Positions 1 through 64,000 of a stretch of DNA of 64,000 nt are shown here, piece after piece. The notes below the pieces were generated by a model. That model did no database searches. It saw nothing but the letters and a program-made list of their open reading frames with translations, and was not told where the DNA came from. This stretch comes from a virus (taxonomy: Duplodnaviria; Caudoviricetes), in IMG/VR virus record IMGVR_UViG_3300025120_010521, one strand, 5' to 3'. The position numbers were made by a program, and so were the translations under genes. How positions within the stretch are numbered: the first letter of the stretch is position 1; every line of letters begins with the position of its first letter.

Positions 1-1
1 C

Positions 2-1366
2 AGCTTCTTCTGATTCCGTAGACTCAGTTTCACTCTCTGTGCTTTCAGCTTCCGTTTCTGACGGTTCAGACTCTGTCGATGTTTCAGTACTAGGTTCACT
101 TTCAGTTGTTTCCGTTTCTGTAGTTGGTTCTGATTCTGTTTCAACTGTTTCTTCACTAGTATTTACTGTTTCAGATTCTGTTGTAGGTTCTTCTTCTACT
201 ACTGGACTTTCTTCAATTGGTGCTTCTTCTTCAACTGTTGGTTCTTCCACAGTAGGTTCTTCTTCTGTAGGTGTTGCAAATTCTTCTGTGACCATTTCTG
301 TTACTGCTTCAAAAAACTGTTCTTCTGTAATGCCTTCTTCAACCAATGCTTCTTCAAACGTTTCTGTTAATCCTTCTTCTTCAAGTATCGCTGTAAAGTT
401 CTCTTCAAATGATTCCTGGAATGCCTGTTGTTCGATCTCTACTGTTGGTTCTTCAATTGTAGGTTCCGCTACTTCAACTGTAGGTTCTTCAACAGCAATT
501 TCTTCAACACCTTCCACTATTTCTTCAATAGGAATGTTTTCAATGATGTTTTCTACTTCTTCAATGGCTTCATTTGCTTCTTCAATCTCTTCTTCTTGTT
601 CTACAGTTAATGGTGTGTAATCAATATCAGCTATTGTCATTTCTAATGCCGCACCTATTAAATTTGGTCCTTGTAGGCCACTGGTGTTACTTGAATTATT
701 GCCATCTGTACCTGTCCATTGCCAGTCAAAGTTTCTAGAACCTTCTCCTGTGTATGTTACTGAATCTTGGTGTATAGCTGTATTACTATTGTAACCAGCG
801 TCTGTGTTCCTTGTTTGCTCTACTGTGGCCAATACATTGCCACTGGCATCTTTGATTTCTACTTTAACTGTAAATGAGTCTTGGGCACCTGCAGATGATC
901 CACATTTGTAACTTGAACTTTGCCATTCACAGTTCTGCTGTTCTGTGGTTGACTTTAGTGTAACACCACCATCTAGCATCTGTGCATCTGTTGTAGTTGT
1001 GCCACCGTTTTGTTTGTCTACTGTGATGTTCTCTAATGATCCTGATGTGCCTATTGTTATGTTACCATTTGATTCTATATCTTTGGTTCCAGCAGTTCCC
1101 CATTCTTTACCTGTACCTGATCTTACATCAAACCCTTGATTGGTCGTATCACCTTGTTGGTATGCTGGTTGATTACTGCCTGAACAACCTATACCTGCAG
1201 GTCCATTACCACTTGCTCTGTTGTTCGTACAGGCTTGGTTGCCTGTGTTAGGCAGTAAGTTTCCTGATGTGGCCGTTTCCGCATAAACGTCTGTGTTCTG
1301 CACAAAGGCTTGAATAGCCATCAGTGCTAGTATAAAGAAAAGCGACTGTTTCCAACGTTTAATCAT
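2..1366 (-). CDS. Secreted/surface protein with signal peptide, G/T/N-rich domain and long acidic E/T/P-rich stalk (partial, runs off window start)
   Basis: Not in the track (no stop in window). ATG at 1366 gives MIKRWKQSLFFILALMAIQAFV..., open to position 2, ending in EEPTVEE/TETESTE low-complexity repeats. Confidence 0.8.
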   Translation of the reverse strand, partial: MIKRWKQSLFFILALMAIQAFVQNTDVYAETATSGNLLPNTGNQACTNNRASGNGPAGIGCSGSNQPAYQQGDTTNQGFDVRSGTGKEWGTAGTKDIESNGNITIGTSGSLENITVDKQNGGTTTTDAQMLDGGVTLKSTTEQQNCEWQSSSYKCGSSAGAQDSFTVKVEIKDASGNVLATVEQTRNTDAGYNSNTAIHQDSVTYTGEGSRNFDWQWTGTDGNNSSNTSGLQGPNLIGAALEMTIADIDYTPLTVEQEEEIEEANEAIEEVENIIENIPIEEIVEGVEEIAVEEPTVEVAEPTIEEPTVEIEQQAFQESFEENFTAILEEEGLTETFEEALVEEGITEEQFFEAVTEMVTEEFATPTEEEPTVEEPTVEEEAPIEESPVVEEEPTTESETVNTSEETVETESEPTTETETTESEPSTETSTESEPSETEAESTESETESTESEEA

Positions 1367-1425
1367 TTATAGTGCAACTCCAAAAAGAACTAATCCTATA
1401 ACCACCATTAATGGTTTAATTAAAT

Positions 1426-2313
1426 TTAATCCTTTTTTTTAGCGTCTACTTCATTTATTATAGAATCAGTATGCGGTGCAATTGGCTCTATTATAACCTT
1501 ATCAGTTGTAATAGTTGTTTCTGCTTTTGGCATAAGTGCTTCTGCTTCTTTGGCATTAGCTTCCGCTTGTTCTAATAACTCTGCTTGTAACTTTTGTAAC
1601 TCTTTAATTTGCTTCTCTAAATTTTTGTTGTCTTTTGCAATTTGTTTTATGTTTACTTTTAAAGTTTCATTTTCTTCAAGTACGCCTTCGTCTTTCATAA
1701 TACGTTCATCAATTTCTAAACGTGTATCCATTTTTTCAACATACTTATCGTAATCTGGTCTTTCAATATCGTATTTGTCCCATTGTGCTTTTGCATCTTT
1801 ACCAATCTTACCTTCAAAAGGACATGGCGTACCTGCTTGTTCCATTGATTCAAACACACGTGGATCTTGGCAGAGTATAGCAACTGCGGCAACCTTCATA
1901 CCATAATCGTTCAATAATTTTGACAGTTTCATACGTTCACAATTCATATCTCTTGCAGTTGAACCACCTGATAAACCAACACCTGGTAATTGTAAACCAC
2001 CTGATCTACCAACTGCACAAACATCTTGTGAATAAGCACTCATACTTGGTGCACCTGCACTTGGAACTGGTATAGTGTTTTTGTTATTTGTTGTATTAGT
2101 AGTATCGTTGTTGGTAGTAGAATTGCTAGAAGATCCTGACTGATATGTTGTTGTAGTTTCAGCCGCATAACCACCTGATATAGTAGTGTTTGACCCTGAT
2201 GTGTTTGTTTGTGAATTTGTAGTTGCACCTGAGTTTGTAACATCTGCATAAGCAGATAATGATACAAAACCAAAAAGTGTGGCGATCGCAATTGTTCTTA
2301 TAAAATTGTACAT
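1426..2313 (-). CDS. Secreted protein with Cys-containing domain and coiled coil; candidate -1 frameshift adds a C-terminal membrane anchor ending at 1367
   Basis: Signal peptide MYNFIRTIAIATLFGFVSLSAYA; T/S/N-rich linker; ends GCT AAA AAA AAG GAT TAA. Confidence 0.8.
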   Translation of the reverse strand: MYNFIRTIAIATLFGFVSLSAYADVTNSGATTNSQTNTSGSNTTISGGYAAETTTTYQSGSSSNSTTNNDTTNTTNNKNTIPVPSAGAPSMSAYSQDVCAVGRSGGLQLPGVGLSGGSTARDMNCERMKLSKLLNDYGMKVAAVAILCQDPRVFESMEQAGTPCPFEGKIGKDAKAQWDKYDIERPDYDKYVEKMDTRLEIDERIMKDEGVLEENETLKVNIKQIAKDNKNLEKQIKELQKLQAELLEQAEANAKEAEALMPKAETTITTDKVIIEPIAPHTDSIINEVDAKKKD

Positions 2314-2415
2314 ATGAATTTTTTCTCTCTACTGTTAAACTCATATGTATTTAATTATAACGTACTTTAAGTTAAGTACTGTTTTATTGCATAAATTAGT
2401 ATAAAGGTGTTTATT

Positions 2416-2610
2416 TTAGTGTTTTTCGCAAAAATCTTTTGATGCTGATAAACCACCTTCTTTACCATAGACCCATACGTAACTTGATACTGTACTGCCA
2501 TCTTCGTTGACGTTACATTTTTTACCAAATGACATTCTTGGATCTTTAGGTACTATTGAACAACCTGTAAATAATATTACTGTTGCTAATATTAGTAGTG
2601 TTTTTCCCAT
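2416..2610 (-). CDS. Small lipoprotein
   Basis: Lipobox-like LFTGC after a hydrophobic stretch. Confidence 0.7.
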   Translation of the reverse strand: MGKTLLILATVILFTGCSIVPKDPRMSFGKKCNVNEDGSTVSSYVWVYGKEGGLSASKDFCEKH

Positions 2611-2619
2611 GTTTTCTCC

Positions 2620-3825
2620 TTAGTTAAATTTTTTATATATTTCTTTTAGACAGTCTATAAAGTAATCAACTTCTTGTTTAGTACTATATACTCCTGTAGA
2701 TATTCTACATGATCCTGACCAACCTATTTGCTTATGTAACATTTGTGTACAATGATGTCCTGGTCGTGTAGCAATACCATATGTATCTAAAAACATTGCC
2801 ATATCTTGGTGATGTATATTGCCAATATTAAAAGATATCACTGCACTACGTTTATCTGTACCAATAAATTTCATGTCTGGTAATTCAGACATTCTTTGAT
2901 AAGCATAATTTATTACTTCCTCTTCATGCTTGACCATTTCATTAAAACCTGTTTCTACATAAAAATCTAATGCTTCATTTAGCCCTACTATTTCTGTAAC
3001 TGCTAAAGTTCCTGCTTCCCATTTTTTAGAACCTGTAGCAAAATTAACATCATCATGTGTTACTGACTCTATCATTCCGCCGCCACCAAGTGCTGGATCT
3101 AACTCATCAATCCATTTACGTTTTGCATACATGACTCCAATTCCGCTTGGGCCATACATCTTGTGTCCACTCATTGCATAAAAATCACAATCCAAATCTT
3201 GCATATCAATTTTAATATGTGGTGCACCTTGTGTACCATCGACTGCAACTGCAATATTATGTTTATGTGCAATATCACAAACACGTTTTATATCTACTGT
3301 TTGTCCTGTTGTATTTGACACATGAGTAATTGCAATAATTTTTGTTTTGTCTGATATAAGTGATTCTAATTGATCAATATCTACTTGATGTTGGTCATTT
3401 ACTTTTAAGAACTTAATCACTGACTTGTTAAATTTTCTTTGCAGATGCCATGGTATATAATTAGAATGATGCTCTACTTCCGTTGTAATTATTTCATCAC
3501 CTGGTTGCATTGTTCTACCAAATGCTGTCGAAACCACATTAATTGCTTCTGTGGCTGATTTGGTGAAAACAATTTCTTCTTTATCTTTTGCATTTATAAA
3601 ATCTGCGACTGACTGTCTACTTTTTTCTACTAATGCTGTTGCATGATTTGATAATTCGTGTATGCTTCTTCCAACACTTGAATATTCTTCAGTCATGAAT
3701 CTACTCATTCTATCAATCACACGTTGTGGTTTTTGTGAAGAATTGGCACTGTCAAAATACACTAATGGCTTGCCACTAGGTAACTTCTTATTCAATATTG
3801 GAAATTGTGATCTAATATGTTCCAT
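2620..3825 (-). CDS. sufS: Cysteine desulfurase, SufS family
   Basis: LVYFDSANSSQKP, SGHKMYGPSGIG (PLP Lys), RPGHHC (catalytic Cys). Confidence 0.95.
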   Translation of the reverse strand: MEHIRSQFPILNKKLPSGKPLVYFDSANSSQKPQRVIDRMSRFMTEEYSSVGRSIHELSNHATALVEKSRQSVADFINAKDKEEIVFTKSATEAINVVSTAFGRTMQPGDEIITTEVEHHSNYIPWHLQRKFNKSVIKFLKVNDQHQVDIDQLESLISDKTKIIAITHVSNTTGQTVDIKRVCDIAHKHNIAVAVDGTQGAPHIKIDMQDLDCDFYAMSGHKMYGPSGIGVMYAKRKWIDELDPALGGGGMIESVTHDDVNFATGSKKWEAGTLAVTEIVGLNEALDFYVETGFNEMVKHEEEVINYAYQRMSELPDMKFIGTDKRSAVISFNIGNIHHQDMAMFLDTYGIATRPGHHCTQMLHKQIGWSGSCRISTGVYSTKQEVDYFIDCLKEIYKKFN

Positions 3826-3836
3826 AAAAATCTTTC

Positions 3837-3912
3837 TGGTGGAGGATACAGGGATCGAACCTGCTACCTCCTGAATGCAAATCAGGCGCTCTCCCAGATG
3901 AGCTAATCCCCC
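3837..3912 (-). tRNA. tRNA-Ala(UGC)
   Basis: GGGGGATTAGCTCA...CCTGA-TTTGCAT-TCAGG...GTTCGATCC...ACCA; G3:U70 pair. Confidence 0.97.
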
Positions 3913-3932
3913 AGGTTGTAAACAGTATATAT

Positions 3933-4157
3933 TTATTTTGTTTCATTGTCAAGTTTTTCAAGCTCTTTTGTAATTTCTTTTTGTTGTTTTATACTTTCTT
4001 CTTCTTTAATCTTTTCACATTCTTGTGGAGCAAACATACATCCTAATACTCTAGATATAGATCCATCAAATATAGAAGCAGAAGGAGGTGCTGATTGTAC
4101 TGTAGGTTGTTTAGCCGTACAAGAGGCAAGTATCAACAATAATAGTATATACTTCAT
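3933..4157 (-). CDS. Small lipoprotein
   Basis: MKYILLLLILASC lipobox. Confidence 0.7.
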   Translation of the reverse strand: MKYILLLLILASCTAKQPTVQSAPPSASIFDGSISRVLGCMFAPQECEKIKEEESIKQQKEITKELEKLDNETK

Positions 4158-4160
4158 AAA

Positions 4161-4364
4161 CTACGCCGAGTGTTTTGGCATTTTTTTTTCTACAAACCAA
4201 ACATGTTTTTTAATTACAGGATCATATTTTCGTTGTCTTATTTTCATTGTTCTTTTTTCACCTTTGGTAGGTTTACGAACATAGTATCTTGTTCCTGTAT
4301 CTGGTTTGTTTTCTTCTGGTACTAGCATTTTTAATTCAAATGTTTTCTTACTACTTTTTGCCAT
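4161..4364 (-). CDS. rpmG: 50S ribosomal protein bL33 (Cys-free type)
   Basis: TGTRYYVRK...RKYDPVIKKHVWFVEKK matches the bL33 KYDP...H..F.E.K signature. Confidence 0.85.
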   Translation of the reverse strand: MAKSSKKTFELKMLVPEENKPDTGTRYYVRKPTKGEKRTMKIRQRKYDPVIKKHVWFVEKKMPKHSA

Positions 4365-4575
4365 CGAAATCTTCTTCTAACTTTTTAAGTTTTTTATCAA
4401 TTTTTTTATTTAATTTATCAACTTGTTTATTTAATTGGTCCAAATTTTGCATATATTCATTAAACTTACCTAAGGGTAAAATATTATCTAAGGTTTTGAA
4501 CTCTTTTTGGTCCATTACTTTTTTAATATATAACGGGTGCCTTTTTAAATCAATTATGTTACTCTTTTTGATCAT
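4351..4575 (-). CDS. Hypothetical protein, C-terminal coiled coil
   Basis: ORF track; overlaps both neighbours in operon fashion. Confidence 0.6.
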   Translation of the reverse strand: MIKKSNIIDLKRHPLYIKKVMDQKEFKTLDNILPLGKFNEYMQNLDQLNKQVDKLNKKIDKKLKKLEEDFDGKK

Positions 4576-5491
4576 GTACTCTTTTTACTACTTTTCCTAT
4601 GTTTATTCTATTGTATAACTGATCTCTATGAAATTGATCCCATTGTCTGTCACCTAATGCAATATGTAAACAATTGCTTGGAGTCAATCCATATGTTGCA
4701 CAAACCTTACCTTGTGCTTTACTGTATTTAGTCCACTGATAATCAGGTGAAAAATTCTTCATTAATTCTAAGCTAATTCTATTGTTTAAATGACAACTGT
4801 GTGACCAATCTGCCTGTAATGCTAATCTATCTTTTCTTTTAATTGACTCATACTCTATTCCACCATGTCTTGAAAAACGTATACCAGATCTGTAGTCACC
4901 TGTGCATAAACCTTTAGTAGTTGAAAAAGCAACTTCTTGTATTGCTGGATGTGACAAATCTATATCAATACCTTTACAAGTACCAAACCAAGCCATATCA
5001 ACAAATACTGGAACTTTAAGATCATATGCTTCATCTAACGTTTTAGACATTTGAGAATGTATAGACCCAGTTCCACTAAAAGGACAACTTATAATAATTG
5101 CATCACCTTTAGCTAAAGGTTTATCATCTATAAAATCATCATAAGACCACACATGAACATCTCTATTATAAGGATATTCGCCTCTAAACATTCTAAGTCT
5201 AAGACCATTTTCTAAAATAAAATAATGAAACTCATCTAACGATTGAGTTACTCCAATTGACGGGAAACGATAATTAAAACTATCTAACCCTGTTATACTA
5301 TTAAGTTCACTGGAATCTATCCATCTTGTATATTCTTCAACATAATCCTGTTCACATCTTACGCCTTTTTTTAATGAACTATTAATAATATCGTTATCAA
5401 TTAGATATGATAAAAACTCTCCATTATAAATTGAATTACCGTTGCGTTTAAACTCTGTGTTTGATTCTGTATATTGTGACTTTTCTGTCAT
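4559..5491 (-). CDS. PLP-dependent aminotransferase-like protein
   Basis: VFVDMAWFG (fold-type I Asp) and AFSTTKGL (PLP Lys-like). Confidence 0.55.
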   Translation of the reverse strand: MTEKSQYTESNTEFKRNGNSIYNGEFLSYLIDNDIINSSLKKGVRCEQDYVEEYTRWIDSSELNSITGLDSFNYRFPSIGVTQSLDEFHYFILENGLRLRMFRGEYPYNRDVHVWSYDDFIDDKPLAKGDAIIISCPFSGTGSIHSQMSKTLDEAYDLKVPVFVDMAWFGTCKGIDIDLSHPAIQEVAFSTTKGLCTGDYRSGIRFSRHGGIEYESIKRKDRLALQADWSHSCHLNNRISLELMKNFSPDYQWTKYSKAQGKVCATYGLTPSNCLHIALGDRQWDQFHRDQLYNRINIGKVVKRVHDQKE

Positions 5492-6525
5492 TATAAATTT
5501 ACTACTTGCTTTTTATTATTGATTCTATTATAAAAATCTATACTAGCAAGATTTTTTGCTTTAGATTCACACATAATATCAAAGTCATCTGTAAATGTCC
5601 ATGCCCATTCATTAACGGCATCATTCCAATAGTAATCAGAGTGTGCTCTTAGTTTTGCTTTTTTATAACCTGATTCCAATAACTTTTTATAGTTTGGCTT
5701 AATACTGGCTGTATGACCTGTAAGAAGATCTTCACGGCTAATACTATAATGCATAGCAGGCCTAACCCCACGCCAACTATCAATGACACGTTTAATACGA
5801 TCATCGCTTGGTTGTATATATTCTCCGGCGCTATGAACCCAGTGGTGATGTATGTCGACGACAAGTGCTAAATCCTTTTCTAATTCTAATGAAGCATCTA
5901 AGCCCCATGAGTTTTCATCATTTTCAATTGTAATACAATTTCTTGCTTCTGGAGTAAGCCTTGGTAATACATCTTTAATACCTTGCGGACCACGTCTACC
6001 AGATATGTGTACGTTACATTTAAAATCTTGAAACTTTTTGCCATACCCCATCCAACGTGCAACATCAATATGGTATTCAAATTCTTCAATTGATCTTTCT
6101 ACAATACTATCTGTTTCTGATGCTAGTACTGTAAATTGACCAGGATGCATACTAACACGTACATCTAAATTTCTTGCAAGATCTCCTGCTTTAGCAAATT
6201 CACGTTCACAGTAAGCAATAACATCAGACTTTTTCCAAAAATATCCCCAAGTTGGTTCTGTATATACCGGCAATACATCACTGCCAAGTCTTACCATTCT
6301 AAAGTGTGGTTCTAAATTTCCTACATACGAAATAATATTTCTAAATGATTGAATGTTATGAACCATAATATCCCAAAGCCTTTGTTCAGCGACTTCACGT
6401 GTTTGTCTATTAAGCCAAGCAACAGTTGTTGATTTGCAATTGTATGGTCTTTGAATTTCTTCTAATAGTTTTTTCTTTTGTGTTTGATCTTCATGCATGT
6501 ACTTACAAGCAAAACCTAATCTCAT
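5491..6525 (-). CDS. uvsE: UV damage endonuclease UvsE/UVDE
   Basis: MRLGFACK, VRLGSDVLP, SMHPGQF, ITIENDE, DIHHHW, AHSDY. Confidence 0.92.
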   Translation of the reverse strand: MRLGFACKYMHEDQTQKKKLLEEIQRPYNCKSTTVAWLNRQTREVAEQRLWDIMVHNIQSFRNIISYVGNLEPHFRMVRLGSDVLPVYTEPTWGYFWKKSDVIAYCEREFAKAGDLARNLDVRVSMHPGQFTVLASETDSIVERSIEEFEYHIDVARWMGYGKKFQDFKCNVHISGRRGPQGIKDVLPRLTPEARNCITIENDENSWGLDASLELEKDLALVVDIHHHWVHSAGEYIQPSDDRIKRVIDSWRGVRPAMHYSISREDLLTGHTASIKPNYKKLLESGYKKAKLRAHSDYYWNDAVNEWAWTFTDDFDIMCESKAKNLASIDFYNRINNKKQVVNL

Positions 6526-6986
6526 AATTTTCCTAACTTTTTAACTCTACGTTGATGTCTGCCACCTTCAAAGTCTGTTGTAAAAAATGTTTTTACAATT
6601 TTCTTTGCTTGACTTGTTGTTGTAAAATCTGCACCTAAGCATAACACATTTGCATTGTTGTGTCTACGAGCCATTTCAGCTTCTTTTGGTGTTCTACATA
6701 CTACAGCTCTTATATCTTTAAATCTATTTGCGGCAATACTAACTCCGTAACCTGACCCACATATTAGTATTCCGTGTGTGTATATGTCAAAATTTTTGCC
6801 AAACTCTTTTATTACATCAGGGTAATCAACTGACTTACCAGGTTCATGTGGTTTTAAATTATGTATTACTGCTACATTAAATCTAGTTCCACCATCTATA
6901 TCATCAGGTGCAATAAAATCTAACAGTTTATTTTTAAGGTCTAGGCCTCTATGATCTGAGCCCATAATAAGATCAATTGTTTTCAT
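6522..6986 (-). CDS. rpiB: Ribose-5-phosphate isomerase B
   Basis: GSDHRG, DYPD, CGSGYGVSIAANRF, RRHNNANVLCLG, FEGGRHQRRV; start moved to MKTIDL, just downstream of the promoter. Confidence 0.93.
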   Translation of the reverse strand: MKTIDLIMGSDHRGLDLKNKLLDFIAPDDIDGGTRFNVAVIHNLKPHEPGKSVDYPDVIKEFGKNFDIYTHGILICGSGYGVSIAANRFKDIRAVVCRTPKEAEMARRHNNANVLCLGADFTTTSQAKKIVKTFFTTDFEGGRHQRRVKKLGKL

Positions 6987-6992
6987 ATTATT

Positions 6993-7020
6993 ATTATATA
7001 GCATTTTATATAAAAGTCAA
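6993..7020 (-). promoter_or_regulatory. Sigma70-type promoter of rpiB, likely leaderless
   Basis: TTGACT-16-TATAAT, then 6 nt to ATG. Confidence 0.65.
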
Positions 7021-7022
7021 GA

Positions 7023-7050
7023 GGAAACGCCAGTTATTACTGACGTCCCC
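7023..7050 (-). terminator. Hairpin terminator after the porin gene
   Basis: GGGGACGTCAGT-AATA-ACTGGCGTTTCC stem followed by TCTT. Confidence 0.6.
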
Positions 7051-7085
7051 AATTGATCAAAATTATGTTCTAATTTTGGCCTAAA

Positions 7086-8009
7086 TTAAAATGTAAATTT
7101 AAGACCAGTTGAATAACTGTCAGTATCTACTGTAGATCCTGTATTATCTGAATGTTGATATTCAACATACGTTGATAATGATTCAGTTACTCCGTAAGAT
7201 AATCCAGCAGTGTAGTATGCAGTTGAATCTTCAACTTTGCCATAACCACCAGTTAGTTTTGCACTACCTGTGGTATATGAAGCAACTACTTCATTGCCAG
7301 TTACATCTGTTGCGGCATCTTTTTCAGTATATGTGTAACCAAGTGTTACAGGCATACCTAAAGATGAAGCATCTGCGGTTATACCAACACCATAGTAATA
7401 TATGTCATTTACTTCATCACTTGACATACCTCCTGATGCTGTTATTACGCCGGCGTCATATGTTACTGTACCTTCCGATACATCAACACCATCTTTACCA
7501 GTTGAGCCATCTATTTTGACTAACCCATCAAATGTAAGTGCACCTATATTATTACTATAGGCAATTGTGTTTGTATCACGTGTGAACAAATTTTGATCAG
7601 CACTTGAACCATACACTTCAAATACATCTGTATGACCACTTACATTGTCTGTAAATGGAGATGATTGACGACCCGCTGACAACGATCCTACAGGACCAAA
7701 ATTTAAACCAACAAGGGCCAATCTTGAATCCAACGGATTATTATTCGAATCATCAGCATCAATACCAAATTCAACTTTAGCAAAGCCTGTTATGCCTTCG
7801 CCAATGCCTTCTTCAGCATCAATACCAATAAACGATGAGTTATTTTCAGCTTTCATATATGAATTACCGCTTGAATTTTCATCGTTGCTAACTTTATAGT
7901 TAATTGAACCGTAGATATTAACTTCGGCTTCAGCTTCACTACAAGCTGTCAATGAGAACGCCATTGCTATTCCAAATATAAATGCTATGCTTATATATTT
8001 TCTCATCAT
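7086..8009 (-). CDS. Outer-membrane porin (general diffusion type)
   Basis: Signal peptide, N-terminal VNIYGSINY, G..SAGRQ, alternating beta strands, C-terminal GLKFTF. Confidence 0.88.
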   Translation of the reverse strand: MMRKYISIAFIFGIAMAFSLTACSEAEAEVNIYGSINYKVSNDENSSGNSYMKAENNSSFIGIDAEEGIGEGITGFAKVEFGIDADDSNNNPLDSRLALVGLNFGPVGSLSAGRQSSPFTDNVSGHTDVFEVYGSSADQNLFTRDTNTIAYSNNIGALTFDGLVKIDGSTGKDGVDVSEGTVTYDAGVITASGGMSSDEVNDIYYYGVGITADASSLGMPVTLGYTYTEKDAATDVTGNEVVASYTTGSAKLTGGYGKVEDSTAYYTAGLSYGVTESLSTYVEYQHSDNTGSTVDTDSYSTGLKFTF

Positions 8010-8072
8010 TTCCTCCTTTTCTAATTCCTCTATGGAATTAATTTGCCACGACTCTTCGCCATGGACCTCACA

Positions 8073-8101
8073 ACTATATACTAATAGTTGTATTCTGTCA
8101 A
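8073..8101 (-). promoter_or_regulatory. Sigma70 promoter of the porin, overlapped by an inverted repeat
   Basis: TTGACA-17-TATAGT; CAACTAT-N6-ATAGTTG at 8071-8090. Confidence 0.65.
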
Positions 8102-8114
8102 CACATATTGTGGA

Positions 8115-8384
8115 TTATTTTTTATTTTCTACTATATCTTGTGAGCTTCTAATGAAATTTTCGTCTTGGTCTTCTTTTGCTTTAGTAGGTGATATTATTT
8201 CTTCTAATATATCTTTTGGATCAACTTCGTTGCTTTGTAGTGCCAACATGCATTCTTTAACTGTTGGTCTTAAACCCATTCTATGCATTTTTGAAGCAAT
8301 CAATACTAATTCAAATTTTGATAAATCCGGGTTAGTTCTAAGAACGTCATCTGCTAATACTAATTTTTTTTCTTGTACTGTCAT
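8115..8384 (-). CDS. Divergent RNA polymerase omega (RpoZ)-like protein
   Basis: SKFELVLIASK resembles RpoZ NRFELVLLAxxR; ALQSNEVDPKDILEEII resembles ALxEI...PxDLxExLI. Confidence 0.5.
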   Translation of the reverse strand: MTVQEKKLVLADDVLRTNPDLSKFELVLIASKMHRMGLRPTVKECMLALQSNEVDPKDILEEIISPTKAKEDQDENFIRSSQDIVENKK

Positions 8385-8396
8385 ATAAACCTTTTC

Positions 8397-8472
8397 TGGT
8401 GCCGGCAGAGAGATTCGAACTCCCGACCTGACGATTACAAATCGCCTGCTCTACCAACTGAGCTACGCCGGC
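8397..8472 (-). tRNA. tRNA-Thr(UGU)
   Basis: GCCGGCGTAGCTCAGTTGGTAGAGC-GGCGA-TTTGTAA-TCGTC...GTTCGAATC...GCCGGCACCA. Confidence 0.97.
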
Positions 8473-8490
8473 ACATTGCATTTATTTATA

Positions 8491-8518
8491 TAGAGGAGCA
8501 AAGTTAAATGCTCCTCTA
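8491..8518 (-). terminator. Inverted repeat, probable terminator
   Basis: TAGAGGAGCA-N8-TGCTCCTCTA perfect 10-bp stem downstream of the 8555 gene. Confidence 0.6.
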
Positions 8519-8554
8519 CTCGATATAGTTATTGTTGTTATTTGTAACGAGAGA

Positions 8555-8779
8555 TTACTTCTTGCCTCTATTAGCAAGCCAATAAATAACACCAATAGCA
8601 ATTAATCCTACTACACCGGCATCACCAAGTGATCCAACTAGTGCAACAAGATTGCCGACAACGTCTGCTGGAAAGAATGGTACTGAACCAAACACAACCT
8701 GCAATACAATGCCAAGTAGTAAAAATGTTAATGCCACTTCTGTAAGACTTGACAGTAACCCTTTAATTTTATCAATCAT
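8555..8779 (-). CDS. Small hydrophobic membrane protein (paralog of 20576..20800)
   Basis: LTEVALTFLLLGIVLQVVFG...DVVGNLVALVGSLG..GVVGLIAIGVIYW; SD AGGAGG. Confidence 0.8.
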   Translation of the reverse strand: MIDKIKGLLSSLTEVALTFLLLGIVLQVVFGSVPFFPADVVGNLVALVGSLGDAGVVGLIAIGVIYWLANRGKK

Positions 8780-8826
8780 AATGTTTCCTCCTTATTCATG
8801 ATTCGAACATTTCTTGATCATTTATT

Positions 8827-8855
8827 ATAATACTACTAAAAATTGATAATGTCAA
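8827..8855 (-). promoter_or_regulatory. Sigma70 promoter
   Basis: TTGACA-17-TATTAT. Confidence 0.65.
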
Positions 8856-8894
8856 CTAGAAAAGTTAACAATTGTGGCCAGTGTTATCCACAAA

Positions 8895-10334
8895 TTAAAT
8901 ATTATGTTTTGTTTGGCTTTGTTTTACCCAATTGTTAAACATAGTTTGTGGGTCTGTTTGTTCTTTTAAGCCTTTTCTTACCATACCCATTACACTTGGT
9001 TTAGTAATGATTTTTGATAATTTCATTACAACATCAATTACATCATCTTTGTAACTGATTGGTAAGTCTTTGCCGTTTGCAAGTGTACGCATAGCAGTTT
9101 TAAATCTTGATACTTTGTTTTTTGGTACCATGCCTTGTCTTGCTAACATATCAAGTTTTGATAAATCTTGTTGCGAAAGTGATTCTGCCAATGCTCTTGA
9201 AAGTAAATTTGCTTTGCCTGGATTATTAAGTGCTTTTGCAACTTTTAAAAGCAAAGGTTGTAGTGCTTGTTGTCTTGTTGGATCAATATTATTACCTGAT
9301 GCTAATTTTTTAATTGCAACCATAGTTGTCGCATTTGCATTTGGGTCTGTTTTTTTAAGTAAATCTAATTTTACTTTAATATCTTTAGCATCTTCCGGTG
9401 ATGCATCTGGTGTTGCTTTTGTACGTGATTGTTTTGCCGCCATTGCTTGTTTAATTCCTGGAGTAATAGCATCTTGATCAACATTTGCATTTGCATCTGG
9501 TTCAACATCCATACCATGATTTGTTTTAAACCAACCTTTGACCTGTGCCGCATCTGGGTCACTTTGTTTAAATTGTAAATAACTTTTCCAAACATCATTA
9601 GCAACTTGACCAATGTTTGCTTCAGCATCTGCTTTAGTTTTCATATCCCCTAAACCAGGAACTTTGCCTACAACTTTTTTTGCTTTGTTAACTGCTTTTT
9701 TAATAGCACCAAATGGTGCCTCATCAACTGATTCATCTTTGATTAATTCTTCTTGATGCCTTGCAAGTTCTTCTATCGAATCAAAAACACCTGTCATCTT
9801 ACCATTTTTATATGAATAAAATTTTCCTTTATGATTTCTAGCTGACAGTCCATATTTGTTCATACTTGTTTGCGATGACCCATCTTCAAGTAAACCTAAA
9901 TCATCAATCCTATCTGCAATCCAAACATCTGGATCTCCTTCTCTGGCTTTCATAATACCATATGGCATTTCGCCTGAATTCATATAGTAACCAAATAATT
10001 CATCATACACTTCAGATCCATATTCAATATCATCTGTGCTTTTAATATTGTGTTTGATTAATATTGCTTTGATTGTGTTATATTCAGTTGATTCATTTAA
10101 ATCTTTTTTCATTTGTTCTTTTGATTTGCTGTATTTCTTTTGAAACTCTTGATCTGATAATGTTTTAATATCAGCATCTATGTCTGACATTCTACCTTCA
10201 TTTTTGTTAGGCTTGCCATGTTTGTTGTGTTGAGCCCATGCAATGGCGTATGGTGCACCTGGATCGTCAAACTTCTTTTTTAGTTTTTTAACTTGTTTTT
10301 CTCTTCCTGGTGGTGCTATTTCGCTAAATTTCAT
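8895..10334 (-). CDS. Modular putative virion internal protein
   Basis: N-terminus MKFSEIA; short modules separated by ...KNE/LNE/LLE/VDE/LAE/LKE; SD GTAGGAG. Confidence 0.65.
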   Translation of the reverse strand: MKFSEIAPPGREKQVKKLKKKFDDPGAPYAIAWAQHNKHGKPNKNEGRMSDIDADIKTLSDQEFQKKYSKSKEQMKKDLNESTEYNTIKAILIKHNIKSTDDIEYGSEVYDELFGYYMNSGEMPYGIMKAREGDPDVWIADRIDDLGLLEDGSSQTSMNKYGLSARNHKGKFYSYKNGKMTGVFDSIEELARHQEELIKDESVDEAPFGAIKKAVNKAKKVVGKVPGLGDMKTKADAEANIGQVANDVWKSYLQFKQSDPDAAQVKGWFKTNHGMDVEPDANANVDQDAITPGIKQAMAAKQSRTKATPDASPEDAKDIKVKLDLLKKTDPNANATTMVAIKKLASGNNIDPTRQQALQPLLLKVAKALNNPGKANLLSRALAESLSQQDLSKLDMLARQGMVPKNKVSRFKTAMRTLANGKDLPISYKDDVIDVVMKLSKIITKPSVMGMVRKGLKEQTDPQTMFNNWVKQSQTKHNI

Positions 10335-10354
10335 TGTGTACTCCTACTTTATAT

Positions 10355-10606
10355 TTATCGCTTTAACATAGGATATATGTCTTTTACTTTGGTTCTATAT
10401 GCTAGTGTATCTGCACTATACCCCATTTGTGCTATATTTTTGTGTTTTTTACGTGCATTTTTAAAAATTTTACCAAATGGATCAACTGCTTTACGGGCCT
10501 GTGCTTTTGTAGTACCTGGTGTTATTGGAAATGCAATTGTGGCTATATTACCACTTGCTGTTGAACCTGCAGTTGCATCTTCTGTTATAATGTCATTTAT
10601 ACGCAT
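10355..10606 (-). CDS. Small putative internal protein
   Basis: MRINDIITE followed by a basic mature region. Confidence 0.6.
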   Translation of the reverse strand: MRINDIITEDATAGSTASGNIATIAFPITPGTTKAQARKAVDPFGKIFKNARKKHKNIAQMGYSADTLAYRTKVKDIYPMLKR

Positions 10607-10620
10607 AAAGATATTTATCT

Positions 10621-10845
10621 TTAACTTAACTTTTTCTTAATCCATAATACAAGTGCGTACACAGTAATTGCGTACACTGTAGCAACACCAATATCTAATA
10701 AGTGTTCACGCATATGATATATAAATTCAATACCTGCTTGTACATCGCCCATATTACCAGTTGATGTCGTTTGCATTATTTCAACATTACCGGCACCGTC
10801 ACCGATATTAATTTCTTTTCCACTGTATGGATTATCTTCTGACAT
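10621..10845 (-). CDS. Small membrane protein, C-terminal TM helix
   Basis: IGVATVYAITVYALVLWIKKK. Confidence 0.7.
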   Translation of the reverse strand: MSEDNPYSGKEINIGDGAGNVEIMQTTSTGNMGDVQAGIEFIYHMREHLLDIGVATVYAITVYALVLWIKKKLS

Positions 10846-11042
10846 TATTTTTTTCTCCCTGACTTCATGTTAGCACACCAGTGATACATTTTTGCTTTTT
10901 CTCCTGATGCTTTTTTAGCCTTTGCTCTTAGACTAGTAACTGATCCTTTGCAACTTGCTCCTGAACGTTTTACTCTACCAGGACGTGATTTACCTTTTTT
11001 CTTGCCATCAGCAAAATTTTCTGTTAGTTCTATGTATCTCAT
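10845..11042 (-). CDS. Small basic putative internal protein
   Basis: MRYIELTE followed by a K/R-rich, two-Cys module. Confidence 0.65.
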   Translation of the reverse strand: MRYIELTENFADGKKKGKSRPGRVKRSGASCKGSVTSLRAKAKKASGEKAKMYHWCANMKSGRKK

Positions 11043-11440
11043 TTTTTGTACTTGTTACTAACGTTTTTTGCTTTGCCTTTTCTATCTGGATTTGAATCTT
11101 TTCTGCGTTTTCTATTTACTGCTTGAGCTATTGCTTTCTTACCGCCTTTGGATCTTAACGAAGACGCTCTTGCTTTTGATAAACATTTTGGCTTGCCTTC
11201 ACCTGATTTCGAATCACCACATTTGCCAATTCTTTCGCCTTTGGTGTTGTAACGATCCCAGCCACCGCCACCTGCGCCACCTTTTTTGCCTTTGCCAAAC
11301 CAAGCACGTAGATCTTCTTCTACGTTTTCTTGTGCTTCTTTTTTTACACAGTTAGGAACACGTTTTCCAAATAACATTTTTGTGCCTTTTTTCTGGTAAC
11401 CCTTCCAGCACTTCTCATCTAATAACTCAATTAGCTTCAT
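11039..11440 (-). CDS. Two-module basic putative internal protein
   Basis: MKLIELLDE-KCWKGY...PNCVK; VEE-DLRAWFG...GKPKC. Confidence 0.65.
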   Translation of the reverse strand: MKLIELLDEKCWKGYQKKGTKMLFGKRVPNCVKKEAQENVEEDLRAWFGKGKKGGAGGGGWDRYNTKGERIGKCGDSKSGEGKPKCLSKARASSLRSKGGKKAIAQAVNRKRRKDSNPDRKGKAKNVSNKYKK

Positions 11441-11631
11441 TACTTTTTACTCTTATTTCCCCAATTCTTAGCACCAACTTTTCTGCATTTTACTAGAGCA
11501 CCGCTGGCGTAAGCTGACGGCCACACTTTATAACGTGATTTAACTTTATGATAACAAGCATCTTTCTTTTCAGCAAGTGTATCAAACTCATCTTCTGTAA
11601 GTGCTTTTAATTTAATTTCATTTATTCTCAT
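11440..11631 (-). CDS. Small basic putative internal protein
   Basis: MRINEI...LAE-KKDACYHKVKSRYKVWPSAYASGALVKCR. Confidence 0.65.
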   Translation of the reverse strand: MRINEIKLKALTEDEFDTLAEKKDACYHKVKSRYKVWPSAYASGALVKCRKVGAKNWGNKSKK

Positions 11632-11645
11632 AATGTCTCCTAATA

Positions 11646-12356
11646 CTAATATTTACCAAATGCCCAATATTTTTCTTCACACCACCAACATGTTTCACAA
11701 GGTGTAACATAGCCGTTAGTTTCTTGTGATTCACCTTCACAAGACCATGTTAACGGCAATAACGTATTAATTAACCCGTGTTGCTTATACATATCTGCAA
11801 CAAATTTCTTATCTGTATTAAAAAATGGTCGCATACCCATACCATCATCTTGTATAACTACGTGATTAAGGTCTGGATTTCGTCTATCTACTTGATCAGT
11901 GTCATGCGACATTGTTGTATGTGGTGGGTTAGATGTTATACCATCATACAATACATCCCATGTTCTAATTTCAAAATTATTTTTATCTCTATCTGTAAAT
12001 TCTTTTAATTCAGTTTGATGGGCATCATTTAAATCTGGATAATAAATTACATGATCTTTCATGTTCTTAAAATTTAAAAGTTCAATAACTTTGTTTATAA
12101 CTTGAGATGCTTTTACAGGATTCCATGGGCGTTGTCGTCTGACTGACATTGGTTGCACTTTAATATTTAAGTTTTTATCTTGTACTTGTTTACAAAGTAA
12201 ATATAGTAACAAACTAGAATCTGCTCCACCAGAACACCATATACCCAATGTGTTTACTTCGCGAGTGTTGTTTGTAAATTTAGGAATTACTATATCAATT
12301 GATTCAGACTTATTTGTATTATAATACGTTTGTCTTGTTAATTCTTGCCATTTCAT
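11646..12356 (-). CDS. QueC-like PP-loop ATPase
   Basis: CSGGADS PP-loop; TWSCE...CETCWWCEE Zn-like motif; start at MKWQEL (ATGA overlap with the SOD stop). Confidence 0.65.
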   Translation of the reverse strand: MKWQELTRQTYYNTNKSESIDIVIPKFTNNTREVNTLGIWCSGGADSSLLLYLLCKQVQDKNLNIKVQPMSVRRQRPWNPVKASQVINKVIELLNFKNMKDHVIYYPDLNDAHQTELKEFTDRDKNNFEIRTWDVLYDGITSNPPHTTMSHDTDQVDRRNPDLNHVVIQDDGMGMRPFFNTDKKFVADMYKQHGLINTLLPLTWSCEGESQETNGYVTPCETCWWCEEKYWAFGKY

Positions 12357-12997
12357 CTTCCCATCCTTAGGTTGATTTGATTCCAATCAATAATAGTCAT
12401 TATACTTTTAATGTATTTTGCTTTTGCATCTTTGGCAGGAATATAATCCGTAAATGAATGTTCCCACATATCAATTGGCATTAGTATGTCTGACTTGTAA
12501 GATTGATTTGGTGTTGTTTTAAGTTCGCCTGACTTACTTAAATATACCCAACCACTACCTTGTATGGTCATTGCTGTAGCAATCATTTCTTCTGTAAATG
12601 AATTAAGATCGCCAAATCTGTGTTCAATTAATTCTTTAATGGCACCATCTGGTTTTGATCCATCTGCTTTTTGCAGTTGTTCCCAGAATAGGTTGTGTAG
12701 CATTGCACCACCATAGTTAAAATCTGGATCACCTTCTTTGTTATTATATCTTGTTACGTATCCGTTTGATAATATGTTGTAGTGATATTCTACATTGTCT
12801 TTAGATAGCACTGGTGCTAAATCTTTTGTTTCATAAGCCAACTTTTTTAGTTCTAGTTTTTGTGGTTTTGACTCGTTCATAGATAGTTTCATCCTTTCAT
12901 GATGTCTTCGTGCAAACTCTTTGCGAGGATTTGGCATTTGTATAAAATGCGGATTCTCGCCAATGCCTGCTAGTTGTTTTAATCTTGCTATATCCAT
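12353..12997 (-). CDS. sod: Fe/Mn superoxide dismutase with N-terminal leader
   Basis: EYH...Y, LHNLFW, IQGSGW, DMWEH metal-ligand motifs; about 40-aa leader MDIARLKQLAGIGE. Confidence 0.85.
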   Translation of the reverse strand: MDIARLKQLAGIGENPHFIQMPNPRKEFARRHHERMKLSMNESKPQKLELKKLAYETKDLAPVLSKDNVEYHYNILSNGYVTRYNNKEGDPDFNYGGAMLHNLFWEQLQKADGSKPDGAIKELIEHRFGDLNSFTEEMIATAMTIQGSGWVYLSKSGELKTTPNQSYKSDILMPIDMWEHSFTDYIPAKDAKAKYIKSIMTIIDWNQINLRMGR

Positions 12998-12998
12998 A

Positions 12999-15830
12999 TT
13001 ATTTTATAGCAACTTGGTAAGCCATACCACGTTGCTTTTGTCCTCTTACATAAGTATCGCCAATTGTTACAAATTGCATTAATGCTTCTGTTGGTTCATC
13101 AATTGATATTGTTTGTACTCCATCACTTGATAATCTAACTAATAACATAGAATGTAATCCTTGTTTAACTTTATAACTTTGGAAAGCAATTTTTCCAAGT
13201 TGTAAAGGAGAAACATTTGGATAGTTTACAACTGCACTGTCAATTAACCCATCGTCAGCACTTTGATATGCTGTCTTTAATACTAATTTAAAAATTTGTT
13301 TTTGTTGTTCTGATGTTAACGGATTATTTGGATCCTTAGCATATTGCGGATCACTTAATACTTGAGCTAAATGTGGTTGTTTAACTCTTGTTGTTTTTCC
13401 TGGTAGTGTCCTAACACCAGCAGGAACTAATTCTTTATTTAATAAACTATCTGGTCTATTTAAATATGTTTCTAAAGGAGTATCATCATATGCTGTCCAT
13501 CTGCCTCCGCCGCCTGAACTAGTAGATGCTTTAGCTTTAACTTCAATTAATTTACCGCCCCATTTTAAATCGTAACCAGCATCTGGTGACGTTCCAACTG
13601 TAATTTTTCTGTGGAAAGCCGCTAGTGCAACTTCGCCTGGACCAGCTTCACCGGCAAATTTTCCTTGCAATTGAGGATCGTTAATCATTTTTTGGAACAT
13701 TACTGAAGCAATGCCTGATCCTGTCCACCAATCGTCCATAGATTTAACATCACCACTGCCATCAAATAAAATTTCTGGTTTAATATAATTTTGTCTGCCA
13801 AATTCTTTTAGAAATTGAATTTTGGTTGGTATTGGAACTTCCATATCAACTATTATTTGCGATAATCTATTAATAAATTGTTTAGCGTCACTATCCTTAC
13901 CAAAAGCAAATTTTACAATGTTTCCAATATTTCCTGAACGTAAGATACTTGCAACTTTATTTAAAAGTTTTGGATTATCAGTTTTTTGTATTCTTGTTAT
14001 TATTTGTTTTTTTAAAGTATCTGGATCAACTTCGTCTTCTTTTATCATGCCATGTTTAATTAAAAGTTTTTCTAACTGTTCTTTGACCGGTAGCATGTAA
14101 TGATTCTTTCTGCCTTTGGTCAAGTATGAAAGTGTACGCCAAGTTTTAAACCAATCTTCTGTGCCTGGTTTTGATGTTGCTTTCATTTTTTGATGCATTT
14201 CTGTACCTGGATGTGTTAACAAGCTCATTTCGCCGCCATCATTTTGATATGGAACCTCAGCTGGATTTGATATTGTTTTTTTAGCTTCTTTTACTAGATG
14301 ATTAATACTTTTTTTAATTCCTTGCAAATCCATTTGTTGTTGTAGTGTTAAGTCTTTGTTTGAGCCATTAATTTTAATTAATGCTTCTTGCATACGTTTT
14401 ACACGTCTTAAATTTTTTGGTGTCATTATTGGTGGTACTCCATCTTTAGTTACTTTAAATCCAAATTTAGCTGACTGCTTTTTGATTGCATCAACACCAA
14501 CATCATGTGTAGTGTTTATGCCCTTAACAACTCTGCCACCATGTTCTGTTAAATTATTTTTTTCTTTGAAGTCTTTTATACTGTTTTGTACTTTTGACAA
14601 TGGATCTTCATCTGCTTGATACTTAACACCATAACCTCCACGTTGTAGCCAACCTTGTATATTTCTTCCTCTATCATCAATTAGTATATTTTGTGTTCCA
14701 TCTGATTGTACAGCATATGAATCTTTTCTTCCAACAACAATAATTTCATCTGGTTGTATAGCAAGTTCTCTTTTAATCCATTTAATCTTTTGTACTTTTG
14801 AATTTTCATGGTCACCTCTCAACGGAGATGATAATATTTTGTAACTACCAAATTCTTTTACAATCATTTGTATTAATTTGTCTGTAGTTGGAAATTTTGG
14901 TAATCTATTAAAAAAATCTGTACCAATCATTTTATCTAATGTTGGATCTGTTTTAGCAGGTGGAATATCTTTGTAATTTCCTGTAGTTACTCCTGCAAGT
15001 TTGGCATACTCGGCAAAAAAGTTTGCAAGTACTCCATCCATATCAACATAAGCGATTGGTTTACTTTCTGGTGCTTCTAGTTTTGCACTTTCATTAATAT
15101 CATATGATTTGCTTTTGTGTTTTGTATAACCTCTTTTGTCTAGTGCTTTTTTATCTTTGTGTGATCCTGCCGCACCGCTTTTTCTAATGGCTTCCATGTC
15201 TTTCCAATTTGGATCACGTGATTTGATATCTGGTTTCTTTGGCATCTTTGGTTTATTTGCCATTTCCATAATTCCCATACCTTGTCTTACTTTTGTGTAC
15301 AATTGTTGTTTTAATTTTTCGCCACCATCAATAGTTTGTGAAAATGTGTTAAAGTCTCCTGCTTTTGCAAGTGCTCTTGCCTTAGATGCTGACACACCAG
15401 ATACATCAGTAGCATCTGCATCTCTTTCGCCTGAACTTACTATTGAAAATTTCTCAATACCAAAATCTTTAAGATATGGTCTCATTTGTGATTCAAAGTC
15501 TTGTTTACGATCAGAACCAACTACCATAATAACTTCGTTATATTGTTTACCTAATTCTTCTAATGCTTCCCACGGTGTACGAATTGCTGGATCGTCCATA
15601 ATATTCATATGTGGAAACATTGCTCTTAAGAATGTAATTTTATCTTTGTACTGTAATGGATTTTTTTTTGGATCATTAGTTTTACCTGTAAACACATAAT
15701 GGTCTGCACCGCTAGATGCATTTTTTACAACATCCATTAATCGTGCATGTCCTTTAGTTGGAGGATTAAATCTACCAAATGTAAACACTGCCTTTTTTGC
15801 GTTTGGTTCTAATAATTCATTTATGTCCAT
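12999..15830 (-). CDS. Multidomain protein: cytidylyltransferase-like + HAD 5'(3')-nucleotidase-like + PD-(D/E)xK nuclease-like
   Basis: TFGRFNPPTKGH and VVGSDR; YVDMDGVLANF and LIDD; GPGEVALA...YDLKWGGKLIEVK. Confidence 0.75.
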   Translation of the reverse strand: MDINELLEPNAKKAVFTFGRFNPPTKGHARLMDVVKNASSGADHYVFTGKTNDPKKNPLQYKDKITFLRAMFPHMNIMDDPAIRTPWEALEELGKQYNEVIMVVGSDRKQDFESQMRPYLKDFGIEKFSIVSSGERDADATDVSGVSASKARALAKAGDFNTFSQTIDGGEKLKQQLYTKVRQGMGIMEMANKPKMPKKPDIKSRDPNWKDMEAIRKSGAAGSHKDKKALDKRGYTKHKSKSYDINESAKLEAPESKPIAYVDMDGVLANFFAEYAKLAGVTTGNYKDIPPAKTDPTLDKMIGTDFFNRLPKFPTTDKLIQMIVKEFGSYKILSSPLRGDHENSKVQKIKWIKRELAIQPDEIIVVGRKDSYAVQSDGTQNILIDDRGRNIQGWLQRGGYGVKYQADEDPLSKVQNSIKDFKEKNNLTEHGGRVVKGINTTHDVGVDAIKKQSAKFGFKVTKDGVPPIMTPKNLRRVKRMQEALIKINGSNKDLTLQQQMDLQGIKKSINHLVKEAKKTISNPAEVPYQNDGGEMSLLTHPGTEMHQKMKATSKPGTEDWFKTWRTLSYLTKGRKNHYMLPVKEQLEKLLIKHGMIKEDEVDPDTLKKQIITRIQKTDNPKLLNKVASILRSGNIGNIVKFAFGKDSDAKQFINRLSQIIVDMEVPIPTKIQFLKEFGRQNYIKPEILFDGSGDVKSMDDWWTGSGIASVMFQKMINDPQLQGKFAGEAGPGEVALAAFHRKITVGTSPDAGYDLKWGGKLIEVKAKASTSSGGGGRWTAYDDTPLETYLNRPDSLLNKELVPAGVRTLPGKTTRVKQPHLAQVLSDPQYAKDPNNPLTSEQQKQIFKLVLKTAYQSADDGLIDSAVVNYPNVSPLQLGKIAFQSYKVKQGLHSMLLVRLSSDGVQTISIDEPTEALMQFVTIGDTYVRGQKQRGMAYQVAIK

Positions 15831-15977
15831 TTATCTTCTTTTGCCTTGTCCGTTATATTGTTTATAAGAACGTCTTTTGGATTTATTCATCGATGACATT
15901 TTTAATCTGCCACGACCAATTGTTGTTCTTTTTGCTACATGGTTGATTGTAGACTCTTGTCCCATCATCTTTGCCAT
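15831..15977 (-). CDS. 48-aa very basic protein (below track cutoff)
   Basis: MAKMMGQESTINHVAKRTTIGRGRLKMSSMNKSKRRSYKQYNGQGKRR fills the gap between two ORFs exactly. Confidence 0.75.
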   Translation of the reverse strand: MAKMMGQESTINHVAKRTTIGRGRLKMSSMNKSKRRSYKQYNGQGKRR

Positions 15978-15978
15978 A

Positions 15979-16350
15979 TTATGCTCCTATTTTTAAATTT
16001 ACTTCACTGTACTCATTATCATCCATCTTTTGTAATTCATCATCAGCAATTGATTTAGCCGCTAAATTTCTCACAAGTCCTGGAAACTTAACTCTTGCCA
16101 TTGGACCTGCTTCTTTTTTAGCTACGTTATCAATTAAGTAACGCCATAATTTAATTGCTAGATTATGATCGTAAACACCTTTAGCACGTTTACGCATAAG
16201 ATTTTTAATAATTGGCATATATTGACTTCTATAAAGATCTCCATCATTTGTTGCTAATAATTCTAACTCATCAGCAAGATCTTGAACTTTAGTAGGGTCA
16301 ACAGTACCTTCTTGTACTTCTAGTAAATAATCTTTAAATTGTCTAGTCAT
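15979..16350 (-). CDS. Putative internal protein
   Basis: MTRQFKDYLLE N-terminus; own upstream promoter motifs. Confidence 0.6.
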   Translation of the reverse strand: MTRQFKDYLLEVQEGTVDPTKVQDLADELELLATNDGDLYRSQYMPIIKNLMRKRAKGVYDHNLAIKLWRYLIDNVAKKEAGPMARVKFPGLVRNLAAKSIADDELQKMDDNEYSEVNLKIGA

Positions 16351-16412
16351 AACTAATTCCTAATAGTATTGTATATACTAGTGTATTTATACTGTCAAGA
16401 AAAATTAGAAAC

Positions 16413-16979
16413 TTAATTAAATGTGATATATTCGTCTTTATTAGGCTTTACATCATCATCATTAGTTGAATTTCCAGGTTCTGTTCCTGGAGTCTCTATT
16501 TCTTGCTGTAATATTGGATTCCAAAACGTTCCCATATTTGGACCTGCATATCCTACACCAATAGCTAAATTAATATCATCACCATGATAGCATCCACAAA
16601 ATCCTATATCAAGTCCATAATTTACTGCTGATGTAACTGTAAACATTGCCGCCAAGCCAATTTCCATTAATGAATTGCTGTTTGCTCCTTCATCACCACT
16701 ATCTCTATATGAAAAAGTAAACAAGTACGGAGCCATTACTTGAGGATTGCGTCTATCTTCCGGAGAATCAACATCACACCAAGTATTTTTAAATATTTGA
16801 TTTCGTTTTTCTGGATTTGACCAATCTAAAACTTCAATTTTGTATGGAACTGCGTTTTGCTTACTTGGACAATTATTGTGTACTTCATCTAATATTTGAT
16901 TAATAATGTTACGATCAGGAACTTTGTTAGACCAACTAAACGTTTGCTTTTTGTTTTTAAGTATATCTTGCCAATCCAT
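16413..16979 (-). CDS. Nitroreductase-like protein
   Basis: KQTFSW...PDRNIINQIL...CPSKQN..PY and A...GLDIGFCGC pattern. Confidence 0.5.
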   Translation of the reverse strand: MDWQDILKNKKQTFSWSNKVPDRNIINQILDEVHNNCPSKQNAVPYKIEVLDWSNPEKRNQIFKNTWCDVDSPEDRRNPQVMAPYLFTFSYRDSGDEGANSNSLMEIGLAAMFTVTSAVNYGLDIGFCGCYHGDDINLAIGVGYAGPNMGTFWNPILQQEIETPGTEPGNSTNDDDVKPNKDEYITFN

Positions 16980-17017
16980 ATCTATATAAATCCCTATATA
17001 GTATATTTATAATTGGA

Positions 17018-17611
17018 TTATCCCCATGGCTTCTTATCAAGGTCAACTGTGATACCTTGTGCTTTTAACCCTTTTATTACGTTTTGTACACCAACTACCT
17101 GTCTAAATGTGTCATGTAGTGCATGGTGCTTGTCTGCTTGTGGCATTTGTGCTTGGATTCCAAAGCCAAACAATGTTCTAGTATCTCTTATGTCGTAATA
17201 ACTCCATGGAACTCCAACTTCCATTTTACGCATAATATTGTCAACAATCATTAAATCAAAGCATGATCCATGGCTCCAAGGACGTTTTACACCAAATGAA
17301 AACTTACGCAACTCTTTCATTGCGTCTTGTATTGTGATCCTATCACCGTTGTCACCAAATGCTTCATCTTGTGCTTCTTTTGATTGTGTTGACCACCAAT
17401 TGATTGTTTCTTCGTTGACTTTACACCCAAGTGCTGTGCATGAATCTAAATCAATTCTTCTGTACATAACTTGATGTGGTGGAAGATCTGAAACTTTAAT
17501 TTTGCTATAATCTGCGTGTGGATCAAATCTAATTGCGGCCATAGTAACAATTGCCGCATCGTTAGATGTAGCTAGAGTTTCTAAATCAATCATTAAATCT
17601 GTGTTTGCCAT
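17018..17611 (-). CDS. DEDDh 3'-5' exonuclease (Rv2179c-like)
   Basis: LMIDLETL, WSHGSCFD, IRDTRTL, HHALHD. Confidence 0.85.
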   Translation of the reverse strand: MANTDLMIDLETLATSNDAAIVTMAAIRFDPHADYSKIKVSDLPPHQVMYRRIDLDSCTALGCKVNEETINWWSTQSKEAQDEAFGDNGDRITIQDAMKELRKFSFGVKRPWSHGSCFDLMIVDNIMRKMEVGVPWSYYDIRDTRTLFGFGIQAQMPQADKHHALHDTFRQVVGVQNVIKGLKAQGITVDLDKKPWG

Positions 17612-17617
17612 ATTTTT

Positions 17618-17645
17618 ATTATAGCATCAATTAGTTATTTGTAAA
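17618..17645 (-). promoter_or_regulatory. Sigma70 extended -10 promoter, leaderless
   Basis: TTTACA-16-TATAAT with TGC before the -10; 6 nt to ATG. Confidence 0.65.
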
Positions 17646-17650
17646 GAGGT

Positions 17651-18292
17651 TTATTCTTCTGATTTGTCTTTATATTGCCATTCGTCAGTGTGTCCAACTG
17701 ACCATTTAGGTTCATTTTCAACTGTATAATTTTGTGTACAAACTTTAAAGTCTGGCATTTTACGATCAGGATGTACTAGACTTTGGTCTGTAAATATAGT
17801 TCTATTGTTTGGCTGTGCCGCAAACTGTCCATTGTCTAGTTTAATAAAATTAAATGACTTATGCTCTGGATCATGTTCTGAAAAATTTGTATTAAGTGTA
17901 TTATTGTCTCTATGACAAGTATCAAGTGTAAAAATGTATTCGCCTTTGTGCATATTTTTGTCTTTACCAAAAAATTGACAATCAGCTAACATTGGCTTTT
18001 TAATTACTGTAATATCGTAATCAAAACAATCCCATATTTGTAATGTATCTAAAGGAAGTTGGTTATCTTTGTCGTAGTCTATTTTCCAGACGAATGCTGA
18101 AATTGGAAGTTTATCATATAATGCACCATATTCTGTTAGTAGTGTTTCTATGTATAATGCTTTACCCATTATACTTCTAATTGATATCCAAACTCCAGGT
18201 GTTAGTTCACCATGACCTTTTTGTAGATCATAAAGATATTCTTTTTTTACATATACTTCAATTGGTGGAAGATTGTGTACTAGGAAGCTCAT
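17651..18292 (-). CDS. Conserved marine-phage hypothetical protein
   Basis: HNLPP..VYVKKEYLYDLQKGHGE; QFAAQPNNR; familiar by eye, function unknown. Confidence 0.7.
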   Translation of the reverse strand: MSFLVHNLPPIEVYVKKEYLYDLQKGHGELTPGVWISIRSIMGKALYIETLLTEYGALYDKLPISAFVWKIDYDKDNQLPLDTLQIWDCFDYDITVIKKPMLADCQFFGKDKNMHKGEYIFTLDTCHRDNNTLNTNFSEHDPEHKSFNFIKLDNGQFAAQPNNRTIFTDQSLVHPDRKMPDFKVCTQNYTVENEPKWSVGHTDEWQYKDKSEE

Positions 18293-18304
18293 CCGATGCC
18301 TCCG

Positions 18305-19417
18305 TTACCATGCTCTGCAACTCCAGTAACGAGCTTTCGTTCTTGGACCTGGATTTGAGCAATTATGTCTTGCACGGAATGATTTTCTACGTGCTGGGTT
18401 TGATTTTTTAATACGCATTGTTTTTGAATCTTTGTTCTTGCCGCCACCTTGGTGACCAAAGCGTACCATTTTTACGTTTCCTGTTTTAGGATCTTTTACA
18501 TAAACTTTAAATTTACCTGGCTCATCTGTGCCAGTTCTGATTGGCTTACTTAACTTAACTGTTTTGCCTTTGTACTTGGCTTCAAATGCTTGACCAAAAG
18601 TTCGTGTATTTTCAGCAACACCAAAACCTACAATATCTTCACCTAAGATCTTTGCCGCTTCTGTACAGTTGTCTTCATCAATTTCTGATACACCCATAAC
18701 TTTCATAAATTCTTGGTGCATAGATTTAGTAATTGGCATCATAGCATAAAAAGGTTCTAATCCTTTTTCAGTAACAGCATCTTGACCGTACTTTGATGTA
18801 ACGTTATTGTATTCGTTAATTTCAGCACCATCTGAAAGTATACCAGTGTCTATATAACCTTTTAACATTCCTGCTGGTAATTCGTCTCCGTTGCTTCCTT
18901 CATAATTTTTGTACTTGTTGTACCAAGCCTCTAATGCTGACTTATCAACTGCTTCATTAACATCTTGTTCGTTGTTATCAAAACCTGCTTGTACCATTTC
19001 ATATTCTAAATAATCTTTTACCACTTTTAAGTAATCTGATGCTTTGGTTAGTTTTGATGCTACCCAACCTTCGATACCTTGACGTTCAGAAACCTTTTGC
19101 AACATATCATGAACTGCTTTTGCGTTTTTCATTGCATGGTACATTTGTGATTTGCCCATGTTGACTTCATGGTCTTGTTCTTGTGATTCTTGCTCTTGTG
19201 GTTCTTGTTCCATTTCGCAACCACATGCTTCTTCTAAATCTGAAATAAATTTTAATGCTTTGTCATCTGCTATTACAGTAACAGAGTTTTCATCAATTTT
19301 TTCAATCACTGTTGAAATTAATGCTGTGCTTTCGCCAAACTCAAGATCAATTGCATCACCAACTTGTGGTTTTAGCTGTTCTGATACAATATCAATGTAT
19401 TTTCTTATATCTTGCAT
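18305..19417 (-). CDS. Modular putative internal protein
   Basis: MQDIRKYIDIVSE; acidic modules, then FE-AKYKGKTVKLSKP...RKSFRARHNC...ARYWSCRAW basic module. Confidence 0.65.
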   Translation of the reverse strand: MQDIRKYIDIVSEQLKPQVGDAIDLEFGESTALISTVIEKIDENSVTVIADDKALKFISDLEEACGCEMEQEPQEQESQEQDHEVNMGKSQMYHAMKNAKAVHDMLQKVSERQGIEGWVASKLTKASDYLKVVKDYLEYEMVQAGFDNNEQDVNEAVDKSALEAWYNKYKNYEGSNGDELPAGMLKGYIDTGILSDGAEINEYNNVTSKYGQDAVTEKGLEPFYAMMPITKSMHQEFMKVMGVSEIDEDNCTEAAKILGEDIVGFGVAENTRTFGQAFEAKYKGKTVKLSKPIRTGTDEPGKFKVYVKDPKTGNVKMVRFGHQGGGKNKDSKTMRIKKSNPARRKSFRARHNCSNPGPRTKARYWSCRAW

Positions 19418-19421
19418 AATT

Positions 19422-19793
19422 TTATTTATCTCCTACTGCTTGTTTGTAAGCATCTAAGCCCATTTCCATAGCATCACGTTCTGTATCAGTAAAATTTCCT
19501 ACTACAGGGGTTGTTGATTCTACATCAAAGTCAATTGTCATTACATAATCTAATGCATCAAACAATAATTCTGTTTCGTCTGGGGTTAAGTCTCTAGTAG
19601 TAGGCATGTCATAAGCATGACGTCCATCTTTAATATGATAGAATACATCAGTATTTGATTTACCTGGTTGACTTATGGTTCTTAGTATACCTTCCGGTAC
19701 AATTAATTCAATTGTTTTATATATAATTTGTAGAACTTCATTTGAAAGTTCTTCATCTACGTATACTCTTATATGATGTTGATATGATCTCAT
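19422..19793 (-). CDS. Hypothetical acidic protein
   Basis: ORF track; TAATG-coupled. Confidence 0.6.
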   Translation of the reverse strand: MRSYQHHIRVYVDEELSNEVLQIIYKTIELIVPEGILRTISQPGKSNTDVFYHIKDGRHAYDMPTTRDLTPDETELLFDALDYVMTIDFDVESTTPVVGNFTDTERDAMEMGLDAYKQAVGDK

Positions 19794-20230
19794 TACTTAC
19801 TAGCCTTCATTTTATTTATTGCTTCTCGGTTTTTAGAAATTTGTTCATCTTGAACTTTATCAATAAGTGTTTTAACTCTTTCTGCTTTTTCTAATTCTGT
19901 ATCTATATGTAAATCTTTCTTAATAACTTTCTCAAGTTTTAAAAAAGGTATTCTTTCATTTGGTACATATCTCCAAGTGTACCCACGTTCTGAATATACT
20001 CCAAACACTGTTTGTCTTGCACCAATTTTAACAATCATTGCTAACTCACCGTCTAGTAAACATTCATCACCTTCATTAAATGCCGGATCAAATTTAAATC
20101 TAAGACCTTTTGCTAAACCTATAGCAAAATCTTTAAACCAAATAGCTACTACCAAAGATAGTAATACTGCAATCCATGGTAATAGCATACCTGTTAAATC
20201 CATTGATAATGTATTAAGATCCGGAGACAT
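19793..20230 (-). CDS. Small membrane protein with MscS-like beta domain
   Basis: TM helix, then FNEGDECLLDGELAMIVKIGARQTVF. Confidence 0.5.
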   Translation of the reverse strand: MSPDLNTLSMDLTGMLLPWIAVLLSLVVAIWFKDFAIGLAKGLRFKFDPAFNEGDECLLDGELAMIVKIGARQTVFGVYSERGYTWRYVPNERIPFLKLEKVIKKDLHIDTELEKAERVKTLIDKVQDEQISKNREAINKMKASK

Positions 20231-20493
20231 TAACTTACCTTGCTTCCTTTGGTAGTTGTTTCAATTTTCATTTTTTTACCTGTGCCTGAATTTACATATA
20301 AACCAAACCAAGCCGCGCCTGCACCAACTATTACTGATACAAAACCTGCCTGTGCATTATTTGGGTTTTCTAACAACATAAACCAATTCATTGTTTGGTA
20401 AAAAACAACTGCGTATAAAAAGATTAGTAATCTTGGAATGACTCTCCAGTTATCTAATGTTTCAGGTATCTCATATTTTATGATATTCCACAT
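20230..20493 (-). CDS. Two-TM holin-like protein
   Basis: DNWRVIPRLLIFLY...AGFVSVIVGAGAAWFGLY; basic C-tail. Confidence 0.5.
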   Translation of the reverse strand: MWNIIKYEIPETLDNWRVIPRLLIFLYAVVFYQTMNWFMLLENPNNAQAGFVSVIVGAGAAWFGLYVNSGTGKKMKIETTTKGSKVS

Positions 20494-20542
20494 AAATTTA
20501 CTCCTATTGGTATAATTTAATAGTATTTATGTAAATGAAAGA

Positions 20543-20565
20543 GGTGCCCTAAGAATTAGGGCACC
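20543..20565 (-). terminator. Intrinsic terminator
   Basis: GGTGCCCTAA-N3-TTAGGGCACC followed by TCTTTCATTT on the minus strand. Confidence 0.7.
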
Positions 20566-20575
20566 CTAAATAAGT

Positions 20576-20800
20576 CTATTTTTTAGTAAAAATCCAGTAT
20601 AAGATCCATAGTGCTACTAACCCTACAAGACCTTGACTACCGATTTGATTTACAATGGCAATAATATTTGCAACAACATCTAAATCATAAAAGCCAATTA
20701 GTTTGTCACCAAATAATACTTGCAATACAACACCAAATGAAATTAACGTGATTCCTACTTCTGTTAATTTTCTGACGCCGTCAATTATTCTATCCCACAT
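20576..20800 (-). CDS. Small hydrophobic membrane protein (paralog of 8555..8779)
   Basis: LTEVGITLISFGVVLQVLFG...DVVANIIAIVNQIGSQGLVGLVALWILYW; SD AAGGAG 7 nt before MWDRII. Confidence 0.8.
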   Translation of the reverse strand: MWDRIIDGVRKLTEVGITLISFGVVLQVLFGDKLIGFYDLDVVANIIAIVNQIGSQGLVGLVALWILYWIFTKK

Positions 20801-21037
20801 AAGTAATCTCCTTATCGTTGATATGTGTATCAACTGTGCTTTATTTAATATAGAGTTAATTGACTATTAAAAACTATGTTTATGTAGGTAGTGTTTGTGA
20901 TAAATGCACACCTATCAAGCACTGTAGAGCCCTTAAAATAGGATTAAGACACCAATATAGTGGTATTTTAGTATTATATATTGTTGGTTTTAAACAATAA
21001 TAATATGAATATTTTGGCCAAAGTTGACCTAGTTGAA

Positions 21038-23023
21038 TTATGTTAGATCTTCGTAATCTATTGTGATTGTGTCTGCATCTGTGATCGCACCATAATCATG
21101 ATTACTAATTGCTGTTGTAGATATCGCACTATAATCAGTTACTTCATTAGTTGGAAGTACTGATCCAAGTATTACCCAACTTGCACCATTGTAACCTTCA
21201 AATCTATCTGTAGTTGAATTAAATCTAAACATGCCAACCACTGGAGTAGCAGGTCTTTGTGCTGTTGTTCCAACTGGTAGTATTAATGCACCAGTGCTGG
21301 TAATCTTTGCATTACCTGTTCCGTTTGGTTCTATTTCAACGTCACCGTTTGATGTTGATACAATTTTATTTCCGTTAACATCTAAATCTCCACCAAGTTG
21401 TGGTGTTGTATCTTCAACAACTTCATTTATAGAAACTGCTTGTACTCTAGCAGTTGTGTGATATAAATTACTTCCTTCTGTAATATGATCTGTTGTGCTC
21501 GGTACTGTTAATACACCAGTGCTATTATTGTATGCTGGTGTTCCTGAACCTAAACTTATACCTGCTCTCGAACGTGCATCTGTATAGTATAAATTACTCG
21601 AGCCTTCTGTTAGATTGTCTGTTGTTTTGGTTGCCAATCTATTATCAAAATCTGTGTTTGTGTAACCTGAGTTATCAATCCAAGCATAATCAGAACCATT
21701 CCAACTTAATACATATCCCGAAGTTGGATTTGATTGATTTAAATGTGCATCAACACTAGCATTTGTATATGCCGCAGGTACATCACTTGTTAATGCAACT
21801 GTACCAGTTGCATCTGGTAACGTGATTGTTCTGTCTGCTGTTGGATCTGTTGCTGTTATAGTTGTTTCATATGCATCTGCTGTTGCACCTTCTAAAATAA
21901 TATCTCCACCAGTACCAATATAAAAATCTGTACCGTTTAATAATTGGAATTGGTCACTTCTAAATCTACCTGATATATTTTGTGATCCACCTTTGATAAA
22001 AGCATACTCCAACATACCATCTTCTGAACCATCTGAAGCATCTAATATTTTACCAGTTATTTTAGCATAGGTAATCTCTTGATCTGCATCATTTTCACCT
22101 TTGAATTTAACTTGTCCAATGTAATCAGCATCTGCCGGACTGGCACTATTTCGTTTTAATGCAATAACTGGTCCTGCTGTGCTTGAATCTTCTGTTGTTG
22201 TAATTAACAAACTGTCATCAGTTGTTGTGTTTGCAATTGCAAGTGATCCTGATGCTGTTCCTGAAAAAGTCGGACTTGCTAATGTTTTGTTTGATAATGT
22301 GTCTGTGGTATCTTGTAATACAATTGTGCCTGTAGCATTTGGAATTGTAACTGTTCTGTCTGCTGTTGGATCCGCAACTATCAATGTAGTTTCATGATCG
22401 TCTGCTGTAGCACCTTCAAATGTAAATGAATTTGTTACTGCTATTGTAGATGAATCAATTGTTGTTGTTGAACCTTGTACTGTTAAATCACCTGTTACTG
22501 TTAGGTTTGTCATTGATGACGTGCCAGTTACTGATATTGGATCAGCGAACGTAATTGGATTTGCATTTGAAGAACTAATAGATTTAGTTGCATTTACTAT
22601 AACATCACCATCAAAGTTAACTTGTCCTGCTGATGTAGTAAATGTAATATCACCTGTGCTTGATGTAGTAAAATTCAAACCTGCCGCACTTTGCATTGTA
22701 GTTTGACCTGTACCGTGTGTTTTTATGTGTAAACTTTGATCAACTGATGTTGATAGTGTAATTGATCCTGAATCATCTTCAAGAACTTTTTTACCATTTA
22801 TATATAATGATCCTGGACCTACATATACATCACGCCACATTAGAGTTGATGTACCTAAATCGTATGTAACGTTTGCTGATGGAACTAAATGTCCAGTAAT
22901 TGAAGCAACTGACCCACTAGCACTGGTGGCATTTATGGCCCCTACTTTTAATGTGCCGTTAGCTGATTTGCCAACTTGAAAATCGGAATTACTAGTTCCT
23001 TTTAAGTTATATGTTACTGCCAT
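21038..23023 (-). CDS. Tail fibre / virion structural protein
   Basis: T/S/G-rich; repeated ADxxETTxxxxDPTADRTxTxPxATGT; TTDNLTEGSSNLYYT repeats; PQLGGDLDVNG; GMFRFNSTTDRFEGY. Confidence 0.75.
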   Translation of the reverse strand: MAVTYNLKGTSNSDFQVGKSANGTLKVGAINATSASGSVASITGHLVPSANVTYDLGTSTLMWRDVYVGPGSLYINGKKVLEDDSGSITLSTSVDQSLHIKTHGTGQTTMQSAAGLNFTTSSTGDITFTTSAGQVNFDGDVIVNATKSISSSNANPITFADPISVTGTSSMTNLTVTGDLTVQGSTTTIDSSTIAVTNSFTFEGATADDHETTLIVADPTADRTVTIPNATGTIVLQDTTDTLSNKTLASPTFSGTASGSLAIANTTTDDSLLITTTEDSSTAGPVIALKRNSASPADADYIGQVKFKGENDADQEITYAKITGKILDASDGSEDGMLEYAFIKGGSQNISGRFRSDQFQLLNGTDFYIGTGGDIILEGATADAYETTITATDPTADRTITLPDATGTVALTSDVPAAYTNASVDAHLNQSNPTSGYVLSWNGSDYAWIDNSGYTNTDFDNRLATKTTDNLTEGSSNLYYTDARSRAGISLGSGTPAYNNSTGVLTVPSTTDHITEGSNLYHTTARVQAVSINEVVEDTTPQLGGDLDVNGNKIVSTSNGDVEIEPNGTGNAKITSTGALILPVGTTAQRPATPVVGMFRFNSTTDRFEGYNGASWVILGSVLPTNEVTDYSAISTTAISNHDYGAITDADTITIDYEDLT

Positions 23024-23137
23024 CTCATCTCCATGTCAGCCCTTCTTTTCCACTAATGGACTGTCCGGGCATAAGCCCAAGTCATAGATTATATATGTAC
23101 TTTAATTTATTTATCTATATAGTTAATTTTAATGATG

Positions 23138-23374
23138 TTACAAGTTAAGATGATATCTAAGTTGCCAACGTTCTAACATTAATTTGTCCATTTTTTCTTG
23201 ATTCTCATAACTAAAAATGTGTACCAATTCTTGTATTTCAGCTTCTACTTGTATTAATCTTTGACGCTTAGGATTCTTTGTTTTGTTTCGTGGTGGTTGT
23301 TGGTCATAATGTTTTACATTATTAGGTTTCGCTTCAGCATTGCGTTTTTTAGTATTTTTACGTCTATATATCAT
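23138..23374 (-). CDS. Hypothetical basic protein
   Basis: ORF track. Confidence 0.55.
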   Translation of the reverse strand: MIYRRKNTKKRNAEAKPNNVKHYDQQPPRNKTKNPKRQRLIQVEAEIQELVHIFSYENQEKMDKLMLERWQLRYHLNL

Positions 23375-23380
23375 AATTTG

Positions 23381-23456
23381 TGGCTCCGCAGGCAGGACTC
23401 GAACCTGCGACCAATTGATTAACAGTCAACTGCTCTACCAACTGAGCTACTGCGGA
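23381..23456 (-). tRNA. tRNA-Asn(GUU)
   Basis: TCCGCAGTAGCTCAGTTGGTAGAGC-GTTGA-CTGTTAA-TCAAT...GTTCGAGTCC...CTGCGGAGCCA. Confidence 0.97.
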
Positions 23457-23698
23457 ATGATGTGAGCTTGAACTGTATATGTTTCTTCATCGTACAACAC
23501 GTCAATTAATCTTCCTGTTTTACGACTTACAATAAATGGCATCATTTTGTGTTGACTATGTTCATAAACAACATCAACATCACAATAGTACATCTTGTCT
23601 ATTCCTTGCTTTGCAAGTTCATCCTCGACACATTCTCGACAACGTCTTTGACGAATTAACAGTGTAATATCTATTATATCTAAATTTTGTTCTGCCAT
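23447..23698 (-). CDS. Hypothetical protein; stop codon lies inside tRNA-Asn
   Basis: TAG at 23449-23447 equals tRNA positions 8-10. Confidence 0.55.
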   Translation of the reverse strand: MAEQNLDIIDITLLIRQRRCRECVEDELAKQGIDKMYYCDVDVVYEHSQHKMMPFIVSRKTGRLIDVLYDEETYTVQAHIIPQ

Positions 23699-23739
23699 AA
23701 TACTTGTACAATGATTGCAAAAGTATTTAGCAAAAAAAA

Positions 23740-24675
23740 TTAAGAAAATAAAGTGCTTACTGACTCTTCGTTACTTACACGTCTTATTGCTTCTCCAATA
23801 AGTTTATCTACTGACACTTGTCTTATTTTAGAAATATCTTCTTCACAGTGATATTCAATAGAATCTGTAATAACAACTTCTTCTAATTTACTATCTTGTA
23901 TTTTTCTACAAGACTTTCCTGTTAAGACTCCATGTGTAATATATGCACGAACACTTAACGCACCTTTAGATAAAAGTATATCTGCCGCATTACAAAGTGT
24001 TCCACCTGAATCAACCATATCATCAACTAGTATTGCATGTTTGTCTTTAACATTACCAATAACGTGCATGGCTTCGCTAACTCCAGGTCTTGATCTTCTT
24101 TTATCAACAATAGCAATCATTCCATTAAATGAGTCAGCAAATTTTCTTGCTCTTACAACTCCACCAGCATCAGGTGAAACAAAAACTGTTTTAGATGATT
24201 CTGATCTTAGTTTTTTCTTTATGTCTTTAGTAAATAAAATTCTCGATGTTAAGTCATCAACAGGTATATCAAAAAATCCTTGTATTTGACCTGCATGTAG
24301 ATCCATTGTTAATATTCTATCAGCACCTGCTTTAGTAATTAAGTTAGCAACTAACTTGGCACTAATTGGTGTACGTGATGCACTTTTTCTATCTTGTCTT
24401 GCATATCCAAAATATGGCATAACTGCTGTAATTCTTTTTGCTGATGATCTTTTTAATGTATCAATTATAATTAATAATTCCATTAAACTGTCATTTACTG
24501 GCGAACTGGTTGATTGAATTATAAAACAATCTTCTCCACGAACATTCTCTAATAACTCAACTGAGCATTCACCATCTGCAAATCTTCCTATCTTTGCTGG
24601 AACAACTTTAGTAAAACAATGCTCTGCAATAGACTCTGCCAAATTTAAATTTGACTGCCCTGCAATAATTTTCAT
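23740..24675 (-). CDS. prs: Ribose-phosphate pyrophosphokinase
   Basis: [43 protein letters not shown]. Confidence 0.95.
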
Positions 24676-24685
24676 ATAGTACCTC

Positions 24686-25738
24686 CTATTTTACTGTATA
24701 ACTTTCATAAACTTTGTTTATGTTGTTATACGTGGTTACAAAACTTGCACATTTTGGCATATCTTTTAATCTTCTAGCACCAATATATGTACAAGCACTT
24801 CTTACCCCGCCGAGAATATCTTCTACTGTGTGTTGAACTGGACCACGATATGGTAGTTTGATAAGTCTACCTTCGTTACCTCTATATCCATCTTTTCTTT
24901 TACCGTGTACTTGTCTTGCACGGTCTGAACTCATTCCATAAAATTCAACATGCCCATCAACAACTTTCTGTTCTGATTCATCATGACCTGCTAACATGCC
25001 ACCAATCATTACCATATGAGCTCCGGCACCAAACGCCTTAGCAATATCACCAGGGTGTACACATCCGCCATCAGCAAGTATGTGTCCATCTACTCCATTG
25101 GCCGCATCTGCACAATCTAATATTGCTGAAAATTGCGGAACACCTACACCAGTCATTGTTCTTGTTGTACATACTGATCCAGGACCAATACCAATTTTAA
25201 CAACATCAGCACCATTTATAATAAGTTCTTCTGTCATTTCAGGTGTAACAACATTACCAGCAATAATTACTTTATCTGGAAATTCATCTCTTACACGTTT
25301 AATAAAATCTACAAAATTTTCATGATATGCATTTGCAACATCAACTGTAATAAATTTAATGTCTGGAAATGACTTTAACACTTGTTGCATATTACGATAA
25401 TCTTCTGCTTCTGGATCCCACATTTTATTTGTGCCTGTACATACAGAAACACTTTGTAATCTTACACCATTACCTACTGCTTGTCGCCACTGTTCAACAG
25501 TAGTTGATTTTGTAATTACAGTCATCATTTTATGCTCTTGTAATACTTTAGCCATACTAAATGTTCCTACGCCATCCATGTTTGAAGCAAAGATAGGTAA
25601 AAAGTTTACAACTTTACCAGAGTTTCTAAATGTAAACTTTCTTGTCATGTCAACATCTTTACGACTTGATAATGTAGAACGCTTTGGTTCTAATAATACA
25701 TCATCAAAATTAAGTTTAGGTTGTGTGTTAATACGCAT
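24686..25738 (-). CDS. guaC: GMP reductase
   Basis: [50 protein letters not shown]. Confidence 0.92.
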
Positions 25739-25742
25739 GATA

Positions 25743-26717
25743 TTATCCTTTTAGTTTTTTTTTGACCTGTGGTCCTAATAATTCTTTTGTGAACGTTGAA
25801 TACACATCTGGTTTGAAATGAATTTTATCTGAATGCATTTCATTAAATGCTGTTTTACTACCTGCTTTTTGTTTAGCCCAATTAATAAAAGACCAATCCA
25901 TTTTTTCATTTAACCAATACTCCGGCTTATCTAAAACATTTTTATATGTATCTGTAAATACATGATTTTCATCATATTGTTTATCGCAGTGTGTAAACAA
26001 TAAAAATTTAACATCTAATGATTTTAAGGTATTAATAATATTCATCATATTTGAAAGATAATTAGAAATGTCTGTATCGCTCATATCCATAAACACAGAA
26101 TAAAAATAACAATAAATTAACATATTTTTAAATTGTTCATCATTATTACCTAATGCTTTATATAGCTCATCAAATTTTCTTTTTACATTGTCTCTTTCAT
26201 GCTCACTTAAACTTGCACTTCTATAAAAACCTTCTACTGTCCAAGTTGTTTTACCTTTAAAAAAATCACGTACAGATGCTTTTGTATCAGCACCATGATA
26301 AAAATCAACACATTCTTGTTTTGAAAGACTTTTTCTATTTGGCCATCCATACTGTTGTCCTTTAGACCAATCTTTAGTTAGCACTCGTTGTCTTGAATAG
26401 ATGGGATGATAATCTTTTTCTTTATTAATATATGTTCCAGTGATATGACTAGAAATTTCTACATCTACTTTATCAGTGTCGGGTACTTCTATAACAAACA
26501 TATCTGGTTTATACTCGTTATAAAAATTTAATATTTTTGTTGGATAAAAGAAAGACGAAAAAGAACTTTCGCCGCCATTGTATATATAATTCTCTATTCC
26601 ATTTTGTTCTAAATATGTACTTAAATGTCCAGGCCATCCACTTTTAAAAGGATAAGGAATTCCGTTTCCTCCGCCAAATGTATGACTAGTGCCTAAGCAA
26701 ACAATTTTCTGCATCAT
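25743..26717 (-). CDS. SGNH/GDSL hydrolase-like protein
   Basis: IVCLGTSHTFG block I; late SDKIHF (DxxH). Confidence 0.6.
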   Translation of the reverse strand: MMQKIVCLGTSHTFGGGNGIPYPFKSGWPGHLSTYLEQNGIENYIYNGGESSFSSFFYPTKILNFYNEYKPDMFVIEVPDTDKVDVEISSHITGTYINKEKDYHPIYSRQRVLTKDWSKGQQYGWPNRKSLSKQECVDFYHGADTKASVRDFFKGKTTWTVEGFYRSASLSEHERDNVKRKFDELYKALGNNDEQFKNMLIYCYFYSVFMDMSDTDISNYLSNMMNIINTLKSLDVKFLLFTHCDKQYDENHVFTDTYKNVLDKPEYWLNEKMDWSFINWAKQKAGSKTAFNEMHSDKIHFKPDVYSTFTKELLGPQVKKKLKG

Positions 26718-26723
26718 GTTTTA

Positions 26724-26752
26724 ATACTACTATCTTTAAGATAAAAAATCAA
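26724..26752 (-). promoter_or_regulatory. Sigma70 promoter, leaderless
   Basis: TTGATT-17-TAGTAT, 6 nt to ATG. Confidence 0.55.
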
Positions 26753-26754
26753 CA

Positions 26755-27030
26755 TTATTCATTCCATAATTGCCAATTTTTATCTTTTGGTTTCCAATTT
26801 ACAGGAATAGGAAAAATCCAATCTTTTTCTTCCATTTCTACCCAGGCTTTTTCAAACATGTCATCTAACTTATTTTCTAAAGGATTTTCTTCTCCTTCTT
26901 CTTTAGTCATTTTTTCTACACGTTCTAAAAATTCTTTTATTTCTTCGTACATTTTTTCTTTATTGTACACTCGTAATCGTTGATGATCGTAATACTCTTT
27001 TAGATGATTATACTCTTCTTTGCTAATCAT
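26755..27030 (-). CDS. Hypothetical protein
   Basis: ORF track. Confidence 0.6.
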   Translation of the reverse strand: MISKEEYNHLKEYYDHQRLRVYNKEKMYEEIKEFLERVEKMTKEEGEENPLENKLDDMFEKAWVEMEEKDWIFPIPVNWKPKDKNWQLWNE

Positions 27031-27099
27031 ACTTTCTTACATATACTAATATGCCTAATATAACTACTGTTACTATCATACCTAAAAAAAATAGGCCTA

Positions 27100-27330
27100 T
27101 CATTCTACAATCTCAACTTTTGCTTCAGTTTCTATAACAACTCTAGCACCGCAACTAAGGATAGGCTTATCATTGCCGCCATAACGCACAACACTATCGC
27201 CCAATATTTTAACTGCATGACAATAGTCATTCCTATTTCCACGTTTAACAGTGATAACCGGTTCATCAGTTCCATTCTTTTTGTTGCTCCTAATTTTATG
27301 TTGATTAACGTGTATATATGTTTTTACCAT
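27100..27330 (-). CDS. Conserved phage hypothetical protein
   Basis: IHVNQHKIRSNKK...PILSCGARVVIET. Confidence 0.7.
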   Translation of the reverse strand: MVKTYIHVNQHKIRSNKKNGTDEPVITVKRGNRNDYCHAVKILGDSVVRYGGNDKPILSCGARVVIETEAKVEIVE

Positions 27331-27632
27331 TTAACCTCTTTTTTAAATTTGTCAATTGCTTTGTAAAAAGGATTTTCAAGTCCATAATGTTTAGAAACAG
27401 CCGCATGTATAAATTTAAAAGCCAATGCAAGATCAGTTTGAAACTCTGCATCATCAATTGGAAAATTATGTGCATGTAATGAATGCAACAATGCCGCAAC
27501 ACCATCTCGTGTAATTACTTCTGCTGAACCAACATCTCTCATTTTTTTCTTTCTTCTAAACTTTTTTATATCAATTACATCATTCATTTGGTTTCCATCC
27601 TGATACAACTTGAATTGAATGATCAAGTTCAC
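27324..27632 (-). CDS. Hypothetical protein (true start probably MNDVIDI)
   Basis: ORF track. Confidence 0.55.
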   Translation of the reverse strand: MNLIIQFKLYQDGNQMNDVIDIKKFRRKKKMRDVGSAEVITRDGVAALLHSLHAHNFPIDDAEFQTDLALAFKFIHAAVSKHYGLENPFYKAIDKFKKEVKW

Positions 27633-27753
27633 GTATCTGTTCTTCTAACTTTTCTATTGTAGTATCACTAAATGCATATTGCAATTGTGATTCAAGTTCT
27701 TTCTTTTCTTCTTTTAGTAGACTTAACTTATCGTTAATGTATCCAACGTTCAT
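27580..27753 (-). CDS. Small coiled-coil protein
   Basis: Start at MNVGYI with SD AGGAGG. Confidence 0.6.
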   Translation of the reverse strand: MNVGYINDKLSLLKEEKKELESQLQYAFSDTTIEKLEEQIRELDHSIQVVSGWKPNE

Positions 27754-27863
27754 TATATTCCTCCTGCATGATTTAATGACAATACTATCCCAAATACAAA
27801 CATTAGGATTATCCAAATCATAGGTAAATTATCCAGTATTGCCCATTTAATTTTATTAAGCAT
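27753..27863 (-). CDS. 36-aa membrane peptide
   Basis: MLNKIKWAILDNLPMIWIILMFVFGIVLSLNHAGGI, coupled to neighbours. Confidence 0.55.
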   Translation of the reverse strand: MLNKIKWAILDNLPMIWIILMFVFGIVLSLNHAGGI

Positions 27864-27984
27864 AACTTACCCACACTATCCAAGAAATAATTGCAATAAA
27901 TCCTGCAATCAAAACATGGTTGCCTAAATTCCAAGCACTTGTTCCTACTGTATTTGGATTTTTAGGATCAATTATTTTATTCAT
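27856..27984 (-). CDS. 42-aa membrane peptide
   Basis: MNKIIDPKNPNTVGTSAWNLGNHVLIAGFIAIISWIVWVSYA; SD AAGGAG. Confidence 0.65.
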   Translation of the reverse strand: MNKIIDPKNPNTVGTSAWNLGNHVLIAGFIAIISWIVWVSYA

Positions 27985-28146
27985 GTTCTTCTCCTTTTAT
28001 TTTATGAAAAATTTTTCCTTTTTCAATAATATGTAGTTCTTTATCAATTTTTTTAATTTCTTGTTGCAAGTGATTTATGTTTTCCATAAATCCAAGTTTC
28101 TTTCCTAACAAAGACATTACTTCTGAATGATCTGCTATATTAGTTT

Positions 28147-28518
28147 TCATTCGTGTTCTCCTCCTGGATCATCTTTTGGCAAATCAACTCTAAAAGGATT
28201 GCCAAATTTATCCCTATATATCACATACTCACGTCCTCGACCATAACTGTGATATCCCCAATTGTATTTGTTTTTTTTAACATTATGAAATTGTTTGAAT
28301 GTAAAATACATTGCAAATAAAATTGCTATGTGTCCTACTACTAATCCTGTCCATACATCAGCATATAATTGACCCCAAAAGAATAAAGTAAATGCTGTTG
28401 ACCAAACAAAACTCAACACACTTAATAACTGAAGCCTTACTGTCTTTGGTAAAGCACGAAGATCATTTTTTGAATCATCAAAAAGTATAGTCGCCGCAGA
28501 TATCATCCATTGTTTCAT
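28147..28518 (-). CDS. Two-TM membrane protein
   Basis: NDLRALP..VRLQLLSVLSFVWSTAFTL; C-terminal DPGGEHE. Confidence 0.7.
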   Translation of the reverse strand: MKQWMISAATILFDDSKNDLRALPKTVRLQLLSVLSFVWSTAFTLFFWGQLYADVWTGLVVGHIAILFAMYFTFKQFHNVKKNKYNWGYHSYGRGREYVIYRDKFGNPFRVDLPKDDPGGEHE

Positions 28519-29834
28519 TATATTTTTTCTCCCTGTTCAAAACCTCTAAATCTTAAAAATCTAGGAAATCTTAAACTCCATTCATTTTCTGCGTCTTGGT
28601 TTTTAGTAATAGCATCAGCTCTAACTTCTACTATCTGACCAACTAGTTTTTCTTTACCAGCCCAAAACTCGTCTCTGTTATCATCAGTTAGTCCACTACC
28701 AACGTTAACTTTGATAAACTTATCATCATCAGTACCTTCACAAATAAGAGCACCTAGTTTACCTTCGTTTCTACCTGTGCCTTCTTCTGTTGCTACTACT
28801 TCTAATGAAACTTCAATAAAAGGTTTTGCTTTTAACATATAATGACTTCGCTTACACTCATATGGTGCATTTCTATCTTTGATCATTATACCTTCAAAAC
28901 CTTTTTCAATAGCCATTGTGTTGTAATCTTTAAAAATCTTTTGTCCTTGTTCAGTATCAAAATTACATTCTACTTTTTCTACTGGAAAAATGTTACTGTA
29001 CAGTGGATTTAGATCTAAAAATAATGCTTCAAGTTGTTTGTGTCTATCCCAACATCCTAGTTCTGACGTTCCTGCTTTGAATTCTTTTAATGTTAGCACA
29101 TCAAATACGGCAAACTTGGCGTCTGTTGCTTCTACATTGTCTTTTCTATGCACTTGTTTCATCAATGCTTGAAAAGAACTTGATACCATTTCGCCATCTA
29201 ATACCATTGACTCTGTAAATTTATCTGAAAATGCATCTACTATTTCTGTTTCAATATGACTAAAATTAATAAACTGCTTACCATTACGTGAATACATAGT
29301 AACTGACTTTGATTCAACATCATATATAGCAAGTACTCTCACACCATCTAATTTGTAATCTAATAGTTTTTCACCTACTAGTTTCTTTTCATGATTGGCA
29401 CTATCATGTGCCAGCATACATTTAAAAACAGGTATAGTGTAATCTTTGTTTACTTTTTTAACCACATTGTTGATTGTCTTTTCACTTACACCACAACGTA
29501 GGTCTTTAATAAGAATACGTCTATACCAACTGTTCCAATTAGATTCAGTTGATTGATCCATTGCTTCAGCAACAGCATCTCTGGCCGCATGACCTGTAAG
29601 TTCACGTTTCATTAATTGATCAGCAAGATCACAAAATTGATTCCAACTAAATCCATTACCATTGGAATTTGTTTTTTCAGGAACTTGTTTAACACCAAAT
29701 GAAACTAATGGATCAAGTGCAAGTTGACAGCCTTGAAAAAACTCAATGTTGTTTGCTTTTGCTTCTCGTTTAATTACATCTTCTTTAAACAATCTTGAAT
29801 TATTAGATTCTAATTCTTGTATTATGCTGTACAT
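28518..29834 (-). CDS. lig: ATP-dependent DNA ligase
   Basis: DYKLDGVR (motif I), LDGEM, EGIMIK, LKAKPF, VGSG, LRFPRFLRFR. Confidence 0.95.
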   Translation of the reverse strand: MYSIIQELESNNSRLFKEDVIKREAKANNIEFFQGCQLALDPLVSFGVKQVPEKTNSNGNGFSWNQFCDLADQLMKRELTGHAARDAVAEAMDQSTESNWNSWYRRILIKDLRCGVSEKTINNVVKKVNKDYTIPVFKCMLAHDSANHEKKLVGEKLLDYKLDGVRVLAIYDVESKSVTMYSRNGKQFINFSHIETEIVDAFSDKFTESMVLDGEMVSSSFQALMKQVHRKDNVEATDAKFAVFDVLTLKEFKAGTSELGCWDRHKQLEALFLDLNPLYSNIFPVEKVECNFDTEQGQKIFKDYNTMAIEKGFEGIMIKDRNAPYECKRSHYMLKAKPFIEVSLEVVATEEGTGRNEGKLGALICEGTDDDKFIKVNVGSGLTDDNRDEFWAGKEKLVGQIVEVRADAITKNQDAENEWSLRFPRFLRFRGFEQGEKI

Positions 29835-30040
29835 ATTTTTTCTGCTACCTCTCTGCTGTGTTTACATTTACCGTGGTGTGCAAATCCTATGCACGAACAC
29901 ACAAACCCTTGCTCAGTCATTTCAACACCGTATTTTTTTCCTGTCGATCCAATAACTGGCCACTCAACACCAACCATATGATTGTTTTTAAAATTAATTT
30001 CTTCTGGTGCGTAATATCTTAATTTAAATTTTCTCATCAT
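29822..30040 (-). CDS. SWIM zinc-finger protein
   Basis: CSCIGFAHHGKCKH (CxC...CxH). Confidence 0.75.
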   Translation of the reverse strand: MMRKFKLRYYAPEEINFKNNHMVGVEWPVIGSTGKKYGVEMTEQGFVCSCIGFAHHGKCKHSREVAEKICTA

Positions 30041-30281
30041 CTCTCAGTGGTGTCATAAAATTTGGACACCCATCATCTGTGCAATATTCTGGATTTGGTT
30101 CACACATTGCATCAGTGTGAAATTGTACTCCAGGTAAAGTTACGTTTATAGAATTAAATTTGTTTTCTTCTATTACACATTCTTCCATTGTATCATATGA
30201 CGTAGTAAAAGAAAACTCTTTTGGCTCCATCGAATCAGTTGGAATAATTGTAAACCAAATTGTTAATAACCATTCTCCCAT
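30024..30281 (-). CDS. Hypothetical protein
   Basis: ORF track. Confidence 0.5.
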   Translation of the reverse strand: MGEWLLTIWFTIIPTDSMEPKEFSFTTSYDTMEECVIEENKFNSINVTLPGVQFHTDAMCEPNPEYCTDDGCPNFMTPLRDDEKI

Positions 30282-30529
30282 TATAGTTTATCTCCTGTAA
30301 TATCAAATGCCCATTGATCCCATGGTTCAGTTTCAGTTGCTTTTAAGCAAGACTTAACAACTTTATAACCTGTGAATGTTTGTAATGATTCTACAATTGT
30401 TTGTGCTGTAATTTGATTAACATAGTCACACCACATAGTACCGTTTGAAAACCAAGGGTCAATTTTTTCTTGATGTTCGACTGCAACTTCATACTTTACG
30501 TGATCCATTGCCATTTTTTCAAAAGCCAT
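30281..30529 (-). CDS. Hypothetical protein
   Basis: ORF track; TAATG coupling. Confidence 0.55.
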   Translation of the reverse strand: MAFEKMAMDHVKYEVAVEHQEKIDPWFSNGTMWCDYVNQITAQTIVESLQTFTGYKVVKSCLKATETEPWDQWAFDITGDKL

Positions 30530-31245
30530 TATTTGTCTCCTATTCTTAAAACTTTAATTCTGTTAACAATAGTTTCTTTACCACCATTGTATTTGTTAAT
30601 TTGATGATCTTTAACATACGCACTAATTTGTAAATTAGCACCAACAACAATTCCATCATCCTCTGGATTTGACGGTGTAAAATGTTTTAGAATGTTACTA
30701 CCTTTCATAAAACTTACAATGTATAATCCTTTATGAGGTAACGGTTTTACCATTTCAACTACAACATCAAATATATTACGTTTTTTAACATCGCCTACAA
30801 AAGAACTTTTAGAAGCTAATTGTTCTTCTTTTAACTTTCTAGCTTCTTTGTCAAGAGTTGTTGTATAAGTATGTGGTAATGAAGCTAGTATTCCTATATC
30901 TCTTGCTTTAATAGTATCATGTGCAACACATGAAAGAACTGCTTCTTGGAAATTATTTTGCTGATCACCTAATCTAAAAAGAAGTAACCCTTGGTAGTGT
31001 TCAATTATATCATTAGCAACTGTTAAATCTTTTTTAGTGTATTTTGGAGAAGGTTTTGCAAGTTCTTCAAGAACAAGAGATTTATTAGATTTACGTTCAT
31101 TATATCCAGACTCAATAGTCTTAACATAACCTTTTTTACGATAGATCGAGTTAGAAACTGCTAGTGCTATCTTTGTATCAAATCTAGATTCAACCTTACT
31201 CATTAATAATCTCCCATGTAACTCTTTTTGATCCCAAATTAGCAA
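30529..31245 (-). CDS. Hypothetical protein, possible C-terminal OB fold (start probably MSKVE, 31203)
   Basis: ORF track. Confidence 0.55.
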   Translation of the reverse strand: MLIWDQKELHGRLLMSKVESRFDTKIALAVSNSIYRKKGYVKTIESGYNERKSNKSLVLEELAKPSPKYTKKDLTVANDIIEHYQGLLLFRLGDQQNNFQEAVLSCVAHDTIKARDIGILASLPHTYTTTLDKEARKLKEEQLASKSSFVGDVKKRNIFDVVVEMVKPLPHKGLYIVSFMKGSNILKHFTPSNPEDDGIVVGANLQISAYVKDHQINKYNGGKETIVNRIKVLRIGDK

Positions 31246-31381
31246 GTATTGGTTTAAGATCTTCTACTGTATAAAGATCACTAAATGATTCTGGGTCTAG
31301 TATATTAACTAGCTTAACTGCTTTGTATAGCTTTGTGCTTTTTTGTGCTGACACATTTTTAAATATTACTTTTGACGACAT
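31196..31381 (-). CDS. Hypothetical protein
   Basis: SD AAGGAG; upstream TTGACA-16-TATATT promoter. Confidence 0.65.
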   Translation of the reverse strand: MSSKVIFKNVSAQKSTKLYKAVKLVNILDPESFSDLYTVEDLKPILANLGSKRVTWEIINE

Positions 31382-31554
31382 TTGCGTACTCCTTGTTTCT
31401 GTTATTATATTAAATATAACATAGAATACTGATCTGTCAACCAGAAAAATAGATAAAAAAATGTAGTAAAATCAATGGTTTAGGAGGGCGTTAAGAACTA
31501 AATCTGCCTTTTTCTGCTACTATTATTTAAATGAGTAGTTAATAATATAAAGTA

Positions 31555-32790
31555 CTAGGTTAATATACTATTAACTAGTTTTTTTAACGTACTATGATTA
31601 TCCTTATATGGTTCAAAATACTTAACTTTTTCATATAATTCGTTATTTTGTATTTCATAGCTATTTGTTATCCATCCAGTTACTATATCTTTTTCTGGAA
31701 TTTCTGGGTGATAGTACGATCTATTATTTCTTACTTGATCACCAATATCTGTATAACTGTTAATGCATTCGGAAAAGAACTTATCTTTTGCAAAAGATTC
31801 TTGCATTTGATCTATTTTATCAAGATTAATCATAAAGCATTGCCTTGCTAGTTCTTTTCCATTATTTGACCACCCACTAATAATACTATTTGTTTGTAAA
31901 TCTTTAATATAGTTTGATATGTTTTGATTATGCCATACAAATCCTCCAAAAAATACTAGGCACTTCTTAAATCCTTTTTGTTTTAGATTATTTAAAAATT
32001 TTAGATTGTTTTTAAATGGGTGTGTTGTGACAGCAATATTTTTAAAATCATGTTGTAATAAATTTTGCAATGTCATTATCATTGCCCAATCTGTTTGTTT
32101 TTTCATTAACATATCTTTGTTCCATACAGCAAAGCATACGTTGTTAGTTGAATCGTAGTTATAAATTGTTTTTGTTTTTTCGTATTCTAAATTAATTGTT
32201 AATCGTATAAGCAATGAATTTCTTTCAACTCCTAATGTTGGCTTATGCCAAGAATTATTATTAGATATCATTATGTATCCATTATTTGGAATAAAGTTTG
32301 TTTTGTATACTTGCTTATTATTTTTAGTAAAAGATGTTCCATATTCAGATAGAGAATTATCTGTTGGTAGATAAAGTTGAAGTGTTATTGTTGACAAACT
32401 ATCTTTTTGATCTGAGTGTGCATTATCTACTTGATGTGGATATTCTGTATGAAATGTAATATTAATTTTTGTATTTTTTAATACTTTATGATCATAGTTA
32501 AATTTATCTAATAAAGATTTTTTAAAACTATCATTATTAACATGTTGCCAAAGCTCTTCATAAAACAAATCTTGTTTTCTAATGTTTTCAAAAGTAACTA
32601 TAGATGGATCTTGTCCTTCTTTAGGATATTCACTACTAGCAAATTTTGTTTTAAATGTTTCAATATCGTTTGATATTTTATTATAATGATCTAACGTAAA
32701 AAGATTATTAAGATCATAAGCATCAACATGATCGTGTAATAGATCAAGTTGTTGTGCATCTTTTATTTTTTTATCAATATAGTCAAACAT
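31555..32790 (-). CDS. 2OG-Fe(II) oxygenase-like N-domain fused to an unknown C-domain
   Basis: AHSD (HxD), TLQLYLP, GTSF, SWH; start moved out of tRNA-Glu. Confidence 0.6.
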   Translation of the reverse strand: MFDYIDKKIKDAQQLDLLHDHVDAYDLNNLFTLDHYNKISNDIETFKTKFASSEYPKEGQDPSIVTFENIRKQDLFYEELWQHVNNDSFKKSLLDKFNYDHKVLKNTKINITFHTEYPHQVDNAHSDQKDSLSTITLQLYLPTDNSLSEYGTSFTKNNKQVYKTNFIPNNGYIMISNNNSWHKPTLGVERNSLLIRLTINLEYEKTKTIYNYDSTNNVCFAVWNKDMLMKKQTDWAMIMTLQNLLQHDFKNIAVTTHPFKNNLKFLNNLKQKGFKKCLVFFGGFVWHNQNISNYIKDLQTNSIISGWSNNGKELARQCFMINLDKIDQMQESFAKDKFFSECINSYTDIGDQVRNNRSYYHPEIPEKDIVTGWITNSYEIQNNELYEKVKYFEPYKDNHSTLKKLVNSILT

Positions 32791-32799
32791 TATTTCTTT

Positions 32800-32874
32800 T
32801 GGCATTCCCTAGGAGAGTCGAACTCCTCTTTCCTGGATGAAAACCAGGTGTCCTAACCGATAGACGAAGGGAAC
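32800..32874 (-). tRNA. tRNA-Glu(UUC)
   Basis: GTTCCCTTCGTCTATCGGTTAGGACA-CCTGG-TTTTCAT-CCAGG...GTTCGACTC...GGGAATGCCA. Confidence 0.96.
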
Positions 32875-32882
32875 ACATCCAT

Positions 32883-33104
32883 TTACTTAGATTGATATTT
32901 TAGATCAATCTTTGCTTGGCTATATGCATAATATATTGTACCTATTAGAAATATAAATCCAATAGCAACAATATGTCCCCATGCATCATTCTGCATTTGC
33001 GAACCTGCAAATTTGCCAATTTCAATACCTGCCCATGCAAATCCAAATACTGCAATTATAAACAGTAGTGCTTGGCCAAAATGTTTTAAAAAGTGTTTCA
33101 TCAT
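32883..33104 (-). CDS. Two-TM membrane protein
   Basis: Two hydrophobic segments; SD GAGG; upstream TTGACA-16-TATTAT. Confidence 0.7.
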   Translation of the reverse strand: MMKHFLKHFGQALLFIIAVFGFAWAGIEIGKFAGSQMQNDAWGHIVAIGFIFLIGTIYYAYSQAKIDLKYQSK

Positions 33105-33156
33105 AGTAACCTCTCTTTTTGTTAAGTTATTATATGTGTACTATAATAGCACGATA

Positions 33157-34368
33157 CTATATATTGTCAAGAACTTCTTTTAATACTGGTGCAACTTTTT
33201 CTAACGATTGATTTCTTGACTTATCTACTTCTACTGTATATTCTACAAATTTTTTATTATGATTAGTCCAATCTTCTGCCATCATATAATTTATAAGTCC
33301 TTCAACTTTGTCTTGTTTAATCCAAGGTTGTAATCGTTTTGCCGCTTCTTCTTTTAAGTTTTGTGGCAGTACTCTAACATTTAGATAATCAGGATGATCA
33401 AGTATGTTTAAATATGGAAAATAACCAAACTGCATTGTGTATTCAAATAATTCATTTAAATCTAGTACATTATATATTTGTACTGTAGAATGGACTTGTA
33501 CTCTCATTTTACCTTGTTTTTCCATTTCAGCGAATGCTGATAAATTTTTATGTACAGATTTCCAGTTAGTTGGATATCTAATGTATCTGTTTAATTGATC
33601 ATACCCGTCAATTGATGCATTTATTTTTATTTTTTTAAAATGTTTCCAGTATTCAATCATTTTTGGTGGAATATTAGTTAAATTTGTATTGTACTTTAGA
33701 ATAATATCTTTAGCTTTGTTTAGCTCAATACAGCGATCAAATAACTTATACTGCTCAAGTGCAAGTGTAGGTTCACCACCTGTAAGATATATTTCTTCTA
33801 CAGTATCAATAATAGGCATTAAATTTTCCCAAGTTTTTTCATTTGTTGGCCAATTCATATGTGCTAATCTATCACGTTCTTCTTGAGGAATATCAGTTCC
33901 GTCATATGATGTTTTTGTATTCCATTCTTCAACCCATTGGTTTGAAGCCCAAGGATTGCACATCCTACATTTTAAATTACATAAATTACCTAAACGTAGA
34001 TCAACATATACTCCTTTTACTGGTGCTGAACCATCTTCTTTAGTATTTTTTAATGCATCATTAATATGATCTTTATACGATTCATTATACCCTTGACGTG
34101 CTGACTTAATTCCTGTTGCTTCTTCTCTCCAACATCTTACACACATTTTTGGTTTTTTGCCATTTAATAAATCTAATCTTAATTTTTTATATACTTCTGT
34201 ATTCCAAATATCCTTTGGAGAATTTTTATAAATTTTATAAGGTGTTCCTGATTCATCAGTAATAAAGTTTTGTCCCGGTGTTGAATTGCAACACACTCTA
34301 TAGTTGCCACTTGAGTTCGTAGCAACATGCATCCACGGTAATATACAAAATGTATCAGACTGTTTCAT
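33157..34368 (-). CDS. Radical SAM protein with N-terminal Twitch/SPASM-like Cys motif
   Basis: FCILPW...RVCC; CNLKCRMC; LTGGEP. Confidence 0.9.
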   Translation of the reverse strand: MKQSDTFCILPWMHVATNSSGNYRVCCNSTPGQNFITDESGTPYKIYKNSPKDIWNTEVYKKLRLDLLNGKKPKMCVRCWREEATGIKSARQGYNESYKDHINDALKNTKEDGSAPVKGVYVDLRLGNLCNLKCRMCNPWASNQWVEEWNTKTSYDGTDIPQEERDRLAHMNWPTNEKTWENLMPIIDTVEEIYLTGGEPTLALEQYKLFDRCIELNKAKDIILKYNTNLTNIPPKMIEYWKHFKKIKINASIDGYDQLNRYIRYPTNWKSVHKNLSAFAEMEKQGKMRVQVHSTVQIYNVLDLNELFEYTMQFGYFPYLNILDHPDYLNVRVLPQNLKEEAAKRLQPWIKQDKVEGLINYMMAEDWTNHNKKFVEYTVEVDKSRNQSLEKVAPVLKEVLDNI

Positions 34369-35653
34369 AATTTCTCTTAAATAATTCTTTCAATTGCGGT
34401 ACTATTTGTTTAATATCAGTTTTTCTAATATTATCTAAATCTAATGTAAATTGAACAAACTCCTTTAAATACTTTTTCTTTTCTTCAGTACTATAGTAAT
34501 TATCATTTTTTAATCCACTAATAATATTTTTAAAGCCAATACTTCCTTGTGGTTTTTCATTATCATCATATTGCCACCAATCATCTAGTGGAAGTTGCTC
34601 ATTAACTAATAACTTTACTGCTTGTTGTTTAATTTTATTAGGTAGTACATGAAAACTAAGATATCTTGGATTAACAACAACATTTTTAAAATATATTTCA
34701 TTTGTTGGCTTACGTATTTTTAAATACCATTTCCAAATATTTGCAATATCAAATATGTTATATGCTTGAACTGTTACTGTGTAGATTATCATTGTATTTG
34801 CTAACATATTGAAATTTTTAATATTATCTTCTAACTGGTTAATTGTAAAATTATCTCCACCTCTTATATATTGGTATAATTCTCCTGTTCCTTCTATACT
34901 AATATGTAGTTTTACCATCTTAAAGTTTTTTGCAATTTTATATAATCTATCATTAAAGATTGTACCATTAGTGTTTATATCAAGTATAACATCTTTAGCA
35001 ATTCCCCATTTGATAAATTGTTCCATTATTTGATAATTTTGTTCTTCCATTAATGGCTCTCCGCCAGTTAATTTTAAGAATTGTAAATTTTTAAAATGTT
35101 CTTTTTTATCTAATAAATTTTTGATAATATCAAATTCTAATTTTTCATATTTGCCTATTTCTCTATCTGGCATCCATGATGGAAACTTTTCTTTTAACTG
35201 TATTTCATCTTTTATCCAAGTACTAGATATTAAACCTGAACACATTCTACATTTTAAATTACATTTGTTTGATGGATTAATTTCCAAATACCAAATATCC
35301 GGATCTGAGTTAGTTTTGTATGTTGCCTTTTGTATTTGTTCAGGCTCAAAATTACTATAAAAATATTGTCTTCTTGAGCTTCCACTTGTTTGTTCTTTTT
35401 TCAAACACTTTATACAAACTGGATTATCAAACTTACTGTTACTCCAGCTATCTCTTAATTTAACTGCTTTATCTAAATACCACATTTCTGATAAAGTATT
35501 TTCATAAAGATTACCATATGGCTCTGTTGCTACTGCATCTGCATAAACATTTCCTGTCCAGTCAATAGTAAGACTATGCCATGGTGCAAGACATTTTTTG
35601 TTAATTGTCTTGTGCCAATCCCAATCTCTATCAAAGTAATCTTTATTAATCAT
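34355..35653 (-). CDS. Radical SAM protein
   Basis: CLAPW; CNLKCRMC; LTGGEP; NTNGT. Confidence 0.9.
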   Translation of the reverse strand: MINKDYFDRDWDWHKTINKKCLAPWHSLTIDWTGNVYADAVATEPYGNLYENTLSEMWYLDKAVKLRDSWSNSKFDNPVCIKCLKKEQTSGSSRRQYFYSNFEPEQIQKATYKTNSDPDIWYLEINPSNKCNLKCRMCSGLISSTWIKDEIQLKEKFPSWMPDREIGKYEKLEFDIIKNLLDKKEHFKNLQFLKLTGGEPLMEEQNYQIMEQFIKWGIAKDVILDINTNGTIFNDRLYKIAKNFKMVKLHISIEGTGELYQYIRGGDNFTINQLEDNIKNFNMLANTMIIYTVTVQAYNIFDIANIWKWYLKIRKPTNEIYFKNVVVNPRYLSFHVLPNKIKQQAVKLLVNEQLPLDDWWQYDDNEKPQGSIGFKNIISGLKNDNYYSTEEKKKYLKEFVQFTLDLDNIRKTDIKQIVPQLKELFKRNYETV

Positions 35654-36735
35654 TAAAAATAATTTTCCTGGTTACCTTTACGTCTAACGTCAGATGTTAA
35701 ACAATGTACTCCGCCATCCCAAAAATATTGATGTCTGAATTTCCAATATATAGGAGTAACTCCATTTTTTTCTAACTGTGCAAATACTTCTTTATCTGTT
35801 CCTGTGCAAATAACTTTATCTTCTGATATGCTTAAAACATTTACATCAAATACTGTTTCATCTACGTATCCAATCCAATGAGATAACCAACGTTCAATAT
35901 AGTCTTTGTAAAATCTTTGTTTACGTGTTGTTTTAAAATCTTCTGGAAATTTTGTTCCAGACTGTGCAATAATGCAATCCCAAGATTTTAATTTTTCTGG
36001 TATCCAATCTTTTTTCCATGTTAATAGTAATCCAGGTTTGATTAATGCAATCTTACCATCTACATGTCCACCGACTGGTACTTCATTAAATGTAAATTCA
36101 GATAGCTGTTGTTTATACCAATTTAAACCCTGTTCTGTACCTTTTCCTTTTACAGGATCTTTTTGGTTAGACTGTGAATGAAATATATCTTTACCGCATT
36201 TAATTAAATTTGCAGAATGAAATAATACTTCTCCATTACGCCAATATTCGTGATATGTTTTTTGATTTAGTTGTGGCTGTGGCATAGATACCCATTCAGC
36301 CCCATACGTATTATATTCTTTTAATATATCTCTAGAACATAATGTTTCTAAAAATCTTGAATAATCTTTTGTATATGCTTCGATAATTTTATTTCCAAAA
36401 CACCCAATCAAATCTCTTGGCTGTAAAGGTTGATTTATATATTCTATTTCAAACCCGCCTACATTATATTTTTGCAAAGGATTGTGCAACGGTTTTGGTC
36501 GCTGTACGATAACACTTTCTTTTTTTAGTATATCAACAAGTACTTCTAAATCTTCTGCCGTTTCAGTTAATACTTTTTTTAATAAGTCTTTTGCTTCTTG
36601 ACTAAACTTATCACTATGATCAAACGTATCAGCATTATACGGTGTTCCGACTATTACTTCTTCTAGCTTTTGAAACTCTGAATATGTTTGTACTAAAGGT
36701 TTATCTGCAAAAAACTCGTCATAATTATTAACCAT
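35653..36735 (-). CDS. Amidinotransferase (glycine/inosamine amidinotransferase family)
   Basis: LEEVIVG, PRD, GHVDG, FWDGGVHCLT (catalytic Cys). Confidence 0.82.
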   Translation of the reverse strand: MVNNYDEFFADKPLVQTYSEFQKLEEVIVGTPYNADTFDHSDKFSQEAKDLLKKVLTETAEDLEVLVDILKKESVIVQRPKPLHNPLQKYNVGGFEIEYINQPLQPRDLIGCFGNKIIEAYTKDYSRFLETLCSRDILKEYNTYGAEWVSMPQPQLNQKTYHEYWRNGEVLFHSANLIKCGKDIFHSQSNQKDPVKGKGTEQGLNWYKQQLSEFTFNEVPVGGHVDGKIALIKPGLLLTWKKDWIPEKLKSWDCIIAQSGTKFPEDFKTTRKQRFYKDYIERWLSHWIGYVDETVFDVNVLSISEDKVICTGTDKEVFAQLEKNGVTPIYWKFRHQYFWDGGVHCLTSDVRRKGNQENYF

Positions 36736-37310
36736 TATTTTTCAAACTCCTTACTATCATAATTACTATCTCGGTATCTTCTTTTAACTATACCGTCATA
36801 ATATTTTTTATCCCATTTATCATAATACTTTGTATTTTGATGTACCCATTCTGATTTTTCATTTAAATCACTTAATACTTGTAATTGTATAATTGCTAAA
36901 CCTTTATTGCCAGAACCAATTCCAGCAACAGGACCTTTTTCTGTGCCTACTGACTTTTGCTTGTCTTCTGCTGTATAGGATGTATAGATATAAAGATCTT
37001 GCTTAACTGCTTTTTGTTGATTATCCGTTTCCCATTTTTCAAGTTGTTCTAATGAATAATCTTTTGGATCTGCAATTAGCATAACTAACTGTTTTCCTTT
37101 TGGATAGTTTAACATTTTAGCATCAGCTTGTTCAAATAAATCAGTTTTTGTCCAAACTACATCAATTTCGTCTCGTTTAAATCCCATCTTTGCAAATGGG
37201 CAAACAGCCATACCGTTAAGTTCTGGTCGCGACTTTGTTACATGATCTTTCATGTCTTGCCATTTTTTTTCTAATTTAGATTGTTCCGCCATCTGCAAGT
37301 TCTTTTTCAA
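36735..37310 (-). CDS. Hypothetical protein (DUF1415-like VCPFA motif)
   Basis: LNGMAVCPFA. Confidence 0.5.
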   Translation of the reverse strand: MKKNLQMAEQSKLEKKWQDMKDHVTKSRPELNGMAVCPFAKMGFKRDEIDVVWTKTDLFEQADAKMLNYPKGKQLVMLIADPKDYSLEQLEKWETDNQQKAVKQDLYIYTSYTAEDKQKSVGTEKGPVAGIGSGNKGLAIIQLQVLSDLNEKSEWVHQNTKYYDKWDKKYYDGIVKRRYRDSNYDSKEFEK

Positions 37311-38745
37311 GTTTTTTATCTATACTTTCACCTGCATCTGTTTGAACTAAAGTGTCTTTTGTTTCATCTAACAAATCAGCCATTTCAGGAAAAACTTCTG
37401 CAAAGTTTGTATTTCTTTGTTTATCAAATTTTATTATGTATTCTCTAAACTGAGGCATACGTTGTGACCAGTCTTCACTCATCATAAACTTAACCATACC
37501 TTGCAATCTTTTAATACCATAATTTGCATCAATAAATTTTTCTTTTGACGGTGCTCCCGACAACTGCCAATTTTCTTCTAGCCAAGGATAAAATTCCTCA
37601 TACTTTTGTTTTACTTTATCTTTAAACCATTGTGGAAATACTTTTACATTTAATTGTCCAGGCCAGTATACAAAATGATAATTGATCATGCCAGCACCAA
37701 AAGGCCATATGTTAATTTTTTTAAAGTTTTGTTTTAATTTCCATTTAATAAAATCTGGAACGTAATAAATGTTTAACGCCTGTACAGCACACGCCACAGT
37801 AACTTCAATGTTATCACCTGTATTATCTAACAAATGAAACTGTTTTACTGTATGATCCCATTTACTTGGGTACCTAATATAATCGTTCATTTCACCAATT
37901 GAATCTACTGAATAATGAAATATTACTTTTTTAAAATGACTCCATATTTCAAATAATCTTGGTGGCATTTCTAATCCATTTGAATTATATCTTATTTCAA
38001 TTTGTTTAGCATATCCGCGTTTAATAACTTCTTCTAATAGTGTATAGTGTTCTTCAATAATAGTTGACTCACCACCTGCAAAATATAATTGATACATGTG
38101 AGGTATTTGTTCATACAATTGATCCCAAAATTTTGGATTGTCTTTATGCCAGTTATATGTTGCACCGTCATTTTTTCCTTTATTATCCCAACCCATTGTT
38201 TGTTTTAAATCTTTATTTTCAATAGTAGGATAAACATCTAACCAATCCTTAATCCATAATGATGAATCATGTGGCGAACACATAATACATTTTAGATTAC
38301 ATTTAGATCCCATACGTAAATCCAAGTATCTAATTTTAGGAGGTATACCACCATCTTCTGCTGTTTCACCTATAATTTCATCAATAGAATAAATGCTTGT
38401 CCATTTGTCTGTTTCCCATTGACGTTTACTTAAATGTCCTGCCGCTTCTTCTTTGTAGCACTTTAAACATGATGCAGGCATTTCGCCATTAAGCATCTGC
38501 TTACGAACATTTTTCATATAGTCGTTGTTCCAGGCTTCCATTAAATTTGAATTGTTTAAATTAGCTGGTTTACCATTTTCAGTTTTTAATACACCTACTT
38601 GCCCACCATGTTTTTTATCGTTAGTTGCACCTACTGAACTTGCGTTAGCCGTACAGCATACTCGCATATTACCGTCTGGTCTTGTTGATAAATGCATCCA
38701 AGGTAAAGCACAAAATGTTTTTGATGGTAAATTTTTTTCACTCAT
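37276..38745 (-). CDS. Radical SAM protein with Twitch-like N-domain
   Basis: FCALPW...RVCC; CNLKCIMC; FAGGE. Confidence 0.9.
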   Translation of the reverse strand: MSEKNLPSKTFCALPWMHLSTRPDGNMRVCCTANASSVGATNDKKHGGQVGVLKTENGKPANLNNSNLMEAWNNDYMKNVRKQMLNGEMPASCLKCYKEEAAGHLSKRQWETDKWTSIYSIDEIIGETAEDGGIPPKIRYLDLRMGSKCNLKCIMCSPHDSSLWIKDWLDVYPTIENKDLKQTMGWDNKGKNDGATYNWHKDNPKFWDQLYEQIPHMYQLYFAGGESTIIEEHYTLLEEVIKRGYAKQIEIRYNSNGLEMPPRLFEIWSHFKKVIFHYSVDSIGEMNDYIRYPSKWDHTVKQFHLLDNTGDNIEVTVACAVQALNIYYVPDFIKWKLKQNFKKINIWPFGAGMINYHFVYWPGQLNVKVFPQWFKDKVKQKYEEFYPWLEENWQLSGAPSKEKFIDANYGIKRLQGMVKFMMSEDWSQRMPQFREYIIKFDKQRNTNFAEVFPEMADLLDETKDTLVQTDAGESIDKKLEKELADGGTI

Positions 38746-38746
38746 T

Positions 38747-39844
38747 TTATATATTTACCTCCTCAAACTGAGCACCAAATGGATCAAATTCTGTACCACA
38801 TTTTACTGAACAAACTTTTAATTTTCCATCGCCACCATTACAAGAAGTTTTTTTCCAACTTGATTTTATGTTATTAAAAAATTCACCTTCTAACACTTTT
38901 TTAAATCCATGTTTTAATACTGACAATTCATCTAGCCCACCTACGTTATCAATGAATCTCCAAATTTGATTTTCACCTGGCTTTTCCCACCACTTGTACA
39001 TTTGTCCTGCTACCCAACAACACGGCATTAAGTGTCCTGTTGCACTAACATAAACGTTCATGTCTTTTAAAACTTTGCAATTAATACTAGCTTTGTCATA
39101 ATAGTTGTTCATTGTTCCATATTTTTCTTTTAAAATATCTTCTTTCTTAAGAGCTTTGTTTACATATTTTTCATCTGGCTTCGTAAGTTTTTGTGTTTCT
39201 TTTCCTTTACGATTTACGCCTTGGTGTTCTTGTTTTCCTTTTGCTTGGACATTACTAAAAAATCTACCTGTTTTTTTACTCATAAACTTTTCAAAACCCA
39301 TAATCTCTGATAATGCTTTTGCTTCTTCTACTTGATGTTGATTATGACCAAATATTAAATAATCCCATCTTGCTCTACCGCCTGCTCCAATAAATGCTTC
39401 AGCTGAATCCATACATATATCCCAATTAACATTTTGTCTATACAGATGATTAGTATCTTTTAATCCATCTAAGCTAAAGATTACATGGCCTTTGCGACCT
39501 ATTACTTTTGCAAGTTCACTCCACCATTCTGGTTTTTTAGCACCAGCATTGGTATTCATACTTAACCATAAATTTGAATTCTGACTACGCAAATATTCCA
39601 TTACTTCCAATGAATCTTTTGCTACTACAGGATCGCCCAAGTTTCCACACATAAACAAACTGTCTAATTGTTTTACTAAATCAGGTTGGAAAATTTGTTT
39701 ACAATCATCTAATGATAATTCATCTAAGTTTATGTTTGGATTTAAATCTCCGCCGTTTATATTACGATCACACTGTAAACAAGCCGCTTGGCATTTTGCT
39801 GTAATTTCTAAATGAACTGTTCTAATATCACTATATGCATACAT
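38747..39844 (-). CDS. Radical SAM protein with C-terminal SPASM-like Cys cluster
   Basis: CQAACLQC; MCGNLGDP; MPCCW. Confidence 0.88.
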   Translation of the reverse strand: MYAYSDIRTVHLEITAKCQAACLQCDRNINGGDLNPNINLDELSLDDCKQIFQPDLVKQLDSLFMCGNLGDPVVAKDSLEVMEYLRSQNSNLWLSMNTNAGAKKPEWWSELAKVIGRKGHVIFSLDGLKDTNHLYRQNVNWDICMDSAEAFIGAGGRARWDYLIFGHNQHQVEEAKALSEIMGFEKFMSKKTGRFFSNVQAKGKQEHQGVNRKGKETQKLTKPDEKYVNKALKKEDILKEKYGTMNNYYDKASINCKVLKDMNVYVSATGHLMPCCWVAGQMYKWWEKPGENQIWRFIDNVGGLDELSVLKHGFKKVLEGEFFNNIKSSWKKTSCNGGDGKLKVCSVKCGTEFDPFGAQFEEVNI

Positions 39845-39845
39845 C

Positions 39846-40841
39846 TTACTTGATTCCTATTATCATGTATCTTGTATACTTACCAAGAACCAGTTCACCT
39901 CCATAAAGATGTGTTGTCATAGGAGCAATTGATTTAAAATGATCAACGTTATCTACACAATTAATATGTTCTGGTAGTTCTTTGTAGTCATTTGATTGTA
40001 AAATACACAATTTTCCGTTAGGAATATTATTCCACCATTCACTCCAATTCTCAATATGCTCACAACTTGTATTAATAATTGTATTTGGTTTATCAAAAAG
40101 TTCACGTGCTGTACCGTTTGATCTTAATGTTGTATATTGGTATTCATTAAAATTAATTTTATGTATATCTTGTGTAGTTGCTTTAAATTTCCATTCATCC
40201 ATTACCCATGGTTTGTTAATAGATTCTGCAATTCTCCAACAAGACTCATCTATATCAAAACTTCTTATCTTATCTAAATGTACTTTTTTAGATTCAAATA
40301 GCATAGTTGCTAATGTACCATACCAACCTGCACACAAAAATACAGTACCTAAATGCATACCAATTTTTTCAACTTCAGATACCAACCATTTTTTACTATG
40401 CAATTGCCCTCTAGCAAATGCATCTTTTATATCACTTTTAGGAAAGTTTCTTAAAGTTTTTATTAATGTATCTAGTGTTTCACTTTTAACAAATAATGAT
40501 AATGTTCTTCTTAATACTTCAATATCATCACCTTTGTTAATAACTGAGTTGCGAATTAGATCAATGTTTTCGTTTCCATCAATTGCTTGTATTACTCTAA
40601 ATATTGAATGTATATTTTTTTCTAAAACTGCTTTACGAAGTTCATTGAACAAATGTCGTGTTTTTGTATTTGTGCCAATCAAACGAAATATACTTGATAA
40701 ATCTTGATCCAAGACTGCTCTTCTTAGATCTTTTAATTCATCTACATTGTCATACAATAATTCAAATCTATCTAATAACTCGTATGTCTCTAGATGAGAT
40801 TTGGATTTTGTTGAACTGTTGTTCGAGCCATCCAAAGTCAT
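39846..40841 (-). CDS. Class I SAM-dependent methyltransferase-like protein
   Basis: VFLCAGWYG, IRSFDID, INTSCEH. Confidence 0.55.
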   Translation of the reverse strand: MTLDGSNNSSTKSKSHLETYELLDRFELLYDNVDELKDLRRAVLDQDLSSIFRLIGTNTKTRHLFNELRKAVLEKNIHSIFRVIQAIDGNENIDLIRNSVINKGDDIEVLRRTLSLFVKSETLDTLIKTLRNFPKSDIKDAFARGQLHSKKWLVSEVEKIGMHLGTVFLCAGWYGTLATMLFESKKVHLDKIRSFDIDESCWRIAESINKPWVMDEWKFKATTQDIHKINFNEYQYTTLRSNGTARELFDKPNTIINTSCEHIENWSEWWNNIPNGKLCILQSNDYKELPEHINCVDNVDHFKSIAPMTTHLYGGELVLGKYTRYMIIGIK

Positions 40842-41499
40842 TTATCTTGCTTAATGCCTCCATGTTGTTTTTGTTTGCTTCACCATATTCTCTACCAGCA
40901 ATTGCACCTGCTATAGCAAATTCGCCAAATCCTCTATCGCCGCCAACACTACACCATATATTTAAACGTTGTTCGGTTTCAGCATCTTTTTGTTTATCAA
41001 TAACTTTACTTGCAAGTTTAGTACATTCTCTAAATGCTGATTTAAATGTGTTAAAAGGATCAGTATTAAATGCTGTAATATTACTTATCGATGGCATAGC
41101 TTTAAAGGCACCTTTTTGTCCTTCTTTGTTTGCAACTGATGTTGTAAAATCAATTCGCCAATCATTAGCTTCACGCAACGCCTGAGTTGGAAATAATTTA
41201 ACTCCGCCATATCCGTATACTAGATCGTTTATAGGATTTTTACATCTCCAAACATGTACACAATGCTCATCCCATGAGCTAGGTTTAAATGAAAAATCAA
41301 AGTCTTCGTTAAGTTCAGCATCGGCATCGACTACATAAAAACTTTTAGTATATGCCAATTCTGCACATTTTTTGTGTGCTTCAAATATTCCTTTTACACC
41401 TTGTACTCTACGAGCATAGGGAAACTTACTAATAAGTTTTTCCCATGTTTGTTCAGCATAGGGTTCTTTGTAACTTAAATGAAATATATCTAATGCCAT
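40768..41499 (-). CDS. GT-A glycosyltransferase-like protein
   Basis: VKGIFEAHKKCA; YVVDAD (DxD); YGYGGVKL. Confidence 0.65.
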   Translation of the reverse strand: MALDIFHLSYKEPYAEQTWEKLISKFPYARRVQGVKGIFEAHKKCAELAYTKSFYVVDADAELNEDFDFSFKPSSWDEHCVHVWRCKNPINDLVYGYGGVKLFPTQALREANDWRIDFTTSVANKEGQKGAFKAMPSISNITAFNTDPFNTFKSAFRECTKLASKVIDKQKDAETEQRLNIWCSVGGDRGFGEFAIAGAIAGREYGEANKNNMEALSKINDFGWLEQQFNKIQISSRDIRVIR

Positions 41500-41505
41500 G
41501 TGTTT

Positions 41506-41534
41506 ATTATACTTGTTTTATTTAAAATAATCAA
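41506..41534 (-). promoter_or_regulatory. Sigma70 promoter, leaderless
   Basis: TTGATT-17-TATAAT, 6 nt to ATG. Confidence 0.65.
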
Positions 41535-41718
41535 GAGGAAATGAATAAATTCCTAGTGTTTGGATATCTGGATATCTTAATTTTACAATAACATATTGTT
41601 CATCAGTTACTGCAACAATACTATCTGCGTGATTAGGAATATAAGTTCTTGGAATTGTTTTATCTTGTGAAAACTTTTCATGTCGATCGTAGTCTTCGTA
41701 TCCAACTAACGTGTACAC
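41518..41718 (-). CDS. Hypothetical protein
   Basis: ORF track. Confidence 0.55.
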   Translation of the reverse strand: MYTLVGYEDYDRHEKFSQDKTIPRTYIPNHADSIVAVTDEQYVIVKLRYPDIQTLGIYSFPLDYFK

Positions 41719-42326
41719 TACCTGCTTTCAACAATTTTATCAATTAGGCCAAACTCTAATGCTTGATCCGGATTCATGTAATTATCACGTTCCATTGCAT
41801 CTTCGACTGTTTTAAGATCTTTACCACAGTGTTTTACATACAGGTTATTTAATCTTTTCTTTGTATCTAAGATATCTTTTGCATGTATTTCAATATCTGT
41901 TGCTTGTCCTTGAAATCCTGCTGATGGCTGATGTATCATTATTTTTGAATTTGGTAATGATATCCTTTTACCAGGTGCTCCTGCCATTAGTAACAATGAC
42001 CCTGCACTTGCAGATAAACCAATACTTACTGTTGATATATCAGGTTTTACATATTGCATAGTATCATACATTGCCAACCCTGCTGTTACCGAACCGCCTG
42101 GCGAATTGATATACATGTAAATGTCTTTATCTTTAGAATCTGATTCTAAAAATAATAATTGGGCACAAACTAAACTTGATGTTGCATCATCAATTGGGCC
42201 AGTTATAAAAATAATTCTTTCTTTAAGTAAACGTGAAAAAATATCGTAACTTCTTTCACCTCTTGACGATTGTTCAACAACCATTGGTACTAGATTCATA
42301 TTCATCTCCTTAGACATTAAATTCAA
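41718..42326 (-). CDS. clpP: ATP-dependent Clp protease proteolytic subunit (true start probably MNLVPM, 42299)
   Basis: [36 protein letters not shown]. Confidence 0.96.
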
Positions 42327-43806
42327 CTCCTTGTGCCAATGGCAAGTCTGTTGAGTAGTTTACAGTTACCGTACTTCTACGCATGTATTGTTTCCATGCA
42401 TCAGAACCACTTTCTCTTCCACCTCCAGTGTGTTTTTCACCACCAAAGGCACCGCCAATTTCAGCCCCACTAGGACCAATATTAACATTTACAATACCAC
42501 AATCAGATCCATTTGCTCCAATAAACAATTCCGCTTCTTGTAAATCTTTTGTAAAGATACAACTGCTTAAACCTTGTGGTACATTATTGTTAATTGCTAT
42601 TGCTTCTGCTAGTTCATCATATGGTATGATATAAAGCAAAGGTGCAAAAGTTTCTGTTTTTGTAATTTCTTCTGCTTTAGTTAATTCAACTATTGCTGGT
42701 GTTACATATACACCATCACGTTCTAATTTTGTTCCGCCAGTAACAGTTCCAATACCTTGTTGCTCACATTGTGCTATTGTTTCTTTCATATTTTCATATG
42801 CTTGTTCACTAACTAACGGTCCCACTAGTGTGTTGCTGTCTAAAGGATCGCCAACTGTAATTTTTGCATAATATTTTTTAAGAATTTTTACTAGCTGTTC
42901 ATGTATTGATCTATGCACAATAACTCTACGCAATGTTGTGCATCTTTGTCCTGCTGTTCCTACAGCACTAAACAGTATGCCTCTAATTGCTAATTTCATA
43001 TCTGCATTTGGTGTAACTATCATTGCATTGTTACCACCAAGTTCCATTAATACTCTGCCAAATCTTTCAGTAACTTGTTTACCTAGTGCTTGACCCATTT
43101 CTGTTGACCCTGTTAATGAAACAAGATTAATATGTTTGTCTTGTGCTAACCATTCTGCATGTTCGTTTTTACCTATAACAAGTTCTAATATATTTTGTGC
43201 TTGAGCTATACCAGAACGTTCTACTGCTTTTTTAAATATTGCCTCACAAGCAAAAGATACTAAAGGTGTTTTAGGCGATGGTTTCCAAATTGTTGTATTA
43301 CCGCAAACTGTTGCAATAGCAAAGTTCCAACTCCATACTGCTACAGGAAAATTAAATGCTGAAACTACTCCAACAACTCCTAACGGATTCCACATTTCTT
43401 GCATACGGTGACCAGGTCTTTCACTTGGCATTGTTAGTCCGTATAACTGTCTTGATAAACCAACTGCAAAATCACAGATATCAATCATTTCTTGAACTTC
43501 ACCTAAACCTTCTTGAAATATTTTACCATTTTCAATAGTAACTAATCTTCCAAGCTCATTTTTATACTTACGAAGTTCTTCTCCAAATAATCTAATTAAT
43601 TCACCTCTTTGCGGTGCAGGAACTGTTCTCCAATCAATTTGTGCTTGTTTAACATTAAGTACTTTTGCTTCATACTCTTGCCTAGTAGTATGTTTTACTG
43701 TGGCAATTTCAGTAGCATCGATTGGGGATACTACTGATTCACCATTTTGTACTGTATATAAATTTTGATCTACGCCTATAGATTCTAATATCTGTTTTGT
43801 GTTCAT
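42310..43806 (-). CDS. Aldehyde dehydrogenase (ALDH7/aminoadipate-semialdehyde-like)
   Basis: [42 protein letters not shown]. Confidence 0.9.
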
Positions 43807-43809
43807 AAA

Positions 43810-44028
43810 TTATTTTTCAAAATATTTTTCAATAACTTCAAGTTGATCATGATATTGAGCAATTATCGCCAATTCTTTTTCAATTGCTTCAAGAATGTCT
43901 GGATGTTCTCCAATACCTGCTGAATTTTTAAGATACACTTCAACATTCATTGCATGTTTGGCAATATGTCCTTTTGCGTGTTCTTTAATTGCTTGTATCA
44001 TGTTCTCTCTATTGTACTCGTTTGCCAT
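43810..44028 (-). CDS. Conserved marine-phage hypothetical protein
   Basis: NVEVYL....GIGEHPDILEAIEKEL. Confidence 0.7.
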   Translation of the reverse strand: MANEYNRENMIQAIKEHAKGHIAKHAMNVEVYLKNSAGIGEHPDILEAIEKELAIIAQYHDQLEVIEKYFEK

Positions 44029-44118
44029 TTGCTTTCTCCTATGTAATACTCTCTGTCATTACACCGGACTTGTAAACCCCTAAGGTGCTTACGCCAATGT
44101 CTTATTATACACTATTTA

Positions 44119-44427
44119 TTAGAAAATGCCAAGAGCTAATTTTGCCTCTTCACTCATCATTTCCTGTGAAAACGGAGGGTCAAATGTTGTTTCAATAAAA
44201 CATGAATCAACACCCTCAACAGTTTCGGCCGCATTTTTGATGTCTGCTACAATTTGGTCTGCCGCTGGACAAAAAGCCGATGTTAGTGTATGTGTAACTG
44301 CTACTTTAGGTAGTTCTGATATATCAATGTTATAAATTAGTCCAAGATCATATATATTAATAGATATTTCAGGATCATAACACTGTCTAAGATTTTCTAT
44401 AATTTTTTCTTTTATTGCTTCTGTCAT
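44119..44427 (-). CDS. sufT: Fe-S assembly SufT/DUF59 (MIP18) protein
   Basis: YDPEISINIYDLGLIY; TLTSAFCP; TFDPP. Confidence 0.85.
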   Translation of the reverse strand: MTEAIKEKIIENLRQCYDPEISINIYDLGLIYNIDISELPKVAVTHTLTSAFCPAADQIVADIKNAAETVEGVDSCFIETTFDPPFSQEMMSEEAKLALGIF

Positions 44428-44996
44428 ACTGCTTCAACTGTATGTACTTCGGGTATATAATGTTTTAACATATTTTCAATGCCCATCTTAAGTGTTGCTG
44501 TCGAACTTGGACATCCTGAACAAGCACCATACATTTCTAAATACACAGTTCCTTTATCAAAACTATGAAAAATAATATCGCCACCATCCATTGCTACTGC
44601 TGGTCTAACACGTTCATCAAGTAATTGTGTAATTCTTTTTGTAATTTTATCTGTACCTGCATCATTGTTGATTGTTTCACAAGCAGGTTTTGTTTCTTCA
44701 ATAATAAATGGTTTATCATGGTAGTTCTGAATTTCAGAAATTACTAATGATTTAAGATCTTCCCATTCAACTGTATCAAGTTTTCCTATAGTAATAAAAT
44801 CAGATCCAAAAAATACATCTTGAACTCCTTCAATTTTAAAAAGATTATATGCTAATGGTGATTCTTCTACCGGATTATCTTTAGGATCTTTTTTATAAAA
44901 TAACGGAGACTTAATCCCTCTTATTTCTCTACCTGGTAGAAATTTAAGTGCGTTTGGATTAGGTGTTGGCTCTGTTTGTATCATCATTGTCATCAT
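44424..44996 (-). CDS. nfuA: NifU/NfuA Fe-S carrier
   Basis: QTEPTPNPNALKF; VRPAVAMDGGDI; GACSGCPSS. Confidence 0.9.
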   Translation of the reverse strand: MMTMMIQTEPTPNPNALKFLPGREIRGIKSPLFYKKDPKDNPVEESPLAYNLFKIEGVQDVFFGSDFITIGKLDTVEWEDLKSLVISEIQNYHDKPFIIEETKPACETINNDAGTDKITKRITQLLDERVRPAVAMDGGDIIFHSFDKGTVYLEMYGACSGCPSSTATLKMGIENMLKHYIPEVHTVEAV

Positions 44997-45004
44997 ATAC
45001 CTTT

Positions 45005-45032
45005 ATTATAGCTTATTTAATATTTTTGTCAA
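45005..45032 (-). promoter_or_regulatory. Sigma70 promoter with embedded TAAATA
   Basis: TTGACA-16-TATAAT, 8 nt to ATG. Confidence 0.65.
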
Positions 45033-45035
45033 GTG

Positions 45036-46001
45036 CTACTTTAATTGAGATTCAAATTCTCTTAGACGTTTATATACACTAGCCAATTCAATAATTGTTG
45101 GCCATGCTTTTAAAAGATATTGCATTGAGCCTTCAACTCTTCCAAATGCTCTTATAATTTGTTGCATAACTCCAAGTGTTACTACACCTGCTACAATGGC
45201 TGGTGCTAAAAATACATAAGCAGACAATACGTTTGCTTGTAAGTATGCCATACGTCCTACATTAAAGTATAGATATCGTATATAACTTAAAAAATGAATA
45301 CTACGAACATCTGCAAATAGTTCATCGATTCTTTTTGGTCTTACATTACCATCATCTTCTGCGATAACTAATATTTTTCTATAGGCCGCTTCTTTCTTTT
45401 GTAAGTCATATTCTACGCCTACTAGTCTAAGTATCCATCCTAGTCCTATTAAGAATGCAGTACCACCAAGTGTCCAAACTAATGCACCAGTAATTAAACC
45501 GTATTGCCAATCACCAAAAAAGAAAATTGGTATACCAACTGATAAACCTAATAAGATAGGAACAAATTGAATTAGAACCATTACTGATTCAATAAAACTT
45601 GTGCCTAAGCCTTCCATAATTCTTGTAAACTTAATTGTGTCTTCTTGTACCCTTTGTGACGCACCTTCTATATTTCTTGCTTTATCATAAACACTATGAT
45701 ACCACTCTACCATTGCTGTACGCCATCTAAATAAAAAGTGTGCTGTAAAAAAACTAATTGCAACGTACAACGCAATATAAATTCCTGCTAGTGTAATAAA
45801 TGATAATAGACTTGCAAAATATTCTTCTATTGTAACTGCATTAGGAGTAGCAAGTGCTTTTTGTATCATGTCATAAAATACACCAAACCATTCATTTATT
45901 TTTACATCTATTTTAACTTGTACCCAAAGTGAAGAAAGAATGATTGCTGAGCCAAGCCATGCCCACAATAACCACTTTCTGATTGTAAAGAATTTAAACA
46001 T
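45036..46001 (-). CDS. sbmA: SbmA/BacA-like inner-membrane peptide transporter
   Basis: INEWFGVFYDMIQ; FRWRTAM; IEGASQRVQEDT; ELASVYKRLREFE. Confidence 0.85.
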   Translation of the reverse strand: MFKFFTIRKWLLWAWLGSAIILSSLWVQVKIDVKINEWFGVFYDMIQKALATPNAVTIEEYFASLLSFITLAGIYIALYVAISFFTAHFLFRWRTAMVEWYHSVYDKARNIEGASQRVQEDTIKFTRIMEGLGTSFIESVMVLIQFVPILLGLSVGIPIFFFGDWQYGLITGALVWTLGGTAFLIGLGWILRLVGVEYDLQKKEAAYRKILVIAEDDGNVRPKRIDELFADVRSIHFLSYIRYLYFNVGRMAYLQANVLSAYVFLAPAIVAGVVTLGVMQQIIRAFGRVEGSMQYLLKAWPTIIELASVYKRLREFESQLK

Positions 46002-46004
46002 TGA

Positions 46005-46316
46005 TTAAACTTTTTCTATTGTGCAGTTTAAAGGATGTCCTTGTGACCTTGCCTGTGCTGTAGTTTCAATTGCTTTTTGCTCTGCAATTTCATGTGAGTA
46101 TGTACCTGCTATGCCTTTACCATCTTCATGTATTTTTAACATAACAGCTTCTGCATCTTGTGGTGATTTTCTAAAGATTGTTTTAAGGATTTCTGTAACA
46201 AAGTCCATAGGAGTATAATCGTCGTTTAGTAAGTACACATGGTATAAACTTGGTTCAGTAATTGTAGTTTGTGTACTTGTTGAAGCTTGTACGTTTGCAT
46301 TTCCTTGTTCTGTCAT
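46005..46316 (-). CDS. clpS: ClpS N-degron adaptor
   Basis: YHVYLLNDDYTPMDFV; MLKIHEDGKGIAG; HPL. Confidence 0.93.
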   Translation of the reverse strand: MTEQGNANVQASTSTQTTITEPSLYHVYLLNDDYTPMDFVTEILKTIFRKSPQDAEAVMLKIHEDGKGIAGTYSHEIAEQKAIETTAQARSQGHPLNCTIEKV

Positions 46317-46327
46317 TACTTTTCCTT

Positions 46328-46897
46328 TTATTGTATATTTTTTTCTAATATTATAGCATCTGGCAAAATGTAAGGAATAAACTCTTGTCTATCTTCTCTT
46401 TGATTTCCAGTATGTGTTTCCATTTGTTCTTTGCCCTCATCTTCTTTTATTAAAGTGATTGGCATTGGTTGTCCTTTTCTCATCTCTTCCATTTTTGCAA
46501 CTTGTTCATGCATTTCTCTATTGTATTGTATAACATAAACACGTGGTTGTCTACCATTAATTGCATGTGCTACAATATCTACCCATGATTTTCCTTCTAC
46601 ACCTTTATTATTGTCAATTAACCAAAGATAAATTGCTCCGGAACCTGGCTTTTTTATTTCAGGTTCTTCAACATGAGACCCAATCATAATATATTTTTCA
46701 TTATCTGGCCATTGGTGATATGGATATCCATACATAGTTTTTAATCCAATCCATGCACTAAGAATTGAAAATAATATTATTGTTGTTAATAAAGCCTTTA
46801 AATACCATTTTGTACCAGTTGATGCAATAAAAATCCAAAGTACAGTTGCACCAATCATCATTAAAAGTAAAACTAAAAATACATGTCCTTGTATCAT
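46328..46897 (-). CDS. Membrane protein, third gene of the MotA/ExbB-like module
   Basis: Two N-terminal TM helices; GAIYLW...PRVY. Confidence 0.65.
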   Translation of the reverse strand: MIQGHVFLVLLLMMIGATVLWIFIASTGTKWYLKALLTTIILFSILSAWIGLKTMYGYPYHQWPDNEKYIMIGSHVEEPEIKKPGSGAIYLWLIDNNKGVEGKSWVDIVAHAINGRQPRVYVIQYNREMHEQVAKMEEMRKGQPMPITLIKEDEGKEQMETHTGNQREDRQEFIPYILPDAIILEKNIQ

Positions 46898-46898
46898 T

Positions 46899-47579
46899 CT
46901 ATAATCCTCCAGGTGCCCATGAAACTCCAGAACTTGTTGATGATTCTTCTTCTACTCTTCCAACTATTCCATAAGTTAAAGTGTTGAAATTATCTACAGA
47001 CCCATCTTCGTTTACTGTAAATCTTACAACCGTTGTTTCTTCACCTTTTCTTCCTAAAAATACTTCTCTTGCATATACAACATTATATGGGTTTATTTTT
47101 TCAACTTGTACTTGAATTGGTAACGGCACATAATTTTTTTCACCTATTTGCTCTACAGCAATTTTTTTGTTATACCAATGTACATTAACAATATATTCTC
47201 CTGGTATAATACCTCTTATTGTAACCATTTCTTCATTACGATAAACTACAATTGGTTTACCTTTAGGATCATAAACTGTATCATTTGATGTACCTAAATC
47301 ATCTCTGTTTAAACTCATTAAACCAACATCTTTTGATTTGAACCCTACATAGTTACCTAGTGGATCTCTCATCCATAAGTCAACATCAGAAGGTGAATCT
47401 TCTGGCCAATGTATCTTAACAATAAATTCTGCAACTACTTCTACGTTTGATTTTTTTGCTACAGGATTAATTAAAATAAATGCCATTACAAATAAAAATA
47501 CGAATCCAACAAGTGTGTTAAATAACAAATCAATAAAAGCTACTTGTGAACCGTAACTACGATGACGATTGGTTGCCAT
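46899..47579 (-). CDS. MotB/ExbD-like single-TM partner with extracytoplasmic domain
   Basis: AFIDLLFN (TM Asp); SDVDLWMRDP. Confidence 0.6.
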   Translation of the reverse strand: MATNRHRSYGSQVAFIDLLFNTLVGFVFLFVMAFILINPVAKKSNVEVVAEFIVKIHWPEDSPSDVDLWMRDPLGNYVGFKSKDVGLMSLNRDDLGTSNDTVYDPKGKPIVVYRNEEMVTIRGIIPGEYIVNVHWYNKKIAVEQIGEKNYVPLPIQVQVEKINPYNVVYAREVFLGRKGEETTVVRFTVNEDGSVDNFNTLTYGIVGRVEEESSTSSGVSWAPGGL

Positions 47580-47581
47580 TT

Positions 47582-48145
47582 TTAGTTACCTTTCTGCTCT
47601 ACAACTCGCTCAACTAATCTTTCTGCTTGTAATGTTCTGTAACGTTCAAGATCTTGATCTAATCTAAAGTATTGAACTTTAAGAATTGTACTTGTAATTA
47701 AACCAGTCAGTGTTGTATATAGTGCAGTGGACATGCCAACTGCCATACTTGCCAATGCAGTTTGTACTGATGAAACGTTTGCAATGTTAATTCCTGTGAA
47801 AGCGCCTGCCAACATAAGAATAAAACCTGCTACTGTTCCTATCAAACCAAGTGTTAATAATACATCTGATGCAAACCAACCTGGTTCGTGTCTTGTATCT
47901 AAATTTTCTAATTTGTGTAACTCGCCATTTGCAAGTTGACTTAACTTCCAACTTTCGTAACCACAATGTAATGTCATTGAATAAAAAATGAAAAGAATAA
48001 AGAAAGATAATTTAGTTTTGTCATTATTCCATAAGTCTTCGTGTACACCAAAACCAGCCAATACAACTGTTAGTGCTATTATAAGTGTAAAAAACCACCA
48101 CCATTTAAGGAAGATACTATGTTTTTTTAGTTTTGTAAGTGCCAT
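47582..48145 (-). CDS. MotA/TolQ/ExbB proton-channel family protein
   Basis: LGLIGTVAGF...GMSTALYTTLTGL. Confidence 0.8.
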   Translation of the reverse strand: MALTKLKKHSIFLKWWWFFTLIIALTVVLAGFGVHEDLWNNDKTKLSFFILFIFYSMTLHCGYESWKLSQLANGELHKLENLDTRHEPGWFASDVLLTLGLIGTVAGFILMLAGAFTGINIANVSSVQTALASMAVGMSTALYTTLTGLITSTILKVQYFRLDQDLERYRTLQAERLVERVVEQKGN

Positions 48146-48186
48146 GAAATTGTTTCCTTAATATATAGTTATTTATCGTATTCAAA

Positions 48187-48216
48187 CGAAACCCCGGCTA
48201 TGTTTTGCCAGGGCTC
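48187..48216 (-). terminator. Terminator after hsp20
   Basis: GGAGCCCTGGC...GCCGGGGTTTC stem, then GTTT. Confidence 0.55.
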
Positions 48217-48241
48217 CGCATAAAGTATTATGTTTTTAAAG

Positions 48242-48682
48242 TTACTTAATATCAATAGTTTTTGGCTTTTTGCTTTCTGGAATAATTCTTTCCAGTGACA
48301 CACGAAGCAAACCATCTTTAAGTTCAGCACCTTTTACTTCTACATCATCTGCAATCGTAAATGCTTTTGTAAATTGTCTTTTAGAGATTCCTTTATGGAT
48401 AACTCCGTCAGTAGACTCTTTATCTTCATCAGATTTTACAGATTTAATAGTAAGTGTATTTTCAGCATACTCTACATTGATGTCTTTTTTGCCAAATCCA
48501 GCAAGTGCGACTTCTATATCGTAGGTATTATCACCTGTCCTTACAATATTGTAAGGTGGGTAATTTGTCATAGGTGCTGTGAAAACGTCTCCATCAAACA
48601 TTGATTCAAAATGATTGAAAACTTCATCAAACCCAATAGTTACAGGACGTAACTGATTAAAAATAGATAGATTTCTTGTCAT
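48242..48682 (-). CDS. ibpA: Small heat-shock protein Hsp20 (IbpA-like)
   Basis: NYPPYNI, IEVALAGF, HKGISKRQF, GLLRV, PKTIDI. Confidence 0.95.
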   Translation of the reverse strand: MTRNLSIFNQLRPVTIGFDEVFNHFESMFDGDVFTAPMTNYPPYNIVRTGDNTYDIEVALAGFGKKDINVEYAENTLTIKSVKSDEDKESTDGVIHKGISKRQFTKAFTIADDVEVKGAELKDGLLRVSLERIIPESKKPKTIDIK

Positions 48683-48742
48683 AATAACTCCTCCTTTTAA
48701 GCAAGTTGTTTTAATGTAGATCCTATCAAAGCAATCTACATT
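48683..48742 (-). promoter_or_regulatory. ROSE-like RNA thermometer candidate
   Basis: AUGUAGAU/AUCUACAU stem enclosing UUGCU..AGGA; second UUGCU-UAAA-AGGAG covering the SD. Confidence 0.5.
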
Positions 48743-48808
48743 TATATTTATACAGTTTACTGTATATATATTATATAAGCATGAATTTTAAAAAGTCAAG
48801 AGTCTAAT

Positions 48809-49051
48809 TTATTTTTTTTCTATTTTTTCTGAAAAAAGTTCAATTTTTTGGCCAGGTCCAACTTTACTAGGTAAATCACCATATGTTTCTGCATATTTTT
48901 TTATTACTTCTATATAGAATACAGTAGAATTATGGTGACATTTTTTATTAATTTCTGATAATCCATTATTTGTGCTATCAATGTGAGTTGCTAAAGCCCT
49001 TGCGGCCTCTTTTTGTAGTGTACGTAAATCTAATGTTTCTAAATCTATCAT
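48809..49051 (-). CDS. Hypothetical protein
   Basis: ORF track. Confidence 0.6.
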   Translation of the reverse strand: MIDLETLDLRTLQKEAARALATHIDSTNNGLSEINKKCHHNSTVFYIEVIKKYAETYGDLPSKVGPGQKIELFSEKIEKK

Positions 49052-49052
49052 A

Positions 49053-49328
49053 TTATTTCTTTAACTTATTTAATACACGATCATTTGCTGATATTCTTGT
49101 TTTTATCATATATCCTTTTGCACCATTATATGGATTTTGCATATAAGATTCATTTACCCAATAATATTTAAAAAAAATCATATCTCCGTCATCAAGTTTT
49201 ACTGGATACCAGGCAAAACATTTTCTCCATCTTGAATTCCATTGTGGTAAATTCATTTTTTGCTTACCCCAATTTCCTAGATAGTTGACATCTATAATTT
49301 GTATGTTTCTTGATAACCACTGCAACAT
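49053..49328 (-). CDS. Hypothetical protein (start uncertain)
   Basis: WRKCFAWYPVKL motif. Confidence 0.55.
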   Translation of the reverse strand: MLQWLSRNIQIIDVNYLGNWGKQKMNLPQWNSRWRKCFAWYPVKLDDGDMIFFKYYWVNESYMQNPYNGAKGYMIKTRISANDRVLNKLKK

Positions 49329-49353
49329 TTTTTTTCATACCTTTTAATCTTTG

Positions 49354-49430
49354 TGGCGGGAGTGAAGGGACTCGAACCCTCGGCCTTCCGCGTGACAGGC
49401 GGACGCTCTAACCAACTGAGCTACACCCCC
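49354..49430 (-). tRNA. tRNA-Asp(GUC)
   Basis: GGGGGTGTAGCTCAGTTGGTTAGAGCG-TCCGC-CTGTCAC-GCGGA...GTTCGAGTCC...CACTCCCGCCA. Confidence 0.97.
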
Positions 49431-49996
49431 ATTAGAGGTTCTCCCATTCTATTCTTGATATCTTGATAAAATGCTTCAATCAAAATCTCAATGGCTTTTG
49501 ATTCAGGTATACCTCTACTTCTAAGATAAAATACCTGCTCTTGATCCAGTGGACCTGTTGTTGCACCATGTGAACATATTGTATCATCATTTTTGATATC
49601 TAGTTCTGGTTTTGAAAATGCAAAAGAATCATCATCTAATAATAAATTTTTATTCAACATATGACTTTCACATCCTGTTACACCTTTTGGAATGGTAATC
49701 TTTCCTTCAAAAGAACTTTCACAGTCCTTATTTACGAATCTAAAATCTTGATCACATTTAGACTTCTTGCCTTTGTGTGTTACTTTTGTAACGACCTTCG
49801 GATCTCTTCCTTCATTATGGAACAAGCCATACATTTCACAAGAAGCGTTCTCTTCTAAATCTATATTAATCTTTACATCAACACCAGCACGATCATGGAA
49901 AAATAATCTAGCGAATGAGTTTGGTTTCAAAGTGTAATTTAAAACTGCGTCCTTTTCTAAGTTTATAGTTTCTGTGTGAGTATTTTTTATTTCCAT
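49421..49996 (-). CDS. sufD: Short SufD (C-terminal beta-helix only); stop inside tRNA-Asp
   Basis: FEGKI, NKNLLL, KPELDIKNDDTICSHGATTG, FYLRSRGI. Confidence 0.85.
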   Translation of the reverse strand: MEIKNTHTETINLEKDAVLNYTLKPNSFARLFFHDRAGVDVKINIDLEENASCEMYGLFHNEGRDPKVVTKVTHKGKKSKCDQDFRFVNKDCESSFEGKITIPKGVTGCESHMLNKNLLLDDDSFAFSKPELDIKNDDTICSHGATTGPLDQEQVFYLRSRGIPESKAIEILIEAFYQDIKNRMGEPLMGV

Positions 49997-51444
49997 TATC
50001 CCACAGAACCTTCCATGCTAACTTCTAATAATTTGTTGGCTTCGACAGCAAACTCCATAGGAAGTTTTTGGAATACTTCTTTACAAAATCCTGATACTAG
50101 TAAGTTGGTTGCATCTTCTTCGTTTAAACCTCTTGCTCTCATGTAGAATAATTGATCTTCATCTATCTTAGATGTTGTGGCTTCGTGATTACAAGTACTC
50201 TTTCTTGTTTTACTATCAATGTAAGGAATAGTTATAGCAGAACATTCATTGCCCATCATTAAAGAATCACAGGCAGTAAAGTTTTTGGCTCCTGTGGCAC
50301 GTTTACCAATTTGAACTAATCCTCTGTAAGTGTTAGTGGATTTACCTGCTGAAATACCCTTTGAGATTATTGTGCTTTTGGTATTTTTTCCTATGTGTAT
50401 CATTTTAGTGCCTGTGTCTGCCATTTGATATCCATTTGTTAATGCAACTGAAAAGAATTCTCCAACAGAGTTATCTCCTTTTAGTATACATGAAGGATAC
50501 TTCCATGTCAATCTACTTCCTGTTTCAAACTGTGTCCAAGTTATACGAGAGTTTTCTCCTTTACACAAACCTCTTTTAGTTACAAAATTATAAATACCAC
50601 CTTTGCCTGTTTCAGGATCTCCTGGATACCAATTTTGTATTGTTGAATATTTTATTTCTGCATCTTTCATAGCAATTAATTCTACGTTGGCCGCATGTAA
50701 TTGATTTTCGTCACGCATTGGTGCTGTACAGCCTTCTAAATAACTTACATAACTACCTTCATCAGCAACAATCAGTGTTCTTTCGAACTGTCCTGTGTTT
50801 GAAGCATTTATTCTAAAGTATGTTGATAGTTCCATTGGACATCTTGTGTTCTTAGGAATGTAACAAAATGTACCATCTGAAAATACTGCTGAATTAAGTG
50901 TAGCAAAATAATTATCTGAACGTGGAATAACTGTGCCTAAATATTTTTTAACAAGGTCAGGATATTTTTCTACTGCTTCACCAAATGAACAAAATATAAT
51001 TCCTTTTTCTAATAATTCTTTATGATACGTTGTTGCTACAGATACAGAATCAAATACAGCATCTACTGCCACTCCTGCCAATGCCGCTTGTTCTGATGTA
51101 GGAATACCTAACTTTTCAAATGTAGCAAGTACTTCAGGATCAACTTCATCCATTGACTCTAGTTTTGGTTTTGGTTTAGAATAATAACTTAATCCCTGAT
51201 AATCTATAGGATCAATTTCAAGTGTTGACCAATCTGGTTCTTTCATTTCTGTCCAACGTTTATATGCTTTTAACCTATAGTCCAACAACCATTCCGGCTC
51301 TTTTTTCATTTTTGAAAGTCTTGTAACTATTTCTTCGTTGAGACCTGGTTCAAATGTTTCACTTTCCACATTGGTAACGAATCCAGCACTATATTCTTTA
51401 GATAAGTTATCTTCAATTTTTTTTCTATCTTTTACTTTTGGCAT
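49996..51444 (-). CDS. sufB: Fe-S cluster assembly protein SufB
   Basis: [43 protein letters not shown]; start moved to MPKVK. Confidence 0.96.
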
Positions 51445-51455
51445 ACTACTATTTA

Positions 51456-51531
51456 TGGTGGGTAATACAGGACTCGAACCTATGACCCTCTCGGTGTAAA
51501 CGAGATGCTCTACCAACTGAGCTAATCACCC
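51456..51531 (-). tRNA. tRNA-Val(UAC)
   Basis: GGGTGATTAGCTCAGTTGGTAGAGCA-TCTCG-TTTACAC-CGAGA...GTTCGAGTCC...ATTACCCACCA. Confidence 0.97.
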
Positions 51532-51920
51532 TTAATATTGATTTCTGTTAAGCCTCGTTCTCTATTCAAATACTTGTACTCAACTTTTACAGGATCAAAT
51601 TGTTTAATTTCTTCAAATATAACATCTGTTGGTAAACTACCACAAGTATATACGTCAAGTTGTAATAATCCTGGATCTGTTTCGTCCCAACAATGTAATG
51701 CTATATGAGATGTTTCAATAATCACTAAACCAGTTAAGCCTCTATTACCAGGCATGTTTAGATATGTTGTAATTGGTCCTTGACATATTTGCATACCAAT
51801 TTTTGCTACTAAATCTGTTAACCATGTATGAGCCCATTTTTGATTAGTAGGTGGTTTTTTTACTTCAGCTCTAACTATTAGATGTTTGTGTTCAACTGTC
51901 ATTTTAAAACTAATGGACAA
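51522..51920 (-). CDS. speD: S-adenosylmethionine decarboxylase-like proenzyme; stop inside tRNA-Val
   Basis: [18 protein letters not shown]...LDVYTCG. Confidence 0.75.
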
Positions 51921-53263
51921 TATTCTTCGATTGCCATATTCCTATTTTTATCTAAAACTTTATTAAACTTAACAAAATCATCATAGTACTTTTTATGCTT
52001 GTTATCATTTAGGCAACTTGTTAACCAATGAATAACATTATTAAACTGTGTTTCTAATCTATATCTATCTTCTTCACTATGCATTGTGCTTTTTAATAAG
52101 TCTACATTTACTTTTTTTATTTTTTTTATACTTTCATCTAATATACTAACAGGTAATACATTAGAATGCAAGTGTTTAGGCCATTGTAATCTTGATGTGT
52201 GCCAATTACATTTTAACTCATTAACTATCCATGTTCCTGTTTCTGCCAAATATGGAGTATTTAATGCTTGAACTGTTGTTGTAGCTTTTATTTCTACTTT
52301 ACTTCCAAGTTCTTTTCTTACTATTGCTAGATTTTCTTTTAATAACCAACTATCAGCACCATGTCTTATATATTCATTTCTTTTTGGATCACCATCAATA
52401 CTAATTGTAAGTTTAATACTTTTAAATTTTTTCCAAAGTTCAATAATATCCATTTTTTTACTAAAGTTTAACTTGCTAAGATTAGTACTATATTTTAAAA
52501 TAATATTTTCAGTCTTTATGTTTTCTTGTTCGCCTAGTATCTTTAAAATTTTAAATACTAAAGGATCTAATAAAGGTTCACCGCCTGCAAATTCTACTTC
52601 ATCTAATGACGGGGCAAGTTCTTTAAATTCTTCAATAAAGTTTTTCTGTTGTTCAAATAAATTGATTAGCGGACTTTTATGCATGTTGAAACGTTTAATA
52701 TCATTTTCAACCGGGCCTCTATCTCCTTCCGGATAAAACTCTTTTACACTATCCCAATCTGCCATCCAAGGTGTAGAATCTTTTGGCCAACACATTCTAC
52801 ATTTAAAATTACATAAATTTGATGGCTTTAATTCTAATACTGGAATTGTAAAAGGAAATGTATCTGATTTATTATTTGAATAGTCTATCCAATCTTTTAC
52901 ATTTTTAGAGTATCTATCTATTCTTGTAATATTTTGTCCTTGACGTAAACTCATTATACCTTTATTTTCCATTGACCAACAATTTACACATTCAGGTAAA
53001 TTATTTTTGTTGCCACTAATCATATCTTGTCTAATTTTGTTCATACGGTCACTATACCATATATCTTTAAATGTAGTATCTGAAGCATCTGCTATTTTTT
53101 GAGACCTACAGCACAAACGTATTTGTCCGTTTGGTGTTGTACTTAAATGCATAAAAGGTTGTATACAGAACGTATCAGTATTTAAATCATTATCAAGTTT
53201 TTTAGATAATTGATTTATCTTATCAACTGAGTATTTTTGTTGTTCGTCATTAGAGTTAGCCAT
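51899..53263 (-). CDS. Radical SAM protein with Twitch-like N-domain
   Basis: FCIQPF...RLCC; CNFKCRMC; FAGGEP; ATG start chosen over TTG. Confidence 0.88.
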   Translation of the reverse strand: MANSNDEQQKYSVDKINQLSKKLDNDLNTDTFCIQPFMHLSTTPNGQIRLCCRSQKIADASDTTFKDIWYSDRMNKIRQDMISGNKNNLPECVNCWSMENKGIMSLRQGQNITRIDRYSKNVKDWIDYSNNKSDTFPFTIPVLELKPSNLCNFKCRMCWPKDSTPWMADWDSVKEFYPEGDRGPVENDIKRFNMHKSPLINLFEQQKNFIEEFKELAPSLDEVEFAGGEPLLDPLVFKILKILGEQENIKTENIILKYSTNLSKLNFSKKMDIIELWKKFKSIKLTISIDGDPKRNEYIRHGADSWLLKENLAIVRKELGSKVEIKATTTVQALNTPYLAETGTWIVNELKCNWHTSRLQWPKHLHSNVLPVSILDESIKKIKKVNVDLLKSTMHSEEDRYRLETQFNNVIHWLTSCLNDNKHKKYYDDFVKFNKVLDKNRNMAIEEYCPLVLK

Positions 53264-53291
53264 ACATTTTACCTTCAAAAAGTAAGCCTAA

Positions 53292-54041
53292 CTACTTTTT
53301 TTTAAAAATTGGAATTGGGTCCATTTTATGTAGATTCAGCTTTCTTATGCTATGATATTTATCTAGTAAATCTATGTCTGGTCCAATTGCAATAGCACCT
53401 TTTTCGTCTAGTTCCATTGCTCTTTCCATTTGTTCATAAGATAAACCGCCTAGCTGATCTTTATCTGTTCTACCATCTTCCCATAACCCATCGGTTGGAG
53501 GTGCATCAATTATTTCTTGTAGGACACCTAAATCTTTTCCTAGTTGCCAAACTTCTGATTTCATTAGGTCTGCTAATGGAGATATATCAACTCCGCCATC
53601 ACCATATTTTGTATAAAAACCTACTCCAAAGTCTTCTACTTTATTACCTGTGCCTACAACAAGTCCTTTTTTAGCACCCGATATATGATGTAGTGTAAGC
53701 ATTCTAAGTCTTGCTTTTGTGTTTGCAAATGCATGTTCACTGCCGTAATCATTAAATGTATCTAACCAAAATCTTTCATAAGTCCTATTTAGATCAATTA
53801 CTTCATGTGTTACATTGTTAAATTTTTCTTCTAACCAAGATCCATGATCCATACTTAAATCATGTTGATCTTCAATTTGGTTTATTGGCATAGAGACTGC
53901 AATGGTTTTCATTCTAGTCATAGCACACAATGTACTGACTACTGACGAATCAATGCCTCCTGATATTCCTACTACTAATGTTTTACGATTATTTTCGTTG
54001 GCGTATCTTTTTATCCATTTAGAAATGTCGTCTTGTATCAT
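53292..54041 (-). CDS. nadE: NH3-dependent NAD+ synthetase
   Basis: VGISGGIDS, NTKARLRM, GTGNKVED, YTKYGDG, PTDGLW. Confidence 0.95.
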   Translation of the reverse strand: MIQDDISKWIKRYANENNRKTLVVGISGGIDSSVVSTLCAMTRMKTIAVSMPINQIEDQHDLSMDHGSWLEEKFNNVTHEVIDLNRTYERFWLDTFNDYGSEHAFANTKARLRMLTLHHISGAKKGLVVGTGNKVEDFGVGFYTKYGDGGVDISPLADLMKSEVWQLGKDLGVLQEIIDAPPTDGLWEDGRTDKDQLGGLSYEQMERAMELDEKGAIAIGPDIDLLDKYHSIRKLNLHKMDPIPIFKKK

Positions 54042-54047
54042 GGAGTA

Positions 54048-54404
54048 TTATCTCCTTTTGACTTTTTTCTTTGGAGTGCCGTATTCAGCCGCCTCGGCTT
54101 CTTTCCTTAATTTAAAAGCTCTTCTTATTGCACGTTTTTTATCTTCACGTTTTACAAAAGATGGCTTCATGTAGTATCTTCTATCACGAAGTTCTTGCAT
54201 GACTCCTTCTTTTAATAACATCTTTTTAAGTTTACGCATAGCTTTTTCAACGTTGTTGTCAACAACTGCAACAGCCATACCTGGTAACTTAGGTGGACGT
54301 GGTCTTCTCTCTTTGAAATCTCTTTTGTTAGAATTAGAATTATATTCTATATCAAAAGATTTTACATCAATTTTTTGTCTAGGTTTTCCTGTTTTCATAT
54401 TCAT
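54048..54404 (-). CDS. rpsU: 30S ribosomal protein bS21 with basic N-terminal extension
   Basis: NNVEKAMRKLKK...EGVMQELRDRRYYMKPS..KR. Confidence 0.88.
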   Translation of the reverse strand: MNMKTGKPRQKIDVKSFDIEYNSNSNKRDFKERRPRPPKLPGMAVAVVDNNVEKAMRKLKKMLLKEGVMQELRDRRYYMKPSFVKREDKKRAIRRAFKLRKEAEAAEYGTPKKKVKRR

Positions 54405-54413
54405 AATACTCTT

Positions 54414-54441
54414 ATATTAACATCTTTACAATATTTGTCAA
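54414..54441 (-). promoter_or_regulatory. Sigma70 extended -10 promoter of rpsU
   Basis: TTGACA-16-TAATAT preceded by TGT. Confidence 0.55.
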
Positions 54442-54998
54442 CTCTTTTTTGTATCACTATCTTTATCTTTAGTAATAACAGCTATAATTCTGTTTCCAGC
54501 TTGTTTTGGTGGTGAATCATATTTAGTTTGCTCTAATTTTTTAACCATCATATTAATTTGATCAATGAACATTCTGCCGTTTGGTATTTCTCTACCTCGT
54601 AGCTTCATAACTATTTTTACCTTATCTCCATCGTTAATAAACTCTTGAGCTTTTTTAAGTTTAACATTAAGATCATGTACATCAATATTTGGCCTAAATT
54701 GTAATTCACGTAACTCTATTCTATTTTGTCTTTCAAGTTTTTTCTTTTGCTTGTCTTTTTTTTGTTTTTCATAGTTCCATTTTCCAAAATCCATAATACG
54801 ACATACAGGCGGATCAGCTTTTACTGTTGTGCATATAAGATCTAAATTACTTTCTTTTGCTTTTGAAAGTGCTGTTTTATTATCAACTATTCCAATAAAT
54901 GCTCCATCTGGGTCAATAAGTCTAACTTTTGGAAATGTAATTGCTGAATTTAACAATACACTTGGTTGTTGATTTCTGTAACGAAATGGTTTTTTCAC
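54438..54998 (-). CDS. infC: Translation initiation factor IF3
   Basis: VRLID, DPPVCRIMDFGKWNYE, ELQFRPNIDVHDLNVK, KVKIVMKLRGRE; ATG start. Confidence 0.93.
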   Translation of the reverse strand: MKKPFRYRNQQPSVLLNSAITFPKVRLIDPDGAFIGIVDNKTALSKAKESNLDLICTTVKADPPVCRIMDFGKWNYEKQKKDKQKKKLERQNRIELRELQFRPNIDVHDLNVKLKKAQEFINDGDKVKIVMKLRGREIPNGRMFIDQINMMVKKLEQTKYDSPPKQAGNRIIAVITKDKDSDTKKS

Positions 54999-56254
54999 TA
55001 TGCTCCGTTTTTCTTATCTACTGTTTTGTAAATTAGCATTGGTGACTTACTTTCTGTTATTACTGTATCATTAATTACAATTTTTTCAACATCTTGTTGT
55101 TTTAGTAATGGCAATTCATATTGTAATTCTAATAGAATTTTTTCAAGAACAGAACGTAATCCTCTAGCACCAATTTTCTTTTCTAATGCTTCACTGGCTA
55201 CAACTTCTATAGCTTCTTTTGTAAATTCTAATTTTACTCCATCTAACTTAAACATTTTTTCAAATTGTTTTAACACTGCGTTTTTTGGCTTGGTTAAAAC
55301 GTGTATAAGGTCTGTATGCGTTAAACTATGACATGCTACTACAACTGGCAGTCGACCTACCATTTCTGGTATAAGACCAAATTTAACAACATCATCCGGT
55401 TGTACTTTTGATAATATTTGATCAAATTCTTCTTGTGACTCAAAGTTAGACATAAATCCCATTGATGTGTTTACATTTAATCTACGTTTAACAATTTCAT
55501 CCAAACCAACAAATGCTCCACCACATATAAACAAAATATTTGTAGTATCAACTTCAATTAAATCTTGTTGTGGATGTTTTCTTCCTCCTTGTGGCGGAAC
55601 TCTAACAGTTGTACCTTCAAGTAATTTTAATAATGCTTGTTGTACACCTTCACCTGATACATCTCTTGTAATTGATGTGTTTTCTGACTTACGTGACTTT
55701 TTGTCTATTTCGTCAATATATACAATACCTCGTTGGGCACGGTCAACATCAAAATCACAACTTTGTAACAGTCTTAGAATAATATTTTCAACATCATCAC
55801 CAACATAACCACTTTCAGTTAATGTTGTTGCATCTGCTTGGGCAAATGGTACATCTAAATAATCTGCAACTTTCTGAGCCAACAATGTTTTACCGCAACC
55901 ACTTGGCCCAGCTAATAATACATTTGACTTTTCTAATTCTACTCCGTCAACAACAGGATTATTTAATCTTTTATAATGATTATAAACTGCAACACTTAAA
56001 ACTTTTTTTGCTTGTTCTTGTCCAATTACATGTTCATCTAAATGTAATTTTAATTCATCAGGTATAATAACTTTTAAGGCTTTAGTTTCTTTGCCGTCTG
56101 CTTTTTGAATATCGTTTTCTTCTAATATTGAATAGCATAAGTCTACACATTCATTACATATATAAACTTTAGGTCCTGCAATTAGTTTTGTAACTTTAGA
56201 TCTTTCTTTACCACAGAACGAACAACTGTAGGAATCATCTTTTTTCTTAACCAT
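54998..56254 (-). CDS. clpX: ClpX ATPase
   Basis: CSFC...CNEC Zn finger; GPSGCGKT; YIDEIDK; [14 protein letters not shown]; MGF loop; GARGLR. Confidence 0.97.
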
Positions 56255-56255
56255 T

Positions 56256-56438
56256 CTAATCCTTCTTGTCTATTTTACCAACATAAGGTTTAATCCAACC
56301 AACCGGCTTTGGCTTATCCTTTGATTTTTTTAAACTGTCAGCTTTTATTGTTTTATTTATAATAGCACGATTTTGCTCAATGTCAATCTCTTTTTTAAAT
56401 TCTTTCATAGACAATCTAAGGTCTTCTTTAAATTTCAT
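56256..56438 (-). CDS. Track ORF; probably the tail of the -1 frameshift product of 56597..57991
   Basis: Frame is open 55 codons further upstream, to the A9 run at 56603-56611. Confidence 0.55.
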
Positions 56439-56596
56439 TATTATTTCTGGCCTACCTAAAAGTTGACTTACTTGTATTTGTTCTTTAGGTTTTATTTCTA
56501 TTTCTTCAACCTTAATTTGTTTGTGAGTTATTTCTTTTTTCTCTGGAATTATATTAACATTATCTTCAATATTTAATTGAATTCTGTCATTCGCGG

Positions 56597-57991
56597 TCAG
56601 TCTTTTTTTTTCTTAACGTCATCATTTGATTTGACATTTATCGACTCATCGATGTTAATAACTGTTTTTTCTGGTTTTTCTTTTGCTATTTGATTCTGAT
56701 ATTCTAATTGCTCTTGTAATTCTTGTTCTGTTTGTGAAAGTTTTTCACGAAATTCATCTAGTTCAACTTCATGTCTTTTTTTTAGATCATCAATAACTTC
56801 ATCATCTAAATTAGATTGGTTATCATCTTGTTTAGGTTCTTCACTAGTAGAATACTTTTTTACTAATTCTGGATCATATTGTTTTTCAAACCCTCTACCA
56901 AAGCGTCTAATAAACGACATGTTTGCCGCAATTAAAAGTAATACAGCAAGTGGATCAAATACAAATATGATAATAATAATTACCCAACGTACTGCCGCTT
57001 CTAATAAATTTTGATTTGCTTCTTGTCCATACACGAATTCAGCAATATATTTTAATGGACCAACTTCAACTTCTAATTGTGCTTGTTTGCTAATTAATAC
57101 AATTTTATCTTCATTAACTGTGTCAATTTTATCTTGTTCAGCTTCAATTTGATCTTCTAGTGCAATAATTTTACCGTCAATATCACCTGTCTTTGTGTTT
57201 GCTTGGCCTTTGTAATCTTGTATTATTGTTTCAATACTTTTAATTTGATCAGTATATTTAGAATCGACTCCAGCAAGATCTTCTTTTAATTTAGTTTGTG
57301 TTTGTACTATTATCTTTTGAGCCGCTGATGCTACAGCAAGTTCATTTGCTGTTGCTTTTGCTATTGCTTCATCTAAACCTTTTTTACTAAATGATCCTTT
57401 AAAACGTTCTTGTGCCGCGGCAATGTCTGCTTCTTTACGTTCTTGTGCTTGTACAAGTCTATTGTTTTGTAATTCAATATCTTTATCTGCTTGATCTCTT
57501 AATGTTTGTTTTTCACTGTCAATACGTGCATATAGTTTATCTAGTTCTACAAGCTCTTTATCAATTAAATTATCAACTCTAACATCTTCGCCTTTTGATA
57601 ATCTTTGAATATCTAAAGACCAACGTTCTATTCTATTTTCTGAACGTAATAACTTTTCTTCAATGGTTGCTAATTTTTCTGTACCAATTGTACCTAATGA
57701 TGTTTGCTCAACATGTGCTTTGGATAAAAAACCAAATATACCCATTGACGTAATAAACATTAATACTACTACTGCTATAGACAAATATGATTTAATAAGA
57801 ATTGGCGTTACTTTCCAATTTTGGTATAGCCATGAAGCTGTAACAAGTTTTCCAACTTCTAATACTGAACCCATAACCATAATTGGAATCGCCGCACCTG
57901 CAAAGATTGCCGCCAAACCTAGTATGGAATAATATATTGCAACTGCTGAAATACTTAGGGCAGTCACCAATGTTAATAGCGCCATAAACAT
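56597..57991 (-). CDS. Multi-TM membrane protein with long coiled coil
   Basis: N-terminal TMs (LEVGKLVTASWL), coiled coil, EVGPLKYIAE, IFVFDPLAVLLLIAAN; ends AAG AAA AAA AAA GAC TGA. Confidence 0.85.
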   Translation of the reverse strand: MFMALLTLVTALSISAVAIYYSILGLAAIFAGAAIPIMVMGSVLEVGKLVTASWLYQNWKVTPILIKSYLSIAVVVLMFITSMGIFGFLSKAHVEQTSLGTIGTEKLATIEEKLLRSENRIERWSLDIQRLSKGEDVRVDNLIDKELVELDKLYARIDSEKQTLRDQADKDIELQNNRLVQAQERKEADIAAAQERFKGSFSKKGLDEAIAKATANELAVASAAQKIIVQTQTKLKEDLAGVDSKYTDQIKSIETIIQDYKGQANTKTGDIDGKIIALEDQIEAEQDKIDTVNEDKIVLISKQAQLEVEVGPLKYIAEFVYGQEANQNLLEAAVRWVIIIIIFVFDPLAVLLLIAANMSFIRRFGRGFEKQYDPELVKKYSTSEEPKQDDNQSNLDDEVIDDLKKRHEVELDEFREKLSQTEQELQEQLEYQNQIAKEKPEKTVINIDESINVKSNDDVKKKKD

Positions 57992-58014
57992 AATAATATT
58001 ATTTATATGAAATT

Positions 58015-58383
58015 TTAGCCATTCTTTGGCTTGTTATTGAATACCATTGTAAGATACATTTCAGTTTCACCTGTGTTTGTTATATAATGTTCTTCTTTTC
58101 CATCATATAAAATAACAGATCCTTGTTGGATTTTGAAAGTATTTTTACCAATTGTTATAGTTCCAGTCCCTGAATGAATATAATAAATTTCATCATTGTT
58201 TGGGTGCGAATGACTGAAGGACTTTTTACCAGGTTGAATTGTTATGCCTCCAAGTGATAGTGTTTCTAATTGGTTTGTTTCAACTACAGAATAACTTTTA
58301 TTTTCATCTGTAGTTTCACCATTAATTTTATAATCTTTAAAAATGTTAATTTCAAACTTTTCTTTTAATACATCATCTATCAT
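58015..58383 (-). CDS. Cupin-domain protein
   Basis: HSHPNNDEIYYIHSGTG...EEHYITN. Confidence 0.85.
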   Translation of the reverse strand: MIDDVLKEKFEINIFKDYKINGETTDENKSYSVVETNQLETLSLGGITIQPGKKSFSHSHPNNDEIYYIHSGTGTITIGKNTFKIQQGSVILYDGKEEHYITNTGETEMYLTMVFNNKPKNG

Positions 58384-59039
58384 ATTGTTTCTTTCATTTG
58401 AAAACTATCAGTAAATTTTAAAAACCAATTCATAAATTCATTTTGATTTATTACCCATTTTAACTTCTCTTCGTTTGAAAAGTCATTTTGTCTCACAGAC
58501 AATTTGCCATTAATTTTGTAATTTGGAATATCTTCAAACCATATTAGTTTTTCAATTTTTAATACTTTTTGTTTTTCTTCTAAATCTTTTAGCCTGTAAA
58601 CCATATCATCAAACCATTCTTTTTTATAATAAAAATCTTCGCTTAACCCATTTTTTGATTTTGATTCTGGATCAAAGTTTACCCACTCATTAGTAGTCCA
58701 ACCAACTCCATAACTTATAAATTGTCCTAGTAAATCTTTTCTTTTTACAAGAATCACAGGCGCTTCTGATATGTAATCAAATATATGTTTGCTCATATCT
58801 GGACCTGGATGCATTTTCCAAATAGTTTTATCTTTGAGGGTTGCTATTCTTAATTTTGTTTCTTTGTCAATTCCTTCAACATCACCAAGTTTTGGCCATC
58901 CAGGATGGTCTGGTTCAAAATGTTCAAACCCTTTATCTTCTGATAATGCTGTATACTCTAGATATTCGTTTGAATACCATCTAGTAATAAAACTAGATCC
59001 ACTCCTCGGTGTACCTAAAATAATTTTGTGGTTTTTCAT
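58380..59039 (-). CDS. Sulfotransferase-like P-loop protein
   Basis: IILGTPRSGSSF; WKMH; VKRKDLLGQFISY. Confidence 0.6.
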   Translation of the reverse strand: MKNHKIILGTPRSGSSFITRWYSNEYLEYTALSEDKGFEHFEPDHPGWPKLGDVEGIDKETKLRIATLKDKTIWKMHPGPDMSKHIFDYISEAPVILVKRKDLLGQFISYGVGWTTNEWVNFDPESKSKNGLSEDFYYKKEWFDDMVYRLKDLEEKQKVLKIEKLIWFEDIPNYKINGKLSVRQNDFSNEEKLKWVINQNEFMNWFLKFTDSFQMKETI

Positions 59040-59488
59040 TACACTTTATAGATAGCTGAATTGGCACCATGTTCCATGCATTCGCAACTAATTACGTAGC
59101 ATCTGTTATTTGTTGCTTCTCTAATAAGTCCATCTGCATATTCAAAGGCATGTTGAGCAAACTTTTCTGCTCCTACACCATCAAACAATCTAACTTCTGC
59201 AAGATCTTTATCTTGTAGTTCCATAAATGTTGACAAGTGTGGATCATTCTTATCTAAACAAAGTTTGTGATCAAAATGATCTTCAAGCCACTTTTTTAAG
59301 GGCTTTAATCCGCCAAAGTCAACTGCCCAATTTTTATTATCAAGCTCTGTACATCCAAAAGTAAATTTAAATGCTAAACTATAACCATGTAGTAGGTGAC
59401 AGTGGGAATGATCTGCGTTTGGTTGTCTGAATACTGCACTCAACCCAATGTTGTGTCCGTAATGTTTTGTACTATAGTAATTTGCCAT
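59039..59488 (-). CDS. queD: 6-carboxytetrahydropterin synthase QueD/PTPS
   Basis: HCHLLHGY, VDFGGLK, FDHK, GAEKFA, EHGANSA. Confidence 0.88.
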   Translation of the reverse strand: MANYYSTKHYGHNIGLSAVFRQPNADHSHCHLLHGYSLAFKFTFGCTELDNKNWAVDFGGLKPLKKWLEDHFDHKLCLDKNDPHLSTFMELQDKDLAEVRLFDGVGAEKFAQHAFEYADGLIREATNNRCYVISCECMEHGANSAIYKV

Positions 59489-59548
59489 ATGTATCTCCTG
59501 TTTCTAACGGCAGAGTGTTTTGTGAGGGTTGACGTTGAGTCCTCAAAT
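59489..59548 (-). ncRNA. Candidate riboswitch-like leader of queD
   Basis: UGAGG-13nt loop-CCUCA, then CAAAAC tail; loop AACG can pair with CGUU; anti-SD CUCUG. Confidence 0.35.
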
Positions 59549-59574
59549 GCAAAGTGCGTTGTAGCATACTGTTA

Positions 59575-59603
59575 ATAATACACTAAACAACGCACTTTGT
59601 CAA
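59575..59603 (-). promoter_or_regulatory. Sigma70 promoter of queD inside a 13-bp inverted repeat
   Basis: TTGACA-17-TATTAT with TG; CAAAGTGCGTTGT/ACAACGCACTTTG arms. Confidence 0.7.
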
Positions 59604-59608
59604 GAAGA

Positions 59609-59827
59609 TTACTTATGTGGGTCAAAATCTTTAGTTATTTTAGATTCTTTACCCTTAAAGTAGTGTTTTGATGGTTCGTAGGATAACCATCTCTTAAAGT
59701 GTTTCACGTTGTCCGACTGGTCGGCTGGCTCTCTTAATGATCTTCGCTGTTTACTGAATACAGCACCGAACATAAGGATCCCGTCGCCCATGGACCTAAA
59801 TATTTTTTCCATAGACTTATTCTCCAA
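59609..59827 (-). CDS. Small hypothetical protein (start probably MEKIF)
   Basis: SD GGAG; YEPSKHYFKG. Confidence 0.55.
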   Translation of the reverse strand: MENKSMEKIFRSMGDGILMFGAVFSKQRRSLREPADQSDNVKHFKRWLSYEPSKHYFKGKESKITKDFDPHK

Positions 59828-59910
59828 TTGTTAATTGGGATCGGCTTACCGTCTTTTGATGTAATCTGAGGCGTTGGGCTTACTACCAAATGTACTTATA
59901 TTTTTTTCTC

Positions 59911-59931
59911 AAAAGAAGCCTATAATAGGCC
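59911..59931 (-). terminator. Probable terminator
   Basis: GCCTA-TTA-TAGGC followed by TTCTTTT. Confidence 0.45.
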
Positions 59932-59937
59932 GTTTTT

Positions 59938-60108
59938 TTAAAGATAAAATCTGTTGTACAATGAACGAAAACTTCTTCCGTTAAATTGACGTCTGTCTAG
60001 TTCACGTTGACGTCTTTCTAGGTCAGCAAGATCTTTTGATTTTGACAGATATACTTCTTCATCTGTCATTGATAATCTGTGTAACCAATTCTTTATTGCT
60101 TTAATCAT
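59938..60108 (-). CDS. 56-aa DUF3563-like protein
   Basis: EEVYLSKSKDLADLERRQRELDR. Confidence 0.65.
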   Translation of the reverse strand: MIKAIKNWLHRLSMTDEEVYLSKSKDLADLERRQRELDRRQFNGRSFRSLYNRFYL

Positions 60109-60260
60109 TTAACCTTTTTTCCTTCTTTCAACATTTGGTAAGCATACAATGGGTCGTTTCTAAATTCTGTTATTGCATACTGCCACAATGGGTCTGATGT
60201 CTTCTTACTATTTGCAGGAGCACTTATTAAGCTACTCCAAAGTCCTCTTAAATATTTCAT
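60105..60260 (-). CDS. 51-aa hypothetical protein
   Basis: MKYLRGLWSSL...LWQYAITEFRNDPLYAYQML; coupled at both ends. Confidence 0.65.
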   Translation of the reverse strand: MKYLRGLWSSLISAPANSKKTSDPLWQYAITEFRNDPLYAYQMLKEGKKVK

Positions 60261-60316
60261 TACTTGTTCTTTCTCTTACTGATCCAATCGATCTCTTCTT
60301 CCGTATAAGGCCACAT
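60260..60316 (-). CDS. 18-aa micro-ORF MWPYTEEEIDWISKRKNK
   Basis: SD GAGGAG; TAATG overlap with the next gene. Confidence 0.55.
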   Translation of the reverse strand: MWPYTEEEIDWISKRKNK

Positions 60317-60489
60317 TGCCTGATCTCCTCTGTCATTAATGATAGATTATGTGATTTGTGTGGTATTGCTACCAAACTTATTTATAGCTAATATAACACA
60401 AAAAATAAGATTTACAACTGTTTTTAACGCAAAGCAGGTATGCAATTTTGATATAGCTAGTTACTTAATGCTATGCAATTTTATTATAT

Positions 60490-60912
60490 CTACTCTTTTA
60501 TAGATATACTCATAGAACGACATGATCCTTCTACCTGAGCCATTGCTTGTTCTATAGTAAAAGCATTCATATCTTCCATTTTTTCTTCGGCTATTTTTTT
60601 AATTTGTGCTTTAGTAATATACTTAATTGTATTACGCCCTGGTGTTTTACCACCTTTTTTAAGACCAACTGCTTTTAATATAAAATATGTAACAGGTGGT
60701 TTATTGAGAGTAAATTTAAAACTCTTGTCTTTATAAACTGTAATTAGACAAGGTATTGGACCTTCTAAGGCTTTTGTTTTATCATTAAAGCTCTTACAAA
60801 ATTCCATTATATTAACACCACGTTGACCTAGTGCAGGTCCAACTGGTGGGGCTGGTTTAGCCTGTCCAGCCTCTATTATTAATTTCAGAGTACCAGTTAC
60901 TTCTTTTGCCAT
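60490..60912 (-). CDS. rplK: 50S ribosomal protein uL11
   Basis: [29 protein letters not shown]; ITVYKDKSF; KPP; GSCRSM. Confidence 0.95.
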
Positions 60913-60931
60913 AAACCTCCAAGGTTATGTA

Positions 60932-61183
60932 TTATGCTGATTCAGTATTTGATTCAGCAGGTGTTTCGTCAGCAGTTGCTTCAGTTAATTTTAACTGAGT
61001 TGCAACAGGCTTACCGTTATGTTCAGCAACAATATACTCCATTGCTTGGCCTTGATCTACTTTTGTTATTCCTGCATCTTTAAATGCTGAAACGTGAACA
61101 AATACATCATTGCCACCTTCATCCGGTACTATGAATCCAAAACCTTTTGAAGCATTGTACCATTTTAATTTACCTGTACTCAT
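60932..61183 (-). CDS. cspA: Cold-shock protein
   Basis: KWYNASKGFGFI; DVFVHVSA. Confidence 0.95.
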   Translation of the reverse strand: MSTGKLKWYNASKGFGFIVPDEGGNDVFVHVSAFKDAGITKVDQGQAMEYIVAEHNGKPVATQLKLTEATADETPAESNTESA

Positions 61184-61413
61184 CTGTACTCCTTATTATA
61201 GTATACTCTGTAAGCACCATTTGTAGGCAGTAACTCACAGTGTTTTAAGCTATCATTGGCGTCAACCCATAGCTCAAATTCTTCTTTAATCTTACCTTGT
61301 CCTGTAATAACAGTAACATACTTAAGACCTTGATGCTTGTTTTCATGAACAAACTTTGTAAATTCTCTCCAAGCATCTTGTACATAATAACCATGTAAAT
61401 CTAAACTATACAT
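61180..61413 (-). CDS. Smr domain protein
   Basis: LDLHG; VITGQG; NGAY. Confidence 0.85.
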   Translation of the reverse strand: MYSLDLHGYYVQDAWREFTKFVHENKHQGLKYVTVITGQGKIKEEFELWVDANDSLKHCELLPTNGAYRVYYNKEYR

Positions 61414-61442
61414 TATTATATACTAACATTATTTATAGTATC

Positions 61443-61853
61443 CTATATTTTATCAGCTTCTAATAACCTTTTACGGTTCTCTAAATGCTGATCTTCTATA
61501 GCATCTTTACTTTGTCCATTATATAATACTGCATACGATTCGTCAACCATTATTTTATTAATAGTTGTATCTTTCCAAACTAGCTCTCCTAATATTCGTC
61601 CAAACTTGCCTGTTTTGTCTTTATGTGTTCTAAGTGTTGCTGTACTACCCACTGGATAATGGTCTTTTACAAATTGTTTAGATAATAATCCAAACTTTTT
61701 TTCTTCTAAATCTCTTGTTCTTGACTCGGGGGTATCTATACCTAAAAGACGTACTCGTTCTTTGTGCATCCAAATTCCAAATCCTAAGTCAATATCAACG
61801 TCAACTGTATCTCCATCAACTACTCTTAATATTGTACATTTATATTCGTGCAT
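61443..61853 (-). CDS. Thermonuclease (SNase) family
   Basis: VVDGDTV; VRLLGIDTPE; GKFGRILG. Confidence 0.9.
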   Translation of the reverse strand: MHEYKCTILRVVDGDTVDVDIDLGFGIWMHKERVRLLGIDTPESRTRDLEEKKFGLLSKQFVKDHYPVGSTATLRTHKDKTGKFGRILGELVWKDTTINKIMVDESYAVLYNGQSKDAIEDQHLENRKRLLEADKI

Positions 61854-62565
61854 AATTCTTTATCCCTCCTATTGTATTTTTTATACTGTTATCATAAAAG
61901 GATTTTGTTTTTTTATCAATTTCAGTATCTGCATTTATTGTAATATGATACCTAACTTCATCACTAAGATTCTGTATCATATGATAATTTTCAGTATTTA
62001 GTTTAATTGCAGATCCCTCTTTAAAAGGAACTACACCAATATAGTCATAATCTTTAAGTTTTGTTTTATCCATTGGATTAGGATAAAACATTACAACTTT
62101 ACATTTTGTTGGATTGTTAAGTGCTAGATTAATTTGCCCAGATACTTCGTTGTGTTGTAATTCACTATAACCGTTTGGCTCTAAAGCCATTATTTTAATA
62201 TCGTGCAACTTTACTAAATTAACTGTATTTGGAAAAACATCTTTTAGCCAAGATGTCATTGCTGGACAATTTTTAATAATATTTTCGTTCCATGTCTTAT
62301 CACTGTATACAGAAATATATTTCCAGCCTTTACCATATTCAGTTTCAAAATTAGAAAATAATTTTTCTTGTTCTATAATTTTAGATAGCCAGGTTTGCCA
62401 ACTATAACTTACATCCATCTCTATCCAAGGGAAGTGATATTTCTTAACTGCTGTAGTATAATCGTATTCTGGTTCAGAATCTAATAATGGTTTAATTTTA
62501 AAATGGTCTCTATTAACCATTGGCAATTTCCAGGCATCGGTGCCTAAATAATCAGGAATAAACAT
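61840..62565 (-). CDS. Asp/Asn beta-hydroxylase-like 2OG oxygenase
   Basis: IMALEPNGY..QHNE; NLALNNP; HMIQN...RYHI. Confidence 0.55.
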   Translation of the reverse strand: MFIPDYLGTDAWKLPMVNRDHFKIKPLLDSEPEYDYTTAVKKYHFPWIEMDVSYSWQTWLSKIIEQEKLFSNFETEYGKGWKYISVYSDKTWNENIIKNCPAMTSWLKDVFPNTVNLVKLHDIKIMALEPNGYSELQHNEVSGQINLALNNPTKCKVVMFYPNPMDKTKLKDYDYIGVVPFKEGSAIKLNTENYHMIQNLSDEVRYHITINADTEIDKKTKSFYDNSIKNTIGGIKNYARI

Positions 62566-62573
62566 TTTTTATT

Positions 62574-62756
62574 TTATATGTTTTGGAATTGGCTTTTTGT
62601 TTCTATTGTTGTAATTTTATCTTTTAACCAAAGTTTGTGTTTTTTCATTACTATCAATTTATTTTCATCTGATTGATTGTTATCTAACATTCGTTCTATA
62701 GCTGTGTGTAGTTTGTTATGTTCAGATCTTAATCGGTCTAGTTCTGAATTAGACAT
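62574..62756 (-). CDS. YdcH/DUF465-like protein
   Basis: LRSEH..L...I.....MKKHKLWLKDKI. Confidence 0.65.
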   Translation of the reverse strand: MSNSELDRLRSEHNKLHTAIERMLDNNQSDENKLIVMKKHKLWLKDKITTIETKSQFQNI

Positions 62757-62759
62757 ATA

Positions 62760-62945
62760 TTACTCTTCACTCTCTTCACTGTTAAACGATACTACAACTT
62801 TTGCGCCTTTGTCGTCTAATTCGTAAACAAGGTTTCCAGTTGCTTCTCCGTTACCTAATTCTCCAGTATCATAAAGATATTGTGCAAATGCATCTACTAC
62901 TTGTTGGTTTGTTAGCTTAAATATTTTTTTGTTTTTTTCTGACAT
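62760..62945 (-). CDS. Hypothetical protein
   Basis: ORF track. Confidence 0.5.
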   Translation of the reverse strand: MSEKNKKIFKLTNQQVVDAFAQYLYDTGELGNGEATGNLVYELDDKGAKVVVSFNSEESEE

Positions 62946-62974
62946 AATATATCCCGTTCTTTTTTATTTATCAC

Positions 62975-63466
62975 TTATAGATAATTTCTTATCTGTATAA
63001 GTCTTGATAACATTTTCGTGTCTTCTGTATTGTATAATTTCTGCAGTTTTTCTGCATATCGACACTTATCCATAAATTCCTTATACTCACTATTACTATC
63101 TTCTGTTGTATGCAACCATTCTTCTTTAAACTGACTGTAGGTTGTATCAATGTTCTTCCATGCTTCAGTTCGTTGTGTTCTTAAATCAACCCACCAATTA
63201 TATAGTATTTTAATTTCAGTTAGTGCTAACTGGTATGTTTGATCATTTGTTTTTTGTGAATACAACCAATCTAAACCTTGTATACCTTTTTCCTTATTTT
63301 TATAAGTGTTATCAGACGTTCCGGTATATATTTGTGCAATTTGATATTCAACAAAATTTTGTAAATGAGTAAAACTGTCATAGAGTATTTGATCACCTGT
63401 TGACATTGTTTCTGCAATGTCTGGTGCTGTACTAAACCATTGGCGAATAATGTTTACTAATGACAT
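62975..63466 (-). CDS. Hypothetical protein
   Basis: ORF track. Confidence 0.55.
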   Translation of the reverse strand: MSLVNIIRQWFSTAPDIAETMSTGDQILYDSFTHLQNFVEYQIAQIYTGTSDNTYKNKEKGIQGLDWLYSQKTNDQTYQLALTEIKILYNWWVDLRTQRTEAWKNIDTTYSQFKEEWLHTTEDSNSEYKEFMDKCRYAEKLQKLYNTEDTKMLSRLIQIRNYL

Positions 63467-63496
63467 AACTTATTGTAGCATAAAAGTAAGGTTAGA

Positions 63497-64000
63497 TCAA
63501 TCGTCTTTTTTAACTAAAGTAAATTGCTCTGCTATGTTACCTTGGAATTGGTATGATCCATAATGGTCTAAATTAACAGAAGGATCCATCCAAATTTCTC
63601 CACCTATTTTTTGCCAACGTCTACAAAACGTAAAATCTTCTGATAGATATCTATTTGTATCTGGATCAATCATAGTATCAAACATTGCATAAAAATATGG
63701 ATTTAATATAGGATCTGTATTAAGATCATTTGTGTATCTAGTTTCGGAATATTCTTTAACCATTTTATCTATAACTTCACGTTTAATCATCATAAATCCT
63801 GTTCCAGCATCTAGTACAGGTATTAATCCTTCCACTAGTGGAATTTCTTGTGTTTCCATATGATTACGTTTGATGTTTAATACATACGACGCTTGAAATT
63901 TTGCAAGTTCTAACGGGTCAGTTGGTTTTTGATCTATTGCAACCCCATGCACTGCTTGCCAGTTAATTGATTTTTTAGGATATGCTCCTGTAACAATATC
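63497..64000 (-). CDS. GT-A glycosyltransferase-like protein (partial; frame continues past window end)
   Basis: AGTGFMMIKR; YLSEDFTFCRRW...GGEIWMD. Confidence 0.7.
   Translation of the reverse strand, partial: DIVTGAYPKKSINWQAVHGVAIDQKPTDPLELAKFQASYVLNIKRNHMETQEIPLVEGLIPVLDAGTGFMMIKREVIDKMVKEYSETRYTNDLNTDPILNPYFYAMFDTMIDPDTNRYLSEDFTFCRRWQKIGGEIWMDPSVNLDHYGSYQFQGNIAEQFTLVKKDD

What the first reader, a model, noticed from the sequence alone, without database searches (positions are those of the whole stretch)
1367..1443. Candidate -1 frameshift adding a membrane anchor to a secreted protein
Seen: the 295-aa ORF ends GCT AAA AAA AAG GAT TAA, containing A_AAA_AAG. In the -1 frame it continues GLNLIKPLMVVIGLVLFGVAL-stop, a hydrophobic helix whose TAA (1369-1367) directly abuts the next ATG (1366). 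The 0-frame stop leaves a 59-nt gap. Established: A_AAA_AAG is the E. coli dnaX and IS3-family slippery heptamer. Inference: soluble and membrane-anchored isoforms are made from one gene. I saw no strong stimulatory hairpin.
Basis: partly seen in the sequence, partly recalled or inferred. Interest (0 to 1): 0.8.

Follow-up and report, generated by a model that had tools for sequence, protein, structure and literature searches.

The report
Frameshift adds membrane tail, marine phage
A giant marine phage (relatives infect the ocean bacterium Pelagibacter) ends an exported protein gene with the classic slippery sequence A_AAA_AAG. About ten related phage lineages keep both this site and a hydrophobic tail in the -1 frame, so the gene most likely makes a free form and a membrane-anchored form.

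Summary
On the minus strand a 295-aa exported protein ends GCT AAA AAA AAG GAT TAA. The -1 frame continues for 21 codons (GLNLIKPLMVVIGLVLFGVAL), and its stop abuts the next gene's ATG.

The A8 run is not an assembly error. Identical DNA occurs in three other assemblies and in contigs of independent runs.

The window is a jumbo T4-type marine phage. In 29 loci from about ten lineages, including cultured Pelagibacter phage Mosig, an in-phase A_AAA_AAG (A6, A7 or A8) precedes a -1 frame with no start codon that ends in the same tail ([KR]P L..GLLLFGVAL-stop).
- Tail codons vary mostly at third positions (pN/pS 0.42).
- Pelagiphage HTVC115P and many distant homologues carry the tail in frame.
- Tail-less relatives place the next gene right after the 0-frame stop.
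- A6/A7 lineages have GGAGG-like sequences 9-16 nt upstream, and Mosig has a GC hairpin 6 nt downstream. The window's own A8 lineage has neither.

Best reading: programmed -1 ribosomal frameshifting, with transcriptional slippage possibly contributing on A8, gives soluble and anchored isoforms. No product was seen directly. The protein's function is unknown. I found no published description. The scan's first readers flagged this same site twice, both on this DNA.

The parts
1426..2313 (-). 0-frame gene, 295 aa (P0001). It has an N-terminal signal peptide, a disordered Ser/Thr/Asn-rich stretch, a conserved 4-Cys domain (about residues 85-210), a long helix (216-260) and a variable end ...EVDAKKKD-stop.
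   Evidence: Matches phrog_20531 at E 1.4e-14. No Pfam or NCBIfam family.
2245..2313 (-). Predicted Sec signal peptide, residues 1-23 (MYNFIRTIAIATLFGFVSLSAYA, then DV). No lipobox cysteine.
   Evidence: Read from the sequence. A23, D24 and V25 are invariant in alignment A1. Predicted as a helix at residues 2-17. No signal-peptide predictor was available.
1432..1438 (-). Slippery heptamer A_AAA_AAG, in phase with the 0 frame (codons xxA AAA AAG). It lies inside the A8 run 1433-1440.
   Evidence: The same in-phase heptamer occurs in all 29 tail-bearing loci.
1426..1428 (-). 0-frame stop TAA, one codon after the heptamer. It ends the soluble 295-aa form.
1370..1432 (-). The -1 frame extension of 21 codons, GLNLIKPLMVVIGLVLFGVAL. 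This is the hydrophobic C-terminal tail; its last 15 residues have mean hydropathy 2.71. The predicted frameshift product is 294 + 21 = 315 aa.
1367..1369 (-). The -1 frame stop TAA, directly followed by the next gene's ATG.
2..1366 (-). Next gene. It runs off the window and is 620 aa in the identical contig L083. It encodes an exported protein with a Cys-containing head, a long acidic Glu/Thr stalk and a coiled-coil end.
2416..2610 (-). Upstream 64-aa predicted lipoprotein (LFTG-C lipobox). Context only; it is not conserved beside the homologues in cultured pelagiphages.

Best explanation
The gene is decoded in two ways. Most ribosomes read AAA AAA AAG GAT and stop, which gives a 295-aa exported, soluble protein. 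A fixed fraction slip back one base while tRNA-Lys occupies AAA AAG of the heptamer A_AAA_AAG. These ribosomes read 21 more codons in the -1 frame and make a 315-aa form. Its extreme C-terminus is a hydrophobic helix that most likely holds the protein in the inner membrane after Sec export.

Shown: the sequence features and their conservation. Inferred: the frameshift itself, its efficiency and the membrane insertion.

In relatives with shorter A runs the slip is probably boosted by an upstream Shine-Dalgarno-like GGAGG, a downstream hairpin or an adjacent stop codon. The window's A8 lineage has no such helper, so extra A insertion by RNA polymerase may add to the same product. Ribosomes that shift terminate right at the next gene's start, so shifting may also feed translation of that gene.
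For: 1. Conservation. All 29 loci with a -1 hydrophobic tail have A_AAA_AAG in phase, with runs of A6, A7 or A8. They comprise the window itself (1 locus), 21 metagenome loci, 3 identical copies of the window, cultured phage Mosig and 3 IMG/VR loci, about ten lineages in all. Only 1 of 57 tail-less loci has the heptamer (Fisher test, run with 1 of 54 entered, 1.6e-21, not corrected for relatedness).
2. Direction. The shift needed is always -1 and always at the heptamer.
3. No independent start. The -1 frame opens only 2-12 codons before the heptamer and holds no ATG, GTG or TTG.
4. Coding-type evolution. The last 16 tail codons align without gaps in 19 distinct DNAs. Variable columns by codon position are 12, 7 and 16 of 16. 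pN/pS is 0.42 in the tail frame against 0.75 and 3.4 in the other two frames. L159 and L194 differ by a two-codon length difference that keeps a 40-42-codon extension open.
5. The tail belongs to this protein. Pelagiphage HTVC115P gp54 ends ...ITALAFGVAF in frame. At least 18 of 149 distant cluster representatives end in a hydrophobic tail in frame.
6. Gene spacing. In tail-bearing loci the next gene starts 0-3 nt after, or overlaps, the -1 stop. In tail-less loci it starts 1-6 nt after the 0-frame stop.
7. Stimulators in relatives. GGAGG or AGGAG lies 9-16 nt upstream in the A6 lineages, Mosig and L159/L194. For the A6 lineages and Mosig, the ones scored, this is in the top 0.2-1.2% of anti-SD pairing among windows of their loci. 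Mosig has CCGGTG-loop-CACCGG 6 nt downstream. L159/L194 have TAG right after the heptamer.
8. AAG choice. AAG is only 16% of Lys codons here, yet the run always ends in AAG.
9. tRNA supply. A Pelagibacteraceae genome shows tRNA-Lys(UUU) and no CUU among the 30 tRNA matches listed. Two tail-bearing phage records encode no tRNA-Lys. A sole tRNA-Lys is what makes A_AAA_AAG shifty in E. coli (PMC5009743).
10. A8 is the consensus in independent assemblies.
Against: - No protein, ribosome-profiling or raw RNA-read evidence was available, so the product and its efficiency are unobserved.
- The window's own lineage has no SD-like element (anti-SD pairing at the locus median) and no significant downstream structure (z = -0.2).
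- The heptamer is common by chance in this AT-rich genome (7 in 46 ORFs), and one tail-less lineage (L018) keeps it.
- Many relatives do without any tail, so the anchored form is not essential to the family.
- The conserved TTTGGAG in the tail lies 10-14 nt before the next start codon and may partly be that gene's ribosome-binding site.
- The hydrophobic stretch is only about 15-18 residues with no basic residues after it, so 'membrane anchor' is an inference.
- The host's tRNA set comes from one incomplete single-cell genome, and the host of this phage is not known.
Confidence: 0.65

Rival explanations
1. The same two products arise, but mainly through transcriptional slippage. RNA polymerase adds one A in the A run, and normal translation of A9 transcripts then reads straight into the tail.
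For: The window's lineage has A8 and lacks both an SD-like element and a hairpin. Run length goes inversely with the presence of an SD-like element: A8 lineages have none, while most A6 and A7 lineages have one. This fits two different mechanisms. Thermus dnaX and Ebola GP use slippage on A runs to make alternative C-termini (PMC5009743).
Against: Six of about ten lineages have only A6 or A7 ending in G, which is short for efficient bacterial RNA polymerase slippage (established knowledge, not tested here). The run always ends in AAG and in phase, which slippage does not require. SD-like elements, a hairpin and an adjacent stop are ribosomal stimulators. A contig from RNA libraries shows A8 as the majority form, although contigs hide minority forms.
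Confidence: 0.2
2. There is no recoding. The tail is a relic of an ancestral in-frame tail cut off by a 1-nt deletion. The 59-nt gap is kept only as a spacer and ribosome-binding region for the next gene.
For: Tail-less relatives exist and appear functional. GGAG in the tail sits at SD distance from the next ATG. Nothing shows the product directly.
Against: A relic would accumulate stops and indels. Instead 19 distinct DNAs stay open, hydrophobic and under purifying selection in exactly the -1 frame, across divergence as deep as Mosig (branch about 2.8 changes per site). The break is always -1 and always at A_AAG. Extensions of 28-42 codons in Mosig and L159/L194 stay open.
Confidence: 0.08
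3. The tail is a separate tiny membrane peptide translated on its own, by reinitiation after the 0-frame stop or from a non-standard start codon.
For: Podovirus relatives (HTVC202P, HTVC023P, Baldr and many IMG/VR contigs) do encode a separate 33-62-aa membrane ORF at this position, starting at an ATGA overlap with the stop codon.
Against: None of the -1 ORFs holds ATG, GTG or TTG upstream of the hydrophobic part. Internal starts are not conserved and would give 8-13-aa peptides. The -1 ORF begins upstream of the 0-frame stop, at the heptamer.
Confidence: 0.04
4. The true sequence is A9 and the frameshift is a homopolymer sequencing or assembly error.
For: Homopolymers are error-prone in some technologies.
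Against: The identical A8 stretch occurs in three other samples' contigs and in contigs of at least three independent studies. Relatives with A6 and A7 need the same -1 shift. Of the 29 tail-bearing loci found, all need the -1 shift; none of these close relatives carries the tail in frame.
Confidence: 0.01

Closest known systems
E. coli dnaX programmed -1 frameshift (tau/gamma)
   Same: Same heptamer A_AAA_AAG decoded by tRNA-Lys. A 0-frame and a -1 product share their N-terminal part. Several relatives have an upstream SD-like element at about 10 nt and/or a downstream stem-loop, as dnaX does (PMC5009743).
   Different: In dnaX the shift truncates the protein. Here it extends the protein by a hydrophobic tail. 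The window's own lineage lacks both stimulators. The gene family is unrelated.
Ebola virus GP gene (sGP versus transmembrane GP by slippage on an A run)
   Same: One gene gives a secreted form and a membrane-anchored form, depending on a one-base frame change at an A run (PMC5009743).
   Different: Ebola uses polymerase stuttering in an RNA virus of animals. Here the phase-locked A_AAG, the short A6 runs and the SD-like helpers point to the ribosome, in a DNA phage.
IS3-family (IS911/IS150) and phage lambda G/GT -1 frameshifts
   Same: A -1 shift near the end of an upstream ORF fuses it to a downstream -1 frame at a fixed ratio. This is common in phages and mobile elements (PMC5009743).
   Different: Those shifts fuse two sizeable domains (transposase, tail chaperone). 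Here only 21-42 residues are added and their role is localisation. The gene is not between tail tube and tape-measure genes.
Unimolecular spanin, T1 gp11
   Same: The predicted frameshift product has the same topology: an N-terminal export signal plus a transmembrane segment at the extreme C-terminus, which would span the periplasm. Homologues lie next to endolysin genes in three podophages (PMC6139136).
   Different: There is no lipobox or lipoylated cysteine. The periplasmic part has four conserved cysteines and is helix-rich, whereas u-spanins have no periplasmic cysteine and are beta-rich. There is no sequence similarity. This is a resemblance of topology only.
Pelagibacter phage HTVC115P gp54 and Mosig EXVC030M Mosig_00202 (both annotated hypothetical)
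   Same: They are true homologues. HTVC115P carries the tail in frame. Mosig has the same heptamer and -1 tail as the window.
   Different: Neither record annotates a frameshift. Mosig_00202 is deposited as the 0-frame product only.

Membership tests
Programmed -1 ribosomal frameshift site, dnaX type | Heptamer X_XXY_YYZ in phase with the 0 frame | tested here: met
   A_AAA_AAG at 1438-1432 with codons xxA AAA AAG. It is in phase in all 29 tail-bearing loci.
Programmed -1 ribosomal frameshift site, dnaX type | The -1 ORF overlaps the site, has no start of its own and is conserved as protein | tested here: met
   plus in-frame tails in homologues.
Programmed -1 ribosomal frameshift site, dnaX type | Upstream Shine-Dalgarno-like stimulator about 10 nt before the site | tested here: not met
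   Window: anti-SD pairing -1.9 kcal/mol, at the locus median. Met in relatives: the A6 lineages, Mosig and L159/L194 have GGAGG or AGGAG 9-16 nt upstream.
Programmed -1 ribosomal frameshift site, dnaX type | Downstream stem-loop or pseudoknot 5-9 nt after the site | tested here: not met
   Window: minimum free energy -9.9, z = -0.2. Mosig has a 6-bp GC stem 6 nt downstream, and the L013/L024 lineages have z of -2.5 to -3.1.
Programmed -1 ribosomal frameshift site, dnaX type | Frameshift product demonstrated | not testable with these tools
   Only assembled contigs of RNA libraries were available. There are no proteomic data.
Programmed -1 ribosomal frameshift site, dnaX type | Single tRNA-Lys (UUU) reads both AAA and AAG in the host | tested here: inconclusive
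   One 1.2-Mb Pelagibacteraceae single-cell genome has Lys(UUU) and no Lys(CUU) among the 30 tRNA matches listed. That genome may be incomplete and the host of this phage is not known. Phage records G002 and G003 carry no tRNA-Lys.
Transcriptional slippage site | Long homopolymer, about 9 or more A/T in bacteria | tested here: inconclusive
   A8 in the window, and A6 or A7 in most lineages. The threshold is from established knowledge, not measured here.
Transcriptional slippage site | RNA shows run-length heterogeneity that is absent from DNA | not testable with these tools
   Read laying returned contigs only, and contigs drop minority variants.
Unimolecular spanin (T1 gp11 type) | N-terminal lipoprotein signal with lipobox cysteine | tested here: not met
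   The signal ends SAYA then DV, with no cysteine. The definition is from PMC6139136.
Unimolecular spanin (T1 gp11 type) | C-terminal transmembrane domain | tested here: inconclusive
   It is present only in the predicted -1 product. It is 15-18 hydrophobic residues long with mean hydropathy 2.71.
Unimolecular spanin (T1 gp11 type) | Member of a lysis cassette; no periplasmic cysteine | tested here: not met
   The window's neighbours are SufS-like and envelope proteins, with no endolysin seen. Four cysteines are conserved. Homologues do sit beside lysozyme or peptidase M15 in three podophages.
phrog_20531 (phage protein family of unknown function) | Profile match | tested here: met
   E 1.4e-14 over residues 23-172.

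The most novel reading that the evidence does not exclude
The frameshift is a stoichiometry device for a phage-built envelope complex. It fixes the ratio of inner-membrane-anchored to free periplasmic subunits. Because only shifted ribosomes terminate at the next gene's start, it also couples synthesis of the 620-aa acidic partner to the anchored form. The family would then show three interchangeable genetic solutions for the same membrane helix: in-frame tail, frameshifted tail and split small membrane ORF.
Probability: 0.25. Interest if true: 0.75.

Novelty: new variant of a known kind. Interest (0 to 1): 0.62.

Why it matters
Apart from tail-chaperone and capsid genes, few programmed frameshifts in phages have comparative support this strong. 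I found none that switches an exported protein between a free and a membrane-anchored form.

It occurs in very abundant ocean phages: more than 8000 homologues in marine metagenomes and 1631 clusters at 50% identity. It also occurs in a cultured phage-host pair (Mosig on Pelagibacter HTCC1062), so it can be tested directly.

The site corrects the annotation of these genes, since the tail is missed by every gene caller. It flags an uncharacterised exported protein module shared by pelagiphages of three morphotypes. The lineages also form a natural series in which run length and stimulators appear to trade off (A8 bare; A6 or A7 with SD, hairpin or stop). That series is useful for studying what makes A_AAA_AAG shift in AT-rich, streamlined hosts.

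Tried and rejected
- Function. Pfam and NCBIfam gave no family for the protein or its neighbours. The AlphaFold model (pLDDT 74) had no PDB match at E <= 0.001 and only uncharacterised AFDB relatives. The ESM Atlas gave no usable hit. The function therefore stays unknown.
- Own genome. It is not held. The genome-contig scan gave only 2 loci.
- Known phages. Megablast of the first 12 kb against phage records found only a tRNA.
- Run-length variants. Exact-pattern scans of IMG/VR for A7, A8 and A9 versions of the window's site found nothing at all, not even A8, so they say nothing about run-length variation.
- RNA evidence. Read laying gave contigs only, so minority A9 transcripts, RNA ends and expression level could not be assessed.
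- Shared RNA structure. No common downstream structure exists across lineages; the hairpins are lineage-specific.
- Readthrough fusion. Reading through the tail stop into the next gene was considered and rejected, because the two frames agree in some lineages but not in others.
- u-spanin membership. Rejected for lack of a lipobox.
- Literature. Searches found no description of this site.

Full report
**What is in the window**

All coordinates here are on the minus strand. ORF 2313..1426 encodes 295 aa and ends GCT AAA AAA AAG GAT TAA. The A run is 1440-1433 (A8) and the heptamer A_AAA_AAG is 1438-1432, in phase as xxA AAA AAG.

From G1432 the -1 frame reads 21 codons, GLNLIKPLMVVIGLVLFGVAL. 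It stops at TAA 1369-1367, and the next gene's ATG follows at 1366. The other two frames of the 59-nt gap are full of stops.

The protein begins with a signal-peptide-like segment ending SAYA/DV. The conserved alignment starts exactly there.

**Could it be chance or error?**

- The genome is AT-rich (32% GC) and uses AAA for 84% of Lys codons.
- In-phase A_AAA_AAG occurs 7 times in 46 long ORFs, so the heptamer alone means little.
- A -1 continuation of 21 or more codons follows 7.4% of codon positions. One that ends in a hydrophobic 15-mer follows 3 of 15,289 positions.
- The exact 130-nt stretch with A8 is present in contigs from three other samples (L083-L085).
- Logan contigs from independent runs (DNA X2 and X4; RNA libraries X9/X14) cover 1271-1720 without any indel.

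An A9 assembly error is excluded for practical purposes.

**What the organism is**

- No whole genome is held.
- All long ORFs lie on one strand.
- The window encodes an ATP-dependent DNA ligase, a tail-fibre-like protein, a cytidyltransferase-nucleotidase, many radical-SAM/SPASM proteins, SufB, a SufS-like protein and six scattered tRNAs.
- Contigs carrying the identical gene reach 286 kb. A relative in IMG/VR is a complete 328-kb genome with terminal repeats.

This is a jumbo T4-type marine phage, as other agents of this scan also concluded. The protein matches phrog_20531.

Its central domain occurs in Pelagibacter phages HTVC202P, Baldr, Mosig, HTVC033P, HTVC023P and HTVC115P, in Roseobacter phages and in Ralstonia phage RSP15. 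The family is large. More than 8000 close homologues were found in marine metagenomes, and 1631 clusters at 50% identity.

**Comparative test of the frameshift**

None of the 120 best homologues called by gene finders ends in a hydrophobic tail, so I read the DNA directly. The 80 metagenome loci show two architectures.

- *Tail-less loci (57).* The next gene's start lies 1-6 nt after the 0-frame stop, and there is no gap.
- *Tail-bearing loci (the window itself, 21 metagenome loci, 3 identical copies of the window, cultured phage Mosig and 3 IMG/VR loci, 29 in all).* The gene ends with an in-phase A_AAA_AAG. The 0-frame stop follows 0-10 codons later. A -1 frame of 21-42 codons ends in the same hydrophobic motif, and the next gene starts at or within 3 nt of the -1 stop.

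These 29 loci fall into about ten lineages, with runs of A6 (GGA AAA AAG), A7 (GAA AAA AAG) or A8.

- The heptamer is present in 29 of 29 tail-bearing loci and in 1 of 57 tail-less loci. A Fisher test run with 1 of 54 entered gave 1.6e-21; it is not corrected for relatedness.
- The required shift is always -1 and always at the heptamer. Random decay of an in-frame tail would not produce that pattern.
- The -1 frame opens only 2-12 codons upstream of the site and holds no ATG, GTG or TTG.

**Is the tail translated?**

- The last 16 tail codons of 19 distinct DNA sequences align without gaps to [KR][PSA][LI]xx[VIL]x[GST][LI][LVI]LFG[VIM][AGV][LFIM]-stop.
- Variable columns by codon position are 12, 7 and 16 of 16.
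- pN/pS is 0.42 in the tail frame, with pS near saturation, against 0.75 and 3.4 in the other two frames.
- In the deep lineage L159/L194 a 40-42-codon extension stays open across many substitutions and a two-codon length difference.

**Does the tail belong to this protein?**

Pelagiphage HTVC115P gp54 carries ...NIIPMVITALAFGVAF-stop in frame. At least 18 of 149 distant cluster representatives also end in a hydrophobic tail at the very C-terminus. The tail is therefore a native, optional part of this protein family.

The family shows four genetic solutions:
- tail in frame (HTVC115P and others);
- tail behind a -1 shift (the window, Mosig and others);
- no tail;
- in many podoviruses, a separate 33-62-aa membrane ORF that starts at an ATGA overlap with the stop codon.

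On a tree of the conserved core, tail-bearing loci are scattered among tail-less ones. The tree needs six changes, and well-supported branches force at least two. Mosig is the outgroup, which suggests an old trait lost repeatedly by swapping of the 3' module.

**Mechanism**

Several features point to the ribosome.

- The run always ends in AAG in phase, although AAG is the minor Lys codon.
- A6 runs are short for polymerase slippage (established knowledge, not tested here).
- The A6 lineages, Mosig and L159/L194 have GGAGG or AGGAG 9-16 nt upstream. For the A6 lineages and Mosig, the ones scored, this lies in the top 0.2-1.2% of anti-SD pairing among windows of their own loci. This resembles the dnaX 5' stimulator (PMC5009743).
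- Mosig has a GC-rich 6-bp hairpin 6 nt downstream.
- L159/L194 have a stop codon directly after the heptamer.
- A Pelagibacteraceae genome has tRNA-Lys(UUU) and no CUU among the 30 tRNA matches listed. Tail-bearing phage records encode no tRNA-Lys. In E. coli a sole tRNA-Lys is what makes this heptamer so shifty (PMC5009743).

The window's own A8 lineage has no SD-like element and no significant structure. Here the longer run may substitute for the stimulators, either through easier ribosomal slippage or through RNA polymerase adding an A. A contig from RNA libraries shows A8 as the majority form, but contigs cannot reveal a minority. I put ribosomal frameshifting at 0.65 and transcriptional slippage as the main route at 0.20. 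A relic with no recoding gets 0.08, a separate peptide 0.04 and sequencing error 0.01.

**What the product would do**

- The model has a disordered Ser/Thr/Asn-rich stretch (residues 23-80), a confident beta-hairpin plus helical domain with four conserved cysteines (100-210) and a long helix (216-260). No solved fold matches it.
- With a cleaved signal peptide, the 0-frame form would be free in the periplasm. The 315-aa form would be held by a hydrophobic segment at its extreme C-terminus (mean hydropathy 2.71).
- This topology resembles unimolecular spanins (PMC6139136), and homologues sit beside endolysin genes in three podophages. The protein has no lipobox, has periplasmic cysteines and is helix-rich, so it is not a member of that family.
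- The neighbours are a 64-aa lipoprotein, a 620-aa exported acidic-stalk protein and a 131-aa protein with an N-terminal membrane segment and a coiled coil. Together these suggest an envelope complex. The function remains unknown.

**Novelty**

The mechanism is classical, but this site, this gene family and this outcome were not found in the literature I could search. The Mosig record annotates only the 0-frame product.

The closest functional analogue is Ebola GP, where slippage on an A run switches between secreted and transmembrane forms. I class this as a new variant of a known kind. It is well supported by comparison, unproven at the protein level, and directly testable in a cultured system.

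Noticed in passing
L087:2905-3018 (HTVC202P), L088:2962-3063 (HTVC023P); also L172-L174, L192, L193, L196, L198, L199: A conserved 33-38-aa membrane ORF (MIWL..FIGVM.YAVYRIN.F.DD.NPYNF) starts at an ATGA overlap with the homologue's stop codon and overlaps the next gene's start. It is not annotated in the two GenBank records. It sits where the frameshifted tail sits in the myophages.
   Followed up: partly
L119:1290-1478 (Baldr); L169, L170, L180-L183, L186, L190, L191, L201: Other podovirus-like contigs have, at the same position, a 55-62-aa ORF with an N-terminal membrane helix followed by a coiled coil. It also starts at an ATGA overlap. Its build resembles the 131-aa protein two genes downstream in the window's phage.
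   Followed up: no
L018:2290-2330 (also proteins P0044, P0051): One tail-less lineage keeps the in-phase GAA AAA AAG, but its -1 frame stops after one codon, and the 0 frame runs on 9 codons to ...FNSAGK. This looks like a 3' module swap that left the heptamer behind.
   Followed up: partly
window 1279-1622: Contigs in runs X9 and X14 join 1279 to 1622 with 328 other letters in between. A co-occurring strain therefore has a different 3' end of this gene and 5' end of the next, which fits modular exchange of this junction.
   Followed up: no
L083:12797-13192 (two genes downstream, beyond the window's left edge) and window 2416-2610: A 131-aa protein with an N-terminal membrane helix and a periplasmic coiled coil, and a 64-aa lipoprotein, flank the module. 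This is a build like a separated i-spanin/o-spanin pair. No family match was found.
   Followed up: partly
window 53292-54041 (minus strand): A second in-phase A_AAA_AAG lies three codons before the stop of a 249-aa ORF, but its -1 frame adds only 6 residues. It is probably a chance heptamer.
   Followed up: partly
L028/L031, L024/L051/L054 tail ends: In some lineages the next gene starts inside the tail's last codons (GTGA or ATGA overlaps). In others the stop and the start are adjacent (TAAATG, TAGATG). Tight coupling to the -1 stop is kept even though the junction sequence differs.
   Followed up: partly

Follow-up and report, generated by a model that had tools for sequence, protein, structure and literature searches.

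A probable, highly diverged relative of the bacterial RNA polymerase omega subunit in a lineage of giant marine T4-like phages

We analysed a 64,000-nt stretch of DNA (IMG/VR record IMGVR_UViG_3300025120_010521; hereafter, the window) from a giant, uncultured T4-like marine phage and focused on an 89-aa protein encoded at 8115..8384 on the minus strand, as placed by the ORF list and the sequence (stop codon at 8115-8117). The evidence supports that this protein is a highly diverged viral relative of RpoZ, the omega subunit of bacterial RNA polymerase. That it is an omega in the sense of remote homology and a common fold is, in our judgement, very probable.

Results

Sequence relationship to cellular omegas

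The protein is not recognized by curated family models. At E ≤ 10, no Pfam or NCBIfam model matched it, so neither PF01192 nor the rpoZ model was recovered, and the PHROGs yielded only one non-significant family. PF01192 was also not matched by three other members of the family at E ≤ 1, and none of 67 relatives had a precomputed Pfam domain. Searches of the PDB sequences with phmmer and with the family profile returned chance matches only (E > 0.7) and no omega. The family profile run over 121 proteobacterial genomes gave nine weak matches, none of them at the rpoZ locus.

For profile-profile comparison, a reference set of 26 proteobacterial RpoZ sequences was assembled from genomes with a PF01192 score above the cut-off. 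The phage family aligned to this set in hhalign with a probability of 91.3% (E 9.4e-7), and a wider family alignment of 37 sequences did so with 92.0% (E 6.4e-7). The alignments paired phage residues 1-60 with RpoZ residues 1-65 over 53-54 columns and scored 41-42. As controls, 200 column shuffles of the RpoZ alignment had a mean score of 10.6 (s.d. 2.3) and a maximum of 21.5, against the 41 observed, and the reversed RpoZ alignment scored 9.1.

The omega-like ORF also ranked top among the 228 open frames of the window, both with the RpoZ HMM (7.8 bits; next frame 3.4) and with the RpoZ profile in hhalign, where each frame was represented by a single sequence (28.0; next frame 25.8). Family members starting with M-G-R-V-F reached up to 14.4 bits against the RpoZ HMM, above the window protein, and in the reverse direction the family HMM aligned 31 of the 31 RpoZ tested in one register. 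The family scores did not discriminate between alpha-, beta- and gamma-type RpoZ. Among the nearest named protein-language-model clusters, which we use as a lead only, the ten best all carried PF01192 or a family of its clan (scores 0.77), and a mostly viral cluster was found among those with PF01192. A Chlamydiota cluster was likewise among the nearest language-model neighbours (0.80), again as a lead only.

Canonical RpoZ was also searched against a phage collection, and the matches were set aside as fragments of host DNA, misfiled bacterial contigs or likely contaminated records only. Four records filed as Campylobacter, Escherichia and Salmonella phages (MG065691.1, MG065686.1, OR845831.1 and OR851528.1) contain E. 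coli omega with 100% protein identity; these are most likely host DNA or contamination and not phage omegas. A scan of IMG/VR with the RpoZ alignment gave 11 loci, which were found only because the pattern demands M-A-R-V-T, and it provided no bridge between the two families.

The predicted structure has an omega-like core

A first AlphaFold model, built from 22 sequences (pLDDT 71), gave no clear structural match (Z ≤ 3.4), with four omega chains in its top 50. The deeper model, built from 37 sequences, had a pLDDT of 79 overall, of more than 90 over residues 11-60 and of 79 over residues 61-70. Based on AlphaFold, hhalign and VIA-align, an omega-like four-helix core is predicted at residues 6-65 (8190..8369, minus strand), with helices at residues 11-17, 23-35, 42-50 and 56-64. 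It is followed by an acidic, low-confidence tail at residues 66-89 (8118..8189, minus strand; pLDDT about 50), in which a motif, I-R-(G/S)-S...Q-x-(I/V)-V-E, is conserved in the clade.

When the deeper model was compared with 48,161 PDB representatives using VIA-align, no more than three chains attained Z ≥ 5, each of them an omega, namely 7ye1_E from C. crescentus (Z 6.0, r.m.s.d. 2.7 Å, 57 residues aligned), 6wmp_E from F. tularensis (Z 5.5, 2.4 Å, 54 residues) and 6j9f_E from X. oryzae (Z 5.0, 3.4 Å, 57 residues); Z scores of 5-6 are modest for a small helical protein, and the predicted model depends in part on that same signal in the sequence. Omega chains made up about 15 of the top 50 matches, including those of Pseudomonas, Bacillus, Staphylococcus, Clostridium, Streptomyces, Mycobacterium, Thermus, E. 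coli and a cyanobacterium. The structure alignments begin at model residue 6-8, corresponding to omega residue 1-3, which is the same register as in hhalign.

Foldseek with the deeper model ranked omegas first, with a probability of 0.82 but a non-significant E of 0.39; the match to the RpoZ fold that had been proposed for this program was thus borne out in rank and not in significance. With either model, Foldseek returned nothing at E ≤ 0.001, and an atlas shape search with the omega-like model gave TM ≤ 0.41. The preliminary description had named the protein omega-like by eye from its letters. This name now has profile-profile homology, the fold and a weak complex prediction behind it, although every curated family model misses the protein, and the profile or structural match to RpoZ on which it was to be judged was obtained (hhalign 92%, E 6e-7; omegas as the only chains at Z ≥ 5).

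A weak resemblance to another polymerase subunit was observed as well. Residues 28-64 (8190-8303, minus strand) resemble E. coli beta-prime 380-416, with 12 of 37 residues identical (E 0.015 in one comparison), and this beta-prime segment ends beside the ppGpp site 1 residue R417. The fold searches also included, at Z 4-5, beta-prime 445-494 of M. tuberculosis, residues 406-456 of the plastid RNA polymerase of tobacco and residues 314-368 of the phiKZ polymerase. The resemblance is possibly that of a common helical hairpin only, and we did not adopt a reading of the protein as a beta-prime mimic, since its similarity to omega is the stronger one and extends over the N-terminal block too.

Anatomy compared with cellular omega

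The phage protein and bacterial omega (RpoZ; PF01192 RNA_pol_Rpb6, TIGR00690; e.g., 7ye1 chain E and the E. coli subunit) are similar in size, have the same order of four helices and have an acidic, disordered tail in common. In helix 1 the pattern (R/K)-V-x-x-x-D-x-L is kept, and the block in helix 2 reads S-K-F-E-L-V-L-I-A-(S/A)-K where omega has N-R-F-E-L-V-L-L-A-A-K. Both of the RpoZ-like blocks pointed out earlier are present, at residues 22-32 and 48-64, in an alignment that outscores all of the shuffled controls. The second block, A-L-Q-S-N-E-V-D-P-K-D-I-L-E-E-I, resembles its alphaproteobacterial counterpart by eye; hhalign places it two residues off the by-eye alignment, and its register is uncertain.

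The central segment is indeed shorter, as had been noticed from the sequence. The loop between alpha2 and alpha3 lacks 12 residues, including the invariant N-D-K, and has an invariant L-R-P-T instead, while two extra residues are found between alpha1 and alpha2. The omega-invariant residues D8, F17, E/D18, L19, V20, A23, K/R25, R28 and probably A-L are kept. Compared with the 26 RpoZ, N15 is changed to S, R26 and Q29 are each changed to an invariant M, D44-K45 are deleted, and in the window's clade R3 is changed to L. The residues that are invariant in the phage family (M33, M36, L38-R39-P40-T41 and C45) differ from those of cellular omegas.

The phage protein differs from RpoZ in being phage-encoded, in scoring below every curated HMM threshold and in having no N-D-K loop. 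Because the curated thresholds are failed and several residues invariant in the 26 proteobacterial omegas are lost, we do not file it as a regular RpoZ member. The genomic setting is different as well: E. coli rpoZ lies next to gmk or spoT, whereas the omega-like gene adjoins neither. As regards method, the nearest parallel in the literature is that of the diverged omegas of chlamydiae, which were recognized by weak sequence similarity, synteny and AlphaFold (2023, PMC9973325) and had likewise been missed by routine annotation. The chlamydial proteins, however, are the only omega of the cell and are inherited vertically, whereas the phage protein is an extra copy on a virus.

The N-terminal segment and its leader

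The protein starts with a leader, M-T-V-Q-E (codons 1-5; 8370..8384, minus strand), that has no omega counterpart in the structure alignments. The following residues, K6-K7-L8-V9-L10, stand at omega M1-A2-R3-V4-T5 according to hhalign and six or more independent structure alignments. The replacement of the omega start MAR(V), which the preliminary description had reported, is accordingly seen in both parts, the added leader and the altered K-K-L-V-L. Its stronger wording, that the protein lacks the ppGpp-contacting N-terminus, holds in that the segment is changed (R3 to L) and extended, but not in that the segment is present, as K-L-V-L here and as G-R-V-F in most relatives. Judged from these residues, the N-terminal segment is altered and not missing in the window's clade.

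The leader follows the pattern M-x-hydrophobic-x-E within the clade, with E5 in 15 of 15 members and a hydrophobic residue 3 in 14 of 15, and is missing from four sisters of the clade, which start with M-R-K-L-V-V. The largest group of the family starts with M-G-R-V-F, which retains the arginine and lines up exactly with omega, and a distant group, with x-E-L-R-(V/I)-F, keeps the arginine too. Since both groups retain it, the loss of the arginine is no family trait.

A start of the form M-x-hydrophobic-x-E is found in eight of the 96 minus-strand genes of the window, where chance would give 2.6 (binomial P 0.004). Of these eight genes, seven lie in one block, 8115-15830 (starts at 8384, 10334, 11042, 11440, 11631, 12356 and 15830).

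The omega-like gene is real and belongs to one phage lineage

The omega-like ORF has an ATG start and a ribosome-binding site, AAGG, 8 nt upstream. It is a genuine gene maintained by purifying selection, with a dN/dS of 0.19-0.33 against close relatives. About 65 relatives, 50-129 aa in length, were recovered by two word-indexed searches, and every one comes from a marine metagenome; tblastn of the protein against 50,697 phage records matched nothing. An exhaustive search of 1.84 billion representative proteins with the family profile detected six proteins at E ≤ 0.001, all of them from the family itself. The family is thus narrow, with six clusters only in that search.

The window genes lie nearly all on the minus strand, with a GC content of 28-36% and six tRNA genes. 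Among the window's products are matches for baseplate and tail fibre, several radical-SAM enzymes and an ATP-dependent DNA ligase, and host-type genes form a run (cysteine desulfurase, UvdE, RpiB, porin, superoxide dismutase and SufB). An identical omega-like protein is also encoded on a contig of 285,939 bp. The contigs of the relatives reach 328 kb, and two of them are filed as viral by IMG/VR.

The relatives that were inspected have one common gene order, in large T4-like phage contigs. It runs from a 74-aa hydrophobic protein through a stem-loop, a late-type promoter and tRNA-Thr to the omega-like gene, continues with the porin (in some), RpiB, UvdE or another repair enzyme, and a ferredoxin or flavodoxin, and ends with a 310-aa protein, L33 and cysteine desulfurase. 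The order around the omega-like gene persists at 43% identity, which together with the dN/dS indicates a selected gene that is vertically kept in the phage lineage. A single lineage of giant marine T4-like phages carries the omega-like gene as a fixed feature, and the porin, RpiB, UvdE, ferredoxin or flavodoxin, L33 and cysteine desulfurase genes that follow are of host origin.

Several neighbours deserve mention. The conserved upstream neighbour, defined by sequence and synteny (8555..8779, minus strand), encodes the 74-aa protein, which is very hydrophobic, has no family match and is present in every related contig examined. The tRNA-Thr (TGT; 8397..8472, minus strand), detected by ARAGORN, lies 12 nt upstream of the omega-like gene, with which it is probably co-transcribed, and has the same position in relatives. 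The porin gene (PF00267; 7086-8009, minus strand) is found at this spot in some relatives and is missing in others. A 67-aa gene at 4161-4364 (minus strand) matches ribosomal protein L33 (PF00471, 29.7 bits, cut-off 25), and in related phage contigs the L33 gene is again present, downstream of the omega-like gene and separated from it by a few others. A gene for a TraR/DksA-type zinc finger was sought as a neighbour of the omega-like gene, and none was found.

Expression signals around the omega-like gene

A pattern search located a T4-type late-promoter motif, TATAAATA, at 8483..8490 on the minus strand, directly upstream of tRNA-Thr and the omega-like gene. The overall frequency of the motif in the window is no higher than expected by chance. 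Of its nine copies, all but one are on the coding strand (8483-8490, 16384-16391, 17004-17011, 48745-48752, 56354-56361, 58000-58007, 60379-60386 and 61430-61437; all minus), and all six copies that were compared with the ORF list, which leaves out those at 60379 and 61430, are just upstream of a gene start. The strand and position of the copies fit T4-type late promoters. In relatives, AATAAATA takes the place of TATAAATA at the same location.

A conserved stem-loop with an 8-bp stem (8493..8516, minus strand) ends the upstream gene, and paired changes keep the stem in relatives. Two sigma-70-type promoters were identified by sequence on the minus strand. One, at 8827-8855, is that of the 74-aa gene; the other, just after the omega-like gene at 8073..8101, is near-consensus (TTGACA-17-TATAGT) and serves the porin gene. 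Early transcription may also read through into the omega-like gene from the strong sigma-70-type promoter upstream.

Among the assembled contigs of RNA libraries, one of 564 nt, found in a single metatranscriptome and about 96% identical, comes from a related strain and spans 7807-8370. In the other three RNA runs, the contigs cover the porin gene and the tRNA without the omega-like ORF. The contigs give a weak hint that the omega-like gene is transcribed. Three studies contributed four marine RNA libraries whose contigs contain exact-match pieces of the porin gene.

Predicted complex with beta-prime

A complex was predicted for the omega-like protein with E. coli beta-prime, supplied as residues 330-680, 760-942 and 1131-1407. 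The ipSAE was 0.35 (runs 0.31, 0.46 and 0.35), against 0.00 for the best control, and swapping out the 330-680 fragment reduced the score to 0.00. At least 73% of the contacts agreed between runs, and the partner pLDDT was at least 57. In the calibration, 58 of 80 solved complexes and two of 110 mismatched pairs attained the mark; the band at 0.60 or under contains seven of the 80 solved complexes and both of the passing mismatches, and our prediction, with its own alignment and four chains, differs from the calibration set-up. E. coli beta-prime served as a stand-in for that of the phage's own host. The pass may also reflect memory, omega-beta-prime complexes being solved. The complex with beta-prime that had been suggested as a check was thus obtained in contrast to the control but in a weak band and with a substitute partner, and the prediction lends weak support to beta-prime binding.

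Discussion

Phages retune the host RNA polymerase via sigma factors, anti-sigmas, ADP-ribosylation and small inhibitors, and omega influences beta-prime assembly and the choice of sigma. On balance, and with moderate confidence, we favour the interpretation that the 89-aa protein is a diverged phage RpoZ homolog that would sit on host beta-prime and work as a subunit of RNA polymerase. During infection the protein would be produced from the NATAAATA promoter, at least in the late phase, would bind host beta-prime at the site of omega and would become the omega of the RNA polymerase used in phage transcription. The equivalent of omega residues 2-5, part of ppGpp site 1, is changed in the clade, and the loop is rebuilt in the whole family. 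As the altered parts include the omega portion of ppGpp site 1 and the loop, the hybrid enzyme would be expected to differ in ppGpp site 1, in sigma-factor preference and in the stability of beta-prime.

Other explanations share some of this evidence. It is very improbable that convergence or chance accounts for the resemblance to omega and that the protein is an unrelated small helical phage protein: all HMMER-level searches fail, the single-sequence hhalign margin is small (28.0 versus 25.8) and the shallower AlphaFold model stayed at Z ≤ 3.4, but the sequence profile, the fold ranking and the language-model neighbours agree on one family, the sequence and structure alignments are in the same residue register, and about 15 omegas among the best 50 of 48,161 chains are far more than chance would give. 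We also think it rather improbable that the protein derives from omega and is no longer an RNA polymerase subunit, serving instead as a decoy or adaptor for another partner, such as a host or phage factor that normally docks on omega. Such a role would suit M33, M36, L-R-P-T and C45, which are unlike cellular omegas, the loss of the N-D-K loop and the weak complex score, and GafA of RcGTA, a regulator of a phage-like element, is reported to dock on omega (PMC9638019). The basis of the omega fold, namely its hydrophobic core and its first conserved block, is nevertheless kept, and the beta-prime contact was predicted only with the 330-680 fragment, the control without that chain scoring 0.00.

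Two further proposals concern how a phage omega would be used. The preliminary idea was that a phage omega could displace host omega and make RNA polymerase less sensitive to ppGpp; in a more specific form, its main role would be to destroy ppGpp site 1 by this replacement, leaving the RNA polymerase of starved ocean bacteria blind to the stringent response during infection. Proteobacterial omega forms half of ppGpp site 1, where omega residues 2-5 contact the ppGpp phosphates and help to hold them (PMC7676912), and in the clade a leucine takes the place of omega R3, with five additional residues covering the N-terminus. We regard this role as unlikely, since the majority of family members retain the arginine, in G-R-V-F or L-R-V-F, often in the exact omega register, and an E. 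coli RNA polymerase with omega residues 2-5 deleted and three beta-prime substitutions bound ppGpp only about 2-fold worse (PMC7676912). Moreover, site 2 (DksA) would persist, the host may not use site 1, and a late-type promoter does not fit an early takeover.

The other proposal, which we hold to be doubtful, starts from the leader. In T4, Alt and the internal proteins are packaged in the virion, processed by the protease and act on the host at injection, and Alt ADP-ribosylates the alpha subunit of the host RNA polymerase. The omega-like protein could similarly be virion cargo that is made late with the same leader pattern as a neighbouring block of candidate packaged proteins, trimmed after Glu5 by a T4-type prohead protease and injected with the DNA, re-equipping the host RNA polymerase from the first minute. 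It would have late expression, a hydrophobic-x-Glu site and the host RNA polymerase as target in common with the T4 proteins. M-T-V-Q-E fits the hydrophobic-x-Glu prohead-protease motif, a late-type promoter is present, and a cut after Glu5 would put the mature N-terminus exactly at omega's own start. The leader has only five residues, however, against about 10 in Alt and the internal proteins, and the other omega-like clades do not have it; we rate the proposal low because five residues are short for a targeting sequence and those clades are without the leader. If it were true, the protein would be an injected polymerase subunit and a counterpart to T4 Alt.

We found no published paper on a phage-encoded bacterial omega, and likewise none on a core subunit supplied by a phage. 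The family shows that phage genes of this kind can escape Pfam-style annotation, and its conservation and small size (89 aa) make it easy to synthesize and to test with RNA polymerase in vitro. The L33 copy in the same gene island suggests a broader tendency of these phages to exchange small components of host machinery for their own. A viral omega, if confirmed as such, would represent a new and compact route to seize transcription in nutrient-starved ocean bacteria.

What the first reader, a model, noticed from the sequence alone, without database searches (positions are those of the whole stretch)
8895..19417. Cluster of genes with T4 capsid-targeting-like N-termini: a candidate virion-packaged payload system
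Seen: otherwise unrelated proteins begin with similar short leaders. Eight share M-[KRD]-hydrophobic-x-[ED]-[ILF] or a close match: MKFSEIA (10334), MRINDIITE (10606), MRYIELTE (11042), MKLIELLDE (11440), MRINEI..LTE (11631), MKWQEL (12356), MDINELLE (15830) and, more loosely, MTRQFKDYLLE (16350). MQDIRKYIDIVSE (19417) and MDIARLKQLAGIGE (12997) are looser still. After a Glu the sequence usually switches to a basic or enzymatic module, and several of these genes have TAAATA just upstream. Established: T4 internal proteins carry an MKTYQEFIAE-type capsid targeting sequence that the gp21 prohead protease removes after Glu. Inference: this is an expanded internal-protein arsenal (DNA-binding peptides, SOD, QueC-like enzyme, nucleotidase, nuclease) loaded into the head and injected.
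Basis: partly seen in the sequence, partly recalled or inferred. Interest (0 to 1): 0.85.

Follow-up and report, generated by a model that had tools for sequence, protein, structure and literature searches.

The report
Capsid-targeting-like leaders on phage cargo proteins
A marine giant T4-type phage puts the same short N-terminal tags, each ending in a protease-type hydrophobic-x-Glu site, on many unrelated late proteins, which most likely loads DNA-binding peptides and enzymes into the capsid, as T4 does with its internal proteins.

Summary
In the window, the motif M-[KRD]-hydrophobic-x-[ED]-[ILF] starts 8 of 99 minus-strand ORFs. All 8 lie at 8895-16979.

- In a complete 328-kb relative it starts 13 of 448 ORFs, against 0.6 expected.
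- The similarity is in the peptide, not the DNA.
- The phage population encodes a T4-type head module about 60 kb upstream, including a gp21 (Peptidase_S77) homologue.
- Two small proteins at the gp67/gp68 position of that module carry the same leader.
- In relatives the cargo modules are split, fused and reordered. Whichever module comes first carries a leader, and internal junctions keep hydrophobic-x-Glu. For one basic module, the preceding residue is Glu in 115 of 116 homologues and P3 is hydrophobic in 101.
- Phage SOD homologues carry one of three interchangeable N-terminal tags. One tag copies the conserved C-terminal tail of the scaffold protein.
- Cyanophage homologues of the cytidylyltransferase domain start with T4-like leaders, and mass spectrometry has found them in virions.

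Packaging, cleavage and injection remain unproven. The QueC-like and nitroreductase-like members are weak, and the exonuclease has no tag. First readers of this scan noted similar features in other genomes, but none of those notes had been checked. Verdict: a new variant of the T4 capsid-targeting system.

The parts
8895..10334 (-). 479-aa Lys-rich protein of unknown fold, leader MKFSE|IAPPGRE. Candidate large internal protein.
   Evidence: Strict motif. ATAAATA at 10352-10358. Orthologues start MKFSEIAPPGRE (L001) and MRIHEVAPPGRE (G006). No Pfam, PHROG or Atlas family.
10355..10606 (-). 83-aa protein, leader MRINDIITE|DATAGSTASGNIA.
   Evidence: Strict motif with I-T-E at residues 7-9. ATAAATA lies 5 nt before the ATG. 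Orthologues start MRIIDIITE (L001) and MKIGDIITE (G006). Its N-terminus gives the second-best pair in the all-against-all comparison, with an unrelated 70-aa protein that starts MKINDLISE.
10845..11042 (-). 65-aa very basic Cys-containing peptide, MRYIELTE|NFADGKKKG. Candidate DNA-binding internal protein.
   Evidence: 858 metagenomic homologues. The residue before the module is Glu in 115 of 116, P3 is I/L/V/F/M in 101, and P2 is variable, while the upstream contexts are unrelated. Its leader is nearly identical to that of the unrelated 66-aa head-module protein MRYIELKE.
11039..11440 (-). 133-aa basic protein, MKLIELLDE|KCWKGY, followed by a DSNPDRKGKAKNV module.
   Evidence: phrog_727. The same modules occur inside the cyanophage S-RIM8 gp114 polyprotein, which lies between the small and large terminase genes; there the module follows F-Q-E|KCWKGY.
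11440..11631 (-). 63-aa basic protein, MRINEIKLKALTE|DEFDTLAE|KKDACYHKV..WPSAYASGALVKCRK.
   Evidence: phrog_727, E = 2e-25. 75-90% identical module in 366 phage records, almost all cyanophages. In L001 the module is fused behind another module.
11646..12356 (-). 236-aa PP-loop (QueC-like) ATPase, starts MKWQELTRQ. Weak candidate; the match is probably coincidental.
   Evidence: SGGADS PP-loop and phrog_1550. Homologues have variable N-termini with no leader consensus. Some have hydrophobic-x-Glu just before the conserved YYN.
12353..12997 (-). 214-aa Fe/Mn superoxide dismutase with a roughly 45-aa N-terminal extension that starts MDIARLKQLAGIGE (the 'LAG tag').
   Evidence: Pfam Sod_Fe_C, E = 3e-19, and Sod_Fe_N. 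Of 120 homologues, 65 carry the LAG tag, about 35 carry a DIRxYIDIVE-type tag, 15 carry the M-K/R-phi-x-E/Q-phi leader, and the rest are truncated. The tag matches the conserved scaffold C-terminus.
12999..15830 (-). 943-aa polyprotein. Order: leader MDINELLE|, cytidylyltransferase/NMNAT-like domain (about 9-189), basic DPNWKDME module, NT5C 5'-nucleotidase (about 258-405), GGRVVKGINTTHDVG module, then a C-terminal region with a D...EVK (PD-ExK-like) motif.
   Evidence: Pfam PF01467 and PF06941. Hydrophobic-x-Glu at residues 189, 247, 423/429 and 598 coincides with gene or module boundaries in relatives. Residues 426-466 align to residues 5-45 of the L003 712-aa protein, directly behind its leader. 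It is 40% identical to S-SCSM1 ORF91, a virion protein that starts MKSFLQFLKE (PMC9602691).
15979..16350 (-). 123-aa protein with a T4-like 10-11-residue leader, MTRQFKDYLLE|V.
   Evidence: Orthologues start MTKQFKDYLLE (L001), MTNKTFKDYLAE (L003) and MTDKTFKDYLKLVE (G006). ATAAATA at 16384-16390 probably drives the operon down to 10621.
16413..16979 (-). 188-aa nitroreductase-like protein, starts MDWQDILKNKKQ. Weak candidate.
   Evidence: Matches the strict motif but has no hydrophobic-x-Glu within 16 residues. Pfam nitroreductase is below the cut-off. The G006 orthologue starts MDWQQILKNKKQ.
18305..19417 (-). 370-aa protein with the third tag class, MQDIRKYIDIVSE|Q, and a basic C-terminal module (phrog_7595).
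   Evidence: The same DIRxYIDIVE-type tag heads about 35 of 120 phage SODs. Proteins with the same C-terminal module in relatives start MRDLLEKLKLLE or MTNKTFKDYLAE. ATAAATA lies 5 nt before the ATG. The Glu is not kept in the L001 orthologue.
17018..18292 (-). Two genes inside the range with no tag: an Rv2179c-like 3'-5' exoribonuclease (17018-17611) and a 213-aa protein (17651-18292). Not part of the tagged set.
   Evidence: PF16473, E = 1e-30. The N-termini MANTDLMIDLE and MSFLVHNLPP are conserved as part of the fold in relatives.

Best explanation
The cluster is a late-expressed, fast-evolving cargo locus of an uncultured marine giant T4-type phage. The inferred mechanism runs as follows.

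- Each cargo precursor starts with a short N-terminal propeptide that ends in hydrophobic-x-Glu. There are three such forms: an 8-9-residue form M-[RK]-phi-x-E-phi-x-E, a T4-like 10-residue form M-K-x-F-x-[ED]-Y-L-x-E, and a DIRxYIDIVE form.
- The propeptide docks the precursor onto the scaffolding core of the prohead.
- The gp21-type prohead protease then cuts after the Glu. It also cuts at the same kind of site between modules of polyproteins such as the 943-aa protein.
- The released products stay with the DNA and probably leave with it. They are basic Cys-containing peptides and enzymes: an NMNAT-like cytidylyltransferase, a 5'-nucleotidase and a PD-ExK-like domain.
- The SOD uses a different tag, which copies the scaffold protein's conserved C-terminal tail. 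By inference it is loaded through the site that this tail binds.

What is shown: the tags, their enrichment, their conservation across shuffled architectures, the protease gene and the late-promoter-like boxes.

What is inferred: docking, cleavage, retention in the head and injection.
For: 1. Enrichment. 8 of 99 window N-termini, all in the cluster. 12 of 185 against 0.3-0.5 expected. 13 of 448 against 0.64 expected in a complete relative. The independent PSSM test gives 19 against 2.2 expected and 11 against 0.9 expected.

2. Selection on the peptide. Codons vary synonymously and the flanks are unrelated.

3. T4-type head machinery in the same phage population.
- Portal (PF07230), Peptidase_S77, scaffold-like protein and Gp23 are present.
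- The protease matches T4 gp21 (5JBL) at E = 2e-15, with the DHP His and SSRG Ser in place.
- The capsid protein matches T4 gp23 at about 1e-42. It has L-M-E, V-L-E and L-A-E sites in the residues before the part that aligns with mature gp23*.
- The protease itself starts MIKPLLE|S.

4. Two small proteins at the gp67/gp68 position carry the leader: MKIYEIS...PIEE| and MRYIELKE|.

5. Relatives at 35-45% identity have the same run of tagged genes, although the domains are split, fused and reordered.

6. The junction rule for the NFADGKKKG module: Glu at P1 in 115 of 116 homologues and a hydrophobic P3 in 101 of 116, in unrelated upstream contexts. The same holds for the GG.VV.G.NTT.DVG module.

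7. One enzyme family (SOD) carries three interchangeable tags.

8. Experimental cross-links from the literature.
- T4 CTS MKTYQEFIAE and cleavage after Glu: PMC8442874, PMC9026906, PMC5694885.
- NMNAT/cytidylyltransferase proteins detected in virions of S-CBWM1, S-SZBM1, S-SCSM1 and S-CREM2: PMC9602691, PMC10665884.
- S-SCSM1 ORF91 is 40% identical to residues 17-191 of the 943-aa protein and starts MKSFLQFLKE|AAES.
- The S-SM1 homologue starts MKKFSAFLNE|AE.

9. Tagged proteins elsewhere in the genome match PHROGs annotated as virion structural proteins: phrog_13484, phrog_14802 and phrog_14154.

10. ATAAATA boxes, of the same type as those before head genes, precede the cluster's transcription units.
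Against: - There are no proteomic, N-terminal or structural data for this phage. Cleavage and packaging are inferred by analogy.
- Hydrophobic-x-Glu is a short motif. About a quarter of unrelated N-termini have one within 16 residues.
- The Glu before a module could be part of the module's own fold.
- One fused homologue has T-N-E rather than a hydrophobic P3.
- Some split genes in relatives lack a leader, for example MKNQKTIKTRDPNW in L007 and L008.
- The G006 orthologue of the polyprotein has Gln, not Glu, at position 8.
- The L001 orthologue of the 370-aa protein lacks the Glu.
- The authors of the cyanophage virion proteomes themselves caution that abundant proteins may co-purify with virions (PMC10665884).
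- The head module was read from overlapping contigs of near-identical strains, not from the window's own record.
Confidence: 0.62

Rival explanations
1. The leaders are real N-terminal signals that serve another purpose. The main candidate is recognition by the phage's own ClpXP, as N-terminal degrons of the Met-basic-hydrophobic type, or by another chaperone or assembly factor. In that case they would time protein turnover rather than load the capsid.
For: The window encodes ClpX (54998-56254; Pfam zf-C4_ClpX and AAA_2) and ClpP (41718-42317). A second CLP_protease gene lies upstream. From general knowledge, one class of ClpX N-terminal recognition motif begins Met-basic-hydrophobic. No direct evidence of packaging exists.
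Against: - Cyanophage homologues carry the same leaders and are found in virions (PMC9602691).
- The leader sits on proteins inside the head module.
- The conserved Glu with a hydrophobic P3 also marks internal module junctions, which a terminal degron does not explain.
- One alternative tag on the SOD copies the scaffold's tail.
Confidence: 0.12
2. The hydrophobic-x-Glu junctions and leaders are processing sites of the prohead protease or another protease, but the products are scaffold-like assembly factors. They would be degraded and expelled during maturation, like T4 gp22, gp67 and gp68, rather than retained and injected as a payload.
For: T4 cuts most core proteins into small peptides that leave the head (PMC8442874). 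The same leader occurs on proteins at the gp67/gp68 position. Nothing here shows retention or ejection.
Against: - Intact enzyme domains with preserved catalytic motifs would be a costly scaffold. These include the SOD ligands, the nucleotidyltransferase FGRFNPPT motif and the HAD DMDGV motif.
- NMNAT-like homologues are detected in mature cyanophage virions (PMC9602691, PMC10665884).
- The basic peptides resemble T4 internal proteins, which are retained.
Confidence: 0.15
3. The shared N-termini are a by-product of translation-initiation constraints (A-rich codons after the ATG) or of recombination joints used when gene cassettes are shuffled. On this view they have no function as a peptide.
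For: Codon 2 is usually AAA, AAG, AGA or CGT and the region is A/T-rich. The cluster is clearly mosaic.
Against: - Synonymous codons differ and there is no DNA-level repeat.
- The pattern is specific to hydrophobic residues at positions 3 and 6 and acidic residues at 5 and 8. It is absent from 85 other genes in the same window with the same base composition.
- It is kept at 35-45% protein identity.
- It recurs as internal junctions.
Confidence: 0.05

Closest known systems
Bacteriophage T4 capsid targeting sequence (CTS) of internal proteins IPI/IPII/IPIII and Alt, removed by the gp21 prohead protease
   Same: - A short N-terminal propeptide shared by otherwise unrelated proteins.
- Alternating hydrophobic and acidic residues that end in hydrophobic-x-Glu.
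- A gp21-family protease, gp22-like scaffold and gp23 capsid protein in the same genome.
- Cargo that includes small basic proteins and an enzyme.
- A cargo locus that varies between close relatives.
- T4-type late-promoter boxes.
- Some leaders (MKTFKEYLVE, MTRQFKDYLLE, and MKSFLQFLKE in cyanophage) match MKTYQEFIAE almost position for position.
   Different: - The main leader is a shorter 8-9-residue form (M-R/K-phi-x-E-phi-x-E).
- Two further tag classes exist.
- Cargo is often a multi-module polyprotein with the same site at internal junctions.
- There are many more candidate cargo genes, including SOD and an NMNAT-like/nucleotidase fusion.
- The mature parts share no sequence homology with the T4 internal proteins.
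- Nothing has been tested experimentally.
Proteolytic maturation of inner-body and ejection proteins in phiKZ-like giant phages (phiKZ gp175, 201phi2-1, SPN3US gp245)
   Same: A gp21-related protease cuts many head proteins after Glu at a three-residue motif. Long precursors are cut at several sites, and a large protein cargo is packaged with the DNA (PMC5694885, PMC9026906).
   Different: - The motif there is S/A/G-x-E or A-x-E rather than a hydrophobic P3.
- Propeptides there are often longer than 100 residues.
- It is a different phage lineage, with no T4-like late promoters or gp22/gp23 synteny.
- No short shared N-terminal leader has been described there.
Virion-associated NMNAT/cytidylyltransferase proteins of T4-like cyanophages (S-SCSM1 ORF91, S-CREM2 ORF154, S-CBWM1, S-SZBM1)
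   Same: They are homologous to the N-terminal domain of the 943-aa protein (40% identity). They lie in a small block of non-structural 'virion proteins' and start with a CTS-like leader.
   Different: In cyanophages the domain is a separate 390-410-aa protein, not part of a 943-aa polyprotein. The papers do not mention a leader or processing, and they leave the mode of packaging open.
Cargo-loading peptides of encapsulins and scaffold C-terminal coat-binding tails (for example P22) - compared for the LAG tag only
   Same: A short terminal peptide shared between the shell-organising protein and its cargo. It occurs only at protein termini.
   Different: Here the peptide is N-terminal on the cargo and C-terminal on the scaffold. 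The binding partner is unknown. There is no homology, so this is a comparison of mechanism only.

Membership tests
T4-type CTS / internal-protein system | A short N-terminal propeptide of shared pattern on otherwise unrelated proteins | tested here: met
   The mature parts are unrelated: for example the 65-aa and 66-aa proteins share only MRYIEL[KT]EN.
T4-type CTS / internal-protein system | The propeptide ends in (L/I)-x-E, the gp21 cleavage motif | tested here: met
   L-T-E, I-T-E, L-D-E and L-L-E at residues 8-13 in the well-supported members. P1 is Glu in 115 of 116 homologues and P3 is hydrophobic in 101 of 116 before the basic module. Not met for the 236-aa and 188-aa proteins.
T4-type CTS / internal-protein system | A gp21-family prohead protease with a gp22 scaffold and gp23 capsid protein in the same genome | tested here: met
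   PF03420, PF07068 and PF07230 in L031. PDB 5JBL at E = 2e-15 and T4 gp23 at about 1e-42. PF03420 at E = 2.4e-27 in the complete relative G006. Read from contigs of the same population, about 60 kb upstream of the window.
T4-type CTS / internal-protein system | Actual cleavage after the Glu, and presence of the mature protein inside the head | not testable with these tools
   Only indirect support: homologues detected by mass spectrometry in cyanophage virions (PMC9602691, PMC10665884), and PHROG 'virion structural protein' matches for other tagged proteins.
T4-type CTS / internal-protein system | Late transcription together with head genes | tested here: inconclusive
   ATAAATA boxes lie upstream of five cluster genes and of head genes. 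The box is depleted elsewhere and strand-biased. No expression data.
T4-type CTS / internal-protein system | Sequence homology of the mature proteins to T4 IPI, IPII, IPIII or Alt | not tested
   No Pfam or PHROG match to internal-protein families appeared. No direct comparison with T4 sequences was made.
Fe/Mn superoxide dismutase (for 12353-12997) | Both SOD domains and the four metal ligands | tested here: met
   Sod_Fe_C at E = 3e-19. Sod_Fe_N at E = 2e-9, covering only the first half of the profile. The His in EYHY and in MLHNLFW, and the Asp and His in DMWEH, are visible in the translation. Activity not tested.
QueC / PP-loop ATPase as tagged cargo (11646-12356) | A leader conserved in homologues | tested here: not met
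   68 homologues have variable N-termini with no leader consensus.
ClpX N-terminal degron | An N-terminal Met-basic-hydrophobic motif that acts only at a free N-terminus | tested here: inconclusive
   The first three residues fit. The conserved Glu positions and the internal junction sites are not explained.

The most novel reading that the evidence does not exclude
This widespread marine phage lineage may use a small code of at least three interchangeable terminal address tags to load cargo into the capsid. One of them, [DE]-phi-x-x-L-[KR]-K-LAG-[IL], copies the conserved C-terminal tail of the scaffold protein. Cargo such as SOD would then be loaded by mimicking the scaffold's contact with the shell or portal. 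That would be a capsid-loading route independent of the T4 CTS and comparable to encapsulin cargo-loading peptides. The polyprotein junctions would let one address tag carry several cargo modules.
Probability: 0.35. Interest if true: 0.8.

Novelty: new variant of a known kind. Interest (0 to 1): 0.68.

Why it matters
If these tags work like the T4 CTS, three things follow.

- Capsid contents could be read from sequence for a large, abundant group of uncultured marine phages and for T4-like cyanophages. This one module family alone has 858 metagenomic homologues.
- It would give a mechanism for the repeated but unexplained detection of 'non-structural' enzymes such as NMNAT in cyanophage virions.
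- It predicts that enzymes such as SOD and nucleotide-metabolism enzymes are delivered at the moment of infection.

The tags would also be short, portable handles for packaging foreign proteins into marine phage capsids. The prediction can be tested directly on cultured cyanophages, partly by re-analysing existing virion mass-spectrometry data.

Tried and rejected
- **Whole genome.** No whole genome is held for the window. An exact look-up of the 120-aa protein at 63497-63859 found nothing. I instead walked about 60 kb upstream through seven successful exact-protein look-ups.
- **Head genes in the first relatives.** PF03420 and PF07068 were not found in the first five relative contigs, which are only 10-33% complete fragments. 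This says nothing about absence. The controls for those searches also contained no positives.
- **Megablast of the region against phage records.** Only a tRNA matched.
- **tblastn of the 65-aa protein against cultured phage records.** No match.
- **Complex prediction of the scaffold-like protein with the 65-aa tagged protein.** No answer: score 0.00, and the controls were not run. It counts neither for nor against binding.
- **Protein Atlas.** The 479-aa protein and the C-terminal half of the 943-aa protein matched only unnamed viral clusters. Restriction-endonuclease families appeared only at lead level, score 0.77.
- **LAG motif in cyanophage.** The S-RIM8 scaffold C-terminus lacks the LAG motif, so that tag is specific to this lineage.
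- **Local tblastn of the window's small proteins against 49 kb of S-SCSM1.** Only the NMNAT homologue matched.
- **Explanations considered and rejected.** DNA repeats or cassette joints; chance; a secretion signal (the leaders are short and acidic).

Full report
**Observation**

The region holds 15 co-oriented minus-strand genes. The strict pattern ^M[KRD][ILVFMWY].[ED][ILF] starts 8 of the 99 minus-strand ORFs I called in the window. All 8 lie at 8895-16979, and none of the other 85 match.

The window has no genome on file. I therefore chained overlapping contigs of the same phage population by exact-protein look-ups into a 128.6-kb pseudo-genome joined through exact overlaps.
- There the pattern starts 12 of 185 ORFs, counting the 83-aa ORF that the first gene call missed.
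- Composition predicts 0.3-0.5, and only 2 of 933 internal Met residues are followed by the pattern.

Three further tests guard against a motif defined after the fact.
- An unsupervised all-against-all comparison of N-terminal 8-mers puts two leader pairs at the top: MRYIELKE with MRYIELTE, and MKINDLISE with MRINDIITE. The proteins in each pair are otherwise unrelated.
- A PSSM trained only on metagenomic homologues of one family picks out 11 of 185 N-termini here (0.9 expected) and 19 of 448 in a complete 328-kb relative (2.2 expected).
- In that relative (G006, terminal repeats, 100% complete by CheckV) the strict pattern starts 13 of 448 ORFs, against 0.64 expected. Eleven of the 13 lie in the 200-323 kb late region.

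Leaders use different synonymous codons and have unrelated upstream DNA, so the similarity is in the peptide. ATAAATA is depleted in the window (22 sites, 48.7 expected), and 20 of the 22 are on the coding strand. It sits just upstream of the 479-, 83-, 123-, 188- and 370-aa genes, as it does upstream of head genes.

**What the phage is**

The genome is about 330-380 kb (G006 is 328 kb; CheckV rates a 92-kb relative 24% complete). About 60 kb upstream of the window lies a T4-type morphogenesis region.
- It includes gp13- and gp15-like proteins, sheath and large terminase.
- The head module runs in this order: portal (PF07230), a 158-aa protein, a 116-aa protein, a 66-aa protein, an acidic 316-aa protein, Peptidase_S77, a 367-aa scaffold-like protein, and Gp23.
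- The protease matches T4 gp21 (PDB 5JBL) at E = 2e-15. The His of GEADHP and the Ser of VSSRG are in place, and it starts MIKPLLE|S.
- The capsid protein matches T4 gp23 at about 1e-42. It has L-M-E, V-L-E and L-A-E in the 41 residues before the part that aligns with mature gp23*.
- The 116-aa and 66-aa proteins sit where T4 has gp67 and gp68. They start MKIYEISKTDLYSLEPIEE and MRYIELKE, which are the same leader as in the cluster.

**Comparative evidence**

Ten related contigs, one at 84% and nine at 35-43% identity, carry the syntenic block.
- The domains there are split, fused and reordered. Gene after gene still starts with the tag: MRFAEIE, MRFRELKE, MLLRHLTE, MKIRELFE, MRAHQFISE, MRAYQFLTE, MRIFEVVE, MKLSELFAE, MTNKTFKDYLAE.
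- The basic module NFADGKKKG... follows a leader directly in the window and in L010. In L006, L007 and L008 it ends 206-457-aa fusions. In each of these it is preceded by hydrophobic-x-Glu. The 266-aa L001 fusion is the one exception, with T-N-E.
- Among 116 metagenomic cluster representatives, the preceding residue is Glu in 115 and P3 is I/L/V/F/M in 101. P2 takes 16 different residues, and the upstream sequences are unrelated.
- The 943-aa protein has such sites at residues 189, 247, 423/429 and 598. These are the borders of the cytidylyltransferase, basic, NT5C and following modules, and relatives have gene boundaries at the same places.
- Its residues 426-466 (LTE|HGGRVVKGINTTHDVG...) align with residues 5-45 of the L003 712-aa protein (LKE|NGGLIVPGVNTTVDVG...). 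The same module is thus internal here and sits directly behind a leader there.

The SOD gives the clearest swap. Of 120 representatives of this phage SOD family, 65 start with MD[LI]xxLK[KR]LAGI, and about 35 start with a (M)xDIRxYIDIVE-type peptide. Fifteen start with M-[KR]-phi-x-[EQ]-phi-phi-E, and the rest are truncated.

The LAG peptide also ends the scaffold-like protein. That tail is conserved in 24 scaffold homologues down to 46% identity, while the residues just before it vary. Elsewhere in these genomes it occurs mainly at protein termini: the C-terminus of a 775-aa protein and the N-terminus of a 103-aa protein, plus two looser internal matches. It is absent from a cyanophage scaffold.

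**Links to experiments**

T4 internal proteins carry the roughly 10-residue CTS MKTYQEFIAE. It is cut once by gp21, and the leader suffices to package foreign proteins. Residues 4 and 7 matter for targeting, and residues 8 and 10 for processing. All characterised gp21-family proteases cut after Glu (PMC8442874, PMC9026906, PMC3012670, PMC5694885).

The N-terminal domain of the 943-aa protein is homologous to the 'cytidylyltransferase/NMNAT' of T4-like cyanophages.
- That protein has been detected by mass spectrometry in virions of S-CBWM1, S-SZBM1, S-SCSM1 and S-CREM2. The authors could not say how it gets there (PMC9602691, PMC10665884).
- S-SCSM1 ORF91 is 40% identical and starts MKSFLQFLKE|AAES. 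Neighbouring 'virion proteins' there are basic and start MDSKTFNSLSE|A and MTHLNDISKVYME|K.
- The S-SM1 homologue starts MKKFSAFLNE|AE.

The window's small basic modules recur inside S-RIM8 gp114, a 591-aa basic protein between the small and large terminase genes. The next gene there starts MKSYNEFISE. Three tagged proteins elsewhere in this phage match PHROGs annotated as virion structural proteins. I found no paper that links capsid targeting sequences to cyanophages or marine phages.

**How solid each member is**
- Well supported: the 65-, 133-, 63- and 83-aa proteins, the 943-aa polyprotein and the 123-aa protein.
- Supported through tag-class evidence: the SOD and the 370-aa protein. In the 370-aa protein the Glu is missing from the L001 orthologue.
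- Moderate: the 479-aa protein. Its leader is conserved as M[KR]xxE[IV]APPGRE in relatives.
- Weak: the QueC-like PP-loop protein, whose homologues have no leader consensus, and the nitroreductase-like protein, which has no Glu site.
- Not tagged: the Rv2179c-like exonuclease, the 213-aa protein, the 74-aa membrane protein and the 48-aa basic peptide.

The cargo set differs between close relatives. G006 lacks the SOD and the QueC-like gene but has other tagged proteins. T-even internal-protein loci are known to vary in the same way.

**Mechanism and rivals**

The best reading (0.62) is a T4-like system. The tag docks the precursor to the prohead core. The gp21 homologue cuts after the Glu at the leader and at polyprotein junctions. 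The basic peptides and enzymes then stay with the DNA.

Rivals:
- Processed but expelled assembly factors (0.15).
- A different function of the tag, such as recognition by the phage's own ClpXP (0.12).
- Translation or recombination by-products (0.05).

None of the rivals explains all of the following together: the head-module members, the internal junction rule, the tag swaps on SOD and the virion detection of homologues.

**Limits**
- There is no direct evidence of cleavage, packaging or injection.
- The head module comes from near-identical strain contigs, not from the window's own record.
- My ORF calls are crude.
- A complex prediction of scaffold with cargo gave no answer.
- First readers of this scan noted the same kind of tags, polyproteins and a tagged SOD in other genomes. 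Those notes were unchecked, and I used them only as leads.

Noticed in passing
window 12953-12997 (SOD N-terminus); L031:14404-15507 (scaffold C-terminus); L024:2782-5109 (775-aa C-terminus); L026:7280-7591 (103-aa N-terminus): The motif [DE]-phi-x-x-L-[KR]-x-LAG-[IL] occurs mainly at protein termini. It forms the conserved C-terminal tail of the scaffold-like protein in 24 homologues down to 46% identity. It is also the N-terminal tag of 65 of 120 phage SODs and of 66-72-aa proteins in relatives. It may be a second capsid-loading signal that mimics the scaffold.
   Followed up: partly
window 10355-10606, compared with L031:13233-14402: After its leader, the 83-aa protein reads DATAGSTASGNIATIAFP. 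This resembles the capsid protein just after its L-A-E site (AATTGATGAGNVAALNKV). It could be mimicry of the capsid protein's N-terminal arm, or chance.
   Followed up: no
G006:C1:318715-319011 (L112): In the complete relative, a 98-aa cluster protein has the leader MRILEIISE followed by a twin-arginine-like signal (NDRRDFMKRLGKTAAATAGAL). This could be cargo meant for export in the host after delivery.
   Followed up: no
window, whole (22 sites; for example 10352, 10612, 16384, 17004, 19423): ATAAATA is less than half as frequent as expected (22 against 48.7). It lies on the coding strand 20 times out of 22, mostly just before genes. Several sites are only 5 nt from the ATG, which fits a T4-type late promoter that may yield near-leaderless mRNAs.
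   Followed up: partly
window 41718-42317, 54048-56254, 60490-60912; L022:8434-9039: The phage encodes ClpP (two genes), ClpX, IF3, and ribosomal proteins S21, L11 and an L33-like protein. It also encodes a porin (7086-8009), UvdE and RpiB (Pfam labels).
   Followed up: no
L015:4756-6531 (Synechococcus phage S-RIM8 gp114): This 591-aa basic protein lies between the small and large terminase genes of a cultured cyanophage. It strings together at least five of the basic modules that are separate small genes in the window. It is a natural test case for polyprotein processing.
   Followed up: partly
L007:2554-3927 compared with L037:31627-31836 (S-SCSM1 ORF93): A module in a relative's tagged polyprotein (AVSKKQQKFFG...KHKGLPEKK) resembles S-SCSM1 ORF93, a 69-aa protein detected in virions.
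   Followed up: no

Follow-up and report, generated by a model that had tools for sequence, protein, structure and literature searches.

The window, by which we mean the whole stretch of viral DNA that was analysed (64,000 nt), carries on its minus strand a gene for a membrane and coiled-coil protein that ends on a run of adenines, and beyond this run an open stretch in the -1 frame leads almost up to clpX. Read along the minus strand, the locus comprises the following features:

57991..56597, minus strand: 0-frame ORF of the membrane/coiled-coil protein, 464 aa, ending KKKKD-TGA
56638..56615, minus strand: weak predicted hairpin (6 + 3 bp) of uncertain status, ending 3 nt 5' of the run
56615..56613, minus strand: -1-frame TAA stop within GTT AAG, directly 5' of the A9 run
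56614..56612, minus strand: AAG Lys codon, the rarer Lys codon (18% usage), which limits the run to nine
56611..56603, minus strand (T9 on the plus strand): A9 run, read AAA AAA AAA in the 0 frame
56609..56603, minus strand: slippery heptamer A_AAA_AAA, inside the A9 run and in phase with the 0 frame
56603..56256, minus strand: -1-frame extension, 115 codons (from AGA at 56603) plus a TAG stop at 56258..56256
56599..56597, minus strand: 0-frame stop TGA, one codon past the run, terminating the short 464-aa product
56438..56256, minus strand: 60-aa ATG-initiated ORF, which is what gene callers would report
56254..54998, minus strand: clpX, 418 aa, with zinc-finger and AAA+ domains

The 3' end of the 464-aa ORF reads GTT AAG AAA AAA AAA GAC TGA, which bears out the ending that a first-pass annotation of this DNA had described. 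It contains a heptamer of the X_XXY_YYZ type in phase with the gene (AAG AA[A AAA AAA] GAC), and a long -1 ORF is reachable solely via this site, with the 0-frame stop lying just beyond it. The -1-frame TAA sits right in front of the run and thereby leaves the A9 run as the only way into the -1 frame. The extension consists of 55 codons up to an internal ATG, followed by the 60-aa ATG ORF, and the predicted transframe product is 578 aa long (463 + 115). We confirmed the earlier claim that the -1 frame is open from 56603, runs through these 55 codons into the ORF at 56256..56438 and stops 1 nt before the clpX ATG (56254); the 158-nt gap between the 464-aa and the 60-aa ORFs (56439..56596) is likewise real, and the -1 frame, which is open throughout it, would explain it as proposed. 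An SD-like AAGGA of clpX lies inside the last codons of the extension. Runs of A or T with a length of 9 occur four times in the window, compared with 6.7 expected from composition, and runs of at least 10 are absent, compared with 4.2 expected. Because the A9 count is within chance, the significance of the site rests on its conservation and not on the run itself.

Related loci were gathered from viral and metagenome contigs, using the membrane protein and then the extension as queries. They include a window clade of 15 contigs (the window, L001-L003, L082 and L086-L095), drawn from numerous samples and studies, across which the extension is 55-75% identical to that of the window. All 15 contigs share an identical junction core, [AG]TTAAG-A9-GACT, and then a 0-frame stop, which varies as TGA, TAA or TAG among the members but which none of them lacks. 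The -1-frame TAA 5' of the run (TTAAG) is kept in 15 of 15, as are a -1 ORF of 92-120 codons and a clpX gene that begins 0-4 nt beyond it. Among the 13 aligned window-clade sequences, the block TT AAG AAA AAA AAA AGA showed no variation at all; in the same alignment, 48 of the 111 amino-acid-invariant columns are also codon-invariant, and a single codon is kept in 8 of the 16 invariant Lys columns outside the site. Scanning all viral contigs for the junction with run lengths of 8-10 returned homologues with A9 only and none with A8 or A10, while 62 of the 66 matches were unrelated chance matches. A large protein collection held no longer proteins that contain the extension as an in-frame fusion, which is weak evidence.

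Judged by how they vary, the 55 codons before the internal Met are evolving as -1-frame coding sequence. Within the window clade, pN/pS in this frame is 0.33-0.65, that is, below 1, and the variable columns distribute over the three codon positions as 28/12/37. The -1 frame holds 0 stops, whereas each of the other frames holds 3-9 per sequence, and all indels comprise whole codons, including a 26-codon deletion in L002. Homology begins at the first codon past the run (R-L-x-x-x-D), and no ATG, GTG or TTG is conserved in this stretch in the window clade; the Met of the 60-aa ORF is conserved in all 15 members. A restart at the CTG that overlaps the 0-frame stop (CTGA) was ruled out, as CTA stands there in 6 of the 13 aligned window-clade sequences.

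A sister clade of nine contigs (L004, L005, L098, L006, L103, L030, L036, L099 and L101) preserves this layout at much greater distance: its membrane part is 57-65% identical to that of the window and its extension 14-23%. The sister-clade extension is homologous, lies in the -1 frame and is followed by clpX. Both clades share the blocks E-[VFI]-[KQN]-K-x-I-[DN]-[IMT]-[ED] and, near the C terminus, W-[ILFM]. The run in the sister clade is either A9, as (C/G)TA AAA AAA AAG, or A8, as G(T/C)T AAA AAA AAG; what is constant in the nine contigs is the in-phase heptamer A_AAA_AAG. At the position of the window-clade Met the sister clade has Ile or Leu, and in five of its members no canonical start (ATG, GTG or TTG) precedes the conserved block. 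Coding selection was again evident, with pN/pS mostly 0.22-0.5 and 0 stops in the extension frame versus 4-16 in the other frames. The sole exception in the sister clade is L011/L105, which has one A fewer and the extension in the +1 frame.

A third subclade, comprising L063/L187 and L188 (212 of 1400 nt differ, a 15% nucleotide divergence), carries the site CTA GAA AAA AAG TAA, with only seven A's and again an in-phase A_AAA_AAG, followed by a -1 extension of 110 aa. L052 and L056 encode a clear homologue of this extension in frame, as the C-terminal domain of the same membrane protein (E 1e-21 and 9e-24); they provide a natural in-frame control and so show that, in this family, a -1 ORF after a Lys heptamer belongs to the same protein. 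L044, with an A9 run and a 47-codon extension, may be a fourth recoding case. Looking for similarity between the tail of the in-frame relatives L046-L050 (KKVSWINTP...) and the VGWIKPY motif of the extension, we obtained no significant match (hhalign E 0.22 over 12 columns), which leaves a hint at the motif level only. Overall, the site and its two-ORF layout are conserved in 15 + 9 + 3 contigs from three subclades, with coding selection in the -1 frame, and an in-phase A_AAA_AAR heptamer is found in all 28 recoding contigs while the run length varies between A7, A8 and A9. The earlier proposal that -1 frameshifting or polymerase slippage on the A run adds 115 residues is strongly supported by this comparative evidence: the homologue alignments contain both the kept run and codon-like selection in the -1 frame, and no close homologue has the region in frame.

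We consider it very probable that programmed -1 recoding takes place at the A9 site. The majority of ribosomes would read AAG AAA AAA AAA GAC TGA and produce the 464-aa membrane protein, while a minority would slip back by 1 nt at A_AAA_AAA, where the two tRNA-Lys would re-pair on AAA AAA. The slipped ribosomes would then continue as AGA CTG ACC... and yield a 578-aa isoform with a 115-residue tail. The sequences show the site, the arrangement of the frames, the conservation of both and the coding selection in the -1 frame, whereas we infer which machine slips, how efficiently it does so, that the tail is cytoplasmic and what it may do. Ribosomal -1 frameshifting seems to us the somewhat likelier main mechanism and is favoured over slippage of RNA polymerase because the in-phase A_AAA_AAR is common to the three recoding subclades while the length of the run varies; the two routes are not mutually exclusive. 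In E. coli, A_AAA_AAG is highly shift-prone (PMC5009743, PMC4066793), and a separate tRNA-Lys(CUU) in the organism leads to less frameshifting on A_AAA_AAG (PMC5009743). The six tRNAs encoded in the window include no tRNA-Lys. Neither a conserved downstream stem-loop nor a pseudoknot was found (fold z-scores were near 0, and no consensus structure emerged), an upstream SD-like stimulator was absent at the site, and Rfam returned no match. Stimulatory elements are common at -1 frameshift sites, not obligatory. Because no such element was found, the efficiency may be low if the shift is purely ribosomal.

Slippage of RNA polymerase as the main route is a serious possibility, if a rather unlikely one. 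Realignment on A9/T9 would add one A to the transcript, and the resulting A10 mRNA would encode the same 578-aa protein. Exactly nine A's, capped by AAG, are found in 15 of 15 window-clade contigs, which is what slippage would select, and runs of nine A or T are efficient slippage sites for the RNA polymerase of bacteria in vivo (PMC5009743). The window clade also combines a conserved ORF layout with 9A in non-identical homologues, as set out in the criterion of Baranov (PMC1088944); a conserved junction run of at least nine A/T is present in this clade but not in the A8 and A7 sister subclades. The latter, which have only A8 or A7 and always an in-phase A_AAA_AAG, are better explained by the ribosome. 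The absence from the window of A/T runs of at least 10 would be expected if long runs are hazardous, but A9 is tolerated within genes, another one lying in frame in a 943-codon ORF of the window. Similarly, the weak hairpin, with its end 3 nt 5' of the run, occupies a position from which hairpins in nascent RNA are able to promote slippage (PMC5009743), but it is almost devoid of covariation, with one compensatory pair and several broken pairs, and is missing in the sister clade. That no ribosomal stimulator was found also speaks for the polymerase. The sole RNA-library contig across the site reads A9, at a depth of 2 and with 19 nt on one side, and is uninformative on minor species, as contigs drop minor variants. 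Overall, we keep ribosomal frameshifting as the favoured mechanism, to which polymerase slippage on A9 may contribute in the window clade.

It is very unlikely that the split reading frame reflects an assembly error (a true A10 with a single 578-aa ORF), a phase-variable tract or a pseudogene. Homopolymers are both error-prone and mutable, L011/L105 has one A fewer and reads the extension in the +1 frame, and two run-X5 contigs end or overlap at the A9 run, a coincidence that is not interpretable. Against this, A9 is read in every one of the 15 window-clade contigs, which stem from numerous samples and studies, and an independent DNA assembly contig with a depth of 24 crosses the site with A9 and no indel, such that the A10 under which the first-pass annotation would have fallen did not occur in independent assemblies. 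The homologous viral contigs likewise include no junction with A8 or A10, and the 0-frame stop has been preserved as three different stop codons. Decay is excluded because clades whose extensions share just 14-23% identity still have the layout, under purifying selection. Least probable of all, and highly improbable in our view, is that there is no recoding and that the 60-aa ORF is a separate small gene behind an untranslated spacer from the run to the Met: gene callers can call this ORF and its Met is kept throughout the window clade, but the supposed spacer evolves as -1 coding sequence with homology beginning right at the run, the sister clade has Ile or Leu in place of the Met and, in five of its members, lacks any canonical start ahead of the conserved block, and the CTG/CTA that overlaps the 0-frame stop is unusable for a restart. 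We therefore interpret the 60-aa ORF as the 3' half of the extension rather than as a separate gene, since the sister clade has Ile or Leu at its Met and the 55 codons upstream are coding.

The first-pass annotation had also taken ribosomal -1 frameshifting or polymerase slippage on A9 to be a recurring device in this phage, and had pointed to a second gene at the other end of the window:

2313..1426, minus strand: the 1426 gene, 295 aa, ending KKKD-stop, with an A8 run

The data do not support such a recurrence. After the A8 run of the 1426 gene the -1 frame is open for just 23 codons, and neither the run nor the KKKD tail was found in any of 13 sampled relatives of this gene, which are up to 81% identical. 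Two of these relatives, L106 and L111, share their contigs with L036 and L030, in which the site in the membrane gene is conserved. Behind another A9 run, at 25755-25763, the -1 frame likewise stays open for no more than 23 codons, and there the following gene already occupies the DNA in a different frame. As far as the sequences tell, the recurrence is one across relatives of the membrane gene, without support for recurrence within this phage. That both genes end in KKKD-stop was read correctly, whereas the description of both products as envelope proteins goes back to predicted transmembrane segments only.

The 464-aa protein has hydrophobic segments at residues 1-47, 60-92 and 327-362, a charged coiled-coil-like loop of ~234 aa and a charged C-terminal tail. 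The positive-inside rule suggests a cytoplasmic location of the C-terminal tail, as RRFGRGFEK follows the last transmembrane segment. Searches of Pfam, PHROGs, NCBIfam and Atlas yielded no function for the membrane protein or for the extension, sub-threshold matches to Tetraspanin and DUF4650 being disregarded; the membrane protein falls in a large, virus-only, unnamed family. A fold prediction for the extension gave a mean pLDDT of 56; apart from a single helix (residues 75-88), most of the model is of low confidence or disordered, and by this model the extension looks like a motif-bearing tail. The membrane gene has a cupin-like ORF upstream and clpX downstream, in a clpX-infC-rpsU setting. 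Pelagibacter phage Mosig encodes a shorter homologue without the tail, located after a putative glucosaminidase gene. Many subclades, among them the ones with in-frame tails, keep the membrane-protein gene and clpX as a pair, so that the membrane protein may be linked functionally to ClpX.

A further-reaching idea, which we offer as speculation and consider improbable in its full form, is that recoding is an ancient, family-wide device for an optional C-terminal module, and that in the window clade a set share of the membrane protein is tied through its tail to the ClpX of the phage. If the family-wide part were true, three subclades would reach different tails by a -1 shift at A_AAA_AAR at the same domain boundary, while others would fuse the tail in frame. 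If the part concerning ClpX were true, the tail would be a tether or adaptor, or else a degradation signal, and the translation of clpX might couple to the shift; the coding sequence of the tail ends at the clpX start and holds its SD.

The site has consequences for how such genes are annotated and studied. Gene callers break the locus up into a protein of 464 aa, a 158-nt "intergenic" gap that is false and a spurious ORF of 60 aa, and because they split the gene, protein databases lack the 578-aa isoform. Among the phage frameshifts that have been annotated, nearly all lie in genes for tail assembly chaperones or capsid proteins; here, the site is conserved in a family of membrane proteins from large marine phages that is widespread and without annotation, beside phage-encoded clpX and translation genes. 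Its relatives constitute a natural series with which to separate ribosomal from polymerase slippage, with runs of A7, A8 and A9, two codon phases and in-frame relatives. The two predicted products also offer a first functional handle on this membrane protein, namely a regulated ratio of tail-less and tailed forms.

Compared with known systems, the site would work as known recoding of the dnaX/IS911 type or of the slippage type, and we regard it as a new instance that is well supported comparatively; a literature search found no description of this site, which is not proof of absence. Annotated frameshifts in the SEA-PHAGES collection are tail assembly chaperones in 2397 of 2476 cases (PMC10885494), and lambda gpG/gpGT and T7 10A/10B are virion-assembly or structural genes of the tail or capsid module, unlike the gene described here, whose predicted product is a polytopic membrane/coiled-coil protein that does not resemble those families. 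A phage tail assembly chaperone of the G/GT type, for which the gene pair sits between the tail tube and tape measure genes, was ruled out, given the lack of a chaperone match in Pfam or PHROGs and the cupin-like ORF and clpX as neighbours. Like E. coli dnaX (tau/gamma) and IS911 and other elements of the IS3 type, the phage site has an in-phase Lys-Lys heptamer (A_AAA_AAG in the sisters and A_AAA_AAA in the window), and, as in dnaX and IS911, stops on either side, in the -1 frame before the site and in the 0 frame shortly after it, leave only a narrow overlap, and one gene would give two products. Both dnaX and IS911 carry an SD-like element upstream and a stem-loop downstream, neither of which is detectable at the phage site, and in dnaX the shifted product is the shorter one, whereas here it would be the longer one.

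The run of nine A/T residues is shared with Shigella spa13 (along with mxiE, spa33 and mxiA) and Thermus thermophilus dnaX, and both Thermus dnaX and Shigella spa13 use polymerase slippage on A/T9 (PMC5009743). The mechanism is experimentally established in spa13 and Thermus dnaX, whereas at the phage site it is read from sequence. Some relatives of the phage gene have the layout with runs of only A7 or A8, a point against slippage of the polymerase being the mechanism in general. The closest protein type is tssM of Citrobacter rodentium and Yersinia, an inner-membrane protein made in a longer and a shorter form, with and without a C-terminal domain; its gene is interrupted just past a poly-A tract, and the ratio of the forms is functionally important (PMC4256274). 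Unlike the phage gene, tssM has an A11 tract and encodes a bacterial T6SS component of known function, with the long form as the canonical one (PMC4256274). The closest geometry is that of spa13, where the minor product (25-30%) is longer by ~112 aa at its C terminus and the end of the coding region abuts or overlaps the next gene (PMC5009743), much as the predicted 115-aa extension of the phage protein ends 1 nt before clpX.

In the independent sequencing run X5, two DNA contigs covering the membrane-gene site (56274-56628 and 56606-57100 within window positions 56100-57100) end or overlap exactly at the A run proposed as the recoding site (56611..56603, minus strand). A break of this kind in the assembly graph may stem from variation in the length of the homopolymer, or simply from the low depth of about 4. 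Among the relatives, only the sister-clade locus L011/L105 has a run that has lost one A. A more distant relative, L044 (44% identity), carries a run of nine:

L011:5668-5675 (IMGVR_UViG_3300017714_003136), A8 run, out of phase
L044:5509-5517, A9 run in CTA AAA AAA AAG TTC TGA, with the slippery heptamer A_AAA_AAG in phase

As one A is lost from the L011/L105 run, the homologous extension there falls in the +1 frame. The run may have varied naturally in length, the assembly may be at fault, or the lineage may depend on a different shift. The L044 run is followed by a -1 ORF of 47 codons, in which no similarity to the other extensions was detected, and clpX lies 1.2 kb beyond.

Using a first-order model of the whole 64-kb window, we found no A/T runs of at least 10 where 4.2 were expected, while runs of exactly 9 were not depleted (4 observed, 6.7 expected), which suggests that very long homopolymers are selected against. 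Two of the A9 runs lie in other genes:

15661-15669, minus strand, A9 run in CCA AAA AAA AAT, in frame within a 943-codon ORF
25755-25763, A9 run six codons upstream of the stop of a 324-aa ORF

Polymerase slippage on A9, should it occur in this phage, would be expected to give truncated products from the 943-codon ORF. The 324-aa ORF ends in ...GPQVKKKLKG, and its run is not convincing as a recoding site, since the -1 frame after it is open for just 23 codons, which overlap the next gene (24686..25738) in a different frame.

Translation of the predicted long isoform would end 1 nt from the clpX start (stop TAG, A, ATG), and its final codons contain a further element:

56256-56275, Shine-Dalgarno (SD)-like AAGGA of clpX, in AAG AAG GAT TAG A ATG

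Given this overlap, the conserved KKD C-terminus of the extension may be partly constrained by clpX initiation.

Only one homologue with good coverage comes from a cultured phage, Pelagibacter phage Mosig EXVC030M:

MT647606.1 115144-116124 (L081), 327-aa hypothetical protein

This protein lacks the tail; its gene directly follows that of a putative glucosaminidase, with a GH108 lysozyme-like gene nearby, a neighbourhood that perhaps points to a function of the membrane-protein family in the cell envelope or in lysis.
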